This document shows, piece by piece, positions 1 to 54,990 of a DNA stretch of 54,990 bases (positions are counted from its first letter, which is position 1; each line of letters begins with the position of its first letter). The notes under the pieces are model-generated. The model did no database searches, had not been told where the DNA came from, and saw only the letters and a program-made list of their open reading frames with translations. The DNA is from a virus (taxonomy: Duplodnaviria; Caudoviricetes): the IMG/VR virus record IMGVR_UViG_3300049098_000031, positions 1-54,990 of that record; one strand, written 5' to 3'. Both the position numbers and the translations under genes were made by a program.

Positions 1-1
1 G

Positions 2-1168
2 ATCAACACCATGCTCGGCTCTGCTGGCATGGATGACATCGACACCATCGTCAGGAATCGCGAAAAGACAGAGGCTGCACTCGCCAACCTGACCAACGAG
101 TTCTCGGAGATGAAGCGCAAGATGGCGACCATGCACGTCTCCAAGGGTGGAAGCGTTGCCAAAGTCTCTGCAAGCGGAGAGCTTCCGAGCGGTGGTGCAA
201 CGTGGCGCAATGCCAACGAGGTACTGAAAGAGAAGGGCATCCGTGTGCCTGATTCTCGCAAGCACATGTTCCAGTTCGAGGTTCCGTTCTTCGAGTGGGA
301 TAGCGAGCACCGTGACGTACCGCAGCAGGATGAAGCGTACCGCTGGCGCTGGGACGTACTCGCCAAGCTGATGTGGGGTCTTGCCTTCGACAAAAAGCCG
401 TGGGTCTGGGGTCACACTGGCACTGGCAAGACCACCCTCGTTGAGCAGGTGTGCTCCATCCTGAACTGGCCGTTCGTACGGGTGAACTTCGACTCGGAGA
501 TCACGCGTATGGACTTGATCGGCAAGGACGGGCTGACCACGGATGAGCATGGCAACACGATCTCGTACTTCAAGGACGGCATCCTGCCGCAAGCGATGAG
601 CCAGCCGACGGTCATCTGCAACGACGAGCTGGACTTTGTCCGGCCTGACATTGCATACGTATACCAGCGTGCCTTGGAGGGCAATGGCCTGCTGCTCACA
701 GAGGATGCTGGTCGCCTGATCCGTCCGCATGAATACAACCGCATGGTAGCCACGGCCAACACGCAGGGTCAGGGCGATGAGTTCGGTCTGTATCAGGGCG
801 CAAGGGTGCAATCGCAAGCGTTCCTTGATCGCTTCCAGTGCTGGGTTGAGGTCGGATACCTGAACGCAACGGACGAGAAGAAACTGGTGCAAGCACGTGT
901 GCCTTCGCTGGCCGAGGACATGGTTGATCGGCTGATCAAGTATGTACGTGAGCATCGTGAAGCGTTCAAGCAGGCTGCGATTCTCAAGCCGCTGTCGCCA
1001 CGTGGTGTTATCTCGACTGCCGAGGCGATTGCGTTCTTTACTTCGCTGCATCCCAAGGCCAAGGAAGGTGAGGCCGTACGCATGGCCATCGAGGCCACTG
1101 TGCTTGGCTCGGTGACGCATGCTGATGCTGCCAAGATCAACGAGTTAGTCGATAGAACTTTTAACTAA
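2..1168 (+). CDS. cobS: CobS-like MoxR-family AAA+ ATPase (frame open at window edge, probably 5'-truncated)
   Basis: Walker A GHTGTGKT, Walker B ICNDELD, RVNFDSEITRMDLIG, ATANT, AFLDRF, LSPRG; paired with a VWA gene downstream. Confidence 0.9.
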   Translation: MNTMLGSAGMDDIDTIVRNREKTEAALANLTNEFSEMKRKMATMHVSKGGSVAKVSASGELPSGGATWRNANEVLKEKGIRVPDSRKHMFQFEVPFFEWDSEHRDVPQQDEAYRWRWDVLAKLMWGLAFDKKPWVWGHTGTGKTTLVEQVCSILNWPFVRVNFDSEITRMDLIGKDGLTTDEHGNTISYFKDGILPQAMSQPTVICNDELDFVRPDIAYVYQRALEGNGLLLTEDAGRLIRPHEYNRMVATANTQGQGDEFGLYQGARVQSQAFLDRFQCWVEVGYLNATDEKKLVQARVPSLAEDMVDRLIKYVREHREAFKQAAILKPLSPRGVISTAEAIAFFTSLHPKAKEGEAVRMAIEATVLGSVTHADAAKINELVDRTFN

Positions 1169-1175
1169 CTCGTTG
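1138..1175. repeat. 12-bp perfect inverted repeat spanning the CobS-like stop codon
   Basis: CAACGAGTTAGT (1138-1149) / ACTAACTCGTTG (1164-1175), 14-nt spacer. Confidence 0.75.
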
Positions 1176-1202
1176 CATCCGACTTAAACTTCATGCTAGG
1201 GT
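1173..1202 (+). promoter_or_regulatory. putative sigma70-type promoter for the HNH gene
   Basis: TTGCAT-N18-TAGGGT with TG one base upstream of the -10; overlaps hairpin GGGTGTCT/AGACACCC (1199-1219). Confidence 0.35.
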
Positions 1203-1232
1203 GTCTGCACTAGACACCCGATGGAGATCACC

Positions 1233-1841
1233 ATGAACCCACTTGATCTGGCCGGAAAGACATTCGGTCGCTGGACTGTGCTTGGCTTCGCCGAGCGCAG
1301 GAATCGTGCAACCTACTGGCATTGCCGGTGTGAGTGCGGCAAGCGTCGCAAGGTAAAGGGCGTGACCCTGACAAACGGTACGTCAACAAGCTGCGGATGC
1401 AGCAGACGCAAGCCAATCTCGCACGGCATGTCGAAGACGCCAACTTGGTACTCGTGGCTGGCGATGCGACGCCGCTGTTACGAGCCTAGCCACTCCGGCT
1501 ACAGCCAGTACGGCGGACGTGGCATCAAGGTCTGCGACCGTTGGCGTGACTCGTTCGAGAACTTCCTTACCGACATGGGCTATCGCCCTGATGGCATGAC
1601 GCTGGATCGCATCGATAACGATGGCGATTACACACCAACGAACTGCCGATGGGCTGATGCCAACACGCAAGCGCGCAACAGGAAGTACGTCAAGACAGTC
1701 ACGTGCAACGGTGAGTCGTTGACCAAGGCCGAGTGGGCCAGACGAACCGGGGTCACACAGGCGCTGATCTCTATGCGCATCAACAAACTGGGGTGGGACG
1801 TGTGCAAGGCATGCACCACCCCTCGAAGGAGTAAGCGATGA
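1233..1841 (+). CDS. phage HNH homing-endonuclease-like protein
   Basis: GKTFGRWTV..WHCRCECG, TSCGC, HGMSKTPTWYSW..MRRRC, YGGRGIKVCDRW, TLDRIDNDGDYTPTNCRWA; GGAG at 1223 favours ATG 1233. Confidence 0.85.
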   Translation: MNPLDLAGKTFGRWTVLGFAERRNRATYWHCRCECGKRRKVKGVTLTNGTSTSCGCSRRKPISHGMSKTPTWYSWLAMRRRCYEPSHSGYSQYGGRGIKVCDRWRDSFENFLTDMGYRPDGMTLDRIDNDGDYTPTNCRWADANTQARNRKYVKTVTCNGESLTKAEWARRTGVTQALISMRINKLGWDVCKACTTPRRSKR

Positions 1842-2524
1842 ACATCACTGAAGCAATGAAGAAACAAGAAGACCTGAACGACGAGCTTGCTGATCACGTT
1901 GTGTACAGCGAAGAACTTGGTGCGCATGTACTGCATCACCCGTTCGTTGTGCAGGTTCCGTACACGCCACAGCTCAATGCGCTGTGTAACCAATGGTTTG
2001 CTGGCAAGACCGAAGCGACCGAACGTGCGTTGAGGGAGGGCAAGTTCCATCACTACGTGTTCCTGCACGAACGACCGTACCGACTGTCTGCGTTCATACG
2101 TGTGATCCACGATGACCGCATGGAAGACGACGACTACTGGTCGTTGTTGCGTGACGTCTGGCTCGACGCTGAGTTCCCGTCTCGTAACCGTTCCTCGTGG
2201 CGCACGCTGTTCATGTCCGAAAGGCATGGCATGCGTCAATCAATCATGGATGCCGGTGAGTACCACACATGGCACAACCTGCCTGACAGGATACGTGTCT
2301 ATCGTGGCTGCGACATCGAGAAGGAAACATCGCAGGGCATATCGTGGACGCTTGATCCGACGATAGCGTTGTGGTTTGCCAACCGATTCGGTCGTAGCGG
2401 GCAGGTCATCTCGGGCGAGGTCGGCAGGGAAGCGATCCGTGCGGTACTCAATGGACGTGGCGAGTCGGAAGCGATCATCGTCACGGACTTCGACTGGGAG
2501 GCTGCGGTAAACCATGACGAATGA
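1838..2524 (+). CDS. putative ADP-ribosyltransferase-fold protein (R-S-E type)
   Basis: C-terminal motifs in order: RVYRG, GISWT...A..FA, GESE; ATGA overlap with the HNH stop. Confidence 0.55.
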   Translation: MNITEAMKKQEDLNDELADHVVYSEELGAHVLHHPFVVQVPYTPQLNALCNQWFAGKTEATERALREGKFHHYVFLHERPYRLSAFIRVIHDDRMEDDDYWSLLRDVWLDAEFPSRNRSSWRTLFMSERHGMRQSIMDAGEYHTWHNLPDRIRVYRGCDIEKETSQGISWTLDPTIALWFANRFGRSGQVISGEVGREAIRAVLNGRGESEAIIVTDFDWEAAVNHDE

Positions 2525-2690
2525 AATGCTCATCAACACGGCGACCGTGAAGCGGTTGCGCAAAGCGTACGATAAGGCGTACGCACAAGGACTCGAACGC
2601 ATGACGTTCGACAAGGTTGAGCTGGACATGGAGTACGCCATGTACCTGCTCGATTGGGCTGAAGACTACATCAAACAACACAAGAGGTAA
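2514..2690 (+). CDS. small hypothetical protein (58 aa, not in the ORF track)
   Basis: MTNEMLINTATVKRLRKAY...YAMYLLDWAEDYIKQHKR; GGAGG upstream; fills the gap between two genes. Confidence 0.7.
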   Translation: MTNEMLINTATVKRLRKAYDKAYAQGLERMTFDKVELDMEYAMYLLDWAEDYIKQHKR

Positions 2691-2695
2691 TCAAC

Positions 2696-4720
2696 ATGAA
2701 CAAACGACGTAACATCATCAGCACCGTGCCTGAGCATGGCATGAAGACCGAAGAGTTTGCGATGGCGCAAACATCTGCAAGCCGGGTGTTCGGACGTGAT
2801 CGGGATGCCGCTGTCATCTTCGAGGGCAATCAGGCCATGGTTCGGACGGACGGCACCATCGTCTATCCTGCGCTGGCTGGCGGACACCAGATGTCCAAGG
2901 ACGAGATACTGGTAGCGCGTGGCTTTGCCGACCACGAAACTGGGCACAAGCGCTACACGGATACGGGCGTTATGGAAGAGTTCAACAAGGAGTGCGAGTC
3001 ATCTGACAATGCGTTGCTGCGACAGGTTGCGTTCGCAGTGGATGACATTCGCATCGAGAAACTTGCGATCCGTGACTACTCCGGTGCGCAGACCAACCTC
3101 GAAGCGACCAACGATGCGATGCTTGGTGAGTTCGTTGAGTTCGCCAAGGAACATCCCGAAGAGGCGCGTGATCTTGACGTTGTCATGCCTGTCATGATGA
3201 CAGTCGAGGGTCGTCGGCGTATGGGGTATCGCTCCGAGCATGCCGATGATGCGCTGGCCGTACTGACAGACGAGCAGCGTGAGAAGATCAATGCGTACGT
3301 CGACATTGCCATGGGCGTGACCAGCCCTGATCCAGTTGGCGGCACACGTGAAGTGATCGATGCTGCCAAGCTGATCATCGACGAGAAGGAGAAGCAGGAG
3401 GAGCAGGATGACCAGCCTGAAGATGGAGAGGGGCTTAACCCTGAAGGCGGCGACGAGGGCATCCCTGTTGAAGGCGGCGATGACGAAGGCGGAGGCGGCA
3501 GTGGAGACGACGAGGAACGTGAGCAGTCCGATTCCGAAGGCAAGACCACTGGCGAACACAAGGAGTTTACTGGTGAGCTTGCGTCGCAGGGCAAGCCGCT
3601 CGATGCGGATGACCTGATGAGCAAGGCGATCAACAGCTCGTTCGAGAAGTACATCCAGCCCAACAGCAAGCACTATCGTCCGTACTCCACGCAATACGAC
3701 AGCTACTCCCGTGCCGATGACCTGATGGTTGGGATGATGACGCCGTACATGAAGTCTCGTGTCGAGTCGGGATCGGTGAGGCGTTACGAGAGGATCGTGA
3801 AGGACATGCACGGCAAAATCTCCACCATGGCACGCAAGCTGGAGCGTGCGTTGATGGCCAAGCAGCGTCGTGACTGGCAGACCAACTTGGAGTTCGGCAA
3901 CCTTGATCCTAAGCGTCTGGTGCAAGCTGCGCTTGGCAAGGACAACGTCTTCCGTATGCGTGACGACCGCAAGGAACTTGACACTGCCGTGTCGATGGTG
4001 ATCGACCTGTCTGGAAGCATGCACGGTCGTGTGTTTCTGGCCGAGCAGGTTGCGATAGCGTTGTCGCAGGTACTGGAGAAGGTCGGTGTTGCGTTCGAGG
4101 TTGTTGGCTTCAACAACATCTTCATCGCCTCGTACTCAACGGCTGATAGCAAAGAGTACTGCACTCCCGGACGATACGCTGATGCGGTGTTGCCTATCTC
4201 GTGGATGAAAGACCTGAAGAAGGTCGCCGAAAACCCGAGAACTAGTGGCAAGTTCTCCCGCTTTGAGCCGTTCCAGATGTACGAGTTCAAGTCGTACGAC
4301 CGCAAGCTGATGCAGGAACGGCATGGCATGGGCATGATTGCCAAGTGCGTTGGCGGTCACAACTCTGACGTCGAGGCTGTACGCATGGCGGCGACGCACC
4401 TGCGTCACAGGCCGGAGTCACGCAAGATCATGTTTGTCCTGTCCGATGGACTCCCCGAGGTCACGTGTACGCTGGGCGGTTCTTCTCACCAGCTCCAGCA
4501 CTTGCGCAACGAGATCGAGCGAATGGGTATGCACGGCATCGAGTGCGTTGGTCTTGGCATCCAGTCCGATGCCGTGTCTCGCTTCTATCCACGCTACGTG
4601 ATCGTCAACGATATCAATGATCTGCCGAAGGCATCGTTCGATCAGATGGCCAAGATGCTGGTCAATGACAGGTACAAGGTCGACAACTCAGACCTGATGT
4701 CCTCGACTGGGGCAAGGTGA
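2696..4720 (+). CDS. cobT: CobT-like protein: N-terminal HExxH domain, acidic linker, C-terminal VWA domain
   Basis: DHETGH, DDIRIE, D/E/G-rich linker, GNLDPKRL, MIDAS DLSGSM, RKIMFVLSDGLP, GLGI. Confidence 0.85.
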   Translation: MNKRRNIISTVPEHGMKTEEFAMAQTSASRVFGRDRDAAVIFEGNQAMVRTDGTIVYPALAGGHQMSKDEILVARGFADHETGHKRYTDTGVMEEFNKECESSDNALLRQVAFAVDDIRIEKLAIRDYSGAQTNLEATNDAMLGEFVEFAKEHPEEARDLDVVMPVMMTVEGRRRMGYRSEHADDALAVLTDEQREKINAYVDIAMGVTSPDPVGGTREVIDAAKLIIDEKEKQEEQDDQPEDGEGLNPEGGDEGIPVEGGDDEGGGGSGDDEEREQSDSEGKTTGEHKEFTGELASQGKPLDADDLMSKAINSSFEKYIQPNSKHYRPYSTQYDSYSRADDLMVGMMTPYMKSRVESGSVRRYERIVKDMHGKISTMARKLERALMAKQRRDWQTNLEFGNLDPKRLVQAALGKDNVFRMRDDRKELDTAVSMVIDLSGSMHGRVFLAEQVAIALSQVLEKVGVAFEVVGFNNIFIASYSTADSKEYCTPGRYADAVLPISWMKDLKKVAENPRTSGKFSRFEPFQMYEFKSYDRKLMQERHGMGMIAKCVGGHNSDVEAVRMAATHLRHRPESRKIMFVLSDGLPEVTCTLGGSSHQLQHLRNEIERMGMHGIECVGLGIQSDAVSRFYPRYVIVNDINDLPKASFDQMAKMLVNDRYKVDNSDLMSSTGAR

Positions 4721-4938
4721 TTGTCATGGCCAAGCGTAGACAACTGGTAACTGGGAGAATCGACCATGCTTGGCTTGGTTGGTTCCCGCAAGCTGGCTGG
4801 AACATGGAGTTCTGGCTGTCCGTAGCTAACGCCGTACGTAAACGCGGCATACGCAGAGGTGATCGCAATGGAGTTGTGCGCATCTGTAGAGAAATCTGGA
4901 ACATCCAACACGCAAACGAGGTAAGCAATCATGAGTGA
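4717..4938 (+). CDS. hypothetical protein (start may be 4726)
   Basis: Overlaps both neighbours in operon fashion; no motif. Confidence 0.5.
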   Translation: MIVMAKRRQLVTGRIDHAWLGWFPQAGWNMEFWLSVANAVRKRGIRRGDRNGVVRICREIWNIQHANEVSNHE

Positions 4939-5410
4939 CATGAAAAAGAAAATCGGCAAGCAGGGGCTTGATGGTCTGTTGAATCGCAAGGAACCTGAGC
5001 GTCCGCAGATCGGCAGCGGCCATCGCAGCAAGTTCAAGGACAACCCTAACTACGATCCGTACACAAATAGCTGGCGTGGTACTGACTCGTATCGCTCTGC
5101 GTACGACGGGCCACGTGGTATATCGAAGCGCTCCGGTGGCAACGTGTCCCCGGGCCGGGTGGCTGCGTACGGTGGCAACGTGAAGTTCTTCGAGGAGGAT
5201 GGGCTGGCCGTCATCCACGAGAGCGAGATACGCAGGCTCAGGCTTGAGCTGGGCGACCTGCTCATTAACGCACTGCGTACTCGTAACATCGGCCTTGGCA
5301 TCGGCGCTGAATCCGAAGTGCATGCCATGATCTCCACGCTGATCGAGACGGACGGACGTGTTGCCCACAAGGGCAAACTGCTCAAGGTCTGCATCGAGGA
5401 GGACGAGTGA
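4931..5410 (+). CDS. hypothetical protein
   Basis: GAGG upstream, operon-coupled. Confidence 0.7.
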   Translation: MSDMKKKIGKQGLDGLLNRKEPERPQIGSGHRSKFKDNPNYDPYTNSWRGTDSYRSAYDGPRGISKRSGGNVSPGRVAAYGGNVKFFEEDGLAVIHESEIRRLRLELGDLLINALRTRNIGLGIGAESEVHAMISTLIETDGRVAHKGKLLKVCIEEDE

Positions 5411-5790
5411 TGAACAAGGTGATATGCCCACTATGCGGTCACTATATTGAGCCAGCAAAAGAAGCACATGTTCACAGAAAGGTTGGTGGACATCGCTGGG
5501 CAGTACACTCTGATTGCTGGCAGGAGTCAGGTGGTTTTGAAGAACTGAAAACAGCGGTTGCAGATGCCGCATTGCAGGAGAGTGTGGTGATGGAAGAGAA
5601 GAAATTTTGCCCGTTCACAATGACACGGCCAGACGAACCTTGGCCTTGTTGCGAAAATATGTGCATGGCATGGGAGCCAGAAGAGACTTTGATCCGAAAG
5701 GAGTACGACCCGCAGTTGACACAGACTGTTGACCAAACGCTCCATTATGACGGCTACTGCAAGCTGATCGAAAAGCGGGAGGTTGAGTGA
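5407..5790 (+). CDS. Cys/His-rich hypothetical protein, probably Zn-binding
   Basis: CPLCGH..H..C and FCPF..CCENMCMAW..GYC. Confidence 0.7.
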   Translation: MMNKVICPLCGHYIEPAKEAHVHRKVGGHRWAVHSDCWQESGGFEELKTAVADAALQESVVMEEKKFCPFTMTRPDEPWPCCENMCMAWEPEETLIRKEYDPQLTQTVDQTLHYDGYCKLIEKREVE

Positions 5791-6653
5791 TGGACAGGAG
5801 TACGCAACTCAAACTGCTTGGCTCGGTGGAGCGGGTCAAGCATCCTGATTCGCCAACGCTATGCGATGTTTGCACACGGTACATCATTGACCGTGGTGAG
5901 CTTGGCGATACGGATGCGCTGTACATCGAGCGGCTGGAAAACGAGATCGGTGAATGGCCGATTGCATCGCTCGACAGGAAGACGGTCGACGTGTTGATTA
6001 CGCGTCATCGTCTGGACGTACGTGGCAACTCGAAGGCTGCGGTGAGGCGTGAGCTGACCACGTTACAGGCGGTGTTGAACTTCGCCTACGACGTGGGCAT
6101 TGCGGAGCATCCGACCAAGTTGCGCAAGCCGAACAGTGACAAGCCACGTGATGTGTGGCTCGATTCGGATGGCGTCGAGGAGTTCCTGCGCATGTGTGAT
6201 CAGGAGTTCAGGCCGTTTGCGACGGTGTTGTTCTTCACCGGCATGCGCCTGAGCGAAGCGATCAATGCGCGCTGGGATCATGTGCGTGGCAACGTCCTCA
6301 CGGTCGAGTCGAGGAAGGGTGGCGTCCACAAGACGCGCTCGATCCCGTTGGTGCAGCGTGTGCTTGACCTGATCGGCACACAGGGTACGGGTTGGTTGCT
6401 CAAGCGTAGCTGCGGATCGCAGTGGACGAAGCGCATGGTGTACCAGCACTGGAATCCCGTGCGTGACAGGATGGGCATGCCAGCGTTGACGCCGCACTGT
6501 GCACGTCACTCGTTCGCCAGTAACCTGATCATCCGTGGGGCTGACAGTCGCACGGTAGCGGAGTTGCTGGGGCACTCGTCCATGGACATGATGAAGCGGT
6601 ACACGCATCTGAACACCACGCACCTGACGGAGGCAGTGTCCAAGCTGGTGTAG
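5787..6653 (+). CDS. int: tyrosine recombinase / phage integrase
   Basis: TGMRLSE (R), HCARH (HxxR), LLGH, RYTH (catalytic Y). Confidence 0.93.
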   Translation: MMDRSTQLKLLGSVERVKHPDSPTLCDVCTRYIIDRGELGDTDALYIERLENEIGEWPIASLDRKTVDVLITRHRLDVRGNSKAAVRRELTTLQAVLNFAYDVGIAEHPTKLRKPNSDKPRDVWLDSDGVEEFLRMCDQEFRPFATVLFFTGMRLSEAINARWDHVRGNVLTVESRKGGVHKTRSIPLVQRVLDLIGTQGTGWLLKRSCGSQWTKRMVYQHWNPVRDRMGMPALTPHCARHSFASNLIIRGADSRTVAELLGHSSMDMMKRYTHLNTTHLTEAVSKLV

Positions 6654-6679
6654 CAAAGTTCAGACAGATGCGATATGAT
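6651..6679 (+). promoter_or_regulatory. putative sigma70-type promoter
   Basis: TAGCAA-N17-TATGAT starting at the integrase stop codon. Confidence 0.5.
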
Positions 6680-6684
6680 GCACC

Positions 6685-6758
6685 CACATGCTGATGTTGC
6701 GTTGTTCATGGCATGTGTGTGTTGGAAGGGCTGGCTCGAAAGGGTCGGCCCTTTTTTT
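6685..6758 (+). ncRNA. candidate ~73-nt small RNA
   Basis: Own promoter, 5' hairpin CACATGC(6685-6691)/GCATGTG(6711-6717) with a U/G-rich loop, then an intrinsic terminator; no plausible ORF. Confidence 0.45.
6726..6758 (+). terminator. Rho-independent terminator
   Basis: AAGGGCTGGCTC-GAAA-GGGTCGGCCCTT then T-run; G-U pairs fix it to the + strand. Confidence 0.9.
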
Positions 6759-6760
6759 GC

Positions 6761-6949
6761 CTAGCGTTTGCGCTGTTCCTTTTGGGGGCGTGTGTGAATT
6801 GCTTCCAACCTGCGCTTGCTGTTCTGGCGAGCGAACCTGTAGGCGTAGTCGAACGCCTCGTCCTTTTCCATTCCTTCCTTGATCAATCTCTTTACGTTCT
6901 TGCGTATGACTGTGGGCGACATGCCCGGGTCTAGTGTTGACTTGATCAC
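6761..6949 (-). CDS. small basic hypothetical protein
   Basis: GTG start overlaps the resolvase stop (GTGA); SPTVIRKNVKRLIKEG. Confidence 0.6.
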   Translation of the reverse strand: MIKSTLDPGMSPTVIRKNVKRLIKEGMEKDEAFDYAYRFARQNSKRRLEAIHTRPQKEQRKR

Positions 6950-7323
6950 TTCAGGTATCCCTGCGCGTACGCCCACTCCCTGTACATCTCCACGAAATGA
7001 TTCAACTCGATGACGACCATCGTCTCTTCCACCTTCACACCACTGCGCTTGTTGACCACGATGGGCACTTCGTCTGCGCCTGCGTTGCGTTTGGCCTGAC
7101 GGTGGGCCTCGTGAAAGTTCAGGCGCTCGACGCACTTGGCCTCGACTGACAGGCGTGGCGTACCGATCAGGTCGGCGCTGCCTTTTCCCTTGCGTGTCAT
7201 GGGGTCGCCCGTGTAGAGGGATCGCATTACAGCGACACCAAGTTTCTCGGTGAGGAACTCGGCAAGCTGGCGCTCGAAGCGTGCGCCTTTCTCTTTCATG
7301 TAGCGTTTGGATTTTGCTGGCAT
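6946..7323 (-). CDS. Holliday junction resolvase-like PD-(D/E)xK nuclease
   Basis: KGARFERQLA, ADL, VEAK motifs. Confidence 0.8.
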   Translation of the reverse strand: MPAKSKRYMKEKGARFERQLAEFLTEKLGVAVMRSLYTGDPMTRKGKGSADLIGTPRLSVEAKCVERLNFHEAHRQAKRNAGADEVPIVVNKRSGVKVEETMVVIELNHFVEMYREWAYAQGYLK

Positions 7324-7622
7324 CAGTCGTCTTCCTGCCAGTCCATCTCTTCCTTACACGGTGAGCAGATATACTTCCACTTCGGACGTGTACGTGTGCA
7401 GCCGCAGTTCATACACGGACGATTCCATGTCTTGACTGTGGAGCGTTGGGACTGGGCGTATTTGGCGGATTCAAAGTGGGCGATGTTGTGGCGTACGAGG
7501 ATGCGCTTGAGGGTGTCTACGCAGACGCCGAGTTCTTCAGCCATCTTGGTATACGACATCCTGTTCAGGTTCGCGCGTAACCAAGCGAGCTGTTGCTTTG
7601 TCGGCGTCGTGTAACGTGGCAT
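7323..7622 (-). CDS. HTH plus C4 zinc-finger protein, putative transcription regulator
   Basis: SYTKMAEELGVCVDTLKR HTH; CMNC...CSPC. Confidence 0.7.
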   Translation of the reverse strand: MPRYTTPTKQQLAWLRANLNRMSYTKMAEELGVCVDTLKRILVRHNIAHFESAKYAQSQRSTVKTWNRPCMNCGCTRTRPKWKYICSPCKEEMDWQEDD

Positions 7623-7646
7623 AAGCGCTAACACGTACGCTGGTGC

Positions 7647-7829
7647 CTATGCGGCAGGGTCTTCTTGCTTTACGTGGTCAGCCTGTACGGATTCAGCTTC
7701 GGCATTTTGCCTTGCGACCTGCATGTGTATCTTGTTGACGACAGGTGCCACTTGACCGTAAGGCCCTTGGTTGAGCATGCCGATAACGACTTGAAGTTCT
7801 TCTGCTGATAACGCGATGTTGTATTCCAT
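7647..7829 (-). CDS. small hypothetical protein
   Basis: 60 aa, operon position. Confidence 0.7.
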   Translation of the reverse strand: MEYNIALSAEELQVVIGMLNQGPYGQVAPVVNKIHMQVARQNAEAESVQADHVKQEDPAA

Positions 7830-7836
7830 GTTTCAT

Positions 7837-7858
7837 TCCGGTGAGTTGCCTCACCGGA
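7837..7858 (-). promoter_or_regulatory. 9-bp hairpin with GCAA tetraloop just upstream of a start codon
   Basis: minus strand TCCGGTGAG-GCAA-CTCACCGGA, 7 nt before ATG 7829, no U-tail. Confidence 0.55.
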
Positions 7859-7871
7859 TGATACCCAACAA

Positions 7872-8093
7872 TCAATCGCTTGTAAGCCTCGCTTGACGTT
7901 TTTTGTACGCCTCCGTGATTTCCTCAATCGCCTCGGCTTCGGGTGAGCCTTGCGCCACCTTGAATCCGACCAGCTTTGCATCCATCAAATCCTTCGCTGC
8001 GTCCAGTAGTGCGACGAACTCAGGCGGGAGTACCTTCCTGTTCACGTCGGGGTTGTCGGTCAGTCTCACGCCGACCATCTTGCGCTCTGTCAT
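7872..8093 (-). CDS. hypothetical protein (73 aa)
   Basis: AGGAG 6 nt before MTERKMVGV start. Confidence 0.7.
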   Translation of the reverse strand: MTERKMVGVRLTDNPDVNRKVLPPEFVALLDAAKDLMDAKLVGFKVAQGSPEAEAIEEITEAYKKRQARLTSD

Positions 8094-8196
8094 TGTCGTC
8101 TCCTGTGAGTGCCCAACGGCTCCTACCGCAGCAAGCAGACAACCGACGCCGCGCCTCCAAGAGCGGCTCGGTTTCTGCTGCAAGGGGCCGTCAGGC

Positions 8197-8248
8197 AAAA
8201 TTCCAAAGGAATCTATATACATATAGGGGGGAAAAACGCTGGAATTTT
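8197..8248. other. candidate replication origin / protein-binding element
   Basis: AAAATTCCA/TGGAATTTT inverted repeat around AT-rich CTATAT-AC-ATATAG, right after the primase-helicase stop. Confidence 0.35.
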
Positions 8249-8255
8249 CCGTTCC

Positions 8256-10559
8256 TCACGATTCATCCCCTTGATTTCCTTCGTCTTTTTCGTCATCAAC
8301 GGAGGAACGAGGATTTTCGTTTGCGTTCCTCCGTTCCGGCGCTTTTTTCAGGCGCAGAAAGCGCTGCCATCGACCGCCTTTGTCGCTGCGTTTACCCGAC
8401 ACGCGCTCCTTCTCGATCTCGATACAACCCTCGTCAACCAACAGGCGCACGGCCTCCTGCCACAACAACTGGCTCGCCTCTGTCTTCATGCGCTGTTGCA
8501 GGAATCGCAGGTTCAGTCTGCCATTCTTGATGTCATCACCGAACTCTGGATGGTTGGCGTTGCTTGCCATCAGGTGATTGGCTCGCTCGTAAACGTACAT
8601 GTAAATCTGATCCATGTCAGGGTGATGGCCAACCCAGTCATACACGCCAGTTTCCACCTTGTAGATGCGCTTTTTATCAACAGCCGATGTGATCTGATTG
8701 CGTACATTTTTCTCAGTCTTATCAAGAGCTTCCGCAATATCCTTCACGTTCGTTGCGCCATGGTCACGCAAGTAATCCACAACGGAACCAGCGGCTGTCT
8801 TGTCCCGCACCCTGATCTCCTCCTCCCTGAGCAGGTGCGTCACGTCTTCGAGCAGGCCGGTGATCTTGTTGCGGTGCAGCCAATGCGTACTGACGTCGCC
8901 GCCGAAGTTCTCCTTGCCCAAGCCGCCCATGAAGATGGCGTTGTTGACGGTCACGTCGAACCTGTCCGGGTCGATCTCAGCCAGCTTGGCCATGACGGTT
9001 TCAGCGATGTCATCGTTCGGACGCCAGATCGGGATGGCGAAACGCGCACTGTTGACCACGTTCGACGCGCCCCTGATCTTGCCCACAGCGCCCTGTGGCG
9101 TGGTCGGTGAGTGCATCCCCCCGTCTTCCTTGCGCAGGTGGTGCGTGAAGACGACAGCGGCCCCTGTGGCCACTGCGATGGACTGCGCCCACTTCATTGC
9201 CTTGTCCGCAGCGATGTTGTCCTCATCGAAGCGCCAGTCGAAGAAGGACTGCATCGGATCGATGACGAGCAGGGCCAAATCCTTGTAGCCGATGACGGTA
9301 TCCGGCAGGTCTTTCGTCAGGACTTCACGCCATGAGTGCGCCTCCGGCGTGAACTCCAGCGCATCGAACTTCTTCACGCCAAAACTCATCGTGTTCTCCA
9401 TCTCCGGCACGCTGATGATCGTCAGCCCCTCGCCCATAAAGACGCGCCTGTACGTAGGGTCGAGCGACATCAGGCGGCGTGAGATTTCGTGTGCGTCATC
9501 TTCGCCAAGGAACAGGATTGAGCGCCCACGCTTGCGCACACGATGGCCCATCCATTCAACCTCGTCATCCTCGCTGTACATCGACACCTTGACGGCCAAA
9601 TCCAGCAGCATGAACGTCTTGCCGACGCCACCGGGCGATGCCAGTACGCCGGGGAGTCCTGCCGGTATGATTTTGTCAACGAGATACTCACGCTCAGGCG
9701 GATCGATGTCGAAGTAGGTTGCCGTACTCAGGCTGATGAGCGCCTTGTTCTCAGCCATGGCGATCTCGGCATCGGAGCGCACGGCCTTGATCCTCTGCCC
9801 CCTGCTGTTGAACTCGTCTGGGTTGTTCGCCTTGTGCAGGTTCATGACCGACTTGGTAATCGTGATGATCTCGTCCTTCGTCAGCGGAGGATTGCAGCGT
9901 TTCTCGTTCTCTGCCCACACGAGACGCAGAATGTCCTTGCCCCACTTGTCATCGTGTTCATTGATGATGGCACCGGCAACGCGCGTCATGCCATCGTTGC
10001 GTTCGCCAGCGCCGAACTCGGCCTTGATACCTTCACGTTCTGTGTCCTCGAAGTCGACCTCTTCCTGCTTGCCGACGTGACCGTACACCCACGGGTGCAT
10101 CTCAGCGTGCATGTACGTCAGCGTGGTTCCGGGTATCAAGTCCCACTTGTAGTTCTTGCTCGGCGCCACCTTCACGTAGCCGCCGTCACCACGTACGTCG
10201 ACGCCTTCGATGCCCATCCAGTTGGTCGTGTTCTTGACCTCGTGGCCGGGATGGGAGAAGAAGATGTGATGCCCCCTTCTCGTACGTGCCTGTATTGGAG
10301 ACACAATGCCTTCGGACAGCATGCGCTCATACGCTTCTTCGTTGTCACAATCCACGACGACAAGGTTTGATACCTCGCCGGTGACGACACCGATCTCGGC
10401 CTCTGGCCAGTGGCTCCACCACTCTTCGATCATGCCCTCGTCTGCTGGTTCCTGCTGAAATCTCCGCCACTTGGCCAGTGGTCGCTTGCTTGTCGGGCTG
10501 ATCGGGATCACCGACAGGCCAATCTCGGCATACTGGAGTGCGTAGTCTTTGTTGCTCAT
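8256..10559 (-). CDS. primase-polymerase (Prim-Pol) + PriCT + RepA/AAA_25-type helicase + winged helix
   Basis: SKRPL..W, GVVTG..VVVDCD, RRGHH, DVRGDGGYV..APS; GERND; Walker A SPGGVGKT; LLVIDP; HHLRK, RGAS. Confidence 0.9.
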   Translation of the reverse strand: MSNKDYALQYAEIGLSVIPISPTSKRPLAKWRRFQQEPADEGMIEEWWSHWPEAEIGVVTGEVSNLVVVDCDNEEAYERMLSEGIVSPIQARTRRGHHIFFSHPGHEVKNTTNWMGIEGVDVRGDGGYVKVAPSKNYKWDLIPGTTLTYMHAEMHPWVYGHVGKQEEVDFEDTEREGIKAEFGAGERNDGMTRVAGAIINEHDDKWGKDILRLVWAENEKRCNPPLTKDEIITITKSVMNLHKANNPDEFNSRGQRIKAVRSDAEIAMAENKALISLSTATYFDIDPPEREYLVDKIIPAGLPGVLASPGGVGKTFMLLDLAVKVSMYSEDDEVEWMGHRVRKRGRSILFLGEDDAHEISRRLMSLDPTYRRVFMGEGLTIISVPEMENTMSFGVKKFDALEFTPEAHSWREVLTKDLPDTVIGYKDLALLVIDPMQSFFDWRFDEDNIAADKAMKWAQSIAVATGAAVVFTHHLRKEDGGMHSPTTPQGAVGKIRGASNVVNSARFAIPIWRPNDDIAETVMAKLAEIDPDRFDVTVNNAIFMGGLGKENFGGDVSTHWLHRNKITGLLEDVTHLLREEEIRVRDKTAAGSVVDYLRDHGATNVKDIAEALDKTEKNVRNQITSAVDKKRIYKVETGVYDWVGHHPDMDQIYMYVYERANHLMASNANHPEFGDDIKNGRLNLRFLQQRMKTEASQLLWQEAVRLLVDEGCIEIEKERVSGKRSDKGGRWQRFLRLKKAPERRNANENPRSSVDDEKDEGNQGDES

Positions 10560-10571
10560 GTGTGTGTTTCC

Positions 10572-10772
10572 TCAGTCGTTGATAAAATAATCGTCCACCT
10601 TCAGGTCAGGACGGGCTTGCTTGATGGCTGCGATCAGGATGGTGTTCATGTGACCCTGCTCTATCCACCGGTATGGTCTGGTGCGCATCTTGCCTGTCAT
10701 TTTGGCTACTTCACGTGCGCCACCGGCGTCATCTATGAAGCGTTTGATGTCGAACCGCATCTGCTTTTTCAT
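10572..10772 (-). CDS. Cro-like HTH protein
   Basis: FIDDAGGAREVAKMTG...PYRW; GAGG upstream; first gene of a divergent operon. Confidence 0.7.
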   Translation of the reverse strand: MKKQMRFDIKRFIDDAGGAREVAKMTGKMRTRPYRWIEQGHMNTILIAAIKQARPDLKVDDYFIND

Positions 10773-10788
10773 TCTCGTAAATTTCCTC

Positions 10789-10840
10789 TTGCAATCAGGC
10801 TCAGTGCCGCATAATATACAGCACTCGAACAACAAAGCAA
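10789..10840. promoter_or_regulatory. overlapping divergent sigma70-type promoters with operator-like inverted repeat
   Basis: + TTGCAA-N17-TAATAT (10789-10817); - TTGCTT-N16-TATATT (10840-10813); AGTGCCG-N9-CAGCACT (10803-10825). Confidence 0.6.
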
Positions 10841-10853
10841 GCCAACACACCAG

Positions 10854-11255
10854 ATGAATAGACCAATAGATGAAGACGAACTCGACCAACTCGCGCAGGA
10901 ATACCTGCATTGTATCGAAGCCAAGAAGGGCATCGACCAGCTACTCAGGGAAGTGAAGCAAAAGATTTCCACCTACAAAGCAACACCCGCCCCCGGCGCA
11001 GAAGCGCATTTCTCTGGCAAACGATACGATGTCGTTGTCAAGAAAGCGGCGCGTTATAAATGGGATGAGGATATGGTGGAAGCAGCGGCCAAGAATGATG
11101 ATGCAATCGATGCCATCGTCAAGCACAAGGTAACGGTCGACACCAAGAAACTCGACTCCCTGCCAACCAAGTCGCTCACGCACCTGCTCGGTTATGCCGA
11201 CATCACCGACGGAATGATCACCGTCAAGATCACAGAGAAAGAGGAAAACGAATGA
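10854..11255 (+). CDS. hypothetical protein of the recombination module
   Basis: N-terminal coiled coil; sits before Sak4-like ATPase and SSB. Confidence 0.75.
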   Translation: MNRPIDEDELDQLAQEYLHCIEAKKGIDQLLREVKQKISTYKATPAPGAEAHFSGKRYDVVVKKAARYKWDEDMVEAAAKNDDAIDAIVKHKVTVDTKKLDSLPTKSLTHLLGYADITDGMITVKITEKEENE

Positions 11256-12049
11256 CATTCACACCAATGAAGACCGATGATGATGCCATCATCGATGCGT
11301 CGAAGACGCTCGTGTACGCACTGCACGGGTTCGGCAAGACAACCCAGTGCCGGTACTATCAGGAGGCATTTGGCAAGGGGTTCATCCTGTCTGGAGAGGG
11401 AGGGCTGCGTTCCATCAGCGACGTCGGCATCGATTACCTGCCGTTCTCGTCATGGGATGGCAAGCACGATCCAGAAGCAGGCGTGTACTCGTTCCGTGGC
11501 ATCTGCAAGATGATCCAGTCTCCTGATTTCAAGAAGGCTGGCTACAAGTGGATCGCCATCGACTCTTTGACTGAGGCCAGCGACTTGCTGTTCAAGGAAC
11601 TGGAGCAGAAGTTCAAGGACGACAAGAACGGTTTCAAGATGTGGGGCGAGTTCGCACGCCAGATGATCGGCTCACTCAAGTGGGTACGCGATCTCGGCTA
11701 CCACGTACTCGTAACGGCGCTGGCCAAGGACGAGGAAGACGACAACGGTCGCACGACCTTCTGGCCGCACGTACACGGCAAGGCAGCGGCCAAACAAATT
11801 CCTGCACTGTTCGATCACGTGTTCGCAGGCGTACGGGAAACCATCCATGAAGACGATGGAAGTATCCGTGTCGTACGCAAGCTATACAGTGACGAGGTGT
11901 ACGGATACCACGGCAAGATACGCGATCCGTTGCGGCGTATCCCGCCCGTAATCCACGAGGCCAACATTGCGGCTGTACTGGAAGCCATGAACTACGACAG
12001 CGACGATTTTGATAAGTGGCTTGCAAGCCACGAAGGAGAATACGCATGA
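11252..12049 (+). CDS. AAA_24 / Sak4-like ATPase (putative single-strand annealing protein)
   Basis: LVYALHGFGKTT, EGGL, IAIDSLT, IPALFD; next to SSB and exonuclease. Confidence 0.8.
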   Translation: MTFTPMKTDDDAIIDASKTLVYALHGFGKTTQCRYYQEAFGKGFILSGEGGLRSISDVGIDYLPFSSWDGKHDPEAGVYSFRGICKMIQSPDFKKAGYKWIAIDSLTEASDLLFKELEQKFKDDKNGFKMWGEFARQMIGSLKWVRDLGYHVLVTALAKDEEDDNGRTTFWPHVHGKAAAKQIPALFDHVFAGVRETIHEDDGSIRVVRKLYSDEVYGYHGKIRDPLRRIPPVIHEANIAAVLEAMNYDSDDFDKWLASHEGEYA

Positions 12050-12576
12050 GTGATTTTGATTTTTCCCAACTCGACCTGAGCGAATATGAAGTCGACAGCG
12101 GTGAGGAGCGCCTGCGTGCAGGTAGATACATCTGCAAGGTGACTGAGGCCAAGGTCGAACCGATGAAGAGCAAGAACGGGTACACGCTTGTTCTGCGCCT
12201 TGAAGACAAGGTGACTGGCCACGGCAGCATACCGATGTTCATTACCGTCAAGCACAGCAAGAGCGCCAAGGCGCAACAAATCGGGCTTGCGCAGGTAAAG
12301 ACACTGGCCACGCATGGCGGCTTGCCCAACCCTGACAAGGTCGGAGACGTGAAGAACCTCGTCGGCCTTGAGGTAGGTGTGAAGGTATCGCCTGAGCCTT
12401 GGACTGACGACAACGGCGAAGAACGCACGGGTAGTGCCGTCGACAAGTGGCACCCGTTCTTTGATCCAGCCAAGGGCGCAACCGGCCCCGACCCCGTGGA
12501 AACGAAGGGATCGGACTCGGTAAAAACCCCGCCGCCTCCGAAGGCAGACCCATTCGACGACGACATTCCTTTCTGA
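12046..12576 (+). CDS. DUF669-like single-stranded DNA-binding protein
   Basis: LRAGRYICKVTEA N-terminus; SSB-type acidic tail DDDIPF; GGAG before ATG 12046. Confidence 0.8.
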   Translation: MSDFDFSQLDLSEYEVDSGEERLRAGRYICKVTEAKVEPMKSKNGYTLVLRLEDKVTGHGSIPMFITVKHSKSAKAQQIGLAQVKTLATHGGLPNPDKVGDVKNLVGLEVGVKVSPEPWTDDNGEERTGSAVDKWHPFFDPAKGATGPDPVETKGSDSVKTPPPPKADPFDDDIPF

Positions 12577-12676
12577 TTTCGTGTCACTCGTTGCCAAGGA
12601 CGGCTTTTTTCACCACACAGAGAACAACCAATGACTGAGATTACCTACAACAGACAATTTATCGAGGAGCAACAAG

Positions 12677-13090
12677 ATGGCTGACTCACTGGATAATCTG
12701 CACGAATCAGAGCGACGCAAGCGCGAAGCAATGAACATGATGGACGAAAGGGTTCGCGTGAGCTTCGACCCGAACAACCTGAACCAACACGAACCCGGTG
12801 CCAAGCTGGATGGCGGCAAGCCACGTATGAGCCTGATCATGAACGGCTTCGCCAGTGCATTGTACGAGGTCGCACAGGTAGGTACGTACGGTGCCGACAA
12901 GTACACCGACAACGGCTGGGTGGAAGTCCTTGATGGCGTCAGCCGTTACACCGATGCGATGTACCGGCACCTGCTGTTTGAATCATCCGAAACACACGAT
13001 CCCGAAAGCAACCTCATGCACGCCGCACATGCTGCATGGAACGCATTGGCAAGGCTGGAGCTGATGCTGCGGGAAGGTCGGCACTTGTGA
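12677..13090 (+). CDS. dATP/dGTP diphosphohydrolase-domain protein (DUF5664-like)
   Basis: GAKLDGGKPRMSL, YGADKY..NGW, RY.DAM.RH, DPESNLMHAAHAAWN. Confidence 0.85.
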   Translation: MADSLDNLHESERRKREAMNMMDERVRVSFDPNNLNQHEPGAKLDGGKPRMSLIMNGFASALYEVAQVGTYGADKYTDNGWVEVLDGVSRYTDAMYRHLLFESSETHDPESNLMHAAHAAWNALARLELMLREGRHL

Positions 13091-13968
13091 TCGAAGAGAT
13101 CGCTGATCTCGTCGAGAAGAACGAACCGGAGTCTCCCTCCGGTCGCATTACTCCAGAACACATCGAGCGCGAATACATAGGCGCATCCAGCATCGGGCAT
13201 CCATGTGAACGCATGATCGCCCTGCGCCTACGCGGCTTTCCAACCGATCCGATCCGCCCGTCCTTGAAGCGCATCTTCGAGGCTGGCCACCTGTTCGAGC
13301 GGTTGGTTGTCGATCATCTGGAGGAGTGCGTATCGTACTTCGACGAGTACGTTGTTACCGACACAGGCGCTGGCATCGAAGAGCAGCACACGTACTACTA
13401 CTACGGTGGCGCATGCCGCGCACACAGTGATGGCGTCCTGCTACACAAGAAGAGCGACGAGAAGACGCTGATTGAGATCAAGTCTGCCAACGACACGTCG
13501 TTCGGCTCGTTCGTACGCCTCGGCCTGAAATACTCGCACCAGTCCTACTACGACCAAATGCAGTTGATGATGGGCCTTGGCGAAATGAAGCATGGCCTGA
13601 TGATCATGATCAACAAGAACAACAGCCAGATGCACACGGAGGTTATCGAGTTCGACGAAGTCATCTTCGGCTACCTGACTGCACGCGTCGAGTACGTGGC
13701 ATCAGGCAAGGACGAGAAGTACGGGAAGGACGCCAACAACCCGGTGTGTAATATGTGTAGTTACACACACGCCTGCCACGACCCAATCGAGATCGACCGT
13801 AGCGAACGTACGTGCAGGCACTGCGCCTACTCGATCATCACTCCCGGCGACTATGCCTACTGCAACAACGACGACGTGCTTGAGGTAAGCGCGATACTGG
13901 AAAGAGACGAAGCACACAGAAACGCACGCACGTGCCCATACTTCACTGACTACAGGGGGAAGAAATGA
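13087..13968 (+). CDS. Cas4-like PD-(D/E)xK exonuclease with Fe-S/Zn cysteines
   Basis: IGASSIGHPCER, RIFEAGH, HSDG, IEIKS, QMQ.MM, CNMC.Y...C, CRHC; GTG start overlapping the upstream stop. Confidence 0.82.
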   Translation: MIEEIADLVEKNEPESPSGRITPEHIEREYIGASSIGHPCERMIALRLRGFPTDPIRPSLKRIFEAGHLFERLVVDHLEECVSYFDEYVVTDTGAGIEEQHTYYYYGGACRAHSDGVLLHKKSDEKTLIEIKSANDTSFGSFVRLGLKYSHQSYYDQMQLMMGLGEMKHGLMIMINKNNSQMHTEVIEFDEVIFGYLTARVEYVASGKDEKYGKDANNPVCNMCSYTHACHDPIEIDRSERTCRHCAYSIITPGDYAYCNNDDVLEVSAILERDEAHRNARTCPYFTDYRGKK

Positions 13969-14216
13969 GCGACCTTATCATGGAACACACAGCAAGCTGG
14001 GTTACGAAGAAGATACGCGACCGCGAACGCAGTAACCTGACAGACCTGCCGACAGCCGTCTTCATCACAGACGACATGAAAGAAGAACACGATATTCTGA
14101 TCCGTGGGTTATCACGCGCCCCCGGCAAGGGTTACGATTTGCTCGGCGTATACGAGAATCCGACACGTGAACTCATACTCGAAGACCTGCAAGAATTTTA
14201 CGGAGCACCCGCATGA
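13965..14216 (+). CDS. hypothetical protein
   Basis: ATGA-coupled on both sides. Confidence 0.7.
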   Translation: MSDLIMEHTASWVTKKIRDRERSNLTDLPTAVFITDDMKEEHDILIRGLSRAPGKGYDLLGVYENPTRELILEDLQEFYGAPA

Positions 14217-14848
14217 CCCAACTCATCGATCAGTATTACCACGTACCAAATGTCTTCACCGAAGCAGAGATCGGCGAGATCATCGAGCGCGGCAAGGCCA
14301 TGGCTCCAAGTCGTGCAAAGGTACTCAAGGGAGGCGTCTCTATACCTGACGTCTTTGCACGCCGCTGCAAGCAATCATGGATACAGATGCGCTACGACTC
14401 TCGCTGGATATTCAACAAGCTGTCGGATGCCGTGAACCATGCGAACGACACTTCATTCAAATACAACCTGAGCTGCATGGAGCCGCTGCATTACTTGGAG
14501 TACGGTTTTCTTGGCGGGTACGGCAAACACGTCGACAACGGCGAAGATCGTGTACGCAACCGGTTGCTTACTGCCATCGTTCCACTTACCAGCTTCAGCG
14601 AATACGTTGGCGGAGGACTGGTGATTCACGGTGATGAGTACAGCATGCCGGTCGAATTCATTTCCAACCTTGGTGACGTCATCGTGATTGACTCTGGGCT
14701 ACCACATGAAGCCAAGCCAGTATGGTGGGGCAATCGCAAGGCGCTAGTGGGGTGGTTCCGTGGGCCAACGCCGCCAGACCTGAAGCACGAAACGCTTCTC
14801 TATGACGTACCGAAACGACCGAAACGAGGCGTCAGCACATGGACGTAA
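14213..14848 (+). CDS. 2OG-Fe(II) oxygenase (prolyl-4-hydroxylase/PKHD-like)
   Basis: HVD (HxD), YVGGGL, PHEAKPV (distal H), NRKALVGW (2OG-binding R). Confidence 0.88.
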   Translation: MTQLIDQYYHVPNVFTEAEIGEIIERGKAMAPSRAKVLKGGVSIPDVFARRCKQSWIQMRYDSRWIFNKLSDAVNHANDTSFKYNLSCMEPLHYLEYGFLGGYGKHVDNGEDRVRNRLLTAIVPLTSFSEYVGGGLVIHGDEYSMPVEFISNLGDVIVIDSGLPHEAKPVWWGNRKALVGWFRGPTPPDLKHETLLYDVPKRPKRGVSTWT

Positions 14849-15054
14849 ACTTGATCTTGACGCTTGGCCACCGCAGGGAACATCCGACGATTACCAAGGG
14901 CGCTAGATTTACGATTGCCGAAGGCGAGCCAGTAAACGAGGAATCGCTTGCCAAGGTACATAAGCAGATCGAACACGCCGTACGCCTGATGATGGCGGAG
15001 ATACAGGAGGAGGTTGCCCCAGAGGGCACGCCTCCCCCGATCACGTTCGATTAA
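14839..15054 (+). CDS. hypothetical protein
   Basis: GAGG upstream; last gene of + operon. Confidence 0.6.
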   Translation: MDVNLILTLGHRREHPTITKGARFTIAEGEPVNEESLAKVHKQIEHAVRLMMAEIQEEVAPEGTPPPITFD

Positions 15055-18000
15055 TCGAAGCCGCTATCGAATCCACCCTTGAATCCATCGGTGAAGGACT
15101 TACCCCATCCTCCGCCTTTGGATTTCTTCTTGGGTGCCTCTCCCGCCATCAGGTCGACCATCGACTCTCGTGCCGCCTTGACGCCTCCAACAAGCGGTAC
15201 GCGTCCGACCGCCTCACGAGCCGCCGCACGTTCCTTGGAGTTGCTATCGCTGGTTCCCCAGCCAAGCGTATCCAGCCCTGCCTCCTTCGCCCCGCCCAGT
15301 ATCTTCATGGCGGAGAACCCGGTGCCGACTGTCGGGCCAAGGATAGTCCCTGCTACCCTTGCTTCGCCGTACGCGCCGTTGTCTGCCTGAGCGACGACGT
15401 CGTGGATGACCTCGGCGAGGAAGCCGAAGCCACCTGCTGCACCAAGTCCCTCGAAGTACCAACCAAGGTAGCCGTCCCAGTCGCCATGCACTTCTTCGTC
15501 GTAGCCGATGGCTTTCATGAAGCTGCGCTCACGAAACGCTGCTGACCTGTCGTCTTCGCCACCACGCATCTGCACCACGTCCTTGACTCCCAGTGCGGCA
15601 GCGCCCATAGCTGGAGCCATGGTGAGCAGGTAGCCCGGTCGCTTCATGTAGCGCGGATCACCAGTACGGAAGAACTTCTTCACGTCCTTGATCATCACGT
15701 CCTTGACCAGCCTGCCCATCATGAGAGGGAACGACTTGAGTTGCCAGAACAGTGCGCCAATCGGCGTTTGATATACGATTGGAATGTCGTTCGGGTTCGG
15801 CGAGAAGATTGTGTCGTTGGCGAACTTGATCATGCCCTTCGATACTGCTACGTCTTCAGGGTTGAGTTCCTTGCCGGGGTTTTCGAGGTAGTCTTCCAGC
15901 CCGTACTTCTTCAGCATACGGTGTGCGTACTTGTATGCAGCCGGTTGGTTGGCCAAGGGTGCGCCATCAACCTTCGCCATCAACGCTTTACGTCGCTGCG
16001 TCTCAAACATACTCAGCGCAATCGAGCCGGAAATCCCACGCCACATGTCAGTCCACGGCGTCAGCATGGTCGCGTTGAAGAACGCGTTCTGCGCCTTGCC
16101 GATTTTTCCAGCAGCGTCTGCTGCGTACAGACCAATCATGCGACTGTGAAGCTGGTTCTCGATAGCGACACCAGTCTGCTTGATCATGTCCCTGAACTCA
16201 CCATCAGACGCGTACTTGGTGATCCCTCTGATCCAGTCCTGCATGCTGCCAGACCGAATGAGCGGCAGGGTTGTGTCAGGAATAGAGGTCAGCGTGGTAA
16301 ACGTCAACAGCGAGATGTTGTTGAACGCACGCATCGCACGGCTGGAGTGGATTGCCTTGTCGGATGACAGCTTGTTGACCTGCTTGCCTTGGATCGCGCG
16401 CATGGTTCCCTCGGCGTGCTTGAACTCGTCGTGGTGCATACGGGTGGGGTTGCCACCTTCGTCCAGCTCGAAGTCGCGCATACCGTTGACGATAGCATCG
16501 ACACGACGCTCGTAAGTCTTCGAGGTTCTATCCGGCGGCATCATCTCCATGAGCATCTGCCGTGCAGAAGCGGTGCCACCGTCGCCACGGACAGCGGCCA
16601 GTACCTTCTTGGCTGCCTCTTTCGCCTCGAACTCATTCGAGAATGGCATGTCGACGCGCAGTGAAATCTCGCCAGTCTCGTACGGTGAGTCGTCTCCAGC
16701 GCCAATGATCTGCCCCTTGATCTTCTTGGTAAAGACGCGGGGGCTACTCAGCAGGCGGGCAACGCCGTCCAGACCTTCCTGTCCAACCGTCATGTAATCA
16801 GCGTACGCGTGCATGTTAGTGCCGACACGCTTGGTCTGATGCAGGCGCTTGGTTGCGCCGTCCAGATACTTAACCATGATGACATCGAGGTTGTTCTGGA
16901 GATACGGTTCAAGCACGTCGTACATGCCCGGATGCTGATCGAGTCGGATGAGACGCTGGAAGTCGAGGTTGTCTGCGACCCCAACTGCGTGCGTAACTGG
17001 AGGTGGCACGTACAGGCCATCGTCGCCAACAATCTTGGCAGCCACATGCTCGGCCACCTCACGAGCAGATGCACGCGTACGATCCGGCTTCTCTGCCATG
17101 TAGTAACTTGTCAGCTTTTCGATGAAGTCATCGTGGTTGCCCTTGATTGCTTCAGAGTTCCAGACCTGCGGTACGTAGTCCTTGATGTTTCCGACCATCG
17201 CGCCTTCATTACTCAGTTCCTTGTGAACCTGATCGAACGTATCCCTGATTACGTTGTAGACCTGAAGTTCTTCGTTGCTCAACTGCTTGTAGTGACGTGA
17301 CATGCGACCACGACGCAGCGCTTGCATGATGCGGGTATGCGATTCTGGTTGCTTCTCCATGTCAGCCAGCGGATTCGAGCGTCCCATCCAGCGCTTCATG
17401 GCGTTCGGCGCATCCGGCAGGTTCATCAGCAAGCGGTTGATCGGCATGTAGCGTGAAGCAAACTCATGCTGCGTGGAGGGAGAGAAGTCTTCCACGTAGT
17501 CAGCCAGCCAGTTCATCCCCATCTTGCGCATGCGTGCGCTGTTCGCACCAAGCGTACGGTCGAGGATAGATGCGGCACGCGCATCTTCAAGCTCCCTCTC
17601 GCTCAGTGCGCGGCCCCGGAATATGGAACGAGCAGCGTTGACGAACCCTTTCGGTGTGCCGCTCTCCTCGAGGCTTTGCAGCAGTGCTGGTACGTCGTTC
17701 TCCAGCGACTCGCCGTTGATCATGCGCTTCGCAACGCTGGCGTTGACCGGCTCTTGCAACGGCTCGCTGTAGTAGAGGCGATTGTCAGTCTCGTCGAAGA
17801 ACTTTGCATCCTGATGCTTGACGCTGTACGCAGGCGAACGCGGCTTGCCGTCCTCCCCCATCGTCTCGATCAAGACCATCGTGCGGTGTGCCTTCTTGTA
17901 GCCGTCGACGGTGTTGTAGTGGATCGTATCGATAGAGTCGTAGCCTTGTTCACCAAGATACTTGGTCAGCATGTTACGGGCAGTCGTCGGCTCGATGCCT

Positions 18001-21000
18001 GCGTCCTCTATTGCTAACGACATGTGCTTGTACAGCATGTCGCCACGCAGGCCGGAGCCGCCAGATTCTTCGCCACTGAGCATCAACTTCATTGTGCCCA
18101 TGCTGTAATTGATTTTCGACTGGTCAGCGCCATTGTCCTTCATGACGTTGTAGACGTAGCGGAAGATGTTGCGGGCAATCGCATCATTCTCAAATGTGTA
18201 GTATTTGTTTGGGCGGGCATCGAAGGTATTCATCGCCCTGACGTACACGGGAATGACGCCGGGGTCGTACGGGAATCCCTTGTCGATCATGTCGGCAAGG
18301 ATGCCTTCTTCGTACTCTTGCAGCCCCTCAATGGAACGCTGAAGCGAAGCGATCTCGCTATCGAATTCACCAGCCATGCTCTCCGGGAAGTAGTCATCTC
18401 CCATCGATGCGGCGTAGAAGTCGTTGCTACCATCGCGCAGTGACTCAAGATCGCGCAGCTTGATTTGCGCTTCAGAAATCGACTGCGTGGTCATGGCCAT
18501 GTCTCCCGCCATCATCTCCATCTCCACGTAGAAGTCTGGATCGATGTTCTCCTTGCCACCAAGCGCCTCAGTCCACGCACGCATGTAGCCGCCGTACGTT
18601 GCCCTGCGGCCATACTTGGCATCGACAGTAAACGGGTCGACTGAAACGTAGATGCCAGCCCCGTAGTTGCCTGACTTGGATGCATCGAAGACGGCATCGT
18701 CTGCACGCGACCAAGTGATGTTGGGAGACGCATGGAAGAAAGGCGTCGGTTCGTCTTCGCCTGTGAACATGCGAATCTTTTCTTTCATGGTCGGCAGCGA
18801 AGATTCCCACGTACTCTGGAAGCGCCGCACGGCATGGCTCGGTAGCACAGTCGGAGGCTCAATACGTGATACCGACTTCTTCGGATCGACGAACATGTCG
18901 CCGTAGAGTGTCAGCCTGCGGAATGTCTGGCGGATGTCCTTGCGTCCGATCATGCCGTTCAGCAGGTATGCTGCGCCTTCAATGATGCGGTCGAGGATGC
19001 GGCTCAGTGTGCTACGCAGCTCGAGGTCTTCGATGCTGCCGTCAACACGGGCCTTGAATACGTCGCCCTTGGCTACGCGCTCGGCCAGATACTGCGACCA
19101 GTTTTCGACGTACCATTCCTCGGCCTGACGCTCCAGCTTCATGCTCTCCGGCATGTCTCCGTAGCTGCGCTTCGCCATGGTTTTCTTGATCGGGTCGTCT
19201 GCGTCGATGAACGCCTGCCTGATCATCGCCCGCTCTGTATCCGAGATCAGGTTGGTACGCATGAGAACGTGTCCAATCTCGTGCATCAGATCGAACGGAC
19301 TGCTTTCGCCCTTGTTCAGGCCAACCGACAGTCGACGCAGATCGGAACGCAGCATCTTGAACTCATCGCTGGTGAAGTCAGCCATGACGCCAGTTGCGTT
19401 CGGAGACATCTTGGTGCTGCGGGACAGCCTGTAGATGTCGTTCATCGACAACAGGTTGGCTTCGTCAGTTGCGCTACGCGACGTCTTGTTCATCAGGTTG
19501 AACATCCGGTACGCCAAGGTACGCGAAGTATCCTGCACCTCCGGGTTCCGGTGCGTGATGTATGTCAGCGCCTCACGGATCGTGAAGCGAGCATCATTTG
19601 GAATACCCTCTGTGATACCGGACGCTGTGTCTTTCAGCTCGGTTTGGACAGCAATCCGTACGCCTTGTTCTTGCGCAAGGATCGGGCCGATCTTCTCGCC
19701 GCCAGCTTCGCCACGCTTGATGCGAGCGTTATGGTTACGGCGCATGACCTCCCGAATGATGACGGTCGCTTCTTTTCGCTTGCCGCTTTCAAATGCTTCC
19801 GACAGCATCTCCTTGAGCTGCGGCGAACGCGCCTGAAAAACCTGCTTCTTGAATTCCTTCGACGTCTTCGGCACCGTCTCTTCAGGGGTGCCGGTCTTCA
19901 TCTTGTGAACGATCTCAGCCTCGATGGCCTCGACTTCCTTGGTGCCACGATGCTTCTCGTGCAGCTTCAGGAGGCTCTTCATCGAGCGTGTACGCAGGTC
20001 TGGGATTTCGGCACCACTGGACTTTAGCGCCTCCTTACGATTACCAGCCGCCCACTCCTGCACATCTTTCTCTGCCTTGATCTGCTTGCGCTTGCGCTTT
20101 GCTTTCGCCTTGTTGCGGAACTTGCGAGCGATAGCGTTATCAGGCTTGAGCTTTTGCGCACGGCGGCGCATCTCGTCAGGAATTGACAGGATGTCGAGAT
20201 CGTAAACAGCCTCGCCTTCGAGATCACGCAGTCCCTTGGTGTCCATCTCCAGAACATCTCTGACCATATCGTCGAGATGGCCAGTCGTACGCAGATCGTC
20301 AGCGAAGAAATCGGCGAGGTCGTCAGCGATTTCCTCAGTGCGTTCGAGGTTCATGATGGTCATCTCCTGATCACCATCTACTTCCTTCCATGCGTAATCG
20401 ATTCCTACCGTCTCGCCATCGCCATCGATGATCTCTTCGCGAGCGCGTATGTAGTCAGCCTCTCCTTCACCCTTGATGATCTTGCCGATGTCGTTGGCAA
20501 ACTTCTTGATCTGGTTCTTGTTCTTGCGGCTACCAATCGCACGAAAGTTTGCGATTGAGTGCAGCGCACCAACAAGTTCTTTGGCCCGCTCTACGTACGT
20601 GACCGGGTCTGACGCCATGTCGGCCTGCTCCAGCGCCCGGTGCAGGTCTTCAACCAGCATGTAGTTGTTGATGACGTACGGAGACGCGGGTGAGCGCAAC
20701 GTCGGAATCTCTGCTGGCTTCGACGCCTTGATCTTGGCTGCGATCTGCTTGTCAGGAATGATCTTGGCGAACAGGACTTCGAGGTCTGGATCGATGCGCG
20801 TACGGCTTGCGAAGCGGTCGAAGATCGCCTTCACGTAGCGGGTGACACGCTGCCACAACTTCGGATTTTCGAGGCCAACGTCGCCCTTCTGCGTCAGCCA
20901 CGCAACGAACTGGTTGGCAAAGAATTCTTGCGGAGAATCAAATTCGTTTGTGCTTGGCTTGACCATGCCGCGACCCTGCGTGATGCCGACCTCCTTCATA

Positions 21001-23654
21001 ACGGCATCGGCCATATCGCCAGTGTGTTGCGGCAGCCCTGCTGCAACGGCTTCCTCGTCCAGCTTCCGCGCCTTGCCCTTGCCCTTGGCGGCGTAGTAGT
21101 TCTTGCGGATCGTCTGCCAGAAGTCCAGCTTGTCTCTCGATGTCAGGATGTTGAAGTACGCCCAGTGCCCAACCTCGTGAGCCAGCGCCATCGAACGCGG
21201 CGTAAACGATTGGTTGATTGCAGTGCGTACATCGGTGTCCTTCAGCGATGCCAACGTCAGTCGGCTACCCTCCGGCAGCGGATCGGTGTTCCGCAGGATG
21301 ATGCTATTGGCCAACAGGTCGCTTGGGTTCGACGCACTTTGCACCCTGAACCTGTTCTTCCCGCCGCCAATCGTCATGGCAGGAGCAAACTCTGAACTCA
21401 GCCTGTTGATGATGTTCTTCATCGTCGCGACATCTTCTGCCGGGAACGAATCAAACAGCATCTCGATATTGGTTACGGCGTTTTCTTTCGTGTCGACGGA
21501 GCGTTCAATGCCGTTCGGAGCAATATCCTTGAGGTAGATGTAGACGTCGGTCAGCTTGTCGATCATCGCGTTCAAGCTGTTTTCAGTTTGCGGCCAGCTT
21601 GATGACTCCAGCCTCATGGCATAGTCGTGAACGTCGGCGGCAGTCCACGGCATTTCATCGTGGCGCTCGCCAAGGATTTCGAGCATGCGTGCGTCACGTA
21701 CGGGAGTCTTGTGCAGTTCCTCGATTGGCATTGCCCGCAGATGTTCGTTCGGGATTGTTTCCGGCTTTGCCGCAGGGGTTTCTGTGTCTGCGCTACGGAA
21801 TAACCGTGCGTCACGGCGGCCAGAGCGCGTACCAACAGGCACATTGCCGACGTACCATTCGGACATGTCTGCCGAGCCGATCAACGTCTCGACGCCCTTG
21901 CCGTCCTTGAGCTGAGCATTTGTCAGAACACGCATGTCTGCCTTGCCGTCTTCACCAACCTCGGTCGACATCAGTGCCAGCCTGCGGCCTTCCGGTACGG
22001 GAGTAGCGTTTGCTTTCTCGACAGATGCGCGACGCTTCGGCTCCATGGTTTCGATGGCGCTGCGGCTGCGTTCCTGAGCGATCAGCTTTTCCAGCTCATC
22101 CATACGGCCAGCTTTCGCTGCTTCACGCATCTTGGCGGCGAGGGATGCAACGTCCGGGGCCGAGCCTGCTGAGGCTGTTGGTTTTGTGACAGGCTTCTCA
22201 CCACGCGCACGCAGCATGTTGTCGAACTCAACGTATGCCTTGTCTGTGATCGGGTCGTAGTAGCCAGTCTCGCCGCTCTTCAGCGGCTCATCGGCACGGT
22301 CTGCCAAGCGCGTACGCTCGACTGCGGTAAACTCGATTGGATCGACCTTTCTGGATACGCCAGCCTGCGCCCGAGCGACCTCGATGCCCTGTGCCACGCC
22401 ATCTTCGTCGAATCCTTCCAGCCCCCTGTAGAGGCCGCTCAGGCCACGCCCCTGAATGGTGTAGTCGCTGCCCTTGCTGATTCGCGTACCTGACTTCAGG
22501 AAACCCTGTATGCCTGACTTGCCGATGCCAGCCTTGGTCGGGCCGGTTTCGAGCGTGTTCATGGCACGTGCGGTTGCGCCGCCAGCAGACGCTGCGGACG
22601 ACTCCATGGTGCCGTCGTCGCCGATACGCTGGCCGACGCCAGCTCGGGTATTCTTTTCGATCAGGCGTTCGGCCTTGTCGACCTTGTCGGAATCCTTCTT
22701 GATGCGGTCAGCCAGTACCTGAAAGACAGCCTTCGACTCTGCCTGATTGGCGGAGACGCCTTCCTTCTTGAACGCGTACGCCAGTTGCTTGACTCGGCGC
22801 TTCTCGATTTCGGACAGGTCTTGCGCGATGCCCTTGGCAACCGCTTTCATGTCCATCTTCAGCTCGATGCCGTCCGGCGTGTGTACGCCAAGCGCCTCGT
22901 CACGGGCCTTCGCCAGTGTTTCGACGTCCTTCATCATGGCGGCGGTCGCCTCGCTGGAGCTATCGCCAGCTTCCTCGTACGCACGGATGCGTGCTTCAAT
23001 AGCATCGTCGGCAGTCTTCTGGATTATCTCGACTTCCTTGGCCGGACTCTCCATCATTTCACGTACGCGGGCACGCTCTTCTTCTGCCACCTTGATGGCC
23101 TTGCGGATTTCATTAGCGCCAATCTTGCCGTCCTTGCCGGGTTCGACGAACGGCAGAATGTCTTCAGGCATGGTGTCGTCCATGCCTTCGACGGTCTGCT
23201 CGAACTTGTTCAGTGCGCCCTTGCGCCACGGCAGGCCAAGGTAGTCTTCCTTGGTCGCCTGCTGCACGGCTGCGGTTTCTTCCGGCGTGATCTCTTGCTT
23301 GCCAGCGGCGACTTCTACTTCGCGTTGCGATGATGGCGGCGGCATGTCGCCACCAACCTCTTCTTCAGGCATGACCTTGGCAGCCGGAGCTGGAGCTGCG
23401 TCGGTTGTCGGAGCGAAGCGGCCTTCAAAGACAGTGATCGGGTCAACGTACCCACCCTCGTCGGTAACGCGTGTCTCGAAATCCGCGTACTCTGAGCGCA
23501 GGTCATTGAGGAACGATTCGATGGCGCTCTTGTTTGCCTCTTTCGGCTTGAGTCCATCGACCTTCCTGTACTCGGATGCTCTGCGCTGAATCTCTGCCCT
23601 GTCGTTTTGGACGAGTCCAGCCTGCTTCAAACAATCCGTCAATTTGCTCATCAC
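15051..23654 (-). CDS. giant internal virion / ejection polyvalent protein (2867 aa)
   Basis: End of podovirus late region; two zincin-type motifs (AHEVGH..SPQEFFA; MHEIGH..AEEWYV); ART-like motifs (FFHAS, YGAGIYVS, IPVYV, GYDSI). Confidence 0.8.
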   Translation of the reverse strand: MMSKLTDCLKQAGLVQNDRAEIQRRASEYRKVDGLKPKEANKSAIESFLNDLRSEYADFETRVTDEGGYVDPITVFEGRFAPTTDAAPAPAAKVMPEEEVGGDMPPPSSQREVEVAAGKQEITPEETAAVQQATKEDYLGLPWRKGALNKFEQTVEGMDDTMPEDILPFVEPGKDGKIGANEIRKAIKVAEEERARVREMMESPAKEVEIIQKTADDAIEARIRAYEEAGDSSSEATAAMMKDVETLAKARDEALGVHTPDGIELKMDMKAVAKGIAQDLSEIEKRRVKQLAYAFKKEGVSANQAESKAVFQVLADRIKKDSDKVDKAERLIEKNTRAGVGQRIGDDGTMESSAASAGGATARAMNTLETGPTKAGIGKSGIQGFLKSGTRISKGSDYTIQGRGLSGLYRGLEGFDEDGVAQGIEVARAQAGVSRKVDPIEFTAVERTRLADRADEPLKSGETGYYDPITDKAYVEFDNMLRARGEKPVTKPTASAGSAPDVASLAAKMREAAKAGRMDELEKLIAQERSRSAIETMEPKRRASVEKANATPVPEGRRLALMSTEVGEDGKADMRVLTNAQLKDGKGVETLIGSADMSEWYVGNVPVGTRSGRRDARLFRSADTETPAAKPETIPNEHLRAMPIEELHKTPVRDARMLEILGERHDEMPWTAADVHDYAMRLESSSWPQTENSLNAMIDKLTDVYIYLKDIAPNGIERSVDTKENAVTNIEMLFDSFPAEDVATMKNIINRLSSEFAPAMTIGGGKNRFRVQSASNPSDLLANSIILRNTDPLPEGSRLTLASLKDTDVRTAINQSFTPRSMALAHEVGHWAYFNILTSRDKLDFWQTIRKNYYAAKGKGKARKLDEEAVAAGLPQHTGDMADAVMKEVGITQGRGMVKPSTNEFDSPQEFFANQFVAWLTQKGDVGLENPKLWQRVTRYVKAIFDRFASRTRIDPDLEVLFAKIIPDKQIAAKIKASKPAEIPTLRSPASPYVINNYMLVEDLHRALEQADMASDPVTYVERAKELVGALHSIANFRAIGSRKNKNQIKKFANDIGKIIKGEGEADYIRAREEIIDGDGETVGIDYAWKEVDGDQEMTIMNLERTEEIADDLADFFADDLRTTGHLDDMVRDVLEMDTKGLRDLEGEAVYDLDILSIPDEMRRRAQKLKPDNAIARKFRNKAKAKRKRKQIKAEKDVQEWAAGNRKEALKSSGAEIPDLRTRSMKSLLKLHEKHRGTKEVEAIEAEIVHKMKTGTPEETVPKTSKEFKKQVFQARSPQLKEMLSEAFESGKRKEATVIIREVMRRNHNARIKRGEAGGEKIGPILAQEQGVRIAVQTELKDTASGITEGIPNDARFTIREALTYITHRNPEVQDTSRTLAYRMFNLMNKTSRSATDEANLLSMNDIYRLSRSTKMSPNATGVMADFTSDEFKMLRSDLRRLSVGLNKGESSPFDLMHEIGHVLMRTNLISDTERAMIRQAFIDADDPIKKTMAKRSYGDMPESMKLERQAEEWYVENWSQYLAERVAKGDVFKARVDGSIEDLELRSTLSRILDRIIEGAAYLLNGMIGRKDIRQTFRRLTLYGDMFVDPKKSVSRIEPPTVLPSHAVRRFQSTWESSLPTMKEKIRMFTGEDEPTPFFHASPNITWSRADDAVFDASKSGNYGAGIYVSVDPFTVDAKYGRRATYGGYMRAWTEALGGKENIDPDFYVEMEMMAGDMAMTTQSISEAQIKLRDLESLRDGSNDFYAASMGDDYFPESMAGEFDSEIASLQRSIEGLQEYEEGILADMIDKGFPYDPGVIPVYVRAMNTFDARPNKYYTFENDAIARNIFRYVYNVMKDNGADQSKINYSMGTMKLMLSGEESGGSGLRGDMLYKHMSLAIEDAGIEPTTARNMLTKYLGEQGYDSIDTIHYNTVDGYKKAHRTMVLIETMGEDGKPRSPAYSVKHQDAKFFDETDNRLYYSEPLQEPVNASVAKRMINGESLENDVPALLQSLEESGTPKGFVNAARSIFRGRALSERELEDARAASILDRTLGANSARMRKMGMNWLADYVEDFSPSTQHEFASRYMPINRLLMNLPDAPNAMKRWMGRSNPLADMEKQPESHTRIMQALRRGRMSRHYKQLSNEELQVYNVIRDTFDQVHKELSNEGAMVGNIKDYVPQVWNSEAIKGNHDDFIEKLTSYYMAEKPDRTRASAREVAEHVAAKIVGDDGLYVPPPVTHAVGVADNLDFQRLIRLDQHPGMYDVLEPYLQNNLDVIMVKYLDGATKRLHQTKRVGTNMHAYADYMTVGQEGLDGVARLLSSPRVFTKKIKGQIIGAGDDSPYETGEISLRVDMPFSNEFEAKEAAKKVLAAVRGDGGTASARQMLMEMMPPDRTSKTYERRVDAIVNGMRDFELDEGGNPTRMHHDEFKHAEGTMRAIQGKQVNKLSSDKAIHSSRAMRAFNNISLLTFTTLTSIPDTTLPLIRSGSMQDWIRGITKYASDGEFRDMIKQTGVAIENQLHSRMIGLYAADAAGKIGKAQNAFFNATMLTPWTDMWRGISGSIALSMFETQRRKALMAKVDGAPLANQPAAYKYAHRMLKKYGLEDYLENPGKELNPEDVAVSKGMIKFANDTIFSPNPNDIPIVYQTPIGALFWQLKSFPLMMGRLVKDVMIKDVKKFFRTGDPRYMKRPGYLLTMAPAMGAAALGVKDVVQMRGGEDDRSAAFRERSFMKAIGYDEEVHGDWDGYLGWYFEGLGAAGGFGFLAEVIHDVVAQADNGAYGEARVAGTILGPTVGTGFSAMKILGGAKEAGLDTLGWGTSDSNSKERAAAREAVGRVPLVGGVKAARESMVDLMAGEAPKKKSKGGGWGKSFTDGFKGGFDSGFD

Positions 23655-23661
23655 GTTGCTC

Positions 23662-23862
23662 CTAGATCAAGTCGGCCTGTATGCCAGCGATAATGATTGC
23701 GATAACTTCGTCGTCTTCGCGCATGATCTGATCGATGTCCTGCACGAAATCAGGCCCGCCTCCACGGCGTACCTTGACCTCCTTTTTGGTGACGATGATG
23801 TACACCGGGGCGAAGTAATCCCCATCAAAATACGTCTTGGCAAAGTAGCCATTAGGAAACAT
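23662..23862 (-). CDS. small hypothetical protein (66 aa)
   Basis: MFPNGYFAKTYFDGDYF...GGG...REDDEVIAIIIA; overlaps the upstream stop. Confidence 0.65.
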   Translation of the reverse strand: MFPNGYFAKTYFDGDYFAPVYIIVTKKEVKVRRGGGPDFVQDIDQIMREDDEVIAIIIAGIQADLI

Positions 23863-24490
23863 CCAGAGAAATCCCTGTTCTGTTTCCGTTGCCGTCCACG
23901 TTCGCAATGATGCGGTCGAGTGAATCGGCCAAGTCCCTGAAGCGTATCGTCGAGCCGTCTGCTCCGACCACCTTGCCAGCCATTGCCGCCAGCAGGATAC
24001 GCATCACCTCTTGGTGGCTGTACACGCCCTCGATGTTGTTGAGCTGCGAGTACACCTCTGTCAGCTTGGCATCTTGCGCAGCGTCGAGGCCGGAACCGGT
24101 CGATACGGTAATGACCTCCACCTGTGGCGGGTTGTAGTTGATGTCCACGACTGTCGTCGGCGACAGCGGCGTACGGTCAAAGCACGCGAATCCTTCCTGC
24201 CCGTCGTCGGTGATGATTGTTCCGTGTATCGTCAGCTCGTGCGATATGTCGAACGGAATGAGTCTCGCGCCCAAGTTCATGCGCACGTACCGCTCGGTTC
24301 CCTTGCCGCCACCCTTCGGGACGTTGCCAAAGGCAGACATAAAAACGTCGTACTTGCGCAGACCTTCGTCCGTTCTTCGCAATGCACGCATCTCCCTGTA
24401 GATGTCAATCGGGTCGACCTCAGCGCCAACAGTTTCTGCGCTCAGGTAAATGTCTCTGTTCGGCCCATCGATACTCGCGATCAGCGGCAT
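23852..24490 (-). CDS. putative virion structural protein
   Basis: Shares a Y..RR.DE.LR.YD motif with 24804-26357; C-terminal AGKVVG..FRD..RI..VDGNGNR. Confidence 0.65.
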   Translation of the reverse strand: MPLIASIDGPNRDIYLSAETVGAEVDPIDIYREMRALRRTDEGLRKYDVFMSAFGNVPKGGGKGTERYVRMNLGARLIPFDISHELTIHGTIITDDGQEGFACFDRTPLSPTTVVDINYNPPQVEVITVSTGSGLDAAQDAKLTEVYSQLNNIEGVYSHQEVMRILLAAMAGKVVGADGSTIRFRDLADSLDRIIANVDGNGNRTGISLDVS

Positions 24491-24492
24491 AC

Positions 24493-24804
24493 TTATTCCT
24501 CGATAATGACGTAGTTGTTCTCGTCAATTACTCCTGCGTACTGCACGGCCAGCCAGTTGATCACGATCAGTTCCAGTGACTTCGCCAAGTCGCCCACCGT
24601 GAACGTGTCATTGGATATGTCCGTCACAATCGGAAACGCTTGATCTGCAACGACAGACAGGCGATTGTGAATCGTGTCCCAACGATCCACCGTGTTGACC
24701 AATCCATCCTTCTCTTCGACGCGCTGAACCACGAGCCTGATCCATGGCTCGGAGTCCGGCGTTGGCGTCTCGATCAGGATTTGTTGCGCACGCAGCCTGA
24801 TCAT
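24493..24804 (-). CDS. hypothetical protein
   Basis: Coupled to neighbours. Confidence 0.7.
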   Translation of the reverse strand: MIRLRAQQILIETPTPDSEPWIRLVVQRVEEKDGLVNTVDRWDTIHNRLSVVADQAFPIVTDISNDTFTVGDLAKSLELIVINWLAVQYAGVIDENNYVIIEE

Positions 24805-26357
24805 TAGACGTTGGTTTCGATGCCCGGTACGCAGGTAGCGTTGATGGTTGCGCTGGCGTTGGTGATCTGGAAGATCGTCTTCGCCGCCGTCACGCCGCCA
24901 TCGCCTTCACACTCGAAGACCACCCACTTGTTCGTACCAGCGGTTCCGCCCAGCGTGTCGCCGTCGTAGTCGAACTCGAACACGATGTCGTTGCCGGAAC
25001 GGAACGGCGATCCAGAGACGTTGCCCTTGACCGGAGTCGATGCGCTATCCTGCACGGTGATTGCGCCAGCCTCGTTGAAGTCGTCGCCTGCGCCCGGCCC
25101 GGTTTCAAAGAAGGCATGGAACCATGCGTTCGTATCGGCCACGGCGTTCGCGCCAACGGTGACGTAGTTGGTAACGAAGAACGGGTACGTCTTGGTGTCT
25201 CCAGCGTTATCGATAAAGACGACGTTTTGCTTGTCGACTCCGGTAAGGCCCTCGATGAACAGACCCTCGCCAGCGGCGCCAACATCGGCACGCGTGGTTT
25301 CACCAACCAGCGGCTGAATCTTGCCTGAGCCGGTGTAGCGATACCACGTATCTACCTGCTTACCGTTGGTGGTATTGCCTGCGTGCGCATTGATGTCGCC
25401 ATCGACTGTTGCAATTGCATCAAGGTACGCGACGCACTCGGAGAGGCTTGCGCCTGACGGGTTGTTAAGCACCCATGTGAAGTTGCCATCAGTCTCGTTG
25501 AATCCAGTCTCGGATTGAGGGGTATCCAACTCTTCGAGCGTCATGCCAACCCATACGCCAGTTGGCGTCGTCCACACGTCAGCGAACGGGTGATCGGTGG
25601 TATTGGTGGTTGCGTGAGGTGTTTCACCAAGTGCGAATCCGGTCGAGTAACCGTCCATCTCTGTTACACCAGAGTCGGACAGCGTCTTCCGGTCGTAGTT
25701 GTAACCGTAGGTTCTGACCGTCAGCGCCTCGTACGTACGCGTGTCGAACGTGGTGGTGTTAGCATCGACAGCCGCATCACCATAGACCTGAACAGCTTCG
25801 TCGACAGGGCCAGCCTTGTCGTAGTTTGCGGTCGCGCCGTGCAGCGCGAGCTGGTAGTACGGAGTAGATGACGCCTCGATATTACCGAGCGACTTGTTAC
25901 CGTAGTAGATACGACCAATGTCGCCGTTTGCCGCAAGTTCCCGCCAGCCTGAGCCGCGAATCTTGAAGCGGTCGTCGACTGTCAGCGAGGTATTGGAGCC
26001 GTCGGCATCGTCGAACTTGCGTCCGTTGACGAGGTTGTACGCACCGGCGAATTTGAACGAGCCTTCAAAGTAGTAGTCGTACTGTCGCAACGTCTCATCA
26101 AGTCGTCGTTGCTCACGTTCAAACGCGTACAGAGCTTCCAGCTTGACGCCATCCTGCTCTGTTAGCGGATTGGAATCGGTGCCGGTTCCGCCGCGCGAGG
26201 ACATGTCAATCGTCGGCGCTTCTTCAGCCGTGATGATTTCGATGCGCCCATTGGTTACGTCGAAAAAGATATTACCATCAGGCGTACCGGAGCGGCCCTG
26301 AGAGGACTGCACCAATCCGTTAATGGTGTCGAAGTTGGTGAGGTCAATCGTCGCCAT
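24804..26357 (-). CDS. putative virion structural protein (517 aa, G/T/D-rich)
   Basis: Beta-rich composition, late-region position. Confidence 0.65.
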   Translation of the reverse strand: MATIDLTNFDTINGLVQSSQGRSGTPDGNIFFDVTNGRIEIITAEEAPTIDMSSRGGTGTDSNPLTEQDGVKLEALYAFEREQRRLDETLRQYDYYFEGSFKFAGAYNLVNGRKFDDADGSNTSLTVDDRFKIRGSGWRELAANGDIGRIYYGNKSLGNIEASSTPYYQLALHGATANYDKAGPVDEAVQVYGDAAVDANTTTFDTRTYEALTVRTYGYNYDRKTLSDSGVTEMDGYSTGFALGETPHATTNTTDHPFADVWTTPTGVWVGMTLEELDTPQSETGFNETDGNFTWVLNNPSGASLSECVAYLDAIATVDGDINAHAGNTTNGKQVDTWYRYTGSGKIQPLVGETTRADVGAAGEGLFIEGLTGVDKQNVVFIDNAGDTKTYPFFVTNYVTVGANAVADTNAWFHAFFETGPGAGDDFNEAGAITVQDSASTPVKGNVSGSPFRSGNDIVFEFDYDGDTLGGTAGTNKWVVFECEGDGGVTAAKTIFQITNASATINATCVPGIETNV

Positions 26358-26670
26358 CTGTCTTACCCTTCGTGATTAGTTGATCAAGTTTTGATGCCAG
26401 CATGCTGTTGTGTTCTTCGAGCTGGCGAATGTGCGCAAGCAATTCTTCATTACGCTGCGATACCGCGCCAATCAATGCAGACTTCGCAGTATTGTAGCCC
26501 TCATCGTACGCGAGCTTTTCAAAATGCTGCGCGAACTGCATGACGCCAATCATGTCAGCCGGTACGGCATGCTTGAGTGGCATGTCAAAGAGATGTTCGC
26601 CAGCAGGCGTGGTGACACGCCAAATCTTGTCTTCCTCAGTCCATGTGATCTGAGCGGTTGATAGTCTCAT
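26344..26670 (-). CDS. hypothetical protein with C-terminal coiled coil
   Basis: Coupled to neighbours. Confidence 0.7.
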   Translation of the reverse strand: MRLSTAQITWTEEDKIWRVTTPAGEHLFDMPLKHAVPADMIGVMQFAQHFEKLAYDEGYNTAKSALIGAVSQRNEELLAHIRQLEEHNSMLASKLDQLITKGKTDGDD

Positions 26671-28226
26671 GCGTTATTTTCCACGTCCAAGTTGATAACC
26701 ACGTCGAGGTTTGCCGCCCCGAGCGTGTAATACGAAATTGATTCGACGTAGTTGTCGTCGATGATTTGTACGGCAACAGGCTGGTTTGTGTACGTGTGCG
26801 TAATTGCCTGATTGGCAGCCGTTGCTGTCTCTTCACCATCGATTTCTGTAGCGCCAACAAGGCTGCCAACAGCCGTCACGGTATAGACGCGCCACTCGTA
26901 CCCGGTGATCGCCGGGTTGATGTCGAAGCTGAACTGGTACTGCACGGCGTTGACAACAATCGTACCGCCGCCGGTCGCCTCGCAGTTTGCTTGCGAGACG
27001 TTGCAACCGTTTGTCGGGTTGATCGTGCAGGTTCCACTTGCGCCACTGTAGTTGACCTGAATCGTATTGGTGCCGAACTGGTGGCCATCGAACGTGTAAT
27101 TCCCGGGTGCCGTAATATTGATGCAGCGATTGTTACCGTCGAAGTTGAGGTTCGACAACTGGTTCATCTGAGACGCCGAACTGATCACCAGCGTACCAGT
27201 TGAGCTGTTGTTGTTGATGATGTTTCCGCCGTCAATCGACGCACCGGCAGGCGTCAACGTACCGCAGTTGTTCCAGTTGATGTTTGTTGCACTATGGCCT
27301 GACTGCATGGTCGCATTGCCGCAGGCAGTGAAGCTGTTGCCATCCTGCGTACCCATCGCCGGGAACGAGATTGTTCCCATGGCAATGAACGTCGACGACT
27401 TGAGGCTGAACGAATTGATCGTGACGCTGAAGTCGAGTTCAGCGGCAGAACCACCAACCGTCTTGCAGACGAGGCCGGTGATGTCGATGTCGGTGTTGCC
27501 GGTATTTTGCTGCGTCTCGATTTTGTACAGCGCGTTGTCGACGTTGCGGCTCGGGAATACAATCTGCTCGTCGACGGAGACGAGGTTGCAGTTTGCTGAC
27601 CCGGTGCTACCAAGAATGATCTCGCCCTTGGCGAAGATAACGCCGTCGATGTTCTCGGCGATGTTGTACTTGTTTGCCAACAGGCCGTCTTCGATAGCGA
27701 CGTCAGTGAAGTCGATAGCCTCGGTGGTATCGGAGTTGACGGTAATACCGTTGCCAAAGCGCCAGTTATCAAACCACGCGTTGACGACGTTTCGTGGCTT
27801 CGAGCCACAGTTAAAGCGCATGCCGACCTGCGTAATCGAGCCAGCCGTCACGGAGCCGGAGGTCGGCGTACTGTTGATGTCGACGATAGCGTCAGACCAG
27901 CCGCCGCCGTACGTATCTGATCCGCCGATTGTCCAGTACGCAGTGTTTGTACCGTCGGTTGCCCAAACCTGAATACCGTTGTTCGCTTGGTTTTGCAGGT
28001 TGGCGATAAAGGAAATATTGAAGTACAGTCGAATGTGGCTATTGGCGATGTTGAACGTACCAGCTACCCACGCATCGTTGGTGCCGTTGTTCGACATGGC
28101 ACAGGCTTGCGAGCCGTTGCCCTGAATCTTGATGTCCGGCTCGTCATTGAAGGTGTCGCCAGAAAACGCAGGCGACGTGGTGTCGCCGTAGCTGATCTCC
28201 GTCTGACTGGATACGACGTCAACCAT
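26667..28226 (-). CDS. putative receptor-binding / beta-helix structural protein (519 aa)
   Basis: N-terminal beta-sandwich-like segment (SITQVGMRF..WFDNWRF), then N/T/G/I-rich beta-helix-like region. Confidence 0.6.
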   Translation of the reverse strand: MVDVVSSQTEISYGDTTSPAFSGDTFNDEPDIKIQGNGSQACAMSNNGTNDAWVAGTFNIANSHIRLYFNISFIANLQNQANNGIQVWATDGTNTAYWTIGGSDTYGGGWSDAIVDINSTPTSGSVTAGSITQVGMRFNCGSKPRNVVNAWFDNWRFGNGITVNSDTTEAIDFTDVAIEDGLLANKYNIAENIDGVIFAKGEIILGSTGSANCNLVSVDEQIVFPSRNVDNALYKIETQQNTGNTDIDITGLVCKTVGGSAAELDFSVTINSFSLKSSTFIAMGTISFPAMGTQDGNSFTACGNATMQSGHSATNINWNNCGTLTPAGASIDGGNIINNNSSTGTLVISSASQMNQLSNLNFDGNNRCINITAPGNYTFDGHQFGTNTIQVNYSGASGTCTINPTNGCNVSQANCEATGGGTIVVNAVQYQFSFDINPAITGYEWRVYTVTAVGSLVGATEIDGEETATAANQAITHTYTNQPVAVQIIDDNYVESISYYTLGAANLDVVINLDVENNA

Positions 28227-28585
28227 CAGTCAATCTTCTCGAATTCTGCTGAACGTAACATGTTGTTTCTGTCGCGCTCGAAGTGTACGCGCAGTTTCTT
28301 CCAGCTTTTTTCGCCGGGTTGCTGGGCGTTCATCTTGTCGGCCATCTCGCGTACGAGCGACTCGATGAGCTGGGATTGACGTGCGGTGTTCTCGCTGGCC
28401 ATGGTCGCAATGCCCTTGGCCGCCTCGATCATCTCGTGAGCGGCAGCCATGTCAGCATCTGACACAGGATTGTCAGGTTGTAACGCAGGCATCGGAGTAA
28501 CCTGCGGCTGGTTAATCGTCAGGATTCCCTGCGATTGCAGCCGATCCGCTTCTGACTTGGTGAGCTTTGTGATTTTAGACGCCAA
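28226..28585 (-). CDS. hypothetical protein (119 aa)
   Basis: C-terminal LRVHFERDRNNMLRSA; overlaps the upstream stop. Confidence 0.7.
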   Translation of the reverse strand: MASKITKLTKSEADRLQSQGILTINQPQVTPMPALQPDNPVSDADMAAAHEMIEAAKGIATMASENTARQSQLIESLVREMADKMNAQQPGEKSWKKLRVHFERDRNNMLRSAEFEKID

Positions 28586-30272
28586 GGCACTTCCTCAACG
28601 TGTAGGTTTGGCGAAAGCGCTCTTCGATATTGTCGTACAGCTTTTTCGCGTTGATGAATCCTTCCTTAACCTCGCCGTCGACGTCGAGGACTTCACGGAA
28701 GTTGATCTGCTCCAGTGGCTTGACTTCGCGCGGAGCCGTGGCTTCGCCCTCCGGCGTCTGCGCTGCGGCTTGCTCTGGCGCGGCTGGTTGCTCCGCACGT
28801 TGTACGGTTGCCTGCCCCTCGGGGTCGACGTTGACTTGATCTCCCTTTTCTACCGGGCGGCGCGTGTTCTCGTCCGTCAGACGCGGCATGTCAGGGCGCT
28901 GGTCGTCCAGCAGACGGGTTGCTTCCGCCACGGTTGTCTCGACGTCGCTCGCATCGCCCTCAATCAGGCGTCTGTACAGGCCAACAGTGCGTTGCAGGAC
29001 TTCGTAACGCTGCGCAGCAGTGCGGTTGTCCTTGAGATCATTGGTCTGCATGAGCGCATCGATTTCTGCTCTGGAGGCTTCAATCTTTTGGCCCAGAGCA
29101 TCGACCATCTGCGCTGAACGCATGTCGGCTGCCAATTCTTGCAGGACTTCAGGATCAGCTTTGTCCTTTGTTGCGCGTTGGTACGCTTGGGTTGCCCTGA
29201 CAAGGTTATCCCGTGCGATACGTGGGTCGAAATCAGGGAACGCGTTCGGTAGTTCTTCAGGCTTCGGCTCAGGACGCAGGCCCATGTCGCTCATTTCGCG
29301 CTGCGCCATGATTTGCTCGTTCGTGGCTACGCGTGCACGTTCGAGTGCAGGCCCGTCGACGTTGATGTCGCCAGTCAGTTCAGGTGTTTGCCAATCTGTT
29401 GCCCGATGGAAGTTCTGTGCGAATTCGTCTGGAGACTGACCTTCGGGAAAACCCTTAATTCCACTGACACCAGCAGGCTGGTCGCCAAGTCCTTGACGCA
29501 GTGCAGCAATGTCCTGCGCCTGCTTTGCCTGTAGCGCACGCGCTGATTCTCTGCCGGTGACGCCACCGGTGACACCACCAACAACACCACCCATTGCGCC
29601 GCCGAGTACGGCCCCGGCACCGGTAGCCATTGCGCCGCGTCCAATGCTGTATTCGTCTTGCAGCCCAAGCTCGATGTCACGGTTCTGCATGAGTGCGTCG
29701 TGACCAAGCTCGATTCCTGCGTTCAGGGCGGCCTCGCCCTTGGCAGCCGACCACGCACCTGCCTTGATGGCATCGGAAGTTTTTGCCGCGCCCTTGACGG
29801 CCTTTCCGGCCATGGCTGCGCCAGCCGCACCCTTACCAAGGAAGCCGCCGACGAGGTTGATGGGGTCCGCGATGAGTGCGCCGGAGATGGATTTGGCTAC
29901 CTGCCAGCCGTCGACGTCGCCCATGCCGCCGTCTTGCCAGAAGAACGGCGCACGCTCGTACGCGTCTTGAAGACGCGCCTGAAGGAGTTTGAGGTCGGGA
30001 TTATCGTGCTGTTCCGCTTCGATCCAGTCGCGTCCGGCACCAACGGTGTTCAGATTTGACCACGTACGGTCGGAATACCAGCGCCGAATGGCGTCTTCGT
30101 CGTCGTCTAAACTCTCGCCCTTGACTTCGGCGTAGTAGCGCTTGATGTCGGAGATGAAGCGAGGATCGCGGAGAAGTCTGGACGGGTCGACCTCGTTGAT
30201 GTAGTTGTTACGTACATCCTCATCGAGCGCACCCGAGAATTGCCCCAAATCAAGGGGTTCAAATATTTTCAC
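28575..30272 (-). CDS. internal virion / ejection protein (565 aa)
   Basis: ADPINLVGG and G/A-rich hydrophobic helices typical of ejection proteins; GGAG before GTG. Confidence 0.7.
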   Translation of the reverse strand: MKIFEPLDLGQFSGALDEDVRNNYINEVDPSRLLRDPRFISDIKRYYAEVKGESLDDDEDAIRRWYSDRTWSNLNTVGAGRDWIEAEQHDNPDLKLLQARLQDAYERAPFFWQDGGMGDVDGWQVAKSISGALIADPINLVGGFLGKGAAGAAMAGKAVKGAAKTSDAIKAGAWSAAKGEAALNAGIELGHDALMQNRDIELGLQDEYSIGRGAMATGAGAVLGGAMGGVVGGVTGGVTGRESARALQAKQAQDIAALRQGLGDQPAGVSGIKGFPEGQSPDEFAQNFHRATDWQTPELTGDINVDGPALERARVATNEQIMAQREMSDMGLRPEPKPEELPNAFPDFDPRIARDNLVRATQAYQRATKDKADPEVLQELAADMRSAQMVDALGQKIEASRAEIDALMQTNDLKDNRTAAQRYEVLQRTVGLYRRLIEGDASDVETTVAEATRLLDDQRPDMPRLTDENTRRPVEKGDQVNVDPEGQATVQRAEQPAAPEQAAAQTPEGEATAPREVKPLEQINFREVLDVDGEVKEGFINAKKLYDNIEERFRQTYTLRKCLGV

Positions 30273-30318
30273 TTCGGTTCTCCAGTTTCCGCTTGTGTAA
30301 AGCCAGATTGTAGCTCGA

Positions 30319-30349
30319 ACTGTAGAACGCGGGGGGCGAAATGTCGTCC
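30319..30349 (-). promoter_or_regulatory. phage late-promoter motif
   Basis: GGACGAC-N18-TACAGT; one of five copies with identical spacing. Confidence 0.7.
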
Positions 30350-30353
30350 CTTA

Positions 30354-31910
30354 TTACGGCGCGAAGTTCATTCCGGTGTCGTCTCGAGCCGGTTCAGAGT
30401 CGTTGATCGGCCCGAATACGCGATTGGACATGGCCGGATGTGACGGAGGCTTGTTTGCCTCGGCCTGCTTCGCTGCTCGTTGTTGCAGAATCTGCGCCTT
30501 CTGCTTCGCCATACGCTCCAGCTCATCAACCTCTTTCAGAAGTTGATTGGTCGTATTTTCCAGACGCCACAGAACCTGCTGGTCGATTTCGTTTCTGTCG
30601 GTCTGCTCGCCCCAGTCGAGCATCCAGTTGTTCGCACGCTGCATCTGTCCCTGAATTTTTTCACGCTGGCGGTCGCTCCAACGTAAGATTTCAGCTCGTT
30701 GCGGAGGAATTGTCTTTGCCTCTTCAGCAACGGTTTGGAGGCTTTCGGTTTTGTCGATACGATCTTTTTGAGCGCGAATTGTCTTCTTGTTGCTATCCAG
30801 CGCGCTATCGAAGTCTTCGACCGAGGTCTGCACGAAGTTTACAGCCGTCATCGGAGGTGGCGCGATTTTGTTAGCCTCTGTACGGTAGAGGTTTTCGAGG
30901 GTATCGCGTTCGTCGACGCCTTGACCTTCCACTTGGTTATACCAGTCGCCCACGACGTCACTTGCCGCAGCCGCGTCTCCGTCGTACTGGTTGACGTAGC
31001 TGGTGAAAGAGGCAATGTCTTCAGGAGTCTCAAACGCGTAGCGCTGATGGCCGTACTCGATAGCCGCTTGCTTGAGCGGGTCTTCTGTTGACTTCGCAGC
31101 GGCTGCCATCTGCTTGCTTTGCGCGTCCAGTCGCTCCTCCATGCTTCCTTTGACGCTTTCGTATGCCTGCTGGTTGGCCTGCGGCTGTTGGCTGGTCAAA
31201 AGATTGTTGCGCGTGGTCTTCACGTAGTCCATGGAGTAGTCCTTCACGTCTTCCCATTGTACGCCAGCAGCGTACGCACCAGCCTGCATCGTGCCCTCGA
31301 TAAACTGGGCGCTGTTTGGGTCGCCAGACATCTGCGCCAGTTGCGGCGCAAGTTGAGTCAGGTTTTGCAGGTACGTCGCGTATGCCTTGCGCTTGCGCTC
31401 CGCCTCGGCCTGCGCTGCGGCTGCGGCGCGAGCCGCCTGTTCCTGCTGCATCTTGTGGCGCATGCCGGAAATGTTCAGGGTCTGGCTGATGCGCTGACGA
31501 TTCTTCTCGCGCGTTTCCGGGTCGTCACCGGGCATGTACTGGAGCATGTTCTCGATGATCTGCTCGTCGCTGTGCGTCGGTAGCATGCGCATCGCCATCT
31601 GCTGCATGGTGTCTGATACCTGCATTTCGCGCGTTGCGGCTTCGAGTGCGCGTGTACGCTCGTCCTGTTCCTTACGCTTGGCGTTGTCTGCGCCGATGCG
31701 TTGGATGACGTCTTGCCCCGGGACCGAGCCACGCAAGTAGTATTCTTCCGGGCCAATGACGCTTTCGAGGTAAGCGTTAAAATCCTCAGCAGAGGCGTAC
31801 GGGTTGTTGGCCTTGAAGTCCTCAAATGCGCGTGCGATGTCACGTCGACGCTTGGAGGTCTTGTTGTTCCAATTCTGATTGCCGTATGAGATTCCTGCAC
31901 CTACGAACAT
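30354..31910 (-). CDS. internal virion / ejection protein (518 aa)
   Basis: Helical Q/A/E-rich; GGAGG RBS; position. Confidence 0.65.
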   Translation of the reverse strand: MFVGAGISYGNQNWNNKTSKRRRDIARAFEDFKANNPYASAEDFNAYLESVIGPEEYYLRGSVPGQDVIQRIGADNAKRKEQDERTRALEAATREMQVSDTMQQMAMRMLPTHSDEQIIENMLQYMPGDDPETREKNRQRISQTLNISGMRHKMQQEQAARAAAAAQAEAERKRKAYATYLQNLTQLAPQLAQMSGDPNSAQFIEGTMQAGAYAAGVQWEDVKDYSMDYVKTTRNNLLTSQQPQANQQAYESVKGSMEERLDAQSKQMAAAAKSTEDPLKQAAIEYGHQRYAFETPEDIASFTSYVNQYDGDAAAASDVVGDWYNQVEGQGVDERDTLENLYRTEANKIAPPPMTAVNFVQTSVEDFDSALDSNKKTIRAQKDRIDKTESLQTVAEEAKTIPPQRAEILRWSDRQREKIQGQMQRANNWMLDWGEQTDRNEIDQQVLWRLENTTNQLLKEVDELERMAKQKAQILQQRAAKQAEANKPPSHPAMSNRVFGPINDSEPARDDTGMNFAP

Positions 31911-31922
31911 GCTTTGTCCTCC

Positions 31923-33422
31923 TTACCCGTAAACCGACGGATTGCTGGAAAATAGATCATCAAGATCGTTGCTCGTGTTCCTGTTGTTCCACCACTCGTT
32001 ACCAGTCTGAAACAGATTGCTGAATCCGGTTGCTATGTTTTCATAGCCGCTGCTCGCGGCGTCAACGGCACCAGCCCCAAGCGGCCTGAAGAAGTTGTCA
32101 GGGGCGTTCGGTCTGGCGCTACCGTAATAACTACTCGGGTCTGTCATGCCCGGGAATTGCGGCGTGAACTGGCCATCGTACGAGGATGGGTTAGCGCCTG
32201 CGGCGCTTGTTGACGTACCCATTGCGCTTGCCATGCCAAGCTCGGCGATGCCAGCAAGGCTGCGGTCGAGGATGGCGCTGCGGATGTCGAGAGGTGCGCT
32301 GTAGCTACCGGCACTGGTCAGATTACGCGGCGAGAGTACGCCGGTGCCCATGCTCAGGTAGTCGTTGATGCGAGCGCTGGTCGGATCACGCAGGCCCATC
32401 ATCGTGTTCAGCGTCATGCCCTCGCGCTTCATGATCTCGTCCATCACGCCAGAGCGTGCGGCAAGGTCAGCCTGCGCTGCATTGATCTCGTTGTTCTGAA
32501 GCCCGGTGATGTAGCCCATGGCGTCGTTGCGGGCCTGAATTCTGGCCTGATGGTAGAGCGGATTGATCTGCTCGCGCAAAAGCTCACGGCGCGATGAGTC
32601 ACCGGTGCTGCTCATGTCAACACCACTGCGTATCAGGCCAGCTTCGTTGACTGATGCTATCTTTTCGGCAGCACGGTCTGCGTCGGCCATGTAGTCGCTC
32701 AGGAACTGTGAATTGCTGCGCTCGACATCTGCTTCTGTGTAGCGTTTCGGCGGCGTGTAGTCGCCAAATTGCGCCATGACGCGATCAATCTCGTCGCCGA
32801 TGATGCCAGCCTCGGTAAGAATCTTTTCCTGCCTGTCGATGACGAACTGCCGCTCATCGTTGGCAATGCCCATCATGCGTTCGTATTCCTGCATCCGGTA
32901 CTGGTACTCCAGTTGCGATTGCAACTGATCGTTCTCGTACTGGCGTACGTCGTACTCGCGTTCGCCTTGAGCGATGGAGCGAACGTAGTCGAGTTCTTCG
33001 AGGGCGCGTTGGCGTTCTGCCTTTGAGACTTCTTCGTCGTCGATCAGTTTCTGGAGCTGGCGTTCTCGTTCCTTGGCAGCGTTTTTGTCTGCATCACTGA
33101 TGCGGTATTTCTCATACTCCTGTTCGGCGAGAAGAAAGTCACGGTTCTGCTGTACCCAGTCACGCGAATAGCCCAACTGGTCGAGCACCAACGCCTGATT
33201 CTGGTCGTTGATGCCCATGTAGTAGTCGAACATCTCGTTTTCGCGTTCTTGAGCATCCACGCCCTGCAACATCATCATGTCGCGATAGTTGTTGTCCTTG
33301 CGACGCTGCTCCTGATTTGCGTAGAACTCTTGCATGGCCAATTGCTGCTGCTGATCGGCAGACTTCATGCCCATCAGGCCGCTTGCAACCTGTAAACCAC
33401 CAGTAATGAGTGCGCCCCACAT
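31923..33422 (-). CDS. internal virion / DNA-injection protein (499 aa)
   Basis: Hydrophobic Gly-rich N-terminus MWGALITGGLQVASGLMG then long coiled coil. Confidence 0.7.
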   Translation of the reverse strand: MWGALITGGLQVASGLMGMKSADQQQQLAMQEFYANQEQRRKDNNYRDMMMLQGVDAQERENEMFDYYMGINDQNQALVLDQLGYSRDWVQQNRDFLLAEQEYEKYRISDADKNAAKERERQLQKLIDDEEVSKAERQRALEELDYVRSIAQGEREYDVRQYENDQLQSQLEYQYRMQEYERMMGIANDERQFVIDRQEKILTEAGIIGDEIDRVMAQFGDYTPPKRYTEADVERSNSQFLSDYMADADRAAEKIASVNEAGLIRSGVDMSSTGDSSRRELLREQINPLYHQARIQARNDAMGYITGLQNNEINAAQADLAARSGVMDEIMKREGMTLNTMMGLRDPTSARINDYLSMGTGVLSPRNLTSAGSYSAPLDIRSAILDRSLAGIAELGMASAMGTSTSAAGANPSSYDGQFTPQFPGMTDPSSYYGSARPNAPDNFFRPLGAGAVDAASSGYENIATGFSNLFQTGNEWWNNRNTSNDLDDLFSSNPSVYG

Positions 33423-33434
33423 AATCTTCTCCGG

Positions 33435-35990
33435 TTATCCGAACAGCCTTCCGTACTGGGAAAGCAATTGTTGCGCCGCCAGCTCGTCTTTCTCGCCTAC
33501 GCGAGATACCAGCGCCTGAAATTCCTCTGCCGACAGGTTTGGAATGTTGATTCCGCCAAGCGCCATATTGCGATCAATGCCGTGTACGCCTCGTCTTGTT
33601 GCCTCGCGTTCCTCTTCCTTGCGACGAGCCAACCGATCAAGGTCGCCTTGAATACGTGACTCTTCCCCGGTAATCAGGCCAAGGATAGCATCAAGTTCGT
33701 CTTGTGCCTGCACAGCTTTGTACTGATCGCTCTCGCCAGCCAGAGGGTCATACAAGCCGCGCATGCGCTGAACGTCGTCCATACCGTAGAACGGCGTATC
33801 CTGCGTCTGGCCAAGGAGTTGCTGTGCGCGATTCTCGATTCCGCCACGATAGTCGCCAAGCTCGCCGAGGCGGCTGTTGATCGCTTCAATGATGTCGTTT
33901 GTCGACGCCATGTCTTGCGCTGTTTGGCCGCCGGTGTACAGGCCAAGATCGCGCTGCGCACCCTCAACGCCCGAGATCGCGTCCATCATGGCCTGCTCAT
34001 TCCAAAGGTCTGCGTCGCGTGCAGACTGGCCAAAGCCTTGCGCACGTCCAAGGATTTCGTCGATTGCGCCACGACGCTCCTGATAGCGAGACTGGACTGC
34101 CTGCTCGGCACCAAATAACTGGTCGAGAAGGTCGGTCATGTCTGGATCAAGCTCGCTCTCAAAGCCGCCAATGCGGTTGCGCAAGTCGTCGATTTGAGCA
34201 TTTGCCGAATCAAACTGCGATCCTGCCCGCAAATTGAGTTCCGGTGCCCGCTCAAGCAGACCGGAAATACTTTCTCCGAACCCTGTACGCGCCTGATTGA
34301 CACGATCAAGCTCGCTTTCGCGCCTGCTGCGTAGTGCGTCTACGCGAGAATCAAGGCCGCCGAGAGCGCCGGTGATGTCGCTGAAGTCTGTCGAGATCGG
34401 CGTGTTGAATCCTTCCGCCTGTGAAAGCACAGAGGCAATTTCGCTATCCAGTGATTCGATAGCGTCTGCATCACGAATCGTAGTTCCCTCAACCGATTCG
34501 CCCAGCGTGCCAAGACGATCCTGCAAGCCAGTACGGAACTGGTCGATGCGGCCTGCCTCTTGGTCGTACGCAGCGTTTTGGCTACCAAGCCAGCTTCCGA
34601 TTTCACCAAGCTCAGACTGGAGGCCGCCGAACCCCGGGTTGGCCAAGTCGGATTCGTAAGAAGATAACTGGCTTTGCAGATCACCATACTGCGACCCAAG
34701 CATGTCGAGGATGCCGTTGCCGTAGATGTCTTCGTCTTTCGCGTTCGCCCAGTATCCATCAATGCTGTCGCCCATACGTCCACGAAAGGCGTCATCGCGG
34801 CTGACTGCGGCGTTGCGATCTGACTTGATGTCCTTGAAGCGGTTTTGCGCCTTGACCAGATCGTCGATGTACTGATTCAGCGTGTTTTGATTGAAGCCGA
34901 CCGACTTCACGTTCGGATCGTACGCGTCGAGCGCAGTACGGAAACGAGGCGTGTTGTCCTTCATGTTTTCGTAACGGCGGTCGAAAAAGCCATGGATGTC
35001 GCCGGTACGTGGCTTGTATTCCATGAGCTTGTCGATGTCGATGTTTCCCAAACGCTCTTGGGTGGCCAACAGTTGATCAAGAAACGCTTGGTTATCCTGC
35101 ACGTTGTTGATGTTGATGCCAGACAGTTTGTCGCCAAAGCCTGACGCCAGCTTTTCGATGTCGCTTAACTCGTTCGTGTACTTGTTCAGCAGGTTGTTGT
35201 AGTCACGTTCCTGCTCGCGCCTGTACTGGTTCTCGCTGTCGAGGTACTTGTCGTTGAAAGCGGCGGCCATGTCGTAGCCGGTGTTATTCCAGTCCTTGTA
35301 GTAGTTTTGATCGTAATACCAGTTGTTCAGGCCGTTGTTGTCCCAGTTCGTGAAGTGCAGCGACTCCAACCCCTCCACCGGATCGTCGGTGAAGTAGATG
35401 TTGTTCATCGCCATCATCGGGTCGTTGTAATACTGCGACTCGCTGGTGTACGGGCTGTTCGTCGGGCCAATACCCCAGCCAGACCAGTTGCGCCCCATCT
35501 CGGAAATTACCCTGTGGTCTTGGTCTGGCATGAATTCTTGGCTATGAACCAAGCCGGGGTAGTAGCTGTCGTATGGCTTGCCGCCACTGGCATAGCCGTC
35601 AGCCCTGTTCCAGCCTTGACTCTCGATATAGGAATCAAGGACGCTGCCGCCGCGCCCGCTGAGCCGGTCGGTCTGCATCTGCCCAGAATCGTTTAAGTGC
35701 GTACGGAAGAAAGCGTCGTCGTTCGTGTTACCCCACTCATAGTCGTAATAACCGGAAACCTTATCCGGGTCTTCCCAATCCATCCAACCAGCGTCGTTCT
35801 TGTACACGAGGTTGTCTGGAAGCGTGTAGCCGAACTGGTTTTCCGGGTTGTACATCGGGCGGGTGTCGTAGTAGCCGTCACGAACACCGCTGGGCTGACT
35901 GTTGTTGTAATCGTACTTGTAGCTCAAGTCAGCCGTCTGGCCGAAGAACGGATAGTAGCCGCCGAGATATGGAGTGAGGTTAGCCGCCAT
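33435..35990 (-). CDS. putative internal virion protein (851 aa), paralog of 35993-37813
   Basis: Y/D/N/W/G-rich N-terminus; C-terminal ~450 aa collinear with the neighbour. Confidence 0.7.
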   Translation of the reverse strand: MAANLTPYLGGYYPFFGQTADLSYKYDYNNSQPSGVRDGYYDTRPMYNPENQFGYTLPDNLVYKNDAGWMDWEDPDKVSGYYDYEWGNTNDDAFFRTHLNDSGQMQTDRLSGRGGSVLDSYIESQGWNRADGYASGGKPYDSYYPGLVHSQEFMPDQDHRVISEMGRNWSGWGIGPTNSPYTSESQYYNDPMMAMNNIYFTDDPVEGLESLHFTNWDNNGLNNWYYDQNYYKDWNNTGYDMAAAFNDKYLDSENQYRREQERDYNNLLNKYTNELSDIEKLASGFGDKLSGININNVQDNQAFLDQLLATQERLGNIDIDKLMEYKPRTGDIHGFFDRRYENMKDNTPRFRTALDAYDPNVKSVGFNQNTLNQYIDDLVKAQNRFKDIKSDRNAAVSRDDAFRGRMGDSIDGYWANAKDEDIYGNGILDMLGSQYGDLQSQLSSYESDLANPGFGGLQSELGEIGSWLGSQNAAYDQEAGRIDQFRTGLQDRLGTLGESVEGTTIRDADAIESLDSEIASVLSQAEGFNTPISTDFSDITGALGGLDSRVDALRSRRESELDRVNQARTGFGESISGLLERAPELNLRAGSQFDSANAQIDDLRNRIGGFESELDPDMTDLLDQLFGAEQAVQSRYQERRGAIDEILGRAQGFGQSARDADLWNEQAMMDAISGVEGAQRDLGLYTGGQTAQDMASTNDIIEAINSRLGELGDYRGGIENRAQQLLGQTQDTPFYGMDDVQRMRGLYDPLAGESDQYKAVQAQDELDAILGLITGEESRIQGDLDRLARRKEEEREATRRGVHGIDRNMALGGINIPNLSAEEFQALVSRVGEKDELAAQQLLSQYGRLFG

Positions 35991-35992
35991 CG

Positions 35993-37813
35993 TTAGCCTC
36001 CAAATAGCGCCCCGTACTGGGCGATGATTTGCTGCGCGAACTCAGGGTCTTTTTCCTGTACGCGCTGAACGAGCGAGGCGTACTCTTCTGGCGTCAGATT
36101 GGAATTCGCAAGTTGCTGCTCAATAAACTGGCGATCCATACCAAAGACAGTGTTCTCGGCTTCTTGCGCCTCGCGTGCGGCGCGAGCGGCAGCCTCGTCG
36201 AGCTGTGTCTGGATACGGTCACGGTTGCCACCGAGCATACGCGAGATCGCGTCGAGTTCGTCCATGGCTGTCATTGCGCCGTACTGATCCTGTTCCTGAG
36301 CGAGTGAATCGTACAGTGATTGCATCTTGTCGACGTCTTCCATGCCGTAAAAGCTGGTGTCTTCGACTTGACCAAGCAGGTCTTGAGCGCGGCCCTCGAT
36401 ACCACCACGGTACGTGTCGAGTTCGCCAAGGCGGCCACGAATGGAGTCGGCCAATGACTGAATCTGATCACGATCTTGCGAAACCTGTCCGCCGGTGTAC
36501 TGACCAAGTTGCATGAGCTGGGTGTTCAGGTCGTCGAGTTGGCCGCGCATGCCCTGCTCGTCCCACAGGTCAAGGCCCATGGCCGCATCACGTGCTTGCT
36601 GCGCGTTACCTACGATGTCGCCAATGGCGTTGCGGCGCTCCTGAAAACGAGAGTCCAGCATCTCTTCGATTCCTGTCAGATCGTTGAGCTGTGCGCTGAA
36701 ATCTGCCTCAAGCGGCGAATCGAATCCCTGCATCTGACGACGCAGTTGCTCGACTTGGTTGCGCATGTTGTCGAAAGACGAGCCTGAGTTCAGGTTGACT
36801 TCCGGGGCCTTGCGCAGCATTTCTTCTATGGTCAATCCGAAGTTTTTACCTGCCTGATTGATGCGCTTTTCCTCGGACGTACGCTTGTCACGCAGTGCAT
36901 CGATCTGCGTATCGAGGTTGCCGAACTTGGCAATCGATGCGCCGAAGTCGGCGTTGAGCGGCGAATTGAAGTTCATCGCCTCGCGGGCCTTCATGGCGAC
37001 GGCTTCGTCGAGTGCGTTGATCTGGTCGAGGTCGTTGACCGTCAGGTCGCCGAACTGCTGTCCGAAATCCATCAGGGAGTTCTGGAGCGTGTTGCGGTAG
37101 TCGGATACGCGACCCTGCTCTGACGAGTACGTGTTGCGCTGCTCTTGCAGCCAGTCGTTGAATGAGTTCAGGCCAGACTCTACGCCGCCAAAGCTGGCGT
37201 CATCCAGCTTCGACTGATAGCCGCCAAACTGGTTTTGTATCTCGCCGAACCGGTTGGCCAGAGAATCAAGAGCGCCGCTGCGGTAGATGTCGGTGCCGCT
37301 TGAGGTGTTCCACAGGTTAGAAAGGGAGGTGTTCATCTGGTTACGGAAGCGCGAGTCAGCACTCAACGCATCCTGACGCTGGTCAAGAAGCCCTTCATAC
37401 TGGCCGAACATTCCCTCGATGTCGTTCAGAAGCGTGTTGCGATAATCGTTGTCGACGCTCATCAAGTTCGGCGTATCGAGCGATACCATCTCGCCGTACG
37501 AACTGATCATGGAAGGCATGTCCGGGGCGGCAACCTCGAAGTCGTTACGCAGCACATTGTTGCGCAAACCTTGCAGGTCTGTACGCCAGTCACCGAAATC
37601 ATTGACGTTGTTAAGATCAATATCCTGAAAACGGCTGCCAATCGAATCGAAGCTCTCGCCGAAGTTCAGCAGACTATCGTTGAAGCTGTTGACCTGCTCG
37701 TTGTACTTGTCTGCCTCTTCCTGCCTGCGTGCGTTTTCGCCAGCAACGAACGACTGTCGCTGATTGGTGTAGTCCGGCGGCGGCGGCGGCGCTGGCGAGC
37801 TATACATGCCCAT
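35993..37813 (-). CDS. putative internal virion protein (606 aa)
   Basis: MGMYSSPAPPPPPDY start; ~80-aa helical repeats; GGAG before ATG 37813. Confidence 0.7.
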   Translation of the reverse strand: MGMYSSPAPPPPPDYTNQRQSFVAGENARRQEEADKYNEQVNSFNDSLLNFGESFDSIGSRFQDIDLNNVNDFGDWRTDLQGLRNNVLRNDFEVAAPDMPSMISSYGEMVSLDTPNLMSVDNDYRNTLLNDIEGMFGQYEGLLDQRQDALSADSRFRNQMNTSLSNLWNTSSGTDIYRSGALDSLANRFGEIQNQFGGYQSKLDDASFGGVESGLNSFNDWLQEQRNTYSSEQGRVSDYRNTLQNSLMDFGQQFGDLTVNDLDQINALDEAVAMKAREAMNFNSPLNADFGASIAKFGNLDTQIDALRDKRTSEEKRINQAGKNFGLTIEEMLRKAPEVNLNSGSSFDNMRNQVEQLRRQMQGFDSPLEADFSAQLNDLTGIEEMLDSRFQERRNAIGDIVGNAQQARDAAMGLDLWDEQGMRGQLDDLNTQLMQLGQYTGGQVSQDRDQIQSLADSIRGRLGELDTYRGGIEGRAQDLLGQVEDTSFYGMEDVDKMQSLYDSLAQEQDQYGAMTAMDELDAISRMLGGNRDRIQTQLDEAAARAAREAQEAENTVFGMDRQFIEQQLANSNLTPEEYASLVQRVQEKDPEFAQQIIAQYGALFGG

Positions 37814-38273
37814 GTTCTTGCTCCCATTCGGTGAATGTCTCTGGTGACGCAACGTGGCTGAGTTCGTGCAACTCTTCCATCACGCCTCTCGCGTGGTCGT
37901 AGCCACCAACAATGCGTGCGGCTGTACGCAAAATCTCCTGCACGCCCTCGCGATACACGAACGCAAAGATGCGTGATGTCTGGTCGTCGAACTTCTTCCA
38001 ACGCTCGCTGTGTTCCCACTGCATGATGGCGGCTGCCATGGCGCTGGACAATTCGTCCTCGTGGGCGAGGAAGAACGGATTCTTGATCTGCATAATCAAC
38101 GCGCGGTAGAGCAGATGCGCCATGTCCTTGGCGGGGTCTTCAGAGTCTCCGTCGACGATGTTGTCGGCCAGCCGGGTCATGTACGCGATGTTCAGCAGGA
38201 ACTCGGTTGCGTGACGATCACGCTTCATCCATTTCGCGAACAGTTCCTCGAGATTGTCGGCTGGCAAAGGCAT
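37800..38273 (-). CDS. helical protein with DDxxD-like motif (isoprenoid-synthase-like fold?)
   Basis: RLADNIVDGD, NPFF; lies between tail and ejection genes. Confidence 0.55.
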   Translation of the reverse strand: MPLPADNLEELFAKWMKRDRHATEFLLNIAYMTRLADNIVDGDSEDPAKDMAHLLYRALIMQIKNPFFLAHEDELSSAMAAAIMQWEHSERWKKFDDQTSRIFAFVYREGVQEILRTAARIVGGYDHARGVMEELHELSHVASPETFTEWEQEHGHV

Positions 38274-39826
38274 TACTGCGACTGAACCTTGACCGACATG
38301 ACGATGTCGAGGTTGGTCGGAGCCGCTCCGTTCGATACGACAATGCTGACCAGCTTTGAGCTTAGTGTCGCATCGACCGTGATCGGGTTGGACAGGGTGT
38401 CAGATGTCGGAGTATTTGAGACGTTGTACGTACTGCCGACCGGGACACCGTCGATTTCGATCTGAACGTCACATGTTCCAGTGTCTGTACGCAGCTCGAT
38501 TGCGCTAATGATAACTTTCTGTTTGAAGTATCGATTTGCCCTGAACGAGCCGTCTGCAACGCCTCCAGCTTGGTAGACGTTGATCGAGTCGTACGCGATG
38601 GTTTCCGGCATCTGCGCCACAGGGATACGAGCTGAACTGCTGAGGGTAGCAACACCGTTTGCTGCGCCCTTTTGACTCTTCGGGATCAACGAGCTGAAGT
38701 CGACGTCAGAATATTCCAGTTGTGTTCCTGTCGCATCAACTTGCAGAAATTGCAGCGCATTGTTGTCGTCAAACGTCGGAATTGCCGACGCAGGGTTGGC
38801 GGACAGGTACTTGGTGCCGTCGTAGAACTTGAGCTGGTTCGGCGCAACAGATGTGTCAACCCAGAAACGGGTCGCCGGATTTGGCGTACTTGCACCAATC
38901 GTGATGTCTGGCGTAACGGCCAAGGTGGCGACAAGTTGTTCGACCTTGGCCTGCGGTATTTCGTCGTCTTGGATAACCAGCTTGGTGTACGGAATGTACC
39001 CGCTGAGATCGGTGTAGCGAGACTCGATCATCAGCCCGGTGACGTCAACGTCCTCGATTGGCTCTGCGCCAATAATAGCGATCTTGGTGGAGCCGGGAAC
39101 TGCTGTATTGAAAACCACCAAATCGTTGTCAGGGTCGAGGAAGTAATCGAATGTCACGCCCTCTCGCATGAGAACGCCGTTTTTGTACACCTGAATCGAA
39201 GCGTCCCGCGTATGGACAAATCCAAAGTTTGACTTCAGGCCAACCGTCTCCTCGTCGTATCGGGAGATGTCGAAGGTGACGCCATCGTACAGCCTGAAAA
39301 CGGAAATCTTTTCGCCAACGCCAAGGGCCGACAGGAACGTGACGCTTCCGTTACCTCCGGTGCCTCCTGTCGGATTTGAGGTGTAATCGTTACCCGCACC
39401 CTCGGTGAGCAAGAGGCCCTCGCTGTAAACCACGAGTACGTCTCCGGCATCGTGTGCAACGTCAATTTCCGTTTCGCCGCCTGTAGCCGTGAAATCAACC
39501 CTGTCCTGAAATACGGGTTCGCCGATCTGACCGACGTCCTTACCATCGTTGCCGCGAAGCTCATCGACCGGGACGATTGTTTTCCAACCGGTTTCAGGGT
39601 CATTGAATTCGCCAGTGCGGTACTGGATGCCAGATGCGGTATCGAGGCGTAGCTCGACGACGCCATCGAAGTTCCCGTCATCATCGAAGATCGCATCCAG
39701 AAGTTCGGCAATTGTCTTGTTGCCTAATTCTGCGGAGTTCAGGTAGCGTACGACGCTCTCGAACTCCTCGTTGATCTGGCCAGATGAGAAGTAATTCTGG
39801 GCGTTGAGTTGGCGTAGTCTGCTCAT
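38273..39826 (-). CDS. tail-associated protein / short fibre
   Basis: Beta-rich with VYKNGVLM-type modules and GAANGVATL; N-terminus resembles that of the long fibre. Confidence 0.7.
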   Translation of the reverse strand: MSRLRQLNAQNYFSSGQINEEFESVVRYLNSAELGNKTIAELLDAIFDDDGNFDGVVELRLDTASGIQYRTGEFNDPETGWKTIVPVDELRGNDGKDVGQIGEPVFQDRVDFTATGGETEIDVAHDAGDVLVVYSEGLLLTEGAGNDYTSNPTGGTGGNGSVTFLSALGVGEKISVFRLYDGVTFDISRYDEETVGLKSNFGFVHTRDASIQVYKNGVLMREGVTFDYFLDPDNDLVVFNTAVPGSTKIAIIGAEPIEDVDVTGLMIESRYTDLSGYIPYTKLVIQDDEIPQAKVEQLVATLAVTPDITIGASTPNPATRFWVDTSVAPNQLKFYDGTKYLSANPASAIPTFDDNNALQFLQVDATGTQLEYSDVDFSSLIPKSQKGAANGVATLSSSARIPVAQMPETIAYDSINVYQAGGVADGSFRANRYFKQKVIISAIELRTDTGTCDVQIEIDGVPVGSTYNVSNTPTSDTLSNPITVDATLSSKLVSIVVSNGAAPTNLDIVMSVKVQSQ

Positions 39827-39827
39827 G

Positions 39828-41339
39828 TCATCTCTGCCTTACGTTAAAACCGACTGCAAGGATACGAATCAGACCCTTGCCCTTCGATGTGAGCTTGACG
39901 CGCACACCACGATAGATCGCCTCGAACTTGCGTTCGTACTGCTTTGATATAGGATTATCGGGGAATTTCGCGTCTTCATCGTCCTTGATCTCAAGGTTGA
40001 ACGCGTCAAGTAATTCGTCTTCCTCGTTGAGGATTTCAACCATCAGGTCGCCCTGACCGGTCGCGTGCAGGAAAAAGCTGTGCGCAGCCTTGTCCTCGGT
40101 CATGGAACCCTGCCACGAAATCGGCGTCTTGATCTCCATCGCAACGTCTGACAACGCCTCCAGATCATCCTCGATGTCGAAGATTTCATGGATGCCGCCA
40201 TACCCGCCAAGGACAAAACGACCTCCAAGAACGTCTCCGCAGCGAGCATTGAGGTAGTCGCCGCTCGACCACTTTTCAGGAACCTCCTGCTGTTGGCTCA
40301 TATTAACGGTCAGGCGTTTTGAGACGCGGTCACTGATTGGAAAGAAAATGTGGTACTGGCTGTTTTCCTGATCCCAAACGGCGGAAATCTGCTCCTTGTT
40401 TGTAACCTGCTTGAGAAGGCGACGGTACTCAATGTCAACTCGGCTGGATAACAGGCTTGCGTACACGAGGATGCCGTTTTCGCGTGAGCGCATGATCGTG
40501 TGAACGCCGCGCTCTGAGCAGAAAACAAGGTCGGTGCCAGCCTGCACGATGGTGTTGTGCGAGATTGTACCGATGTTGATGTTGGCGCGTTCATCGAGTT
40601 GCCAGTTATTGATGTCCGGGTCGATGACGTAGATGAGCGTACGGTTGCGGGTGAAGATCGCCAAGCGATTCTGCTCGAACCCGGCGATACCCGTGATCTT
40701 GTCGGCTGTACCAAGCAGGTTGCCGATCTCGATCTTGCCGCCGCGCAGGACGTTCTCTTCGTTCGGGTCTTCGTCGTCGGCGAATACGTCGTACGTGTCT
40801 ACGCGCGTAAGCTGGACTTCCGTATCTCTGCCCAGCAGTCCGGCGACCACAAGGCGGCGCTGCACGGAACAGCAGTACGCAGGCGCGAGGACTTCCATGG
40901 CGCTGGAATCGTTGCGCTGGAAGGATGCTCCGTCGTAGACGTACATGTAGCTGTTCTTGGAACAGAAGTGGGCGCTATTCGAGAAGATTGTCGAGGTGAC
41001 GGCGACGTTTTTGTCGTATACGTCTTCAGCAACGTGGCCACGGTCGGACTTGAGGGAGATTTTGTAGTCGGTCGATTCGGCAAATGCGACGTTGGTTTCG
41101 TCGTCCCTGTTGCCGTAGAAGCGTACGTGAGTCACAAGTCCTGCGTTGACAACACGTCTGCCAGCAGGCGACCGGATGATCTGGCCACGCCAGTCGCAGT
41201 ACGCGTTGTTGCAGACGGACAGGGTCTGCTCTTTCTGGTTGTCTTGGGCGGTGACGTCGGTGCTTGAATCAAGCCCCATGAAGTTGGACATCACGAATGG
41301 CTTTACCTTGACGCCCGGTGGAGACTTGAAGCTGGCCAT
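39828..41339 (-). CDS. tail nozzle / DNA stabilisation protein (P22 gp10 or T7 gp12 slot)
   Basis: FMGLD start, beta-propeller-like IGTISHNTIV..LVFCS.RGV; follows the adaptor. Confidence 0.7.
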   Translation of the reverse strand: MASFKSPPGVKVKPFVMSNFMGLDSSTDVTAQDNQKEQTLSVCNNAYCDWRGQIIRSPAGRRVVNAGLVTHVRFYGNRDDETNVAFAESTDYKISLKSDRGHVAEDVYDKNVAVTSTIFSNSAHFCSKNSYMYVYDGASFQRNDSSAMEVLAPAYCCSVQRRLVVAGLLGRDTEVQLTRVDTYDVFADDEDPNEENVLRGGKIEIGNLLGTADKITGIAGFEQNRLAIFTRNRTLIYVIDPDINNWQLDERANINIGTISHNTIVQAGTDLVFCSERGVHTIMRSRENGILVYASLLSSRVDIEYRRLLKQVTNKEQISAVWDQENSQYHIFFPISDRVSKRLTVNMSQQQEVPEKWSSGDYLNARCGDVLGGRFVLGGYGGIHEIFDIEDDLEALSDVAMEIKTPISWQGSMTEDKAAHSFFLHATGQGDLMVEILNEEDELLDAFNLEIKDDEDAKFPDNPISKQYERKFEAIYRGVRVKLTSKGKGLIRILAVGFNVRQR

Positions 41340-41812
41340 CAGTCGCTATCGCTCTTTAATTCCTCGTCGGTCAGCCCGTTGGTGACGCTTGTTTCCGACG
41401 AGCCGTCTTTGTTGGAGCCGCCATCCATCGGACGCATCTTGATGGCCGTGTTGCCGTTGATGTCGTGCCACATGATCTGATTCATGGCCTTGAAGTACAT
41501 GGCTTGATACCCGGGCGTCTTCTCGGACATCTGCTGGAAAGAGTAGTGCGCAAGCAGTCCAAGCAGCATGATCTGATCGGGGATGGGACGCGCCTCGTTG
41601 GCGCTCTTGTAATATTCGATCTTACGACCGTCGTAATACGGATGTGAACGGTAGTCCTCGATCACCATGTTGGCGAATTCGATGAACATGTTTGTCACAA
41701 CCCCGTCAACGGATTGTGGAGAGAAATCCCCGAAGCGACGAATTGCGCTCTTGATCAGCGTATCAAGCGGCGCGTAATCGTCGCGGATGTGGGGAAAGTT
41801 CTGCTCGGCCAT
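41339..41812 (-). CDS. putative head-tail adaptor
   Basis: Helical, LIKSAIRRFG; position after capsid. Confidence 0.55.
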   Translation of the reverse strand: MAEQNFPHIRDDYAPLDTLIKSAIRRFGDFSPQSVDGVVTNMFIEFANMVIEDYRSHPYYDGRKIEYYKSANEARPIPDQIMLLGLLAHYSFQQMSEKTPGYQAMYFKAMNQIMWHDINGNTAIKMRPMDGGSNKDGSSETSVTNGLTDEELKSDSD

Positions 41813-42087
41813 CAGTCTTTAACACGCAACACTCGACCACGGGCGACGTGGAAATGGCGCTCAAACGCCTCGGCTTTGTCGCCGGGTACGTGCCATTCGC
41901 ATCGTCCGGGGTGTTCGACATTGCGGCGAGCGCGGATGCCGTTGATCTGGAATTCTCGCGGCTCGCTGTTGCGGCTGCGGAAAACGACAACAGAAGGCGT
42001 TGCTACCTTCCTCGTCTTGCGGGCTGTCTTTTTTGGAGCGGCTTCTTCTTGCACTTCTTCTTCATGGGTAATCTCTTCGTCGGCCAT
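41812..42087 (-). CDS. hypothetical protein downstream of capsid (91 aa)
   Basis: GAGGA before MADEEI start. Confidence 0.7.
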   Translation of the reverse strand: MADEEITHEEEVQEEAAPKKTARKTRKVATPSVVVFRSRNSEPREFQINGIRARRNVEHPGRCEWHVPGDKAEAFERHFHVARGRVLRVKD

Positions 42088-42114
42088 GTCAGAGTCCTCA
42101 TCTGGATGTTGGTA

Positions 42115-42145
42115 AGGATAAAACGTACGCGTCGCGCAGTCGTCC
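42115..42145 (-). promoter_or_regulatory. phage late-promoter motif
   Basis: GGACGAC-N18-TATCCT directly after the capsid terminator. Confidence 0.7.
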
Positions 42146-42154
42146 TCATTGTAC

Positions 42155-42180
42155 AGACAAAACCCCGCCGAAGCGGGGTC
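42155..42180 (-). terminator. Rho-independent terminator after the major capsid gene
   Basis: GACCCCGC-TTCG-GCGGGGTT-TTGTCT. Confidence 0.85.
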
Positions 42181-42205
42181 TTGCATCACTGTTACACGTC
42201 AGCGA

Positions 42206-43387
42206 TTAACCAAGGGTAGTCCACCCTTTCAGGTAGTGGTGAACCTTGTCTTGGGTCAGCTCAAGGCCACATTCAGTCATGTACTCTGACTTCTTGCGGT
42301 CTTCGCCGTTGCCCTGACGATTCTCCAGCAGCGCGGTGTCACGACCATCCATGTACCTGTACTTCAGGAACGGGAAGTCGATCATGACCATGCTGTCGGT
42401 CATGCCCGGAATACGGCGGAACTGCGGGTGCAGGTGAACCAGAAGGTCGCCAGCGAAGGTGCGGTAACGGGTGAAGTTCACACCGTACGAGCCTTCAACT
42501 TGGGTCGGGTTCCAGCGGTTCTTGCCGATGGCCTGCATGTGACCAGCGATGGTCGGGCCAACAAAGCACAGCTTTTCCTTGCTGCCGTACGCGAAGACAG
42601 TGTCGATCAGGAAGCGGTCGAACTCGTCCTCGGTGACGGTGTTGGCAGCGCCGAAGCCGGAAGCTGCATCGGTAACGCCAGTGATCTCGTTGATGAAGCC
42701 ACCAGTGTAACGAAGCGGCTCTGCCGTGTTTTCGTCAGTGATGTGCTTGGTGCCGAAGATCATTGCACGCTCGATGTCGCCCATGTGCAGCTTGAGCGCC
42801 TTCTCCTGAGCCTCTGCGTACTTGTCGCCAGTACGGAGGTAGGTCTTGTCCAGAGTGCCCGAGACGGAGAACGCCGTACGGAAAATCTGGGTGAAGTTGA
42901 AGGCGATGACTGCGTCGAACGAGATCGGGGTGGGCGTGTCCGCGCCTTCCTTCGCCGCGAAGCCAGCTACGAAAAGCTCTGCTCCATTTGCGATTTGGTG
43001 CGTGGTGCCACCGACGTTACGAGTAACGACGACCGTGGTGTTTGTCGAGGAAGTCGTGACGTGCATGACTTCGCCAGTTTCCGAGTTGATCAGGATTGCG
43101 CCAGCGATGGCGAACTTGTTTTCCTCGGAATCGGCGAGAGTGATCGTGGTGGTGACTGCGTCAGCGATAGCGCCGTTGACAGTCATGACGCGATCAGGAA
43201 GCTCGTCACGGAAGTTGTTGTATTTGGGGTCGTCGGTGGACTCGCTCGATGCCATGGCAAGCAGGGCGTTGAGAGGAGCGTCACCGTTCGGCTCCAGCAT
43301 TGTGAACATTTCGCGGTAATTCGTTGGCCGATGATCGGTATCGAACTGGCCAGTGCCGCGAAGACCTTGAATACCAGCTACAGGCAT
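42206..43387 (-). CDS. major capsid protein (DUF5309 / SU10-like)
   Basis: NFTQIFRTAFSVSGT, KALKLH..DIERAMIFG, RYTGG, TECGLE; own promoter and terminator; follows scaffold. Confidence 0.88.
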   Translation of the reverse strand: MPVAGIQGLRGTGQFDTDHRPTNYREMFTMLEPNGDAPLNALLAMASSESTDDPKYNNFRDELPDRVMTVNGAIADAVTTTITLADSEENKFAIAGAILINSETGEVMHVTTSSTNTTVVVTRNVGGTTHQIANGAELFVAGFAAKEGADTPTPISFDAVIAFNFTQIFRTAFSVSGTLDKTYLRTGDKYAEAQEKALKLHMGDIERAMIFGTKHITDENTAEPLRYTGGFINEITGVTDAASGFGAANTVTEDEFDRFLIDTVFAYGSKEKLCFVGPTIAGHMQAIGKNRWNPTQVEGSYGVNFTRYRTFAGDLLVHLHPQFRRIPGMTDSMVMIDFPFLKYRYMDGRDTALLENRQGNGEDRKKSEYMTECGLELTQDKVHHYLKGWTTLG

Positions 43388-43520
43388 GTCAATTCTCCAA
43401 AATAATGGTCAGATTTACAGGTTCGTTATGCGTGGAATAACCATCACGCGTAACTCTTTGCGGCAACTTCACACGGCGGAATTACCATCGCTTATGTGTG
43501 TTTCGTTTTGCAACGAGTTA
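43388..43520 (-). promoter_or_regulatory. structured ~130-nt 5' leader of the capsid mRNA
   Basis: TAACTC/GAGTTA, TTGC/GCAA and CACAC/GTGTG nested stems, then GCGTG/CACGC hairpin before the GGAG RBS. Confidence 0.45.
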
Positions 43521-43525
43521 GGTGA

Positions 43526-43556
43526 AATGTACATGCTGCGGCAGGGGTTGTAATCC
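43526..43556 (-). promoter_or_regulatory. phage late-promoter motif (variant)
   Basis: GGATTAC-N18-TACATT directly after the scaffold terminator. Confidence 0.6.
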
Positions 43557-43565
43557 CCTTTTCGC

Positions 43566-43594
43566 AAAAAAAAGACCCGTCATGAAGACGGGCC
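43566..43594 (-). terminator. Rho-independent terminator after the scaffold gene
   Basis: GGCCCGTC-TTCAT-GACGGGTC-T8. Confidence 0.9.
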
Positions 43595-43602
43595 AAGCGG
43601 TT

Positions 43603-43647
43603 GAGGAAAACCGGATGAGGAGTTGACGTCCGGTGGGGGTATTCCTC
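43603..43647 (-). ncRNA. 3'-UTR hairpin with anti-Shine-Dalgarno loop (candidate sRNA)
   Basis: GAGGAA/TTCCTC and ACCGGA/TCCGGT stems; loop CGTCAACTCCTCA. Confidence 0.4.
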
Positions 43648-43651
43648 GGGG

Positions 43652-44641
43652 TTACATTCTACGCTTCATGGCGCGGTTGATCATCCCTTCAAGATTCGGA
43701 TCAACCCCTTCGTTTGCAGGGCCACCCTGACCGGGCTGGGTTTCAGAAGTGCCGGTGAACGCTTGACGGCGCTGGGCCATGTCTTGCAGACGCCCGAACT
43801 CGCCAGCGTTGGCGCTGTTCTTGAAGTCCTGCGCGACTTTGAGGGCCAGCATCGGGTCGATGAAGTCCTCCATCACGTAGCCACGTTCGGCAGCAAAGTT
43901 CATGAAGTCCTGCGCCTTCTCGTCAGGCAGGCCGAGCTTTTGCTGCACCTGATTCAGGTTGTTGGCGATGCGCTGCTTGGTTGCGTTGACCATCTGGCCA
44001 CGTGCGTCCTGTGAAGCGGCTTTCGCGCCGTCTACCATGCCGCGTGACTGGCCCATCATCTGATTCATCATCTGCATCATCTGATTCATCTGTTGCTGGA
44101 CAGCCTGTGTCTGGCCAAACATGTCCTTGTACCCGGGCGGCAGGGATGCTGCGTTGTCCTTCTCCCACTGCTCGAACTGAGAGGAGATTTCAGATGCGCC
44201 CTGTACGGGAGCCTTCTGCTCGTTGGGGCGCTCATCTGGGCCGCCCTGTTGCAGGGGCTGGTTGGCCATCTGGATGAATCCCTTGACCAACTGGTCTGGC
44301 GTCATGCCGGGGTTACGCTTGAGCATTTCGGTAGCAAGGCCGAGTACGGGGCGCATGTAATCGTTGGCCTGATTCATCTTGCCGTAGCGCTCCATCATGC
44401 CCTTGAGCTGGGCTTCAGTGAGTTCGCGCTCACCGTCTTCCATCTTCACCTTGTACGTGACAGGAGATTCTTGGGCCTTGTCGCCCTCGGTTACTGGAGC
44501 GCCCTCTGTCTGGGCCTTGTCCATCGCGGTGTCTGTTTCAGGTTGCGGTTGTGCCGGGCCGGGTTGTTGCGGTTGGCCAAGCGCGCGGTTCGCCATCTGT
44601 TCGATGGCTGCCTGTTGAGCTTCAGGGCTTTGTTTTTCCAT
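43652..44641 (-). CDS. capsid scaffolding protein
   Basis: Q/P-rich helical protein, TYKVKMEDGERELT motif, directly upstream of capsid. Confidence 0.8.
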   Translation of the reverse strand: MEKQSPEAQQAAIEQMANRALGQPQQPGPAQPQPETDTAMDKAQTEGAPVTEGDKAQESPVTYKVKMEDGERELTEAQLKGMMERYGKMNQANDYMRPVLGLATEMLKRNPGMTPDQLVKGFIQMANQPLQQGGPDERPNEQKAPVQGASEISSQFEQWEKDNAASLPPGYKDMFGQTQAVQQQMNQMMQMMNQMMGQSRGMVDGAKAASQDARGQMVNATKQRIANNLNQVQQKLGLPDEKAQDFMNFAAERGYVMEDFIDPMLALKVAQDFKNSANAGEFGRLQDMAQRRQAFTGTSETQPGQGGPANEGVDPNLEGMINRAMKRRM

Positions 44642-44651
44642 TGGTGTTCAC

Positions 44652-44936
44652 CTATGTGTCTTCGTCTGTATTGCTCGTATCGAGCGCGAGGTTCGTTTCG
44701 TAAATCGAGTGCAGTTGCCGTGGCAACTTCTCGAAGTTGTCCGTCGCAAAAATAGCACCGCGACGGTAGTGCATCTCGGCCTCGGTCATGTCGGGATTTG
44801 TGCCCAAACCACGTACCGCATCCATCATGTCCTTTTCCAAGTACGCCTTGATGAGCGCCCATCCAAGAGACTTTTCCAAATCGTGCAGCGCCTTGACGGC
44901 ATCGCGCGGCTTGATAGTGTCTAGTATCGATGACAT
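44652..44936 (-). CDS. small head-module protein
   Basis: SLGWALIK...YRRGAI pattern as in small genes usually found between portal and scaffold. Confidence 0.65.
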   Translation of the reverse strand: MSSILDTIKPRDAVKALHDLEKSLGWALIKAYLEKDMMDAVRGLGTNPDMTEAEMHYRRGAIFATDNFEKLPRQLHSIYETNLALDTSNTDEDT

Positions 44937-44949
44937 GTTGGGGTTCTGT

Positions 44950-45126
44950 CTACTTGCTGAATTTCTTGAGGATAGCATGACCCTGCTTTATTGCACGCTC
45001 GCGAGCGTTTTTTCCGCAATATCGGCGACCAGTGACGCCGAATCGCCAGCATTGGCGGCCCCATTGATCGCGCCCAGCTTCGCTGACCTTGCTGAGTACG
45101 TGTTCGTGCGCTTCCTTCTTGGTCAT
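44950..45126 (-). CDS. small basic hypothetical protein (58 aa)
   Basis: ATGA-coupled to the o-spanin stop; WRFGVTGRRY..A.KQG.AI. Confidence 0.6.
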   Translation of the reverse strand: MTKKEAHEHVLSKVSEAGRDQWGRQCWRFGVTGRRYCGKNARERAIKQGHAILKKFSK

Positions 45127-45428
45127 TGCACGATCCCGACAAGGGCGGTGTGCTTGGCGCGGCACTCGTGGTAGAGGCCGTACGTCTGTACGAGGTGCAG
45201 CATGACGTCAGAGCTTTTGCCCGCCGTGAGTTCCGGGATGTCCGGGCACTCAGTCATCAACGCTGGCGGGATATTGCCGATAACGCTGAAGGAGTTGCAG
45301 CCCGTCAGCATCGAAGCACTCAGGATCGCTGCCGCGATTCTGTACGTAGCGAACGATCTCGGTCGGCGCTTGGCGCTGGAGATTGTCGATGCGCTGCTGG
45401 AGCATGGCGTTTTCGTACGACAGTTCAT
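45123..45428 (-). CDS. o-spanin (Rz1-like lipoprotein)
   Basis: Lipobox LTGC, IPPALMTECP, Y.EC..KH; AGGAG 7 nt before ATG 45428; overlaps i-spanin in another frame. Confidence 0.8.
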   Translation of the reverse strand: MNCRTKTPCSSSASTISSAKRRPRSFATYRIAAAILSASMLTGCNSFSVIGNIPPALMTECPDIPELTAGKSSDVMLHLVQTYGLYHECRAKHTALVGIVQ

Positions 45429-45582
45429 TAATCTTCTCCTGTGACTCGGCTTGCTTGTCGAGCAGGTCTTGTTGCGTACTGCGCTGGCCTGCATTGTAGC
45501 CGTGAAACCAAATGCCGACGAAGATGGCAAGGATGACGAGGGCCGGGAGGCCGTACTTGATGAGGGGGTTATTTAAGGACAC
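45250..45582 (-). CDS. i-spanin (Rz-like)
   Basis: N-terminal TM, coiled coil, C-terminal Cys (ECFDADGL). Confidence 0.8.
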   Translation of the reverse strand: MSLNNPLIKYGLPALVILAIFVGIWFHGYNAGQRSTQQDLLDKQAESQEKINELSYENAMLQQRIDNLQRQAPTEIVRYVQNRGSDPECFDADGLQLLQRYRQYPASVDD

Positions 45583-45754
45583 GCTTCTCGGCGACGTTGC
45601 TGACCACGTAGGCGGCGATTACCCACTGGAGGATGTTGCCGTACGTGGTCGGGTCGATCTTGGCGAACCAAACGAGGATGGTGCTGACGATCAGGGTGGC
45701 CAGCGCCATCAGGAACTTGCGGGAAATGAACTCGACGAGTGGCTTGTCCATCAC
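45569..45754 (-). CDS. holin (2 TM)
   Basis: SRKF + TM1, TM2, N..EK tail; in the lysis cassette. Confidence 0.7.
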   Translation of the reverse strand: MMDKPLVEFISRKFLMALATLIVSTILVWFAKIDPTTYGNILQWVIAAYVVSNVAEKRVLK

Positions 45755-46143
45755 TGCTTTCTGGGTTGCGGTTGTGAGCGCCGGAGATCGTTGATGCCGC
45801 GTTCAGCCTCGAACATCCTTTCCTCAATCAGCTTCATCCTTTGGCGGCATGCGTTGTGAGTACGGTCTGCCTCTGTGGCCGTGTACTTGTCCGCTGACGA
45901 CACTCTGAATTCGTTTTTTAGTTCGTTGATGTCTTCCTTCAACTCTGTCCTTACTTCAACAATCTGGCTGGCAAGGTTCGTGGCCTGCACCTCCAGCTTG
46001 GCGTTTGACTCGGACATGTCGGCGACCTTCAGGCCAACCCATCCGAGTACGCCGAGAATCACCATGACAACAACCGTCTGTATGTGGCGCTCTACGCCGT
46101 TCGGCTGTTGCTCGTGATGCTCTTCGTGATGCTCTTCGCTCAT
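45751..46143 (-). CDS. single-TM coiled-coil protein, lysis-associated
   Basis: TM VVVMVILGVLGWVGL then heptads; His/Glu-rich N-terminus. Confidence 0.65.
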   Translation of the reverse strand: MSEEHHEEHHEQQPNGVERHIQTVVVMVILGVLGWVGLKVADMSESNAKLEVQATNLASQIVEVRTELKEDINELKNEFRVSSADKYTATEADRTHNACRQRMKLIEERMFEAERGINDLRRSQPQPRKQ

Positions 46144-46174
46144 GACGTTATCGTGTGTCCGTTATCCAGCAGTC

Positions 46175-46205
46175 ATTGTATGAATGAACATCAGTTCTGT
46201 CGTAC
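46175..46205 (-). promoter_or_regulatory. phage late-promoter motif (variant)
   Basis: GTACGAC-N18-TACAAT spanning the endolysin stop. Confidence 0.65.
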
Positions 46206-46688
46206 CAAGTCGGGTAGGAATTTTCTGACATCGTAGTAGGGTTTCTTCCCGGTGAGCTGAAAATGGTACATGTCCCATCCCCACAAGTCCCAGCCGTTAT
46301 CGATGTCGAGTCCGTGGGTCTTGATGACCTGCTTGCAGGCCGTGACGATCCGCTTGGTCGGGTCGATCTCCCAACGCGGCTGGCCGTTGATCCACGGGAC
46401 GAGATCAACCGCAAGGCCGTAAAGATGGTAACTGTCCATCGTCTTGGATGCGCCTGAAGCCACCAGCTTGGACTGCTCAACCTCGGTGCGTATGCCATCA
46501 AAGACGGTGAAGTCGACTGGCGTGATCTTGATCGCTTCCGTGACCATGAAGCCGAGTTCGGGGTGTACGCCGATGAGCTGGTTCCACGAGCCTTCGCCGA
46601 TGACGTAGCCCTTGACTGGCGGTTTCGGACGTACCGGTTCCGGGCGTTCCGGGGGGGGGATGCTCTCTTCTTTGTCGATGTACGCCAT
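46191..46688 (-). CDS. endolysin, M15 L-alanyl-D-glutamate peptidase
   Basis: GIRT..EQ..L...GAS, SYHLYGLAVD, WDMYHFQ; AGGAGG RBS. Confidence 0.9.
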   Translation of the reverse strand: MAYIDKEESIPPPERPEPVRPKPPVKGYVIGEGSWNQLIGVHPELGFMVTEAIKITPVDFTVFDGIRTEVEQSKLVASGASKTMDSYHLYGLAVDLVPWINGQPRWEIDPTKRIVTACKQVIKTHGLDIDNGWDLWGWDMYHFQLTGKKPYYDVRKFLPDLVRQN

Positions 46689-46697
46689 GGCGGCCTC

Positions 46698-46763
46698 CTA
46701 GCAGTAGAGGGCACAGAAGATAACGAGCGCTGTGAAGACTGGAATGAGACGGATGAGTGTCAT
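46698..46763 (-). CDS. possible 21-aa hydrophobic micropeptide
   Basis: MTLIRLIPVFTALVIFCALYC; TGATG-coupled; its stop overlaps the endolysin RBS. Confidence 0.35.
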   Translation of the reverse strand: MTLIRLIPVFTALVIFCALYC

Positions 46764-47110
46764 CAGATGGATACCAAGATAAACGCCTGCATGACACCAA
46801 CCGACGCAATAATCGGGCCAGCGCCTGCGACCGTGTAAACAAAATCCGCGAACTCCGGCGTAGCGTCTGGCTTGCCGTCGCCGTCTGCGTCTCGACTGTC
46901 CTTCCACTCCTTGAACGCGCCAAAGATAGCTGGGCCAAACAGCGGGGAAAGCAGTGGAACCGGCCACAACTCGCACGCCGAAACAATGTCCGGTAAAAAG
47001 TATACGCCAGCAAATAGCAGGGCCATGGCAATGACGTAGGAGGCAGTCGCAAGCACGGTGCCGTAGAAGTAATGGTTGGCTTTATCGCGCGGGATTAGCG
47101 GTACGTTCAT
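46763..47110 (-). CDS. membrane protein with DK..H / KE..D motifs
   Basis: RDKANHYFYG, KEWKD, DF..T..G; about three hydrophobic segments. Confidence 0.65.
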   Translation of the reverse strand: MNVPLIPRDKANHYFYGTVLATASYVIAMALLFAGVYFLPDIVSACELWPVPLLSPLFGPAIFGAFKEWKDSRDADGDGKPDATPEFADFVYTVAGAGPIIASVGVMQAFILVSI

Positions 47111-47448
47111 TTCCTGTCCCTCATGTATGGTTGTGCATGGCCGGATTCTATCATCAGATCGTTCATGTTGATGGTTTCGCCGTTGACGTCGACGAAGAAT
47201 TCGCCAAGCCAACGACCGAACTTGCCAGTTTTGCGTGACACGACAGTGACGGGATTGTCGCTGACGAAGGTTTCCAAGAACTCGGTGGCTTCGTGGAATC
47301 CAGCTCGGCCACGTTCCGGGGTGTTGATGCCCCACAGGCGGAATCGGATTCGCTGGTGCGTGTTGAAGCCAAGGTCTACCTCGGCATCGACCGTGTCGCC
47401 GTCTACGCAGCGCGTGATTTTGCAGCGGTAGCGGTAATCAGGATTCAT
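47107..47448 (-). CDS. staphylococcal-nuclease-like (thermonuclease) protein
   Basis: VDGDTV..DLGF, RLWGINTPE, GKFGRWLG, N..MI..GHA. Confidence 0.9.
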   Translation of the reverse strand: MNPDYRYRCKITRCVDGDTVDAEVDLGFNTHQRIRFRLWGINTPERGRAGFHEATEFLETFVSDNPVTVVSRKTGKFGRWLGEFFVDVNGETINMNDLMIESGHAQPYMRDRK

Positions 47449-48047
47449 GTTTTCTCCCAAGCTGAGCCGTTCCATCGCTGGATATGCTGAATTTCTGCCC
47501 AAGCTGATCCATTAAATCGCCATACATTGCACGCTACCCACGACGAACCGTTCCAGCGGTATGCATTTGTGAACTGTGCATAGGCGTAAATTCGATCCAC
47601 GTAAACATTTCCACCGGCTTCGCTTTGCACCTGAAAGTCTATACCGAAAGACGAATCGCGTATGCGTGAAGTGGGTACTTCAGAACCAGTCCAGAAATAT
47701 GAGATTGTGCCCCAGTTAGTGCTGTAAAAACTTGACTTCGCTTTGTTTGCCCCGTTCCATGAGCTTGTGCGCGGGCGTACAAGCAGGTCGCTAAAGTTGC
47801 TGGCGACATCACCTCTACGCTCAACCACGCAATAGAATCCGAGTATCGAGGCAGTGGACGGTATAAGCGAGGAAAAGCCAAACGGCGTCGCCCTCAAGTA
47901 ATCGCTGATACTTGGCTTCGCAAAATTCGCAGATGCGGAAACGCCATCATTTGCTGTGATGTTGCCGGGGTTGCTCCAGACAGATTCAGAACCACCAAGG
48001 TCTATGTTTTGGCCTCCAGTAGGATATTTTGAACTTGTCTTGGGCAT
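47445..48047 (-). CDS. putative tail-fibre tip / receptor-binding protein
   Basis: Beta-sandwich-like; C-terminal repeats RWNGSSW, RFNGSAW, RWNGSAW. Confidence 0.6.
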   Translation of the reverse strand: MPKTSSKYPTGGQNIDLGGSESVWSNPGNITANDGVSASANFAKPSISDYLRATPFGFSSLIPSTASILGFYCVVERRGDVASNFSDLLVRPRTSSWNGANKAKSSFYSTNWGTISYFWTGSEVPTSRIRDSSFGIDFQVQSEAGGNVYVDRIYAYAQFTNAYRWNGSSWVACNVWRFNGSAWAEIQHIQRWNGSAWEKT

Positions 48048-48616
48048 TAGAAATTGTTGTCTTCGGGGTTGATAACACGCCACCTGCCGTTTTCATCGTA
48101 ATCCCATAGCGCACCCGGAAAATCTATCTCGTCGAACGCTGGCTCAGGTTCAAATAAGTGCGGCGCTTTGTCTTCGATCACGGTGCGAAGTGGCTCAAGC
48201 GCTTGCGCAGGCAGTACGTCTGCGAGACGCTCCATGTAGTGAAACAGGCCAACCGGGTTGTCTGACTTCTTGCTGACCAACTCGGAGATGAGCTGGCCAA
48301 GGTTCTGCTTTTGCTCCAGCTTGGGAGCGTCTGCTTGATCGAATTTTGGGCTACGTAGTGTCTCATCGATTGTGGTCTGAGAGCCGATGCTGTCGATCCA
48401 CAGGTTGCGCAACGTATCGTCGATGTCCGGGCCGTACGTGAGCGTCCAGCTTGCCCACGTGTCCTCGAAGTCAACGTGTGCAATCATGGCCTGTACGCCC
48501 TGCTCGCACGTGAGTTCGGGGTCGATGGTGACGGCCACGTCCATGGCGGGCTGGCACGCCTTGGCGGCGAAAGCCGCGTCGACGTAATCACCAAAGCGTG
48601 TGGATGCTGTAATCAT
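48047..48616 (-). CDS. hypothetical protein, possible fibre chaperone
   Basis: Coupled to the fibre gene. Confidence 0.65.
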   Translation of the reverse strand: MITASTRFGDYVDAAFAAKACQPAMDVAVTIDPELTCEQGVQAMIAHVDFEDTWASWTLTYGPDIDDTLRNLWIDSIGSQTTIDETLRSPKFDQADAPKLEQKQNLGQLISELVSKKSDNPVGLFHYMERLADVLPAQALEPLRTVIEDKAPHLFEPEPAFDEIDFPGALWDYDENGRWRVINPEDNNF

Positions 48617-51600
48617 CAGATGTCAAACCAGATGTCGTTGGTGGCGCGGCCAGATGACGGTGCGCTGGTAGAAACGGTGAACCTCGGTACGTTGCCGCCG
48701 GGTACGGTGCCTTTGGCGTTGTAGATTGTGCCACTGAAATATCCGTTTTTGAATCTATAGCTCGTATCGCCTAGATTCATCAAGCCATTCGACGCGCCGC
48801 TTCCAGTGGTGTTGCATGGCCTGACTGATGGGCCGGTTGAGCTGATAACAAGTCCGCCAACGGTCCCGCGCCACCAGTACGCGCCGCTCCACGAGCCGTT
48901 CCAACTGCTCTGGTTTGTAGTCAGTACTCCATCGATGTTCAGGTCCCCGCTTGCACTGAGAGCCATCCTCTCGGTTGCCCCCGCAGTACCTGTCAACCTG
49001 TTAGTTGCGCCTGTCCACCACCGGTGATTGCCAGTACCAGCCACGAAGTGCAGAGTGTCATCACTCGCAATAACGGCGTTGGCTGTCAGGGCGACATCTG
49101 AATCAGCAGTGTATGTATTGCTGCTAATATCGATGCGGTTGGCATATAGATGTCTGCTAAAATGCCCGTCCCTCCAGCGTACGTTTGATGCGCCAAGGTC
49201 ACGGGTGCCGTCTGCGCTTGCTCCAGCTGAGTCGATTGGGAAGAGGCCATCCTGCCCGGCAGCAAAACCACCATAGCCTTCCCTGATAATGCCGCCGTAA
49301 CTGGTAACACGAATGTGTGGTGACGCACTCGTCATGTGGATGTCATCGCCGACAGTGAGGTCATTCTTTATGAAGAAATTTCGATTAGAGAAAGTGCCTG
49401 TCAGGCCCCAGTATCTATGGCTTTCTGCGAGCAGGTTCGCGCCATTGAGATAGGTGGCAGTGCCAAGCAGGGCTGCGCCGTCTCCGCTGACCTGAACCCC
49501 TTTGCGTAAGCCGGGTGTGTCGAACTTCTGACCCCATGTCCAGTCGAGTACAATCGGGCCTGAAAATTGGATGGCAGCCTGTGTGGAGAGTCCGCCAGTG
49601 CTTTCACCAATGACCGGGCCGCCGCTGCCGAAGTAATCGGTGTTGAAGCCGGAGGCTGAGAACTGCACCGCTACTCCGTCGCCAGTCACGCCGTGGATGT
49701 AGTCGTCGCTATAAACGACTTCGCCGCCGCCTATAACATATATGCCGAAGCCTGTAGTGCCCGGTGCCGCAGTGCCTTTGATTCCGCCGTTGTACGCAGA
49801 CAAGTACCCATAAACGGTAAGACCTGTGTTACTGCCTGTACTACTGCCAGAGGAGGAGGCTGCGGGGCCAGTGTTCTCAACGTGAAAGAAGCATCCGGCT
49901 CCACCGCTGGAGGCTGGGCCAAGTTGGAACCTTGATTGTGTGCCTTCAGTTCCGTGTACGTAACCACCCGGCGCTTGCAAGGTTACAGTTCCACCCTGTA
50001 CGCCAGACGTGTACACCAGAATCCGTACGTTTGACGCTCCGCCGTAGTAGACCAACCGCTCGGTTTCTACGAATGTGTGTGATCCTGTCGCGCCAACTTC
50101 GATCTCTATGATCGCTCTACCCATGGGCTTGTTTTCAGGGAACGCCTTGTTCATCCAACGGATGCAGCTCCCATAAGAATCAAACGCGTCGCCAGCCATC
50201 GGGTCGGCAGGGAATTCAGTTCCGGTAGCTGGATCGACATGTAGGACAAGCGCAGAATCGTTCGCCGGGCTAGTGCCTTCAAGCTCGATGCCCCTGAACT
50301 TCAGACTGTTGAAACTGCTCTCGCCATTCAGAAGCCCGTACGCCCAGTCGGATGAGATACCAACATTAGTGTTGCCGTCGACCGGGGTGAGATCGATAGT
50401 GCCAATGATGCTCCATGCGCCGTACACTCCAGAATTCCTTCTGCGTATGTACATGCGGGCGCTGTTGCCATCGAACACTAGCTGATGCGGTTGCTGGAGA
50501 TCAGTTTCGACGATCATGACACCCATGTCGATGGGTGAGTTGATCGGCCTGCTGTCGCTGTACCACGAGTAGATACCGGGTTCGACGATGGTGTCGAGGT
50601 CGTGGGTGCCGTTGAGGTGCCTGTCTGTGTTGTCCGAGGTAGACATCCAGTAACGGTTGTCGCCACGTTCGCGCGTCATGATGCTGGCTGCGCCCGGTGC
50701 CCCAAGTACGTTGGTTCCGTTTGTTTCGACTGTCGCGTCTGTTGCCGAGATGACCAATGCGGTTCCATCTCCACCCTGTGACGCGATGTCACCGAACGTG
50801 AGCTGCGTACTGGATGCAAGAGAATGAAGCTGCGCCTTGCGTACGTCTCCACTGTCAAGAAACTGGAGCGCCTTGTTATCGCCGGATACTTGGACACTGT
50901 TGCCAAAAACAGTGTTGCCGGTGAACGTCTTGTCGCCAGCGATTGTCATCGCCCGGTTGGCCACCATGTCTGCCCAGTTGGCGGAAATGGCGTTGACGAT
51001 GTCTCCCTGAACCGGTGTGTCGAGGACAGCAAAAGCCACGGCGTCTTGCGCCTTCTGCGCCCAGTGGAAAGCACTGTACAGGCCGGTTTCGACCTCGACG
51101 TCTTCAGCCTCAGTCGCCCACTGCTGGGCCTTGTTCTGCGAGGCGAGAGCGGCTGCGGCGCTGTTGGAAGCGTTTAACTCTGACGTGGACGCGTTGGTTT
51201 CGCTGCTTGCGGCATTTGACTCGCTGGTTGCAGCGTTGGTTTCGCTTGTGGCGGCATCGCTTGCGCTTGTCGCTGCGGCTGACTCGCTTGCTGCCGCATT
51301 TGTTTCGGCCAACTCGGCGGCGGTCTGGGCGGTCTGGGCCGCGTCGCGGGCGGCTTGTGCGTCGATCAGGAGCTGGTTGAGGTCAGTGTACGTGAAGGTT
51401 TCCCAGCCAGCGTTGGGGTCGACGTAGGTGCCAAGCCTGATCTGGAAGAATCCGGGGTTGAGCGGGTCTTCGCGCAAGTCGACAAAATTCTTGAGGTTTC
51501 CGTCGACGCTGTCGAAAAGTTCGTCCAACAGGTCTGGAAGACTGCGGCCACCCTTTTCGCACGCCTCCATGTAATCGTCGAGGATGCTCTCGCCGTTGGC

Positions 51601-51648
51601 GCTGGAGTTGAAGCGTAGCTGGTCTGTCGTTGGGCGTGTCTTGCTCAT
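48616..51648 (-). CDS. long tail fibre (1010 aa)
   Basis: Ala/Ser heptads (NAATSES), YSAFHWA, TIAGDKTF, DLDTIVEPGIY, repeated LG....R(W/F)..G.FS, C-terminal STSAPS..DIW. Confidence 0.88.
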   Translation of the reverse strand: MSKTRPTTDQLRFNSSANGESILDDYMEACEKGGRSLPDLLDELFDSVDGNLKNFVDLREDPLNPGFFQIRLGTYVDPNAGWETFTYTDLNQLLIDAQAARDAAQTAQTAAELAETNAAASESAAATSASDAATSETNAATSESNAASSETNASTSELNASNSAAAALASQNKAQQWATEAEDVEVETGLYSAFHWAQKAQDAVAFAVLDTPVQGDIVNAISANWADMVANRAMTIAGDKTFTGNTVFGNSVQVSGDNKALQFLDSGDVRKAQLHSLASSTQLTFGDIASQGGDGTALVISATDATVETNGTNVLGAPGAASIMTRERGDNRYWMSTSDNTDRHLNGTHDLDTIVEPGIYSWYSDSRPINSPIDMGVMIVETDLQQPHQLVFDGNSARMYIRRRNSGVYGAWSIIGTIDLTPVDGNTNVGISSDWAYGLLNGESSFNSLKFRGIELEGTSPANDSALVLHVDPATGTEFPADPMAGDAFDSYGSCIRWMNKAFPENKPMGRAIIEIEVGATGSHTFVETERLVYYGGASNVRILVYTSGVQGGTVTLQAPGGYVHGTEGTQSRFQLGPASSGGAGCFFHVENTGPAASSSGSSTGSNTGLTVYGYLSAYNGGIKGTAAPGTTGFGIYVIGGGEVVYSDDYIHGVTGDGVAVQFSASGFNTDYFGSGGPVIGESTGGLSTQAAIQFSGPIVLDWTWGQKFDTPGLRKGVQVSGDGAALLGTATYLNGANLLAESHRYWGLTGTFSNRNFFIKNDLTVGDDIHMTSASPHIRVTSYGGIIREGYGGFAAGQDGLFPIDSAGASADGTRDLGASNVRWRDGHFSRHLYANRIDISSNTYTADSDVALTANAVIASDDTLHFVAGTGNHRWWTGATNRLTGTAGATERMALSASGDLNIDGVLTTNQSSWNGSWSGAYWWRGTVGGLVISSTGPSVRPCNTTGSGASNGLMNLGDTSYRFKNGYFSGTIYNAKGTVPGGNVPRFTVSTSAPSSGRATNDIWFDI
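51160..51310 (-). repeat. degenerate 21-bp / 7-aa repeats in the fibre stalk
   Basis: NAAASES AAATSAS DAATSET NAATSES NAASSET NASTSEL. Confidence 0.7.
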
Positions 51649-51649
51649 G

Positions 51650-51919
51650 TCATTCGTTCAACATGTTGTGGTCGGCCAAGTAGCGCATGATGAGAGACTT
51701 GGTGAGAATGTGCGGGTTGTCCAGCTTCGCCAGCCGTTCGTGCACCTCAACCTTCAACCCAGCAACCTCGTCGGCTGTCGCGGAACGATTGCTCTGCTGG
51801 TGCTGCTTGATCTTGCTCAACTCGGTTTCGAGCGCATCGATTCTTGCGCTCAGGCTGATCATGATGTCAGCGGCCTGCGCTAGGACTTCGCTTGGATTGT
51901 CTGGGAGTTTGCGTGGCAT
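51650..51919 (-). CDS. small coiled-coil hypothetical protein
   Basis: Between portal and fibre, tightly packed. Confidence 0.7.
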   Translation of the reverse strand: MPRKLPDNPSEVLAQAADIMISLSARIDALETELSKIKQHQQSNRSATADEVAGLKVEVHERLAKLDNPHILTKSLIMRYLADHNMLNE

Positions 51920-51920
51920 G

Positions 51921-53795
51921 CTATCTACCTGCTGCTTGTCTGGCTTGAGATTGCGGGATCAGGTTGCCCTTCTCCACCTGCTTCATCACGTTTTCGGCTG
52001 GCTGTACGCTGTTGCCGCGCTGCGCCTCCATCATGGCCATCTCCTGCGATGGAGACATGCCTTGCTGCTGCTCCTCCTTGCTGATCTTGAACTGGTCGAT
52101 GTCGCTGACGCCCATGGCCTTGATAGCCTCCTCAGCGATCTTGCCAGCTTTGTACTCCATGATCAGGCCGGTCTGGTTGAGAACCATGAGCATGTCGATC
52201 CATGTCTGCGCGTTGCGGGTTGGCTCGATGGGCAGGGTGCCATCAATGACCAAGTATTCGATCTGGCCTTGCAGGTCGCCGACTCCGTAGTCGATGTAGC
52301 CATCCTGCACCATGTCGGCGAGCTGGCCCGGGACGTCGGTGCCGGAAGCGTTGATGCTGCCTTCGAGGTTGAGCGCATCCTGAATGTTGCTCACCATCAT
52401 GCGTACCATCGGGCGCATGGAGGTGGCGGAGACGACTCTGGAGAGTACGCCGAGGCGTTGGCTGCCGAGCTGGGTCAGGCGCTGAATCTCGGTGGCAGTA
52501 CGTACGTCTGCGGTCGGCACGCCTTGCTGTGCGTCAGAGGCGGCGGAGACGCGCTGCTTCATCTCGTTGAGAGCGGCGATGTCGTTCCAGTGGCCACGGG
52601 TGACGTCCGGGATCGATGCGATATGAACGCCCTCGCCGGGTTTGACTCCGGGCATGGTGCGTACGATACCCCACGGGTTGCGGTCGATCAGGTCTGGGAT
52701 GCTGACCATCGTGGGGTCGGCGAAGATCAGGTTGTTGAGCGCCGCTTGGACGTTGTCAACGCGTGAGCGCATGAGCCACGTGGCGATGTCGTGCAGCGGC
52801 AGCAGAAGATCGTACAGGGACTGGCTGTACGTCTTGTGGCTGTCGTTGTAGAGGCCACCGATGGCCGTCGGAAACATGCGCCCGTACGGGTTGAGACGGA
52901 AAGAAATGATCTCCTTCTCGTCCATGATGGTGACGACGAGGTAGACAGTGTTGATGGTCGGGATGCCAATCTCGTAGCCGGTCAGGCGTATCCACGCCTC
53001 GTCGATGACGCGGTTCTTGCCGAGCTTGAAGTAGCTGTCGGACTCTGTCGTGGACTCGACGTTGTAACCCTTGCCTTCTTTCTTGATGTGACCGTGACCG
53101 TTCCAGCCGGACGCGCCAGAGACTGAAAGGTCGGAGGCGTACTTGGTCGGCTCTTTCTGGAGCTTGGGGTATAGGCCAGATGCGTACAGCGAGTTGAAGG
53201 AGACGCTGTCGCTGAAGATGATGAACTGCATCTTGTCCCAGTCGCCCCACGATACGCGCGGGTCGGGAAAGACGCGTCGCGGCTCGAAATTGATCAGATT
53301 GTTCTGGTTGCCACTCGGCTCCCAGATGACCTTGGTGGGCGCGAAGCCATAGCGCACGATGTCGAGAAGATGCTGGGCGATACGTGCTTCGCCCGCCGTG
53401 CGACGCATGTTCTGGTGCAGTACGCGCTCCATCAATAGAGCAGGCTTGCGCGAGGTGCGGTTCTGGCCTTCGAGCTGGAACATCGGGTTACGACCACCGA
53501 GGGCAGCCATCATGTACGTGACGACCGTGTCGGCAATTGCGCGGGTGTCGGGGATGACAGCCTTCTCGCGGAACTCGGTGGCGTCAGGGTCGACGTAGAC
53601 GTCGTGAGCGGCGTCAGCGTCGTCCCAGTGGGGATAGCGCTTGCTGATCGAGCGGTGCGACATGTTGTGGCACTGCTTGATATAACTGACCATCTTCTGC
53701 TGCTCTTCGTCAGTCAAACGCTCTGCGATGTCCTGATAGCGTTCGAGTGCAGCGAAGTGCTTTTGCAGGTTGATGACTTCGTATTCGTCAGCCAT
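51921..53795 (-). CDS. portal protein
   Basis: Follows terminase; 624 aa; RYGFA, VFPDP, QQG..RTATEI, Q-rich C-terminus. Confidence 0.88.
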   Translation of the reverse strand: MADEYEVINLQKHFAALERYQDIAERLTDEEQQKMVSYIKQCHNMSHRSISKRYPHWDDADAAHDVYVDPDATEFREKAVIPDTRAIADTVVTYMMAALGGRNPMFQLEGQNRTSRKPALLMERVLHQNMRRTAGEARIAQHLLDIVRYGFAPTKVIWEPSGNQNNLINFEPRRVFPDPRVSWGDWDKMQFIIFSDSVSFNSLYASGLYPKLQKEPTKYASDLSVSGASGWNGHGHIKKEGKGYNVESTTESDSYFKLGKNRVIDEAWIRLTGYEIGIPTINTVYLVVTIMDEKEIISFRLNPYGRMFPTAIGGLYNDSHKTYSQSLYDLLLPLHDIATWLMRSRVDNVQAALNNLIFADPTMVSIPDLIDRNPWGIVRTMPGVKPGEGVHIASIPDVTRGHWNDIAALNEMKQRVSAASDAQQGVPTADVRTATEIQRLTQLGSQRLGVLSRVVSATSMRPMVRMMVSNIQDALNLEGSINASGTDVPGQLADMVQDGYIDYGVGDLQGQIEYLVIDGTLPIEPTRNAQTWIDMLMVLNQTGLIMEYKAGKIAEEAIKAMGVSDIDQFKISKEEQQQGMSPSQEMAMMEAQRGNSVQPAENVMKQVEKGNLIPQSQARQAAGR

Positions 53796-53821
53796 TGCGG
53801 TTCCTCTGGGGTGATGCCGAA

Positions 53822-53852
53822 ATTTTGCGTGATTGTACCGGGACTGTCGTCC
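53822..53852 (-). promoter_or_regulatory. phage late-promoter motif
   Basis: GGACGAC-N18-CAAAAT between terminase stop and portal RBS. Confidence 0.65.
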
Positions 53853-54989
53853 CTATACGCCCCATCCTCGCCACTTGAATTGGGACTTGCGTTTGGCGTT
53901 GAGACTGCTCTTGGTGGCAGGATGATGACCATGACCCAAGATGAGGTCGCGCTGCTCATTGTACTCCTGAAGCAAGGACGCGTTGGAGGAGTCGCTGCCC
54001 CACTGGTCTTCGGGACTGATGGCCGTTCTGGAGAGAATGTCCACGCCCATGGTCATGCAGTCGATCTGGTCGTCGAAACTGCCGAAGGGGAACTGCTCAC
54101 ACTCACGCAGGAAGTCGTCGAGCCATGGCGCTTTCTCGGGAAGGAAGACGCGCCCGCCTTGAATGATCGGCGTGATGGCGTGTACGCGGGACTCCTTGTC
54201 CTTTCCGGCGCGGTACGGGATGACAGCGATGCCGGAGGTGGACTTGAGTTCCTGTATGAGAGACTGGCCAGATGCCAAGTCCTCAATGTACGTGGCGCGT
54301 AGGCCCTTGCCGCGATACTCGTTGTTGAGCTGGATCAGCCGCTGCTTGAGTTCAGGAAAGTTGTAGCGGTCGCGGATGACGCCGAGGACGAAGATGTCGC
54401 CCTCCGGGGTCAGCCCCATCGGCATCGCGACTGTGTAGTCGTTGCCAGCCCCTTTCTTGAACGCGGTGTCGACCGGAATGATGATGGTCGCGAAACGGTC
54501 TGGCACCAGCTCGGTCGGATAATACTGCCACCACTGCTCCTTGATGATGTTGCCACCCTCGATGAACGGGGATTGCTGGTACAAAGCCTCGAACTCGCGC
54601 GGGTTGAGACGCTTGAGGCGGTGCAGGAAGTCCAGTGGGAAGCGCTCGGGCCACAGGGCTTGTTCTTGGCCACTGCTGTCGGTGGTGATGCCCTTGAAGT
54701 CAACGTGATACCAACGGCCCTCCTTGAAGTCCTCACCACGCATGAGCGTGCCGATCAGGTCGTCGGGGTGCCAGCGGGTGTGAATGACGATCTGCTTGGG
54801 CGGACGGCCATCGTGGGTAGGCTGGAGACGATTGACGAGGGCCGATTGGTAGTAACTCCACACCTTTCTGCGGGTGGAGGGCGATTCGGCGTCCTCGCGG
54901 TTCTTGTATGGGTCGTCCACGATCAGGATGTTGGCCGGTCGACCAGAGGTTGAGCCACCAAGGCCCATGCCGTAATACGCGCCACCGGC
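53853..54989 (-). CDS. terL: terminase large subunit (5'-truncated by window)
   Basis: ILIVDDP Walker B, TRWHPDDLIG, LWPE, ALYQQ.P, VDTA, IED.ASG, FP.G..DDQID. Confidence 0.95.
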   Translation of the reverse strand, partial: AGGAYYGMGLGGSTSGRPANILIVDDPYKNREDAESPSTRRKVWSYYQSALVNRLQPTHDGRPPKQIVIHTRWHPDDLIGTLMRGEDFKEGRWYHVDFKGITTDSSGQEQALWPERFPLDFLHRLKRLNPREFEALYQQSPFIEGGNIIKEQWWQYYPTELVPDRFATIIIPVDTAFKKGAGNDYTVAMPMGLTPEGDIFVLGVIRDRYNFPELKQRLIQLNNEYRGKGLRATYIEDLASGQSLIQELKSTSGIAVIPYRAGKDKESRVHAITPIIQGGRVFLPEKAPWLDDFLRECEQFPFGSFDDQIDCMTMGVDILSRTAISPEDQWGSDSSNASLLQEYNEQRDLILGHGHHPATKSSLNAKRKSQFKWRGWGV

Positions 54990-54990
54990 T

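Follow-up and report, generated by a model that had tools for sequence, protein, structure and literature searches.

The gap directly downstream of the integrase gene in the window, i.e., the complete 54,990-bp IMG/VR virus record analyzed here, contains a structured, terminator-ended RNA element whose fold is far above chance. This element is real, a subgroup of the marine temperate phages of CRP-810 type has conserved it, and a short linker within it is complementary to the translation start region of the phage's own primase-helicase gene. Judged from sequence comparison, this start region, and not specifically that of the cobT-like gene, is the conserved and co-varying partner of the element. 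With about an even chance of being right, the best reading is that of a small or 3′-UTR-derived RNA which would block translation of the primase.

The sequence of the window is present in marine-sediment DNA runs, and its gene content and order identify it as the genome of a CRP-810-type marine phage. Phages of this type are reported to be a family of marine temperate phages with global distribution; they have cobS/cobT, 217 of 251 UViGs encode an integrase, and tRNA-Thr serves as integration site (PMC11288001). The window resembles this family in having cobS/cobT, an integrase and conserved synteny. The Roseobacter phage CRP-810 itself gave the best cultured match to the integrase with 30.5% identity (primase: 28.2%). 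Unlike CRP-810, the window does not contain a tRNA-Thr attP, and CRP-810 in turn lacks a convincing copy of the element. The plus-strand genes between 11 and 6653 make up a compact rightward operon encoding a CobS-like AAA ATPase, an HNH endonuclease, a PHROG 4776 protein, a CobT-like protein, three small ORFs and, as last gene, a tyrosine integrase of 287 aa (5790–6653, plus strand; Pfam Phage_integrase, E 2.9e-23; PHROG 1). A leftward operon on the minus strand converges on it and leads from the primase-helicase gene (8256–10559; Prim-Pol, PriCT_1 and AAA_25 domains) via a RusA-like resolvase gene (6946–7323) to a small ORF which ends at 6761. The RNA element fills the 107-nt gap separating the two operons and starts directly after the integrase stop codon.

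On the plus strand of this gap a −10-like box (TATGAT, 6674–6679) is followed by hairpin 1 (6680–6722), which was assigned from the fold and whose sequence varies in relatives with its pairing being kept, and by an intrinsic terminator (6724–6758) with a 14-bp stem (6724–6755), a GAAA loop and seven T at 6752–6758. The RNA from 6680 to 6758 is predicted to fold with −39 kcal/mol (z = −5.49), a value that none of 200 shuffles reached, and the corresponding element of the relative L002 has a z-score of −6.76. Sequence and fold thus confirm the first-pass annotation, made from the letters of the window, in that a hairpin and then a strong terminator follow the integrase. The terminator scan had no entry for 6724–6758, which may be due to the stem absorbing part of the T run. 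The seed CATGTGTGTGTT (6712–6723, plus strand) contains a CATGTG core that is invariant in the family; in the window it is located mostly inside the 3′ arm of hairpin 1, so that its opening would cost about 8.5 kcal/mol.

The transcription start of the element is less clear-cut. A promoter with the boxes TAGCAA (6651–6656) and TATGAT at a spacing of 17 nt had been proposed, and both boxes are indeed in place, but an independent promoter is at best a weak candidate: the −35 candidate agrees with TTGACA at three of six positions, its TAG is the stop codon of the integrase gene, and a promoter scan of 5500–8500, which returned one promoter-like site against 1.0 expected, did not list the pair. 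The −10-like box is present as TAnnnT at the aligned position in all seven elements found, with a TGn before it in four of them. In the relatives with a tRNA-type attachment site it shares nucleotides with the stop codon that ends the upstream ORF, and TATGAT of the window may be a remnant of the 3′ end of such an ORF. Because of the weak promoter and the overlap with a stop codon in relatives, both an own promoter and an origin from the 3′-terminal part of the operon transcript, processed or unprocessed, were kept as options. A search of the whole window against Rfam 15 yielded no match at gathering thresholds. The best sub-threshold match was Xoo2 with 17.8 bits (gathering threshold: 45), and among the 11 sub-threshold matches there was neither c4 nor any other phage RNA family.

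Protein-guided scans led to syntenic contigs with cobS, cobT, integrase, RusA and primase genes. Two of them, L002 and L085, with integrases being 42 and 48% identical to that of the window, exhibit an equivalent layout directly after the integrase stop codon, in which a TAnnnT box is followed by a hairpin that is unrelated in sequence, by TCATGTG..GGAAGGGG as the linker and by a terminator that has eight T. A covariance model (R1) trained on the window, L002 and L085 was run over 95 sources (~1.19 Mb) and found, beyond its training set, an element in L089 (E 0.0097) as well as weak matches in L086, L088 and its duplicate L007 (E 0.27–0.89); a second search over six sources added L003 (E 0.095). 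R1 also gave three matches elsewhere, in L077, L065 and L070 (E 0.01–0.64). Altogether the element is present in seven distinct sequences, and each time it closes the rightward unit at its 3′ end, where the operons converge. The elements that R1 found beyond its training set are located 430–670 nt 3′ of the integrase gene, past a tRNA fragment and a plus-strand ORF of 58 aa, and adjoin a convergent small ORF. The contig L087 stops short of the expected position.

In the alignment of the seven sequences 84.7% of the cells are paired, compared to 68.2% in shuffles and 42–61% in slid controls, with the alignment being fitted to the model and thereby favoring pairing. Two-sided changes were observed in 19 of 26 pairs of this model-fitted alignment, which none of 500 shuffles reached. 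They affect ten of the 12 pairs of helix 1, with 85.7% of its cells being paired, and nine of the 14 pairs of helix 2, the terminator. The hairpin sequences differ, whereas CATGTG in the linker is invariant in all seven elements. Neither strand of the element appears to encode a protein. An ORF on the minus strand, 67 aa long in the window, is reduced to 3 aa in L002 and to 15 aa in L085, which indicates that there is no conserved protein, and a micro-ORF on the plus strand (starting with MRYD) was dismissed as a gene since it occurs only in the window and L085 and has no Shine-Dalgarno (SD) sequence.

A further relative is represented by DNA contigs of run X3, which are about 90% identical to the window over 6476–6835 (20 differences, three gaps). 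At the nucleotide level nothing in the phage collection matched 5787–7400, no viral contig matched the exact patterns of the terminator or of hairpin 1, and the 124-aa ORF and cobT as single-protein scan queries retrieved no relatives. Scans of bacterial genomes with the integrase yielded nothing above 29% identity except for fragments of less than 100 residues (up to 50%), and thereby no prophage of the window's subgroup; the viral scan with an integrase alignment yielded no further element-bearing contig. The sole match of a motif scan of genome contigs, from Xenorhabdus khoisanae, showed by eye neither a hairpin 1 nor a phage context and was judged to be due to chance.

As the element follows an integrase gene, its relation to the attachment site had to be considered. 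A tRNA scan of the 35 loci with an integrase match, from a set of 84, revealed a whole tRNA-Thr(GGT) in ten of them, nearly all just past the integrase, and tRNA fragments were found at this place in other relatives. L090 represents a prophage-host junction, in which the similarity to phage L003 ends within a complete tRNA-Ser(GCT) with a CsrA-like ORF next to it. These tRNAs and the junction in L090 mark the position after the integrase as attP in the CRP-810-type family, which made attP a serious rival identity for the element of the window. This identity was rejected, as in relatives the element is located beyond the tRNA-type attP, their order being integrase, attP (tRNA fragment), small ORF, element; the tRNA scan of the window detected no tRNA. 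An exact 22-mer of the terminator was absent from a genome collection of 185,579 species, so that there is no attB candidate in these genome contigs.

The same gene order bears on the possibility that the element acts in cis on the integrase. In phage lambda, sib/tI exerts retroregulation of int in cis through RNase III and is not known to carry a conserved seed that could pair with a second gene. Similar to lambda sib, the element comprises a hairpin and a terminator 3′ of an integrase gene, and it lies beyond attP in relatives, though not in the window. A hairpin processed upon read-through would then destabilize the integrase mRNA, and integration would separate the two in relatives, which fits with the order of integrase, attP, small ORF and element as well as with the L090 junction, where phage similarity ends inside the tRNA. 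Nevertheless, such a retroregulator appears improbable: in L089 the 58-aa ORF between attP and the element has its own SD sequence, in the clade of the window there is no attP separating integrase and element, and a conserved single-stranded seed with complementarity to the primase gene, by which the element differs from lambda sib, would be left unexplained.

This complementarity is exact. The 12 nt of CATGTGTGTGTT are the complement of AACACACACATG (10557–10568, minus strand), the proposed target, which covers the spacer after the SD sequence and the ATG (10559–10557) of the primase gene. In the window both copies of the 12-mer are on the minus strand of the DNA and there is no third one; the copy at the primase start falls into the 12 nt that separate the primase ATG from a stop codon. 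In L002 the linker region GTCTTCATGTGG is exactly complementary to CCACATGAAGAC at the primase ATG of that phage, again with only two copies in the 29-kb record. The duplexes of the window and L002 have the core CACATG in common, while the other six nucleotides differ on both partners and the paired region changes from −9..+3 to −4..+8, i.e., in this lineage both partners have changed in sequence. L002 was examined after the primase had already been picked in the window.

The longest exact complement to the respective own primase start comprises 12 nt in the window, L002 and L089, 10 nt in L088 and 7 nt in L003, the last value being due to a 2-nt insertion in the primase start region of L003. 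The primase start was the top start region in the window (first of 59), in G001 (first of 39, by length and energy), in L089 (first of 24) and in L088 (first of 18); in L003 it was not ranked first. The 59 start regions of the window came from a crude ORF caller, with the first 7 kb being corrected by hand. In gene-specific dinucleotide shuffles the observed length was reached by three of 5000 for the window, none of 5000 each for L002 and L089 and one of 5000 for L088. The specificity is also seen between lineages: the RNA of L002 pairs over 12 nt (−22.2 kcal/mol) with its own primase start and over 6–8 nt with other primase starts, and the RNAs of the other elements reach 6–7 nt with the start of L002 and 7–12 nt inside their own group, with the minimum at L003's own start.

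Energy-based statistics are more modest. Plain RNAduplex on the whole 73 nt produced long loopy hybrids dominated by the terminator and was replaced by a home-made, IntaRNA-like score, which combines the duplex energy in 24-nt windows with the opening energies of both RNAs; in the 219 shuffles for this score only the part preceding the terminator was shuffled. With this accessibility correction the primase start ranked first of 59 in the window (−13.8 to −14.3), and 11.4% of the 219 shuffles matched this value. In the gene-specific energy test for the primase 19 of 250 shuffles were as good in the window, nine of 250 each in L002 and L088, and 21 of 250 in L003. These marginal values are partly caused by UG-rich shuffles still pairing with a CA-rich target.

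In all five relatives without a convincing element (CRP-810 and G003–G006) the primase start contains no CA motif. R1 had no match at E ≤ 1 in G002–G006, and its best match in CRP-810 had an E-value of 0.065 (12.6 bits, filters off). The element and a CA-rich primase start hence occur together, a co-occurrence that is confounded by phylogeny; only two independent sequence states exist, the CA-type (four genomes) and L002.

Since the two 12-mer copies are on one DNA strand in the window as well as in L002, they could also be seen as a 12-bp direct repeat that a protein of the phage (for instance a repressor or the replication initiator) would recognize, or the hairpins could form a recombination site, for which the lack of a tRNA-type attP in the window would leave room. 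Such a function at the DNA level seems very improbable, as there are only two copies with no iteron-like cluster even if two mismatches are allowed, and as one copy is confined to the short gap between the preceding stop codon and the primase ATG. Moreover, the covariation in the stems indicates selection on pairing, the element is apart from attP in relatives, and the absence of the terminator 22-mer from the genome collection of 185,579 species adds weak evidence.

The main rival is a plain intrinsic terminator with a structured 3′ UTR, which would insulate the convergent operons and stabilize the mRNA, with the primase match being a coincidence of UG-rich and CA-rich sequences. We regard it as rather unlikely. 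The invariable location of the element at the convergence point of the operons, the weak candidate promoter and the marginal energy statistics all fit with it, and CA-rich leaders are said to favor translation. It would not explain, however, why the linker is invariant beside stems of varying sequence, why L002 has a different, non-repetitive 12-nt match at the orthologous start (none of 5000 shuffles), or why the CA motif is missing in all five element-less relatives.

According to the favored reading of a small or 3′-UTR-derived RNA acting on the primase, the element (6669–6760) would end the rightward transcription unit from cobS to the integrase. The RNA would either start at a weak or extended −10 promoter of its own (~60–75 nt) or be the 3′ end of the upstream mRNA, and it would consist of a variable hairpin, a short conserved linker with CAUGUG(UG)n and the intrinsic terminator. 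The linker is predicted to base-pair over the primase-helicase start codon on the mRNA of the convergent leftward operon, 3.8 kb distant, from −9 to +3 in the window and from −4 to +8 in L002. This pairing would occlude binding of the 30S subunit, less of the replication initiator would be made, and expression of the integrase-side unit would thereby be coupled to a brake on phage DNA replication. Accumulation of the RNA, its pairing in vivo and its repressive effect are predictions from the sequences compared here.

In terms of known systems the element is most likely of a known kind, a phage-encoded base-pairing RNA whose nearest functional analogs would be c4 of P1 and plasmid RNAs controlling rep, and it is outside any described family that was compared. 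The c4 antisense RNA of P1 and P7 (immI) is located upstream of its target in one operon, is released through RNase P cleavage and acts on the antirepressor. Like c4, the element is a short structured phage RNA with short complementary stretches which are here proposed to act over the ribosome-binding region of an own gene that is not encoded opposite to it. Unlike c4, it ends a different, convergent operon, its putative target is a primase-helicase, and there is no similarity in sequence or model. CopA/CopT of R1 and the ctRNAs of other plasmids block rep translation; each is encoded on the strand opposite its target, to which it is complementary over the full length. The element would share with them the limitation of replication-initiator synthesis by pairing at or near the translation start. 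In contrast to them it lies 3.8 kb from its target (10557–10568) and shares only 10–12 nt with it, which does not agree with a cis-antisense RNA; with 17.6 bits against a gathering threshold of 50 it is also not a member of the Rfam family ctRNA_p42d.

Regarding its architecture, the element also resembles CpxQ, DapZ and SroC, bacterial sRNAs which are derived from 3′ UTRs and share the terminator of the mRNA. Common features are the location at the 3′ end of an operon and a conserved single-stranded seed 5′ of the shared intrinsic terminator with variable flanking stems; unlike these sRNAs the element is encoded by a phage and its putative target is a phage gene. Two properties of trans-acting sRNAs are found as well, a Rho-independent terminator and a seed-target complementarity that is kept in the five genomes with both parts (12, 12, 12, 10 and 7 nt).

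If the favored reading is true, the element would provide a simple and testable link between the integrase-side operon and the control of phage replication, and it would be a new RNA family beside the few phage sRNAs acting on genes of the phage itself. Our literature search retrieved no RNA acting on a phage primase start and no RNA regulator for CRP-810-type phages, and the main text of the study describing this family contains no occurrence of "sRNA" (PMC11288001). Since seed and target are not the same pair in all lineages, compensatory tests would be straightforward.

The first-pass annotation had proposed a different set of targets, namely a trans-acting RNA with a GUUCAU core directed mainly against cobT and additionally against genes starting with Met-Asn, i.e., the HNH gene and the genes at 1838 and 5410, perhaps as an antitoxin to an ART encoded at 1838. 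The described pairing with cobT is exact. Segment 6692–6710 of the element (plus strand) and the start region of the cobT-like gene (2695–2717, plus strand) form 9 bp between 6702–6710 and 2695–2703 and, after a bulge of 4 nt (2704–2707), 10 bp with one G-U between 6692–6701 and 2708–2717. In the accessibility-corrected energy score cobT was second of 59 (−13.4 to −13.7), and against the cobT start alone only two of 250 shuffles were as good, this gene having been picked after all 59 had been viewed. Over the 59 start regions of this one genome, 15.1% of the 219 shuffles were as good as cobT against some start, so that the hybrid is no better than shuffled controls (hybrid energy alone: 34.7%). 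Exact matches of at least 9 nt, the length at cobT, to some start were likewise common: 372 of 1000 dinucleotide shuffles had one, as did 293 of 872 random genomic 79-mers, which were left of 1000 draws once the 128 overlapping a start region or the candidate had been dropped. In the window the cobT start region is therefore either a possible secondary target or a chance match.

Conservation argues against cobT as main target, too. The cobT-pairing segment in hairpin 1 has no counterpart in relatives, and the complementarity was not kept in L002. In L002/G001, the syntenic relative nearest to the window, the start of cobT was outside the best ten of 39 regions, among which the primase was first; the energy test gave no cobT interaction in L002 and L088 and a weak one in L003, which 22 of 250 shuffles matched. 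The short matches at the other genes are present as well, with 8 nt at the starts at 1233 (HNH) and 5410 and 7 nt at 1838, which are lengths expected by chance. For the supposed ART there was no Pfam match at E ≤ 0.01, PHROG 4776 is annotated as "unknown function" and PDB sequences gave nothing below E 0.5; without support for this label the idea of an RNA antitoxin has no footing. What stands of the original proposal is a discrete element with an anti-start-codon sequence in seven sequences, while its cobT and Met-Asn targets are not supported, and the proposal in its full form is improbable.

Between this proposal and an action on the primase alone lies a multi-seed anti-start-codon RNA, which would serve as a brake on replication and early genes by targeting the primase-helicase in every member and cobT in some lineages. 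Its production would go along with that of the integrase-side unit. Silencing of cobT would proceed via the second seed (6692–6710) in the window and via the common seed in L088 and L003. Upon integration of the tRNA-type relatives the element and the integrase would come to lie at opposite ends of the prophage and the switch would be rewired according to the integration state. We consider this combination unlikely; cobT may be a secondary target in particular lineages. In both L088 and L003 the start of cobT includes 8 nt (ACACATGA) complementary to the seed of the respective phage, an observation which also speaks for the original cobT model.

In the RNA element that ends the cobS-cobT-integrase unit (6669-6760), the 5' arm of hairpin 1 (6685-6692, CCACATGC) resembles the start of the primase-helicase gene (10557-10564, CACACATG), so that the seed in the linker (6712-6723) would be masked inside the RNA by a sequence that imitates its proposed target. 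In the related phage L002, the RNA could, judged from base complementarity, have several targets, as CACATGAA occurs in three more start regions of its record G001 (read in the orientation of contig L002), which belong to genes starting at 618, 2208 and 5351 and match the seed over 9, 10 and 8 nt, respectively.

Relatives of the tRNA type carry a tRNA fragment (attP) and a 58-aa ORF between the integrase and the element (5837-6290 in contig L089), whereas both are missing from the corresponding region of the window (6654-6760) and from the relatives L002 and L085. No tRNA was found anywhere in the window, and therefore no attachment site was assigned to its phage, which may integrate at a different place or not at all. 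For the phages of the L003 type, a prophage-host junction shows the integration target to be tRNA-Ser and not tRNA-Thr, because the similarity of this junction (contig L090, 3268-3605 and beyond) to phage L003 stops within a complete tRNA-Ser(GCT) (3516-3605, minus strand). The next feature, encoded on that strand too, is a CsrA-like ORF. For CRP-810, tRNA-Thr is the reported integration site (PMC11288001). Just past the tRNA fragment of L089, a motif of roughly 30 nt is present in two direct copies (6006-6075; CTAAGGTAGTGTTG.AAGGTGTCTCAA), and AGGTGTC-like words recur close to attP in the relatives L003, L004 and L086. These repeats and words are candidate binding sites for a recombinase or a regulator.

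Between cobS and cobT, the window contains an HNH endonuclease gene (PHROG 374) and a PHROG 4776 gene (1233-2524), for which tblastn yielded no match in L002-L004 (E<=1e-3). Both genes look like an insertion particular to the window phage, possibly a homing endonuclease cassette. A single ORF of 2866 aa occupies 15051-23651 on the minus strand.

The window was recovered nearly unchanged in two marine-sediment runs. In the wetland metagenome X3, a relative is represented by contigs that share about 85-95% identity with the window over positions 1000-8000. It differs from the window by indels, all of them small, and at 7637-7857 by a 219-nt replacement.
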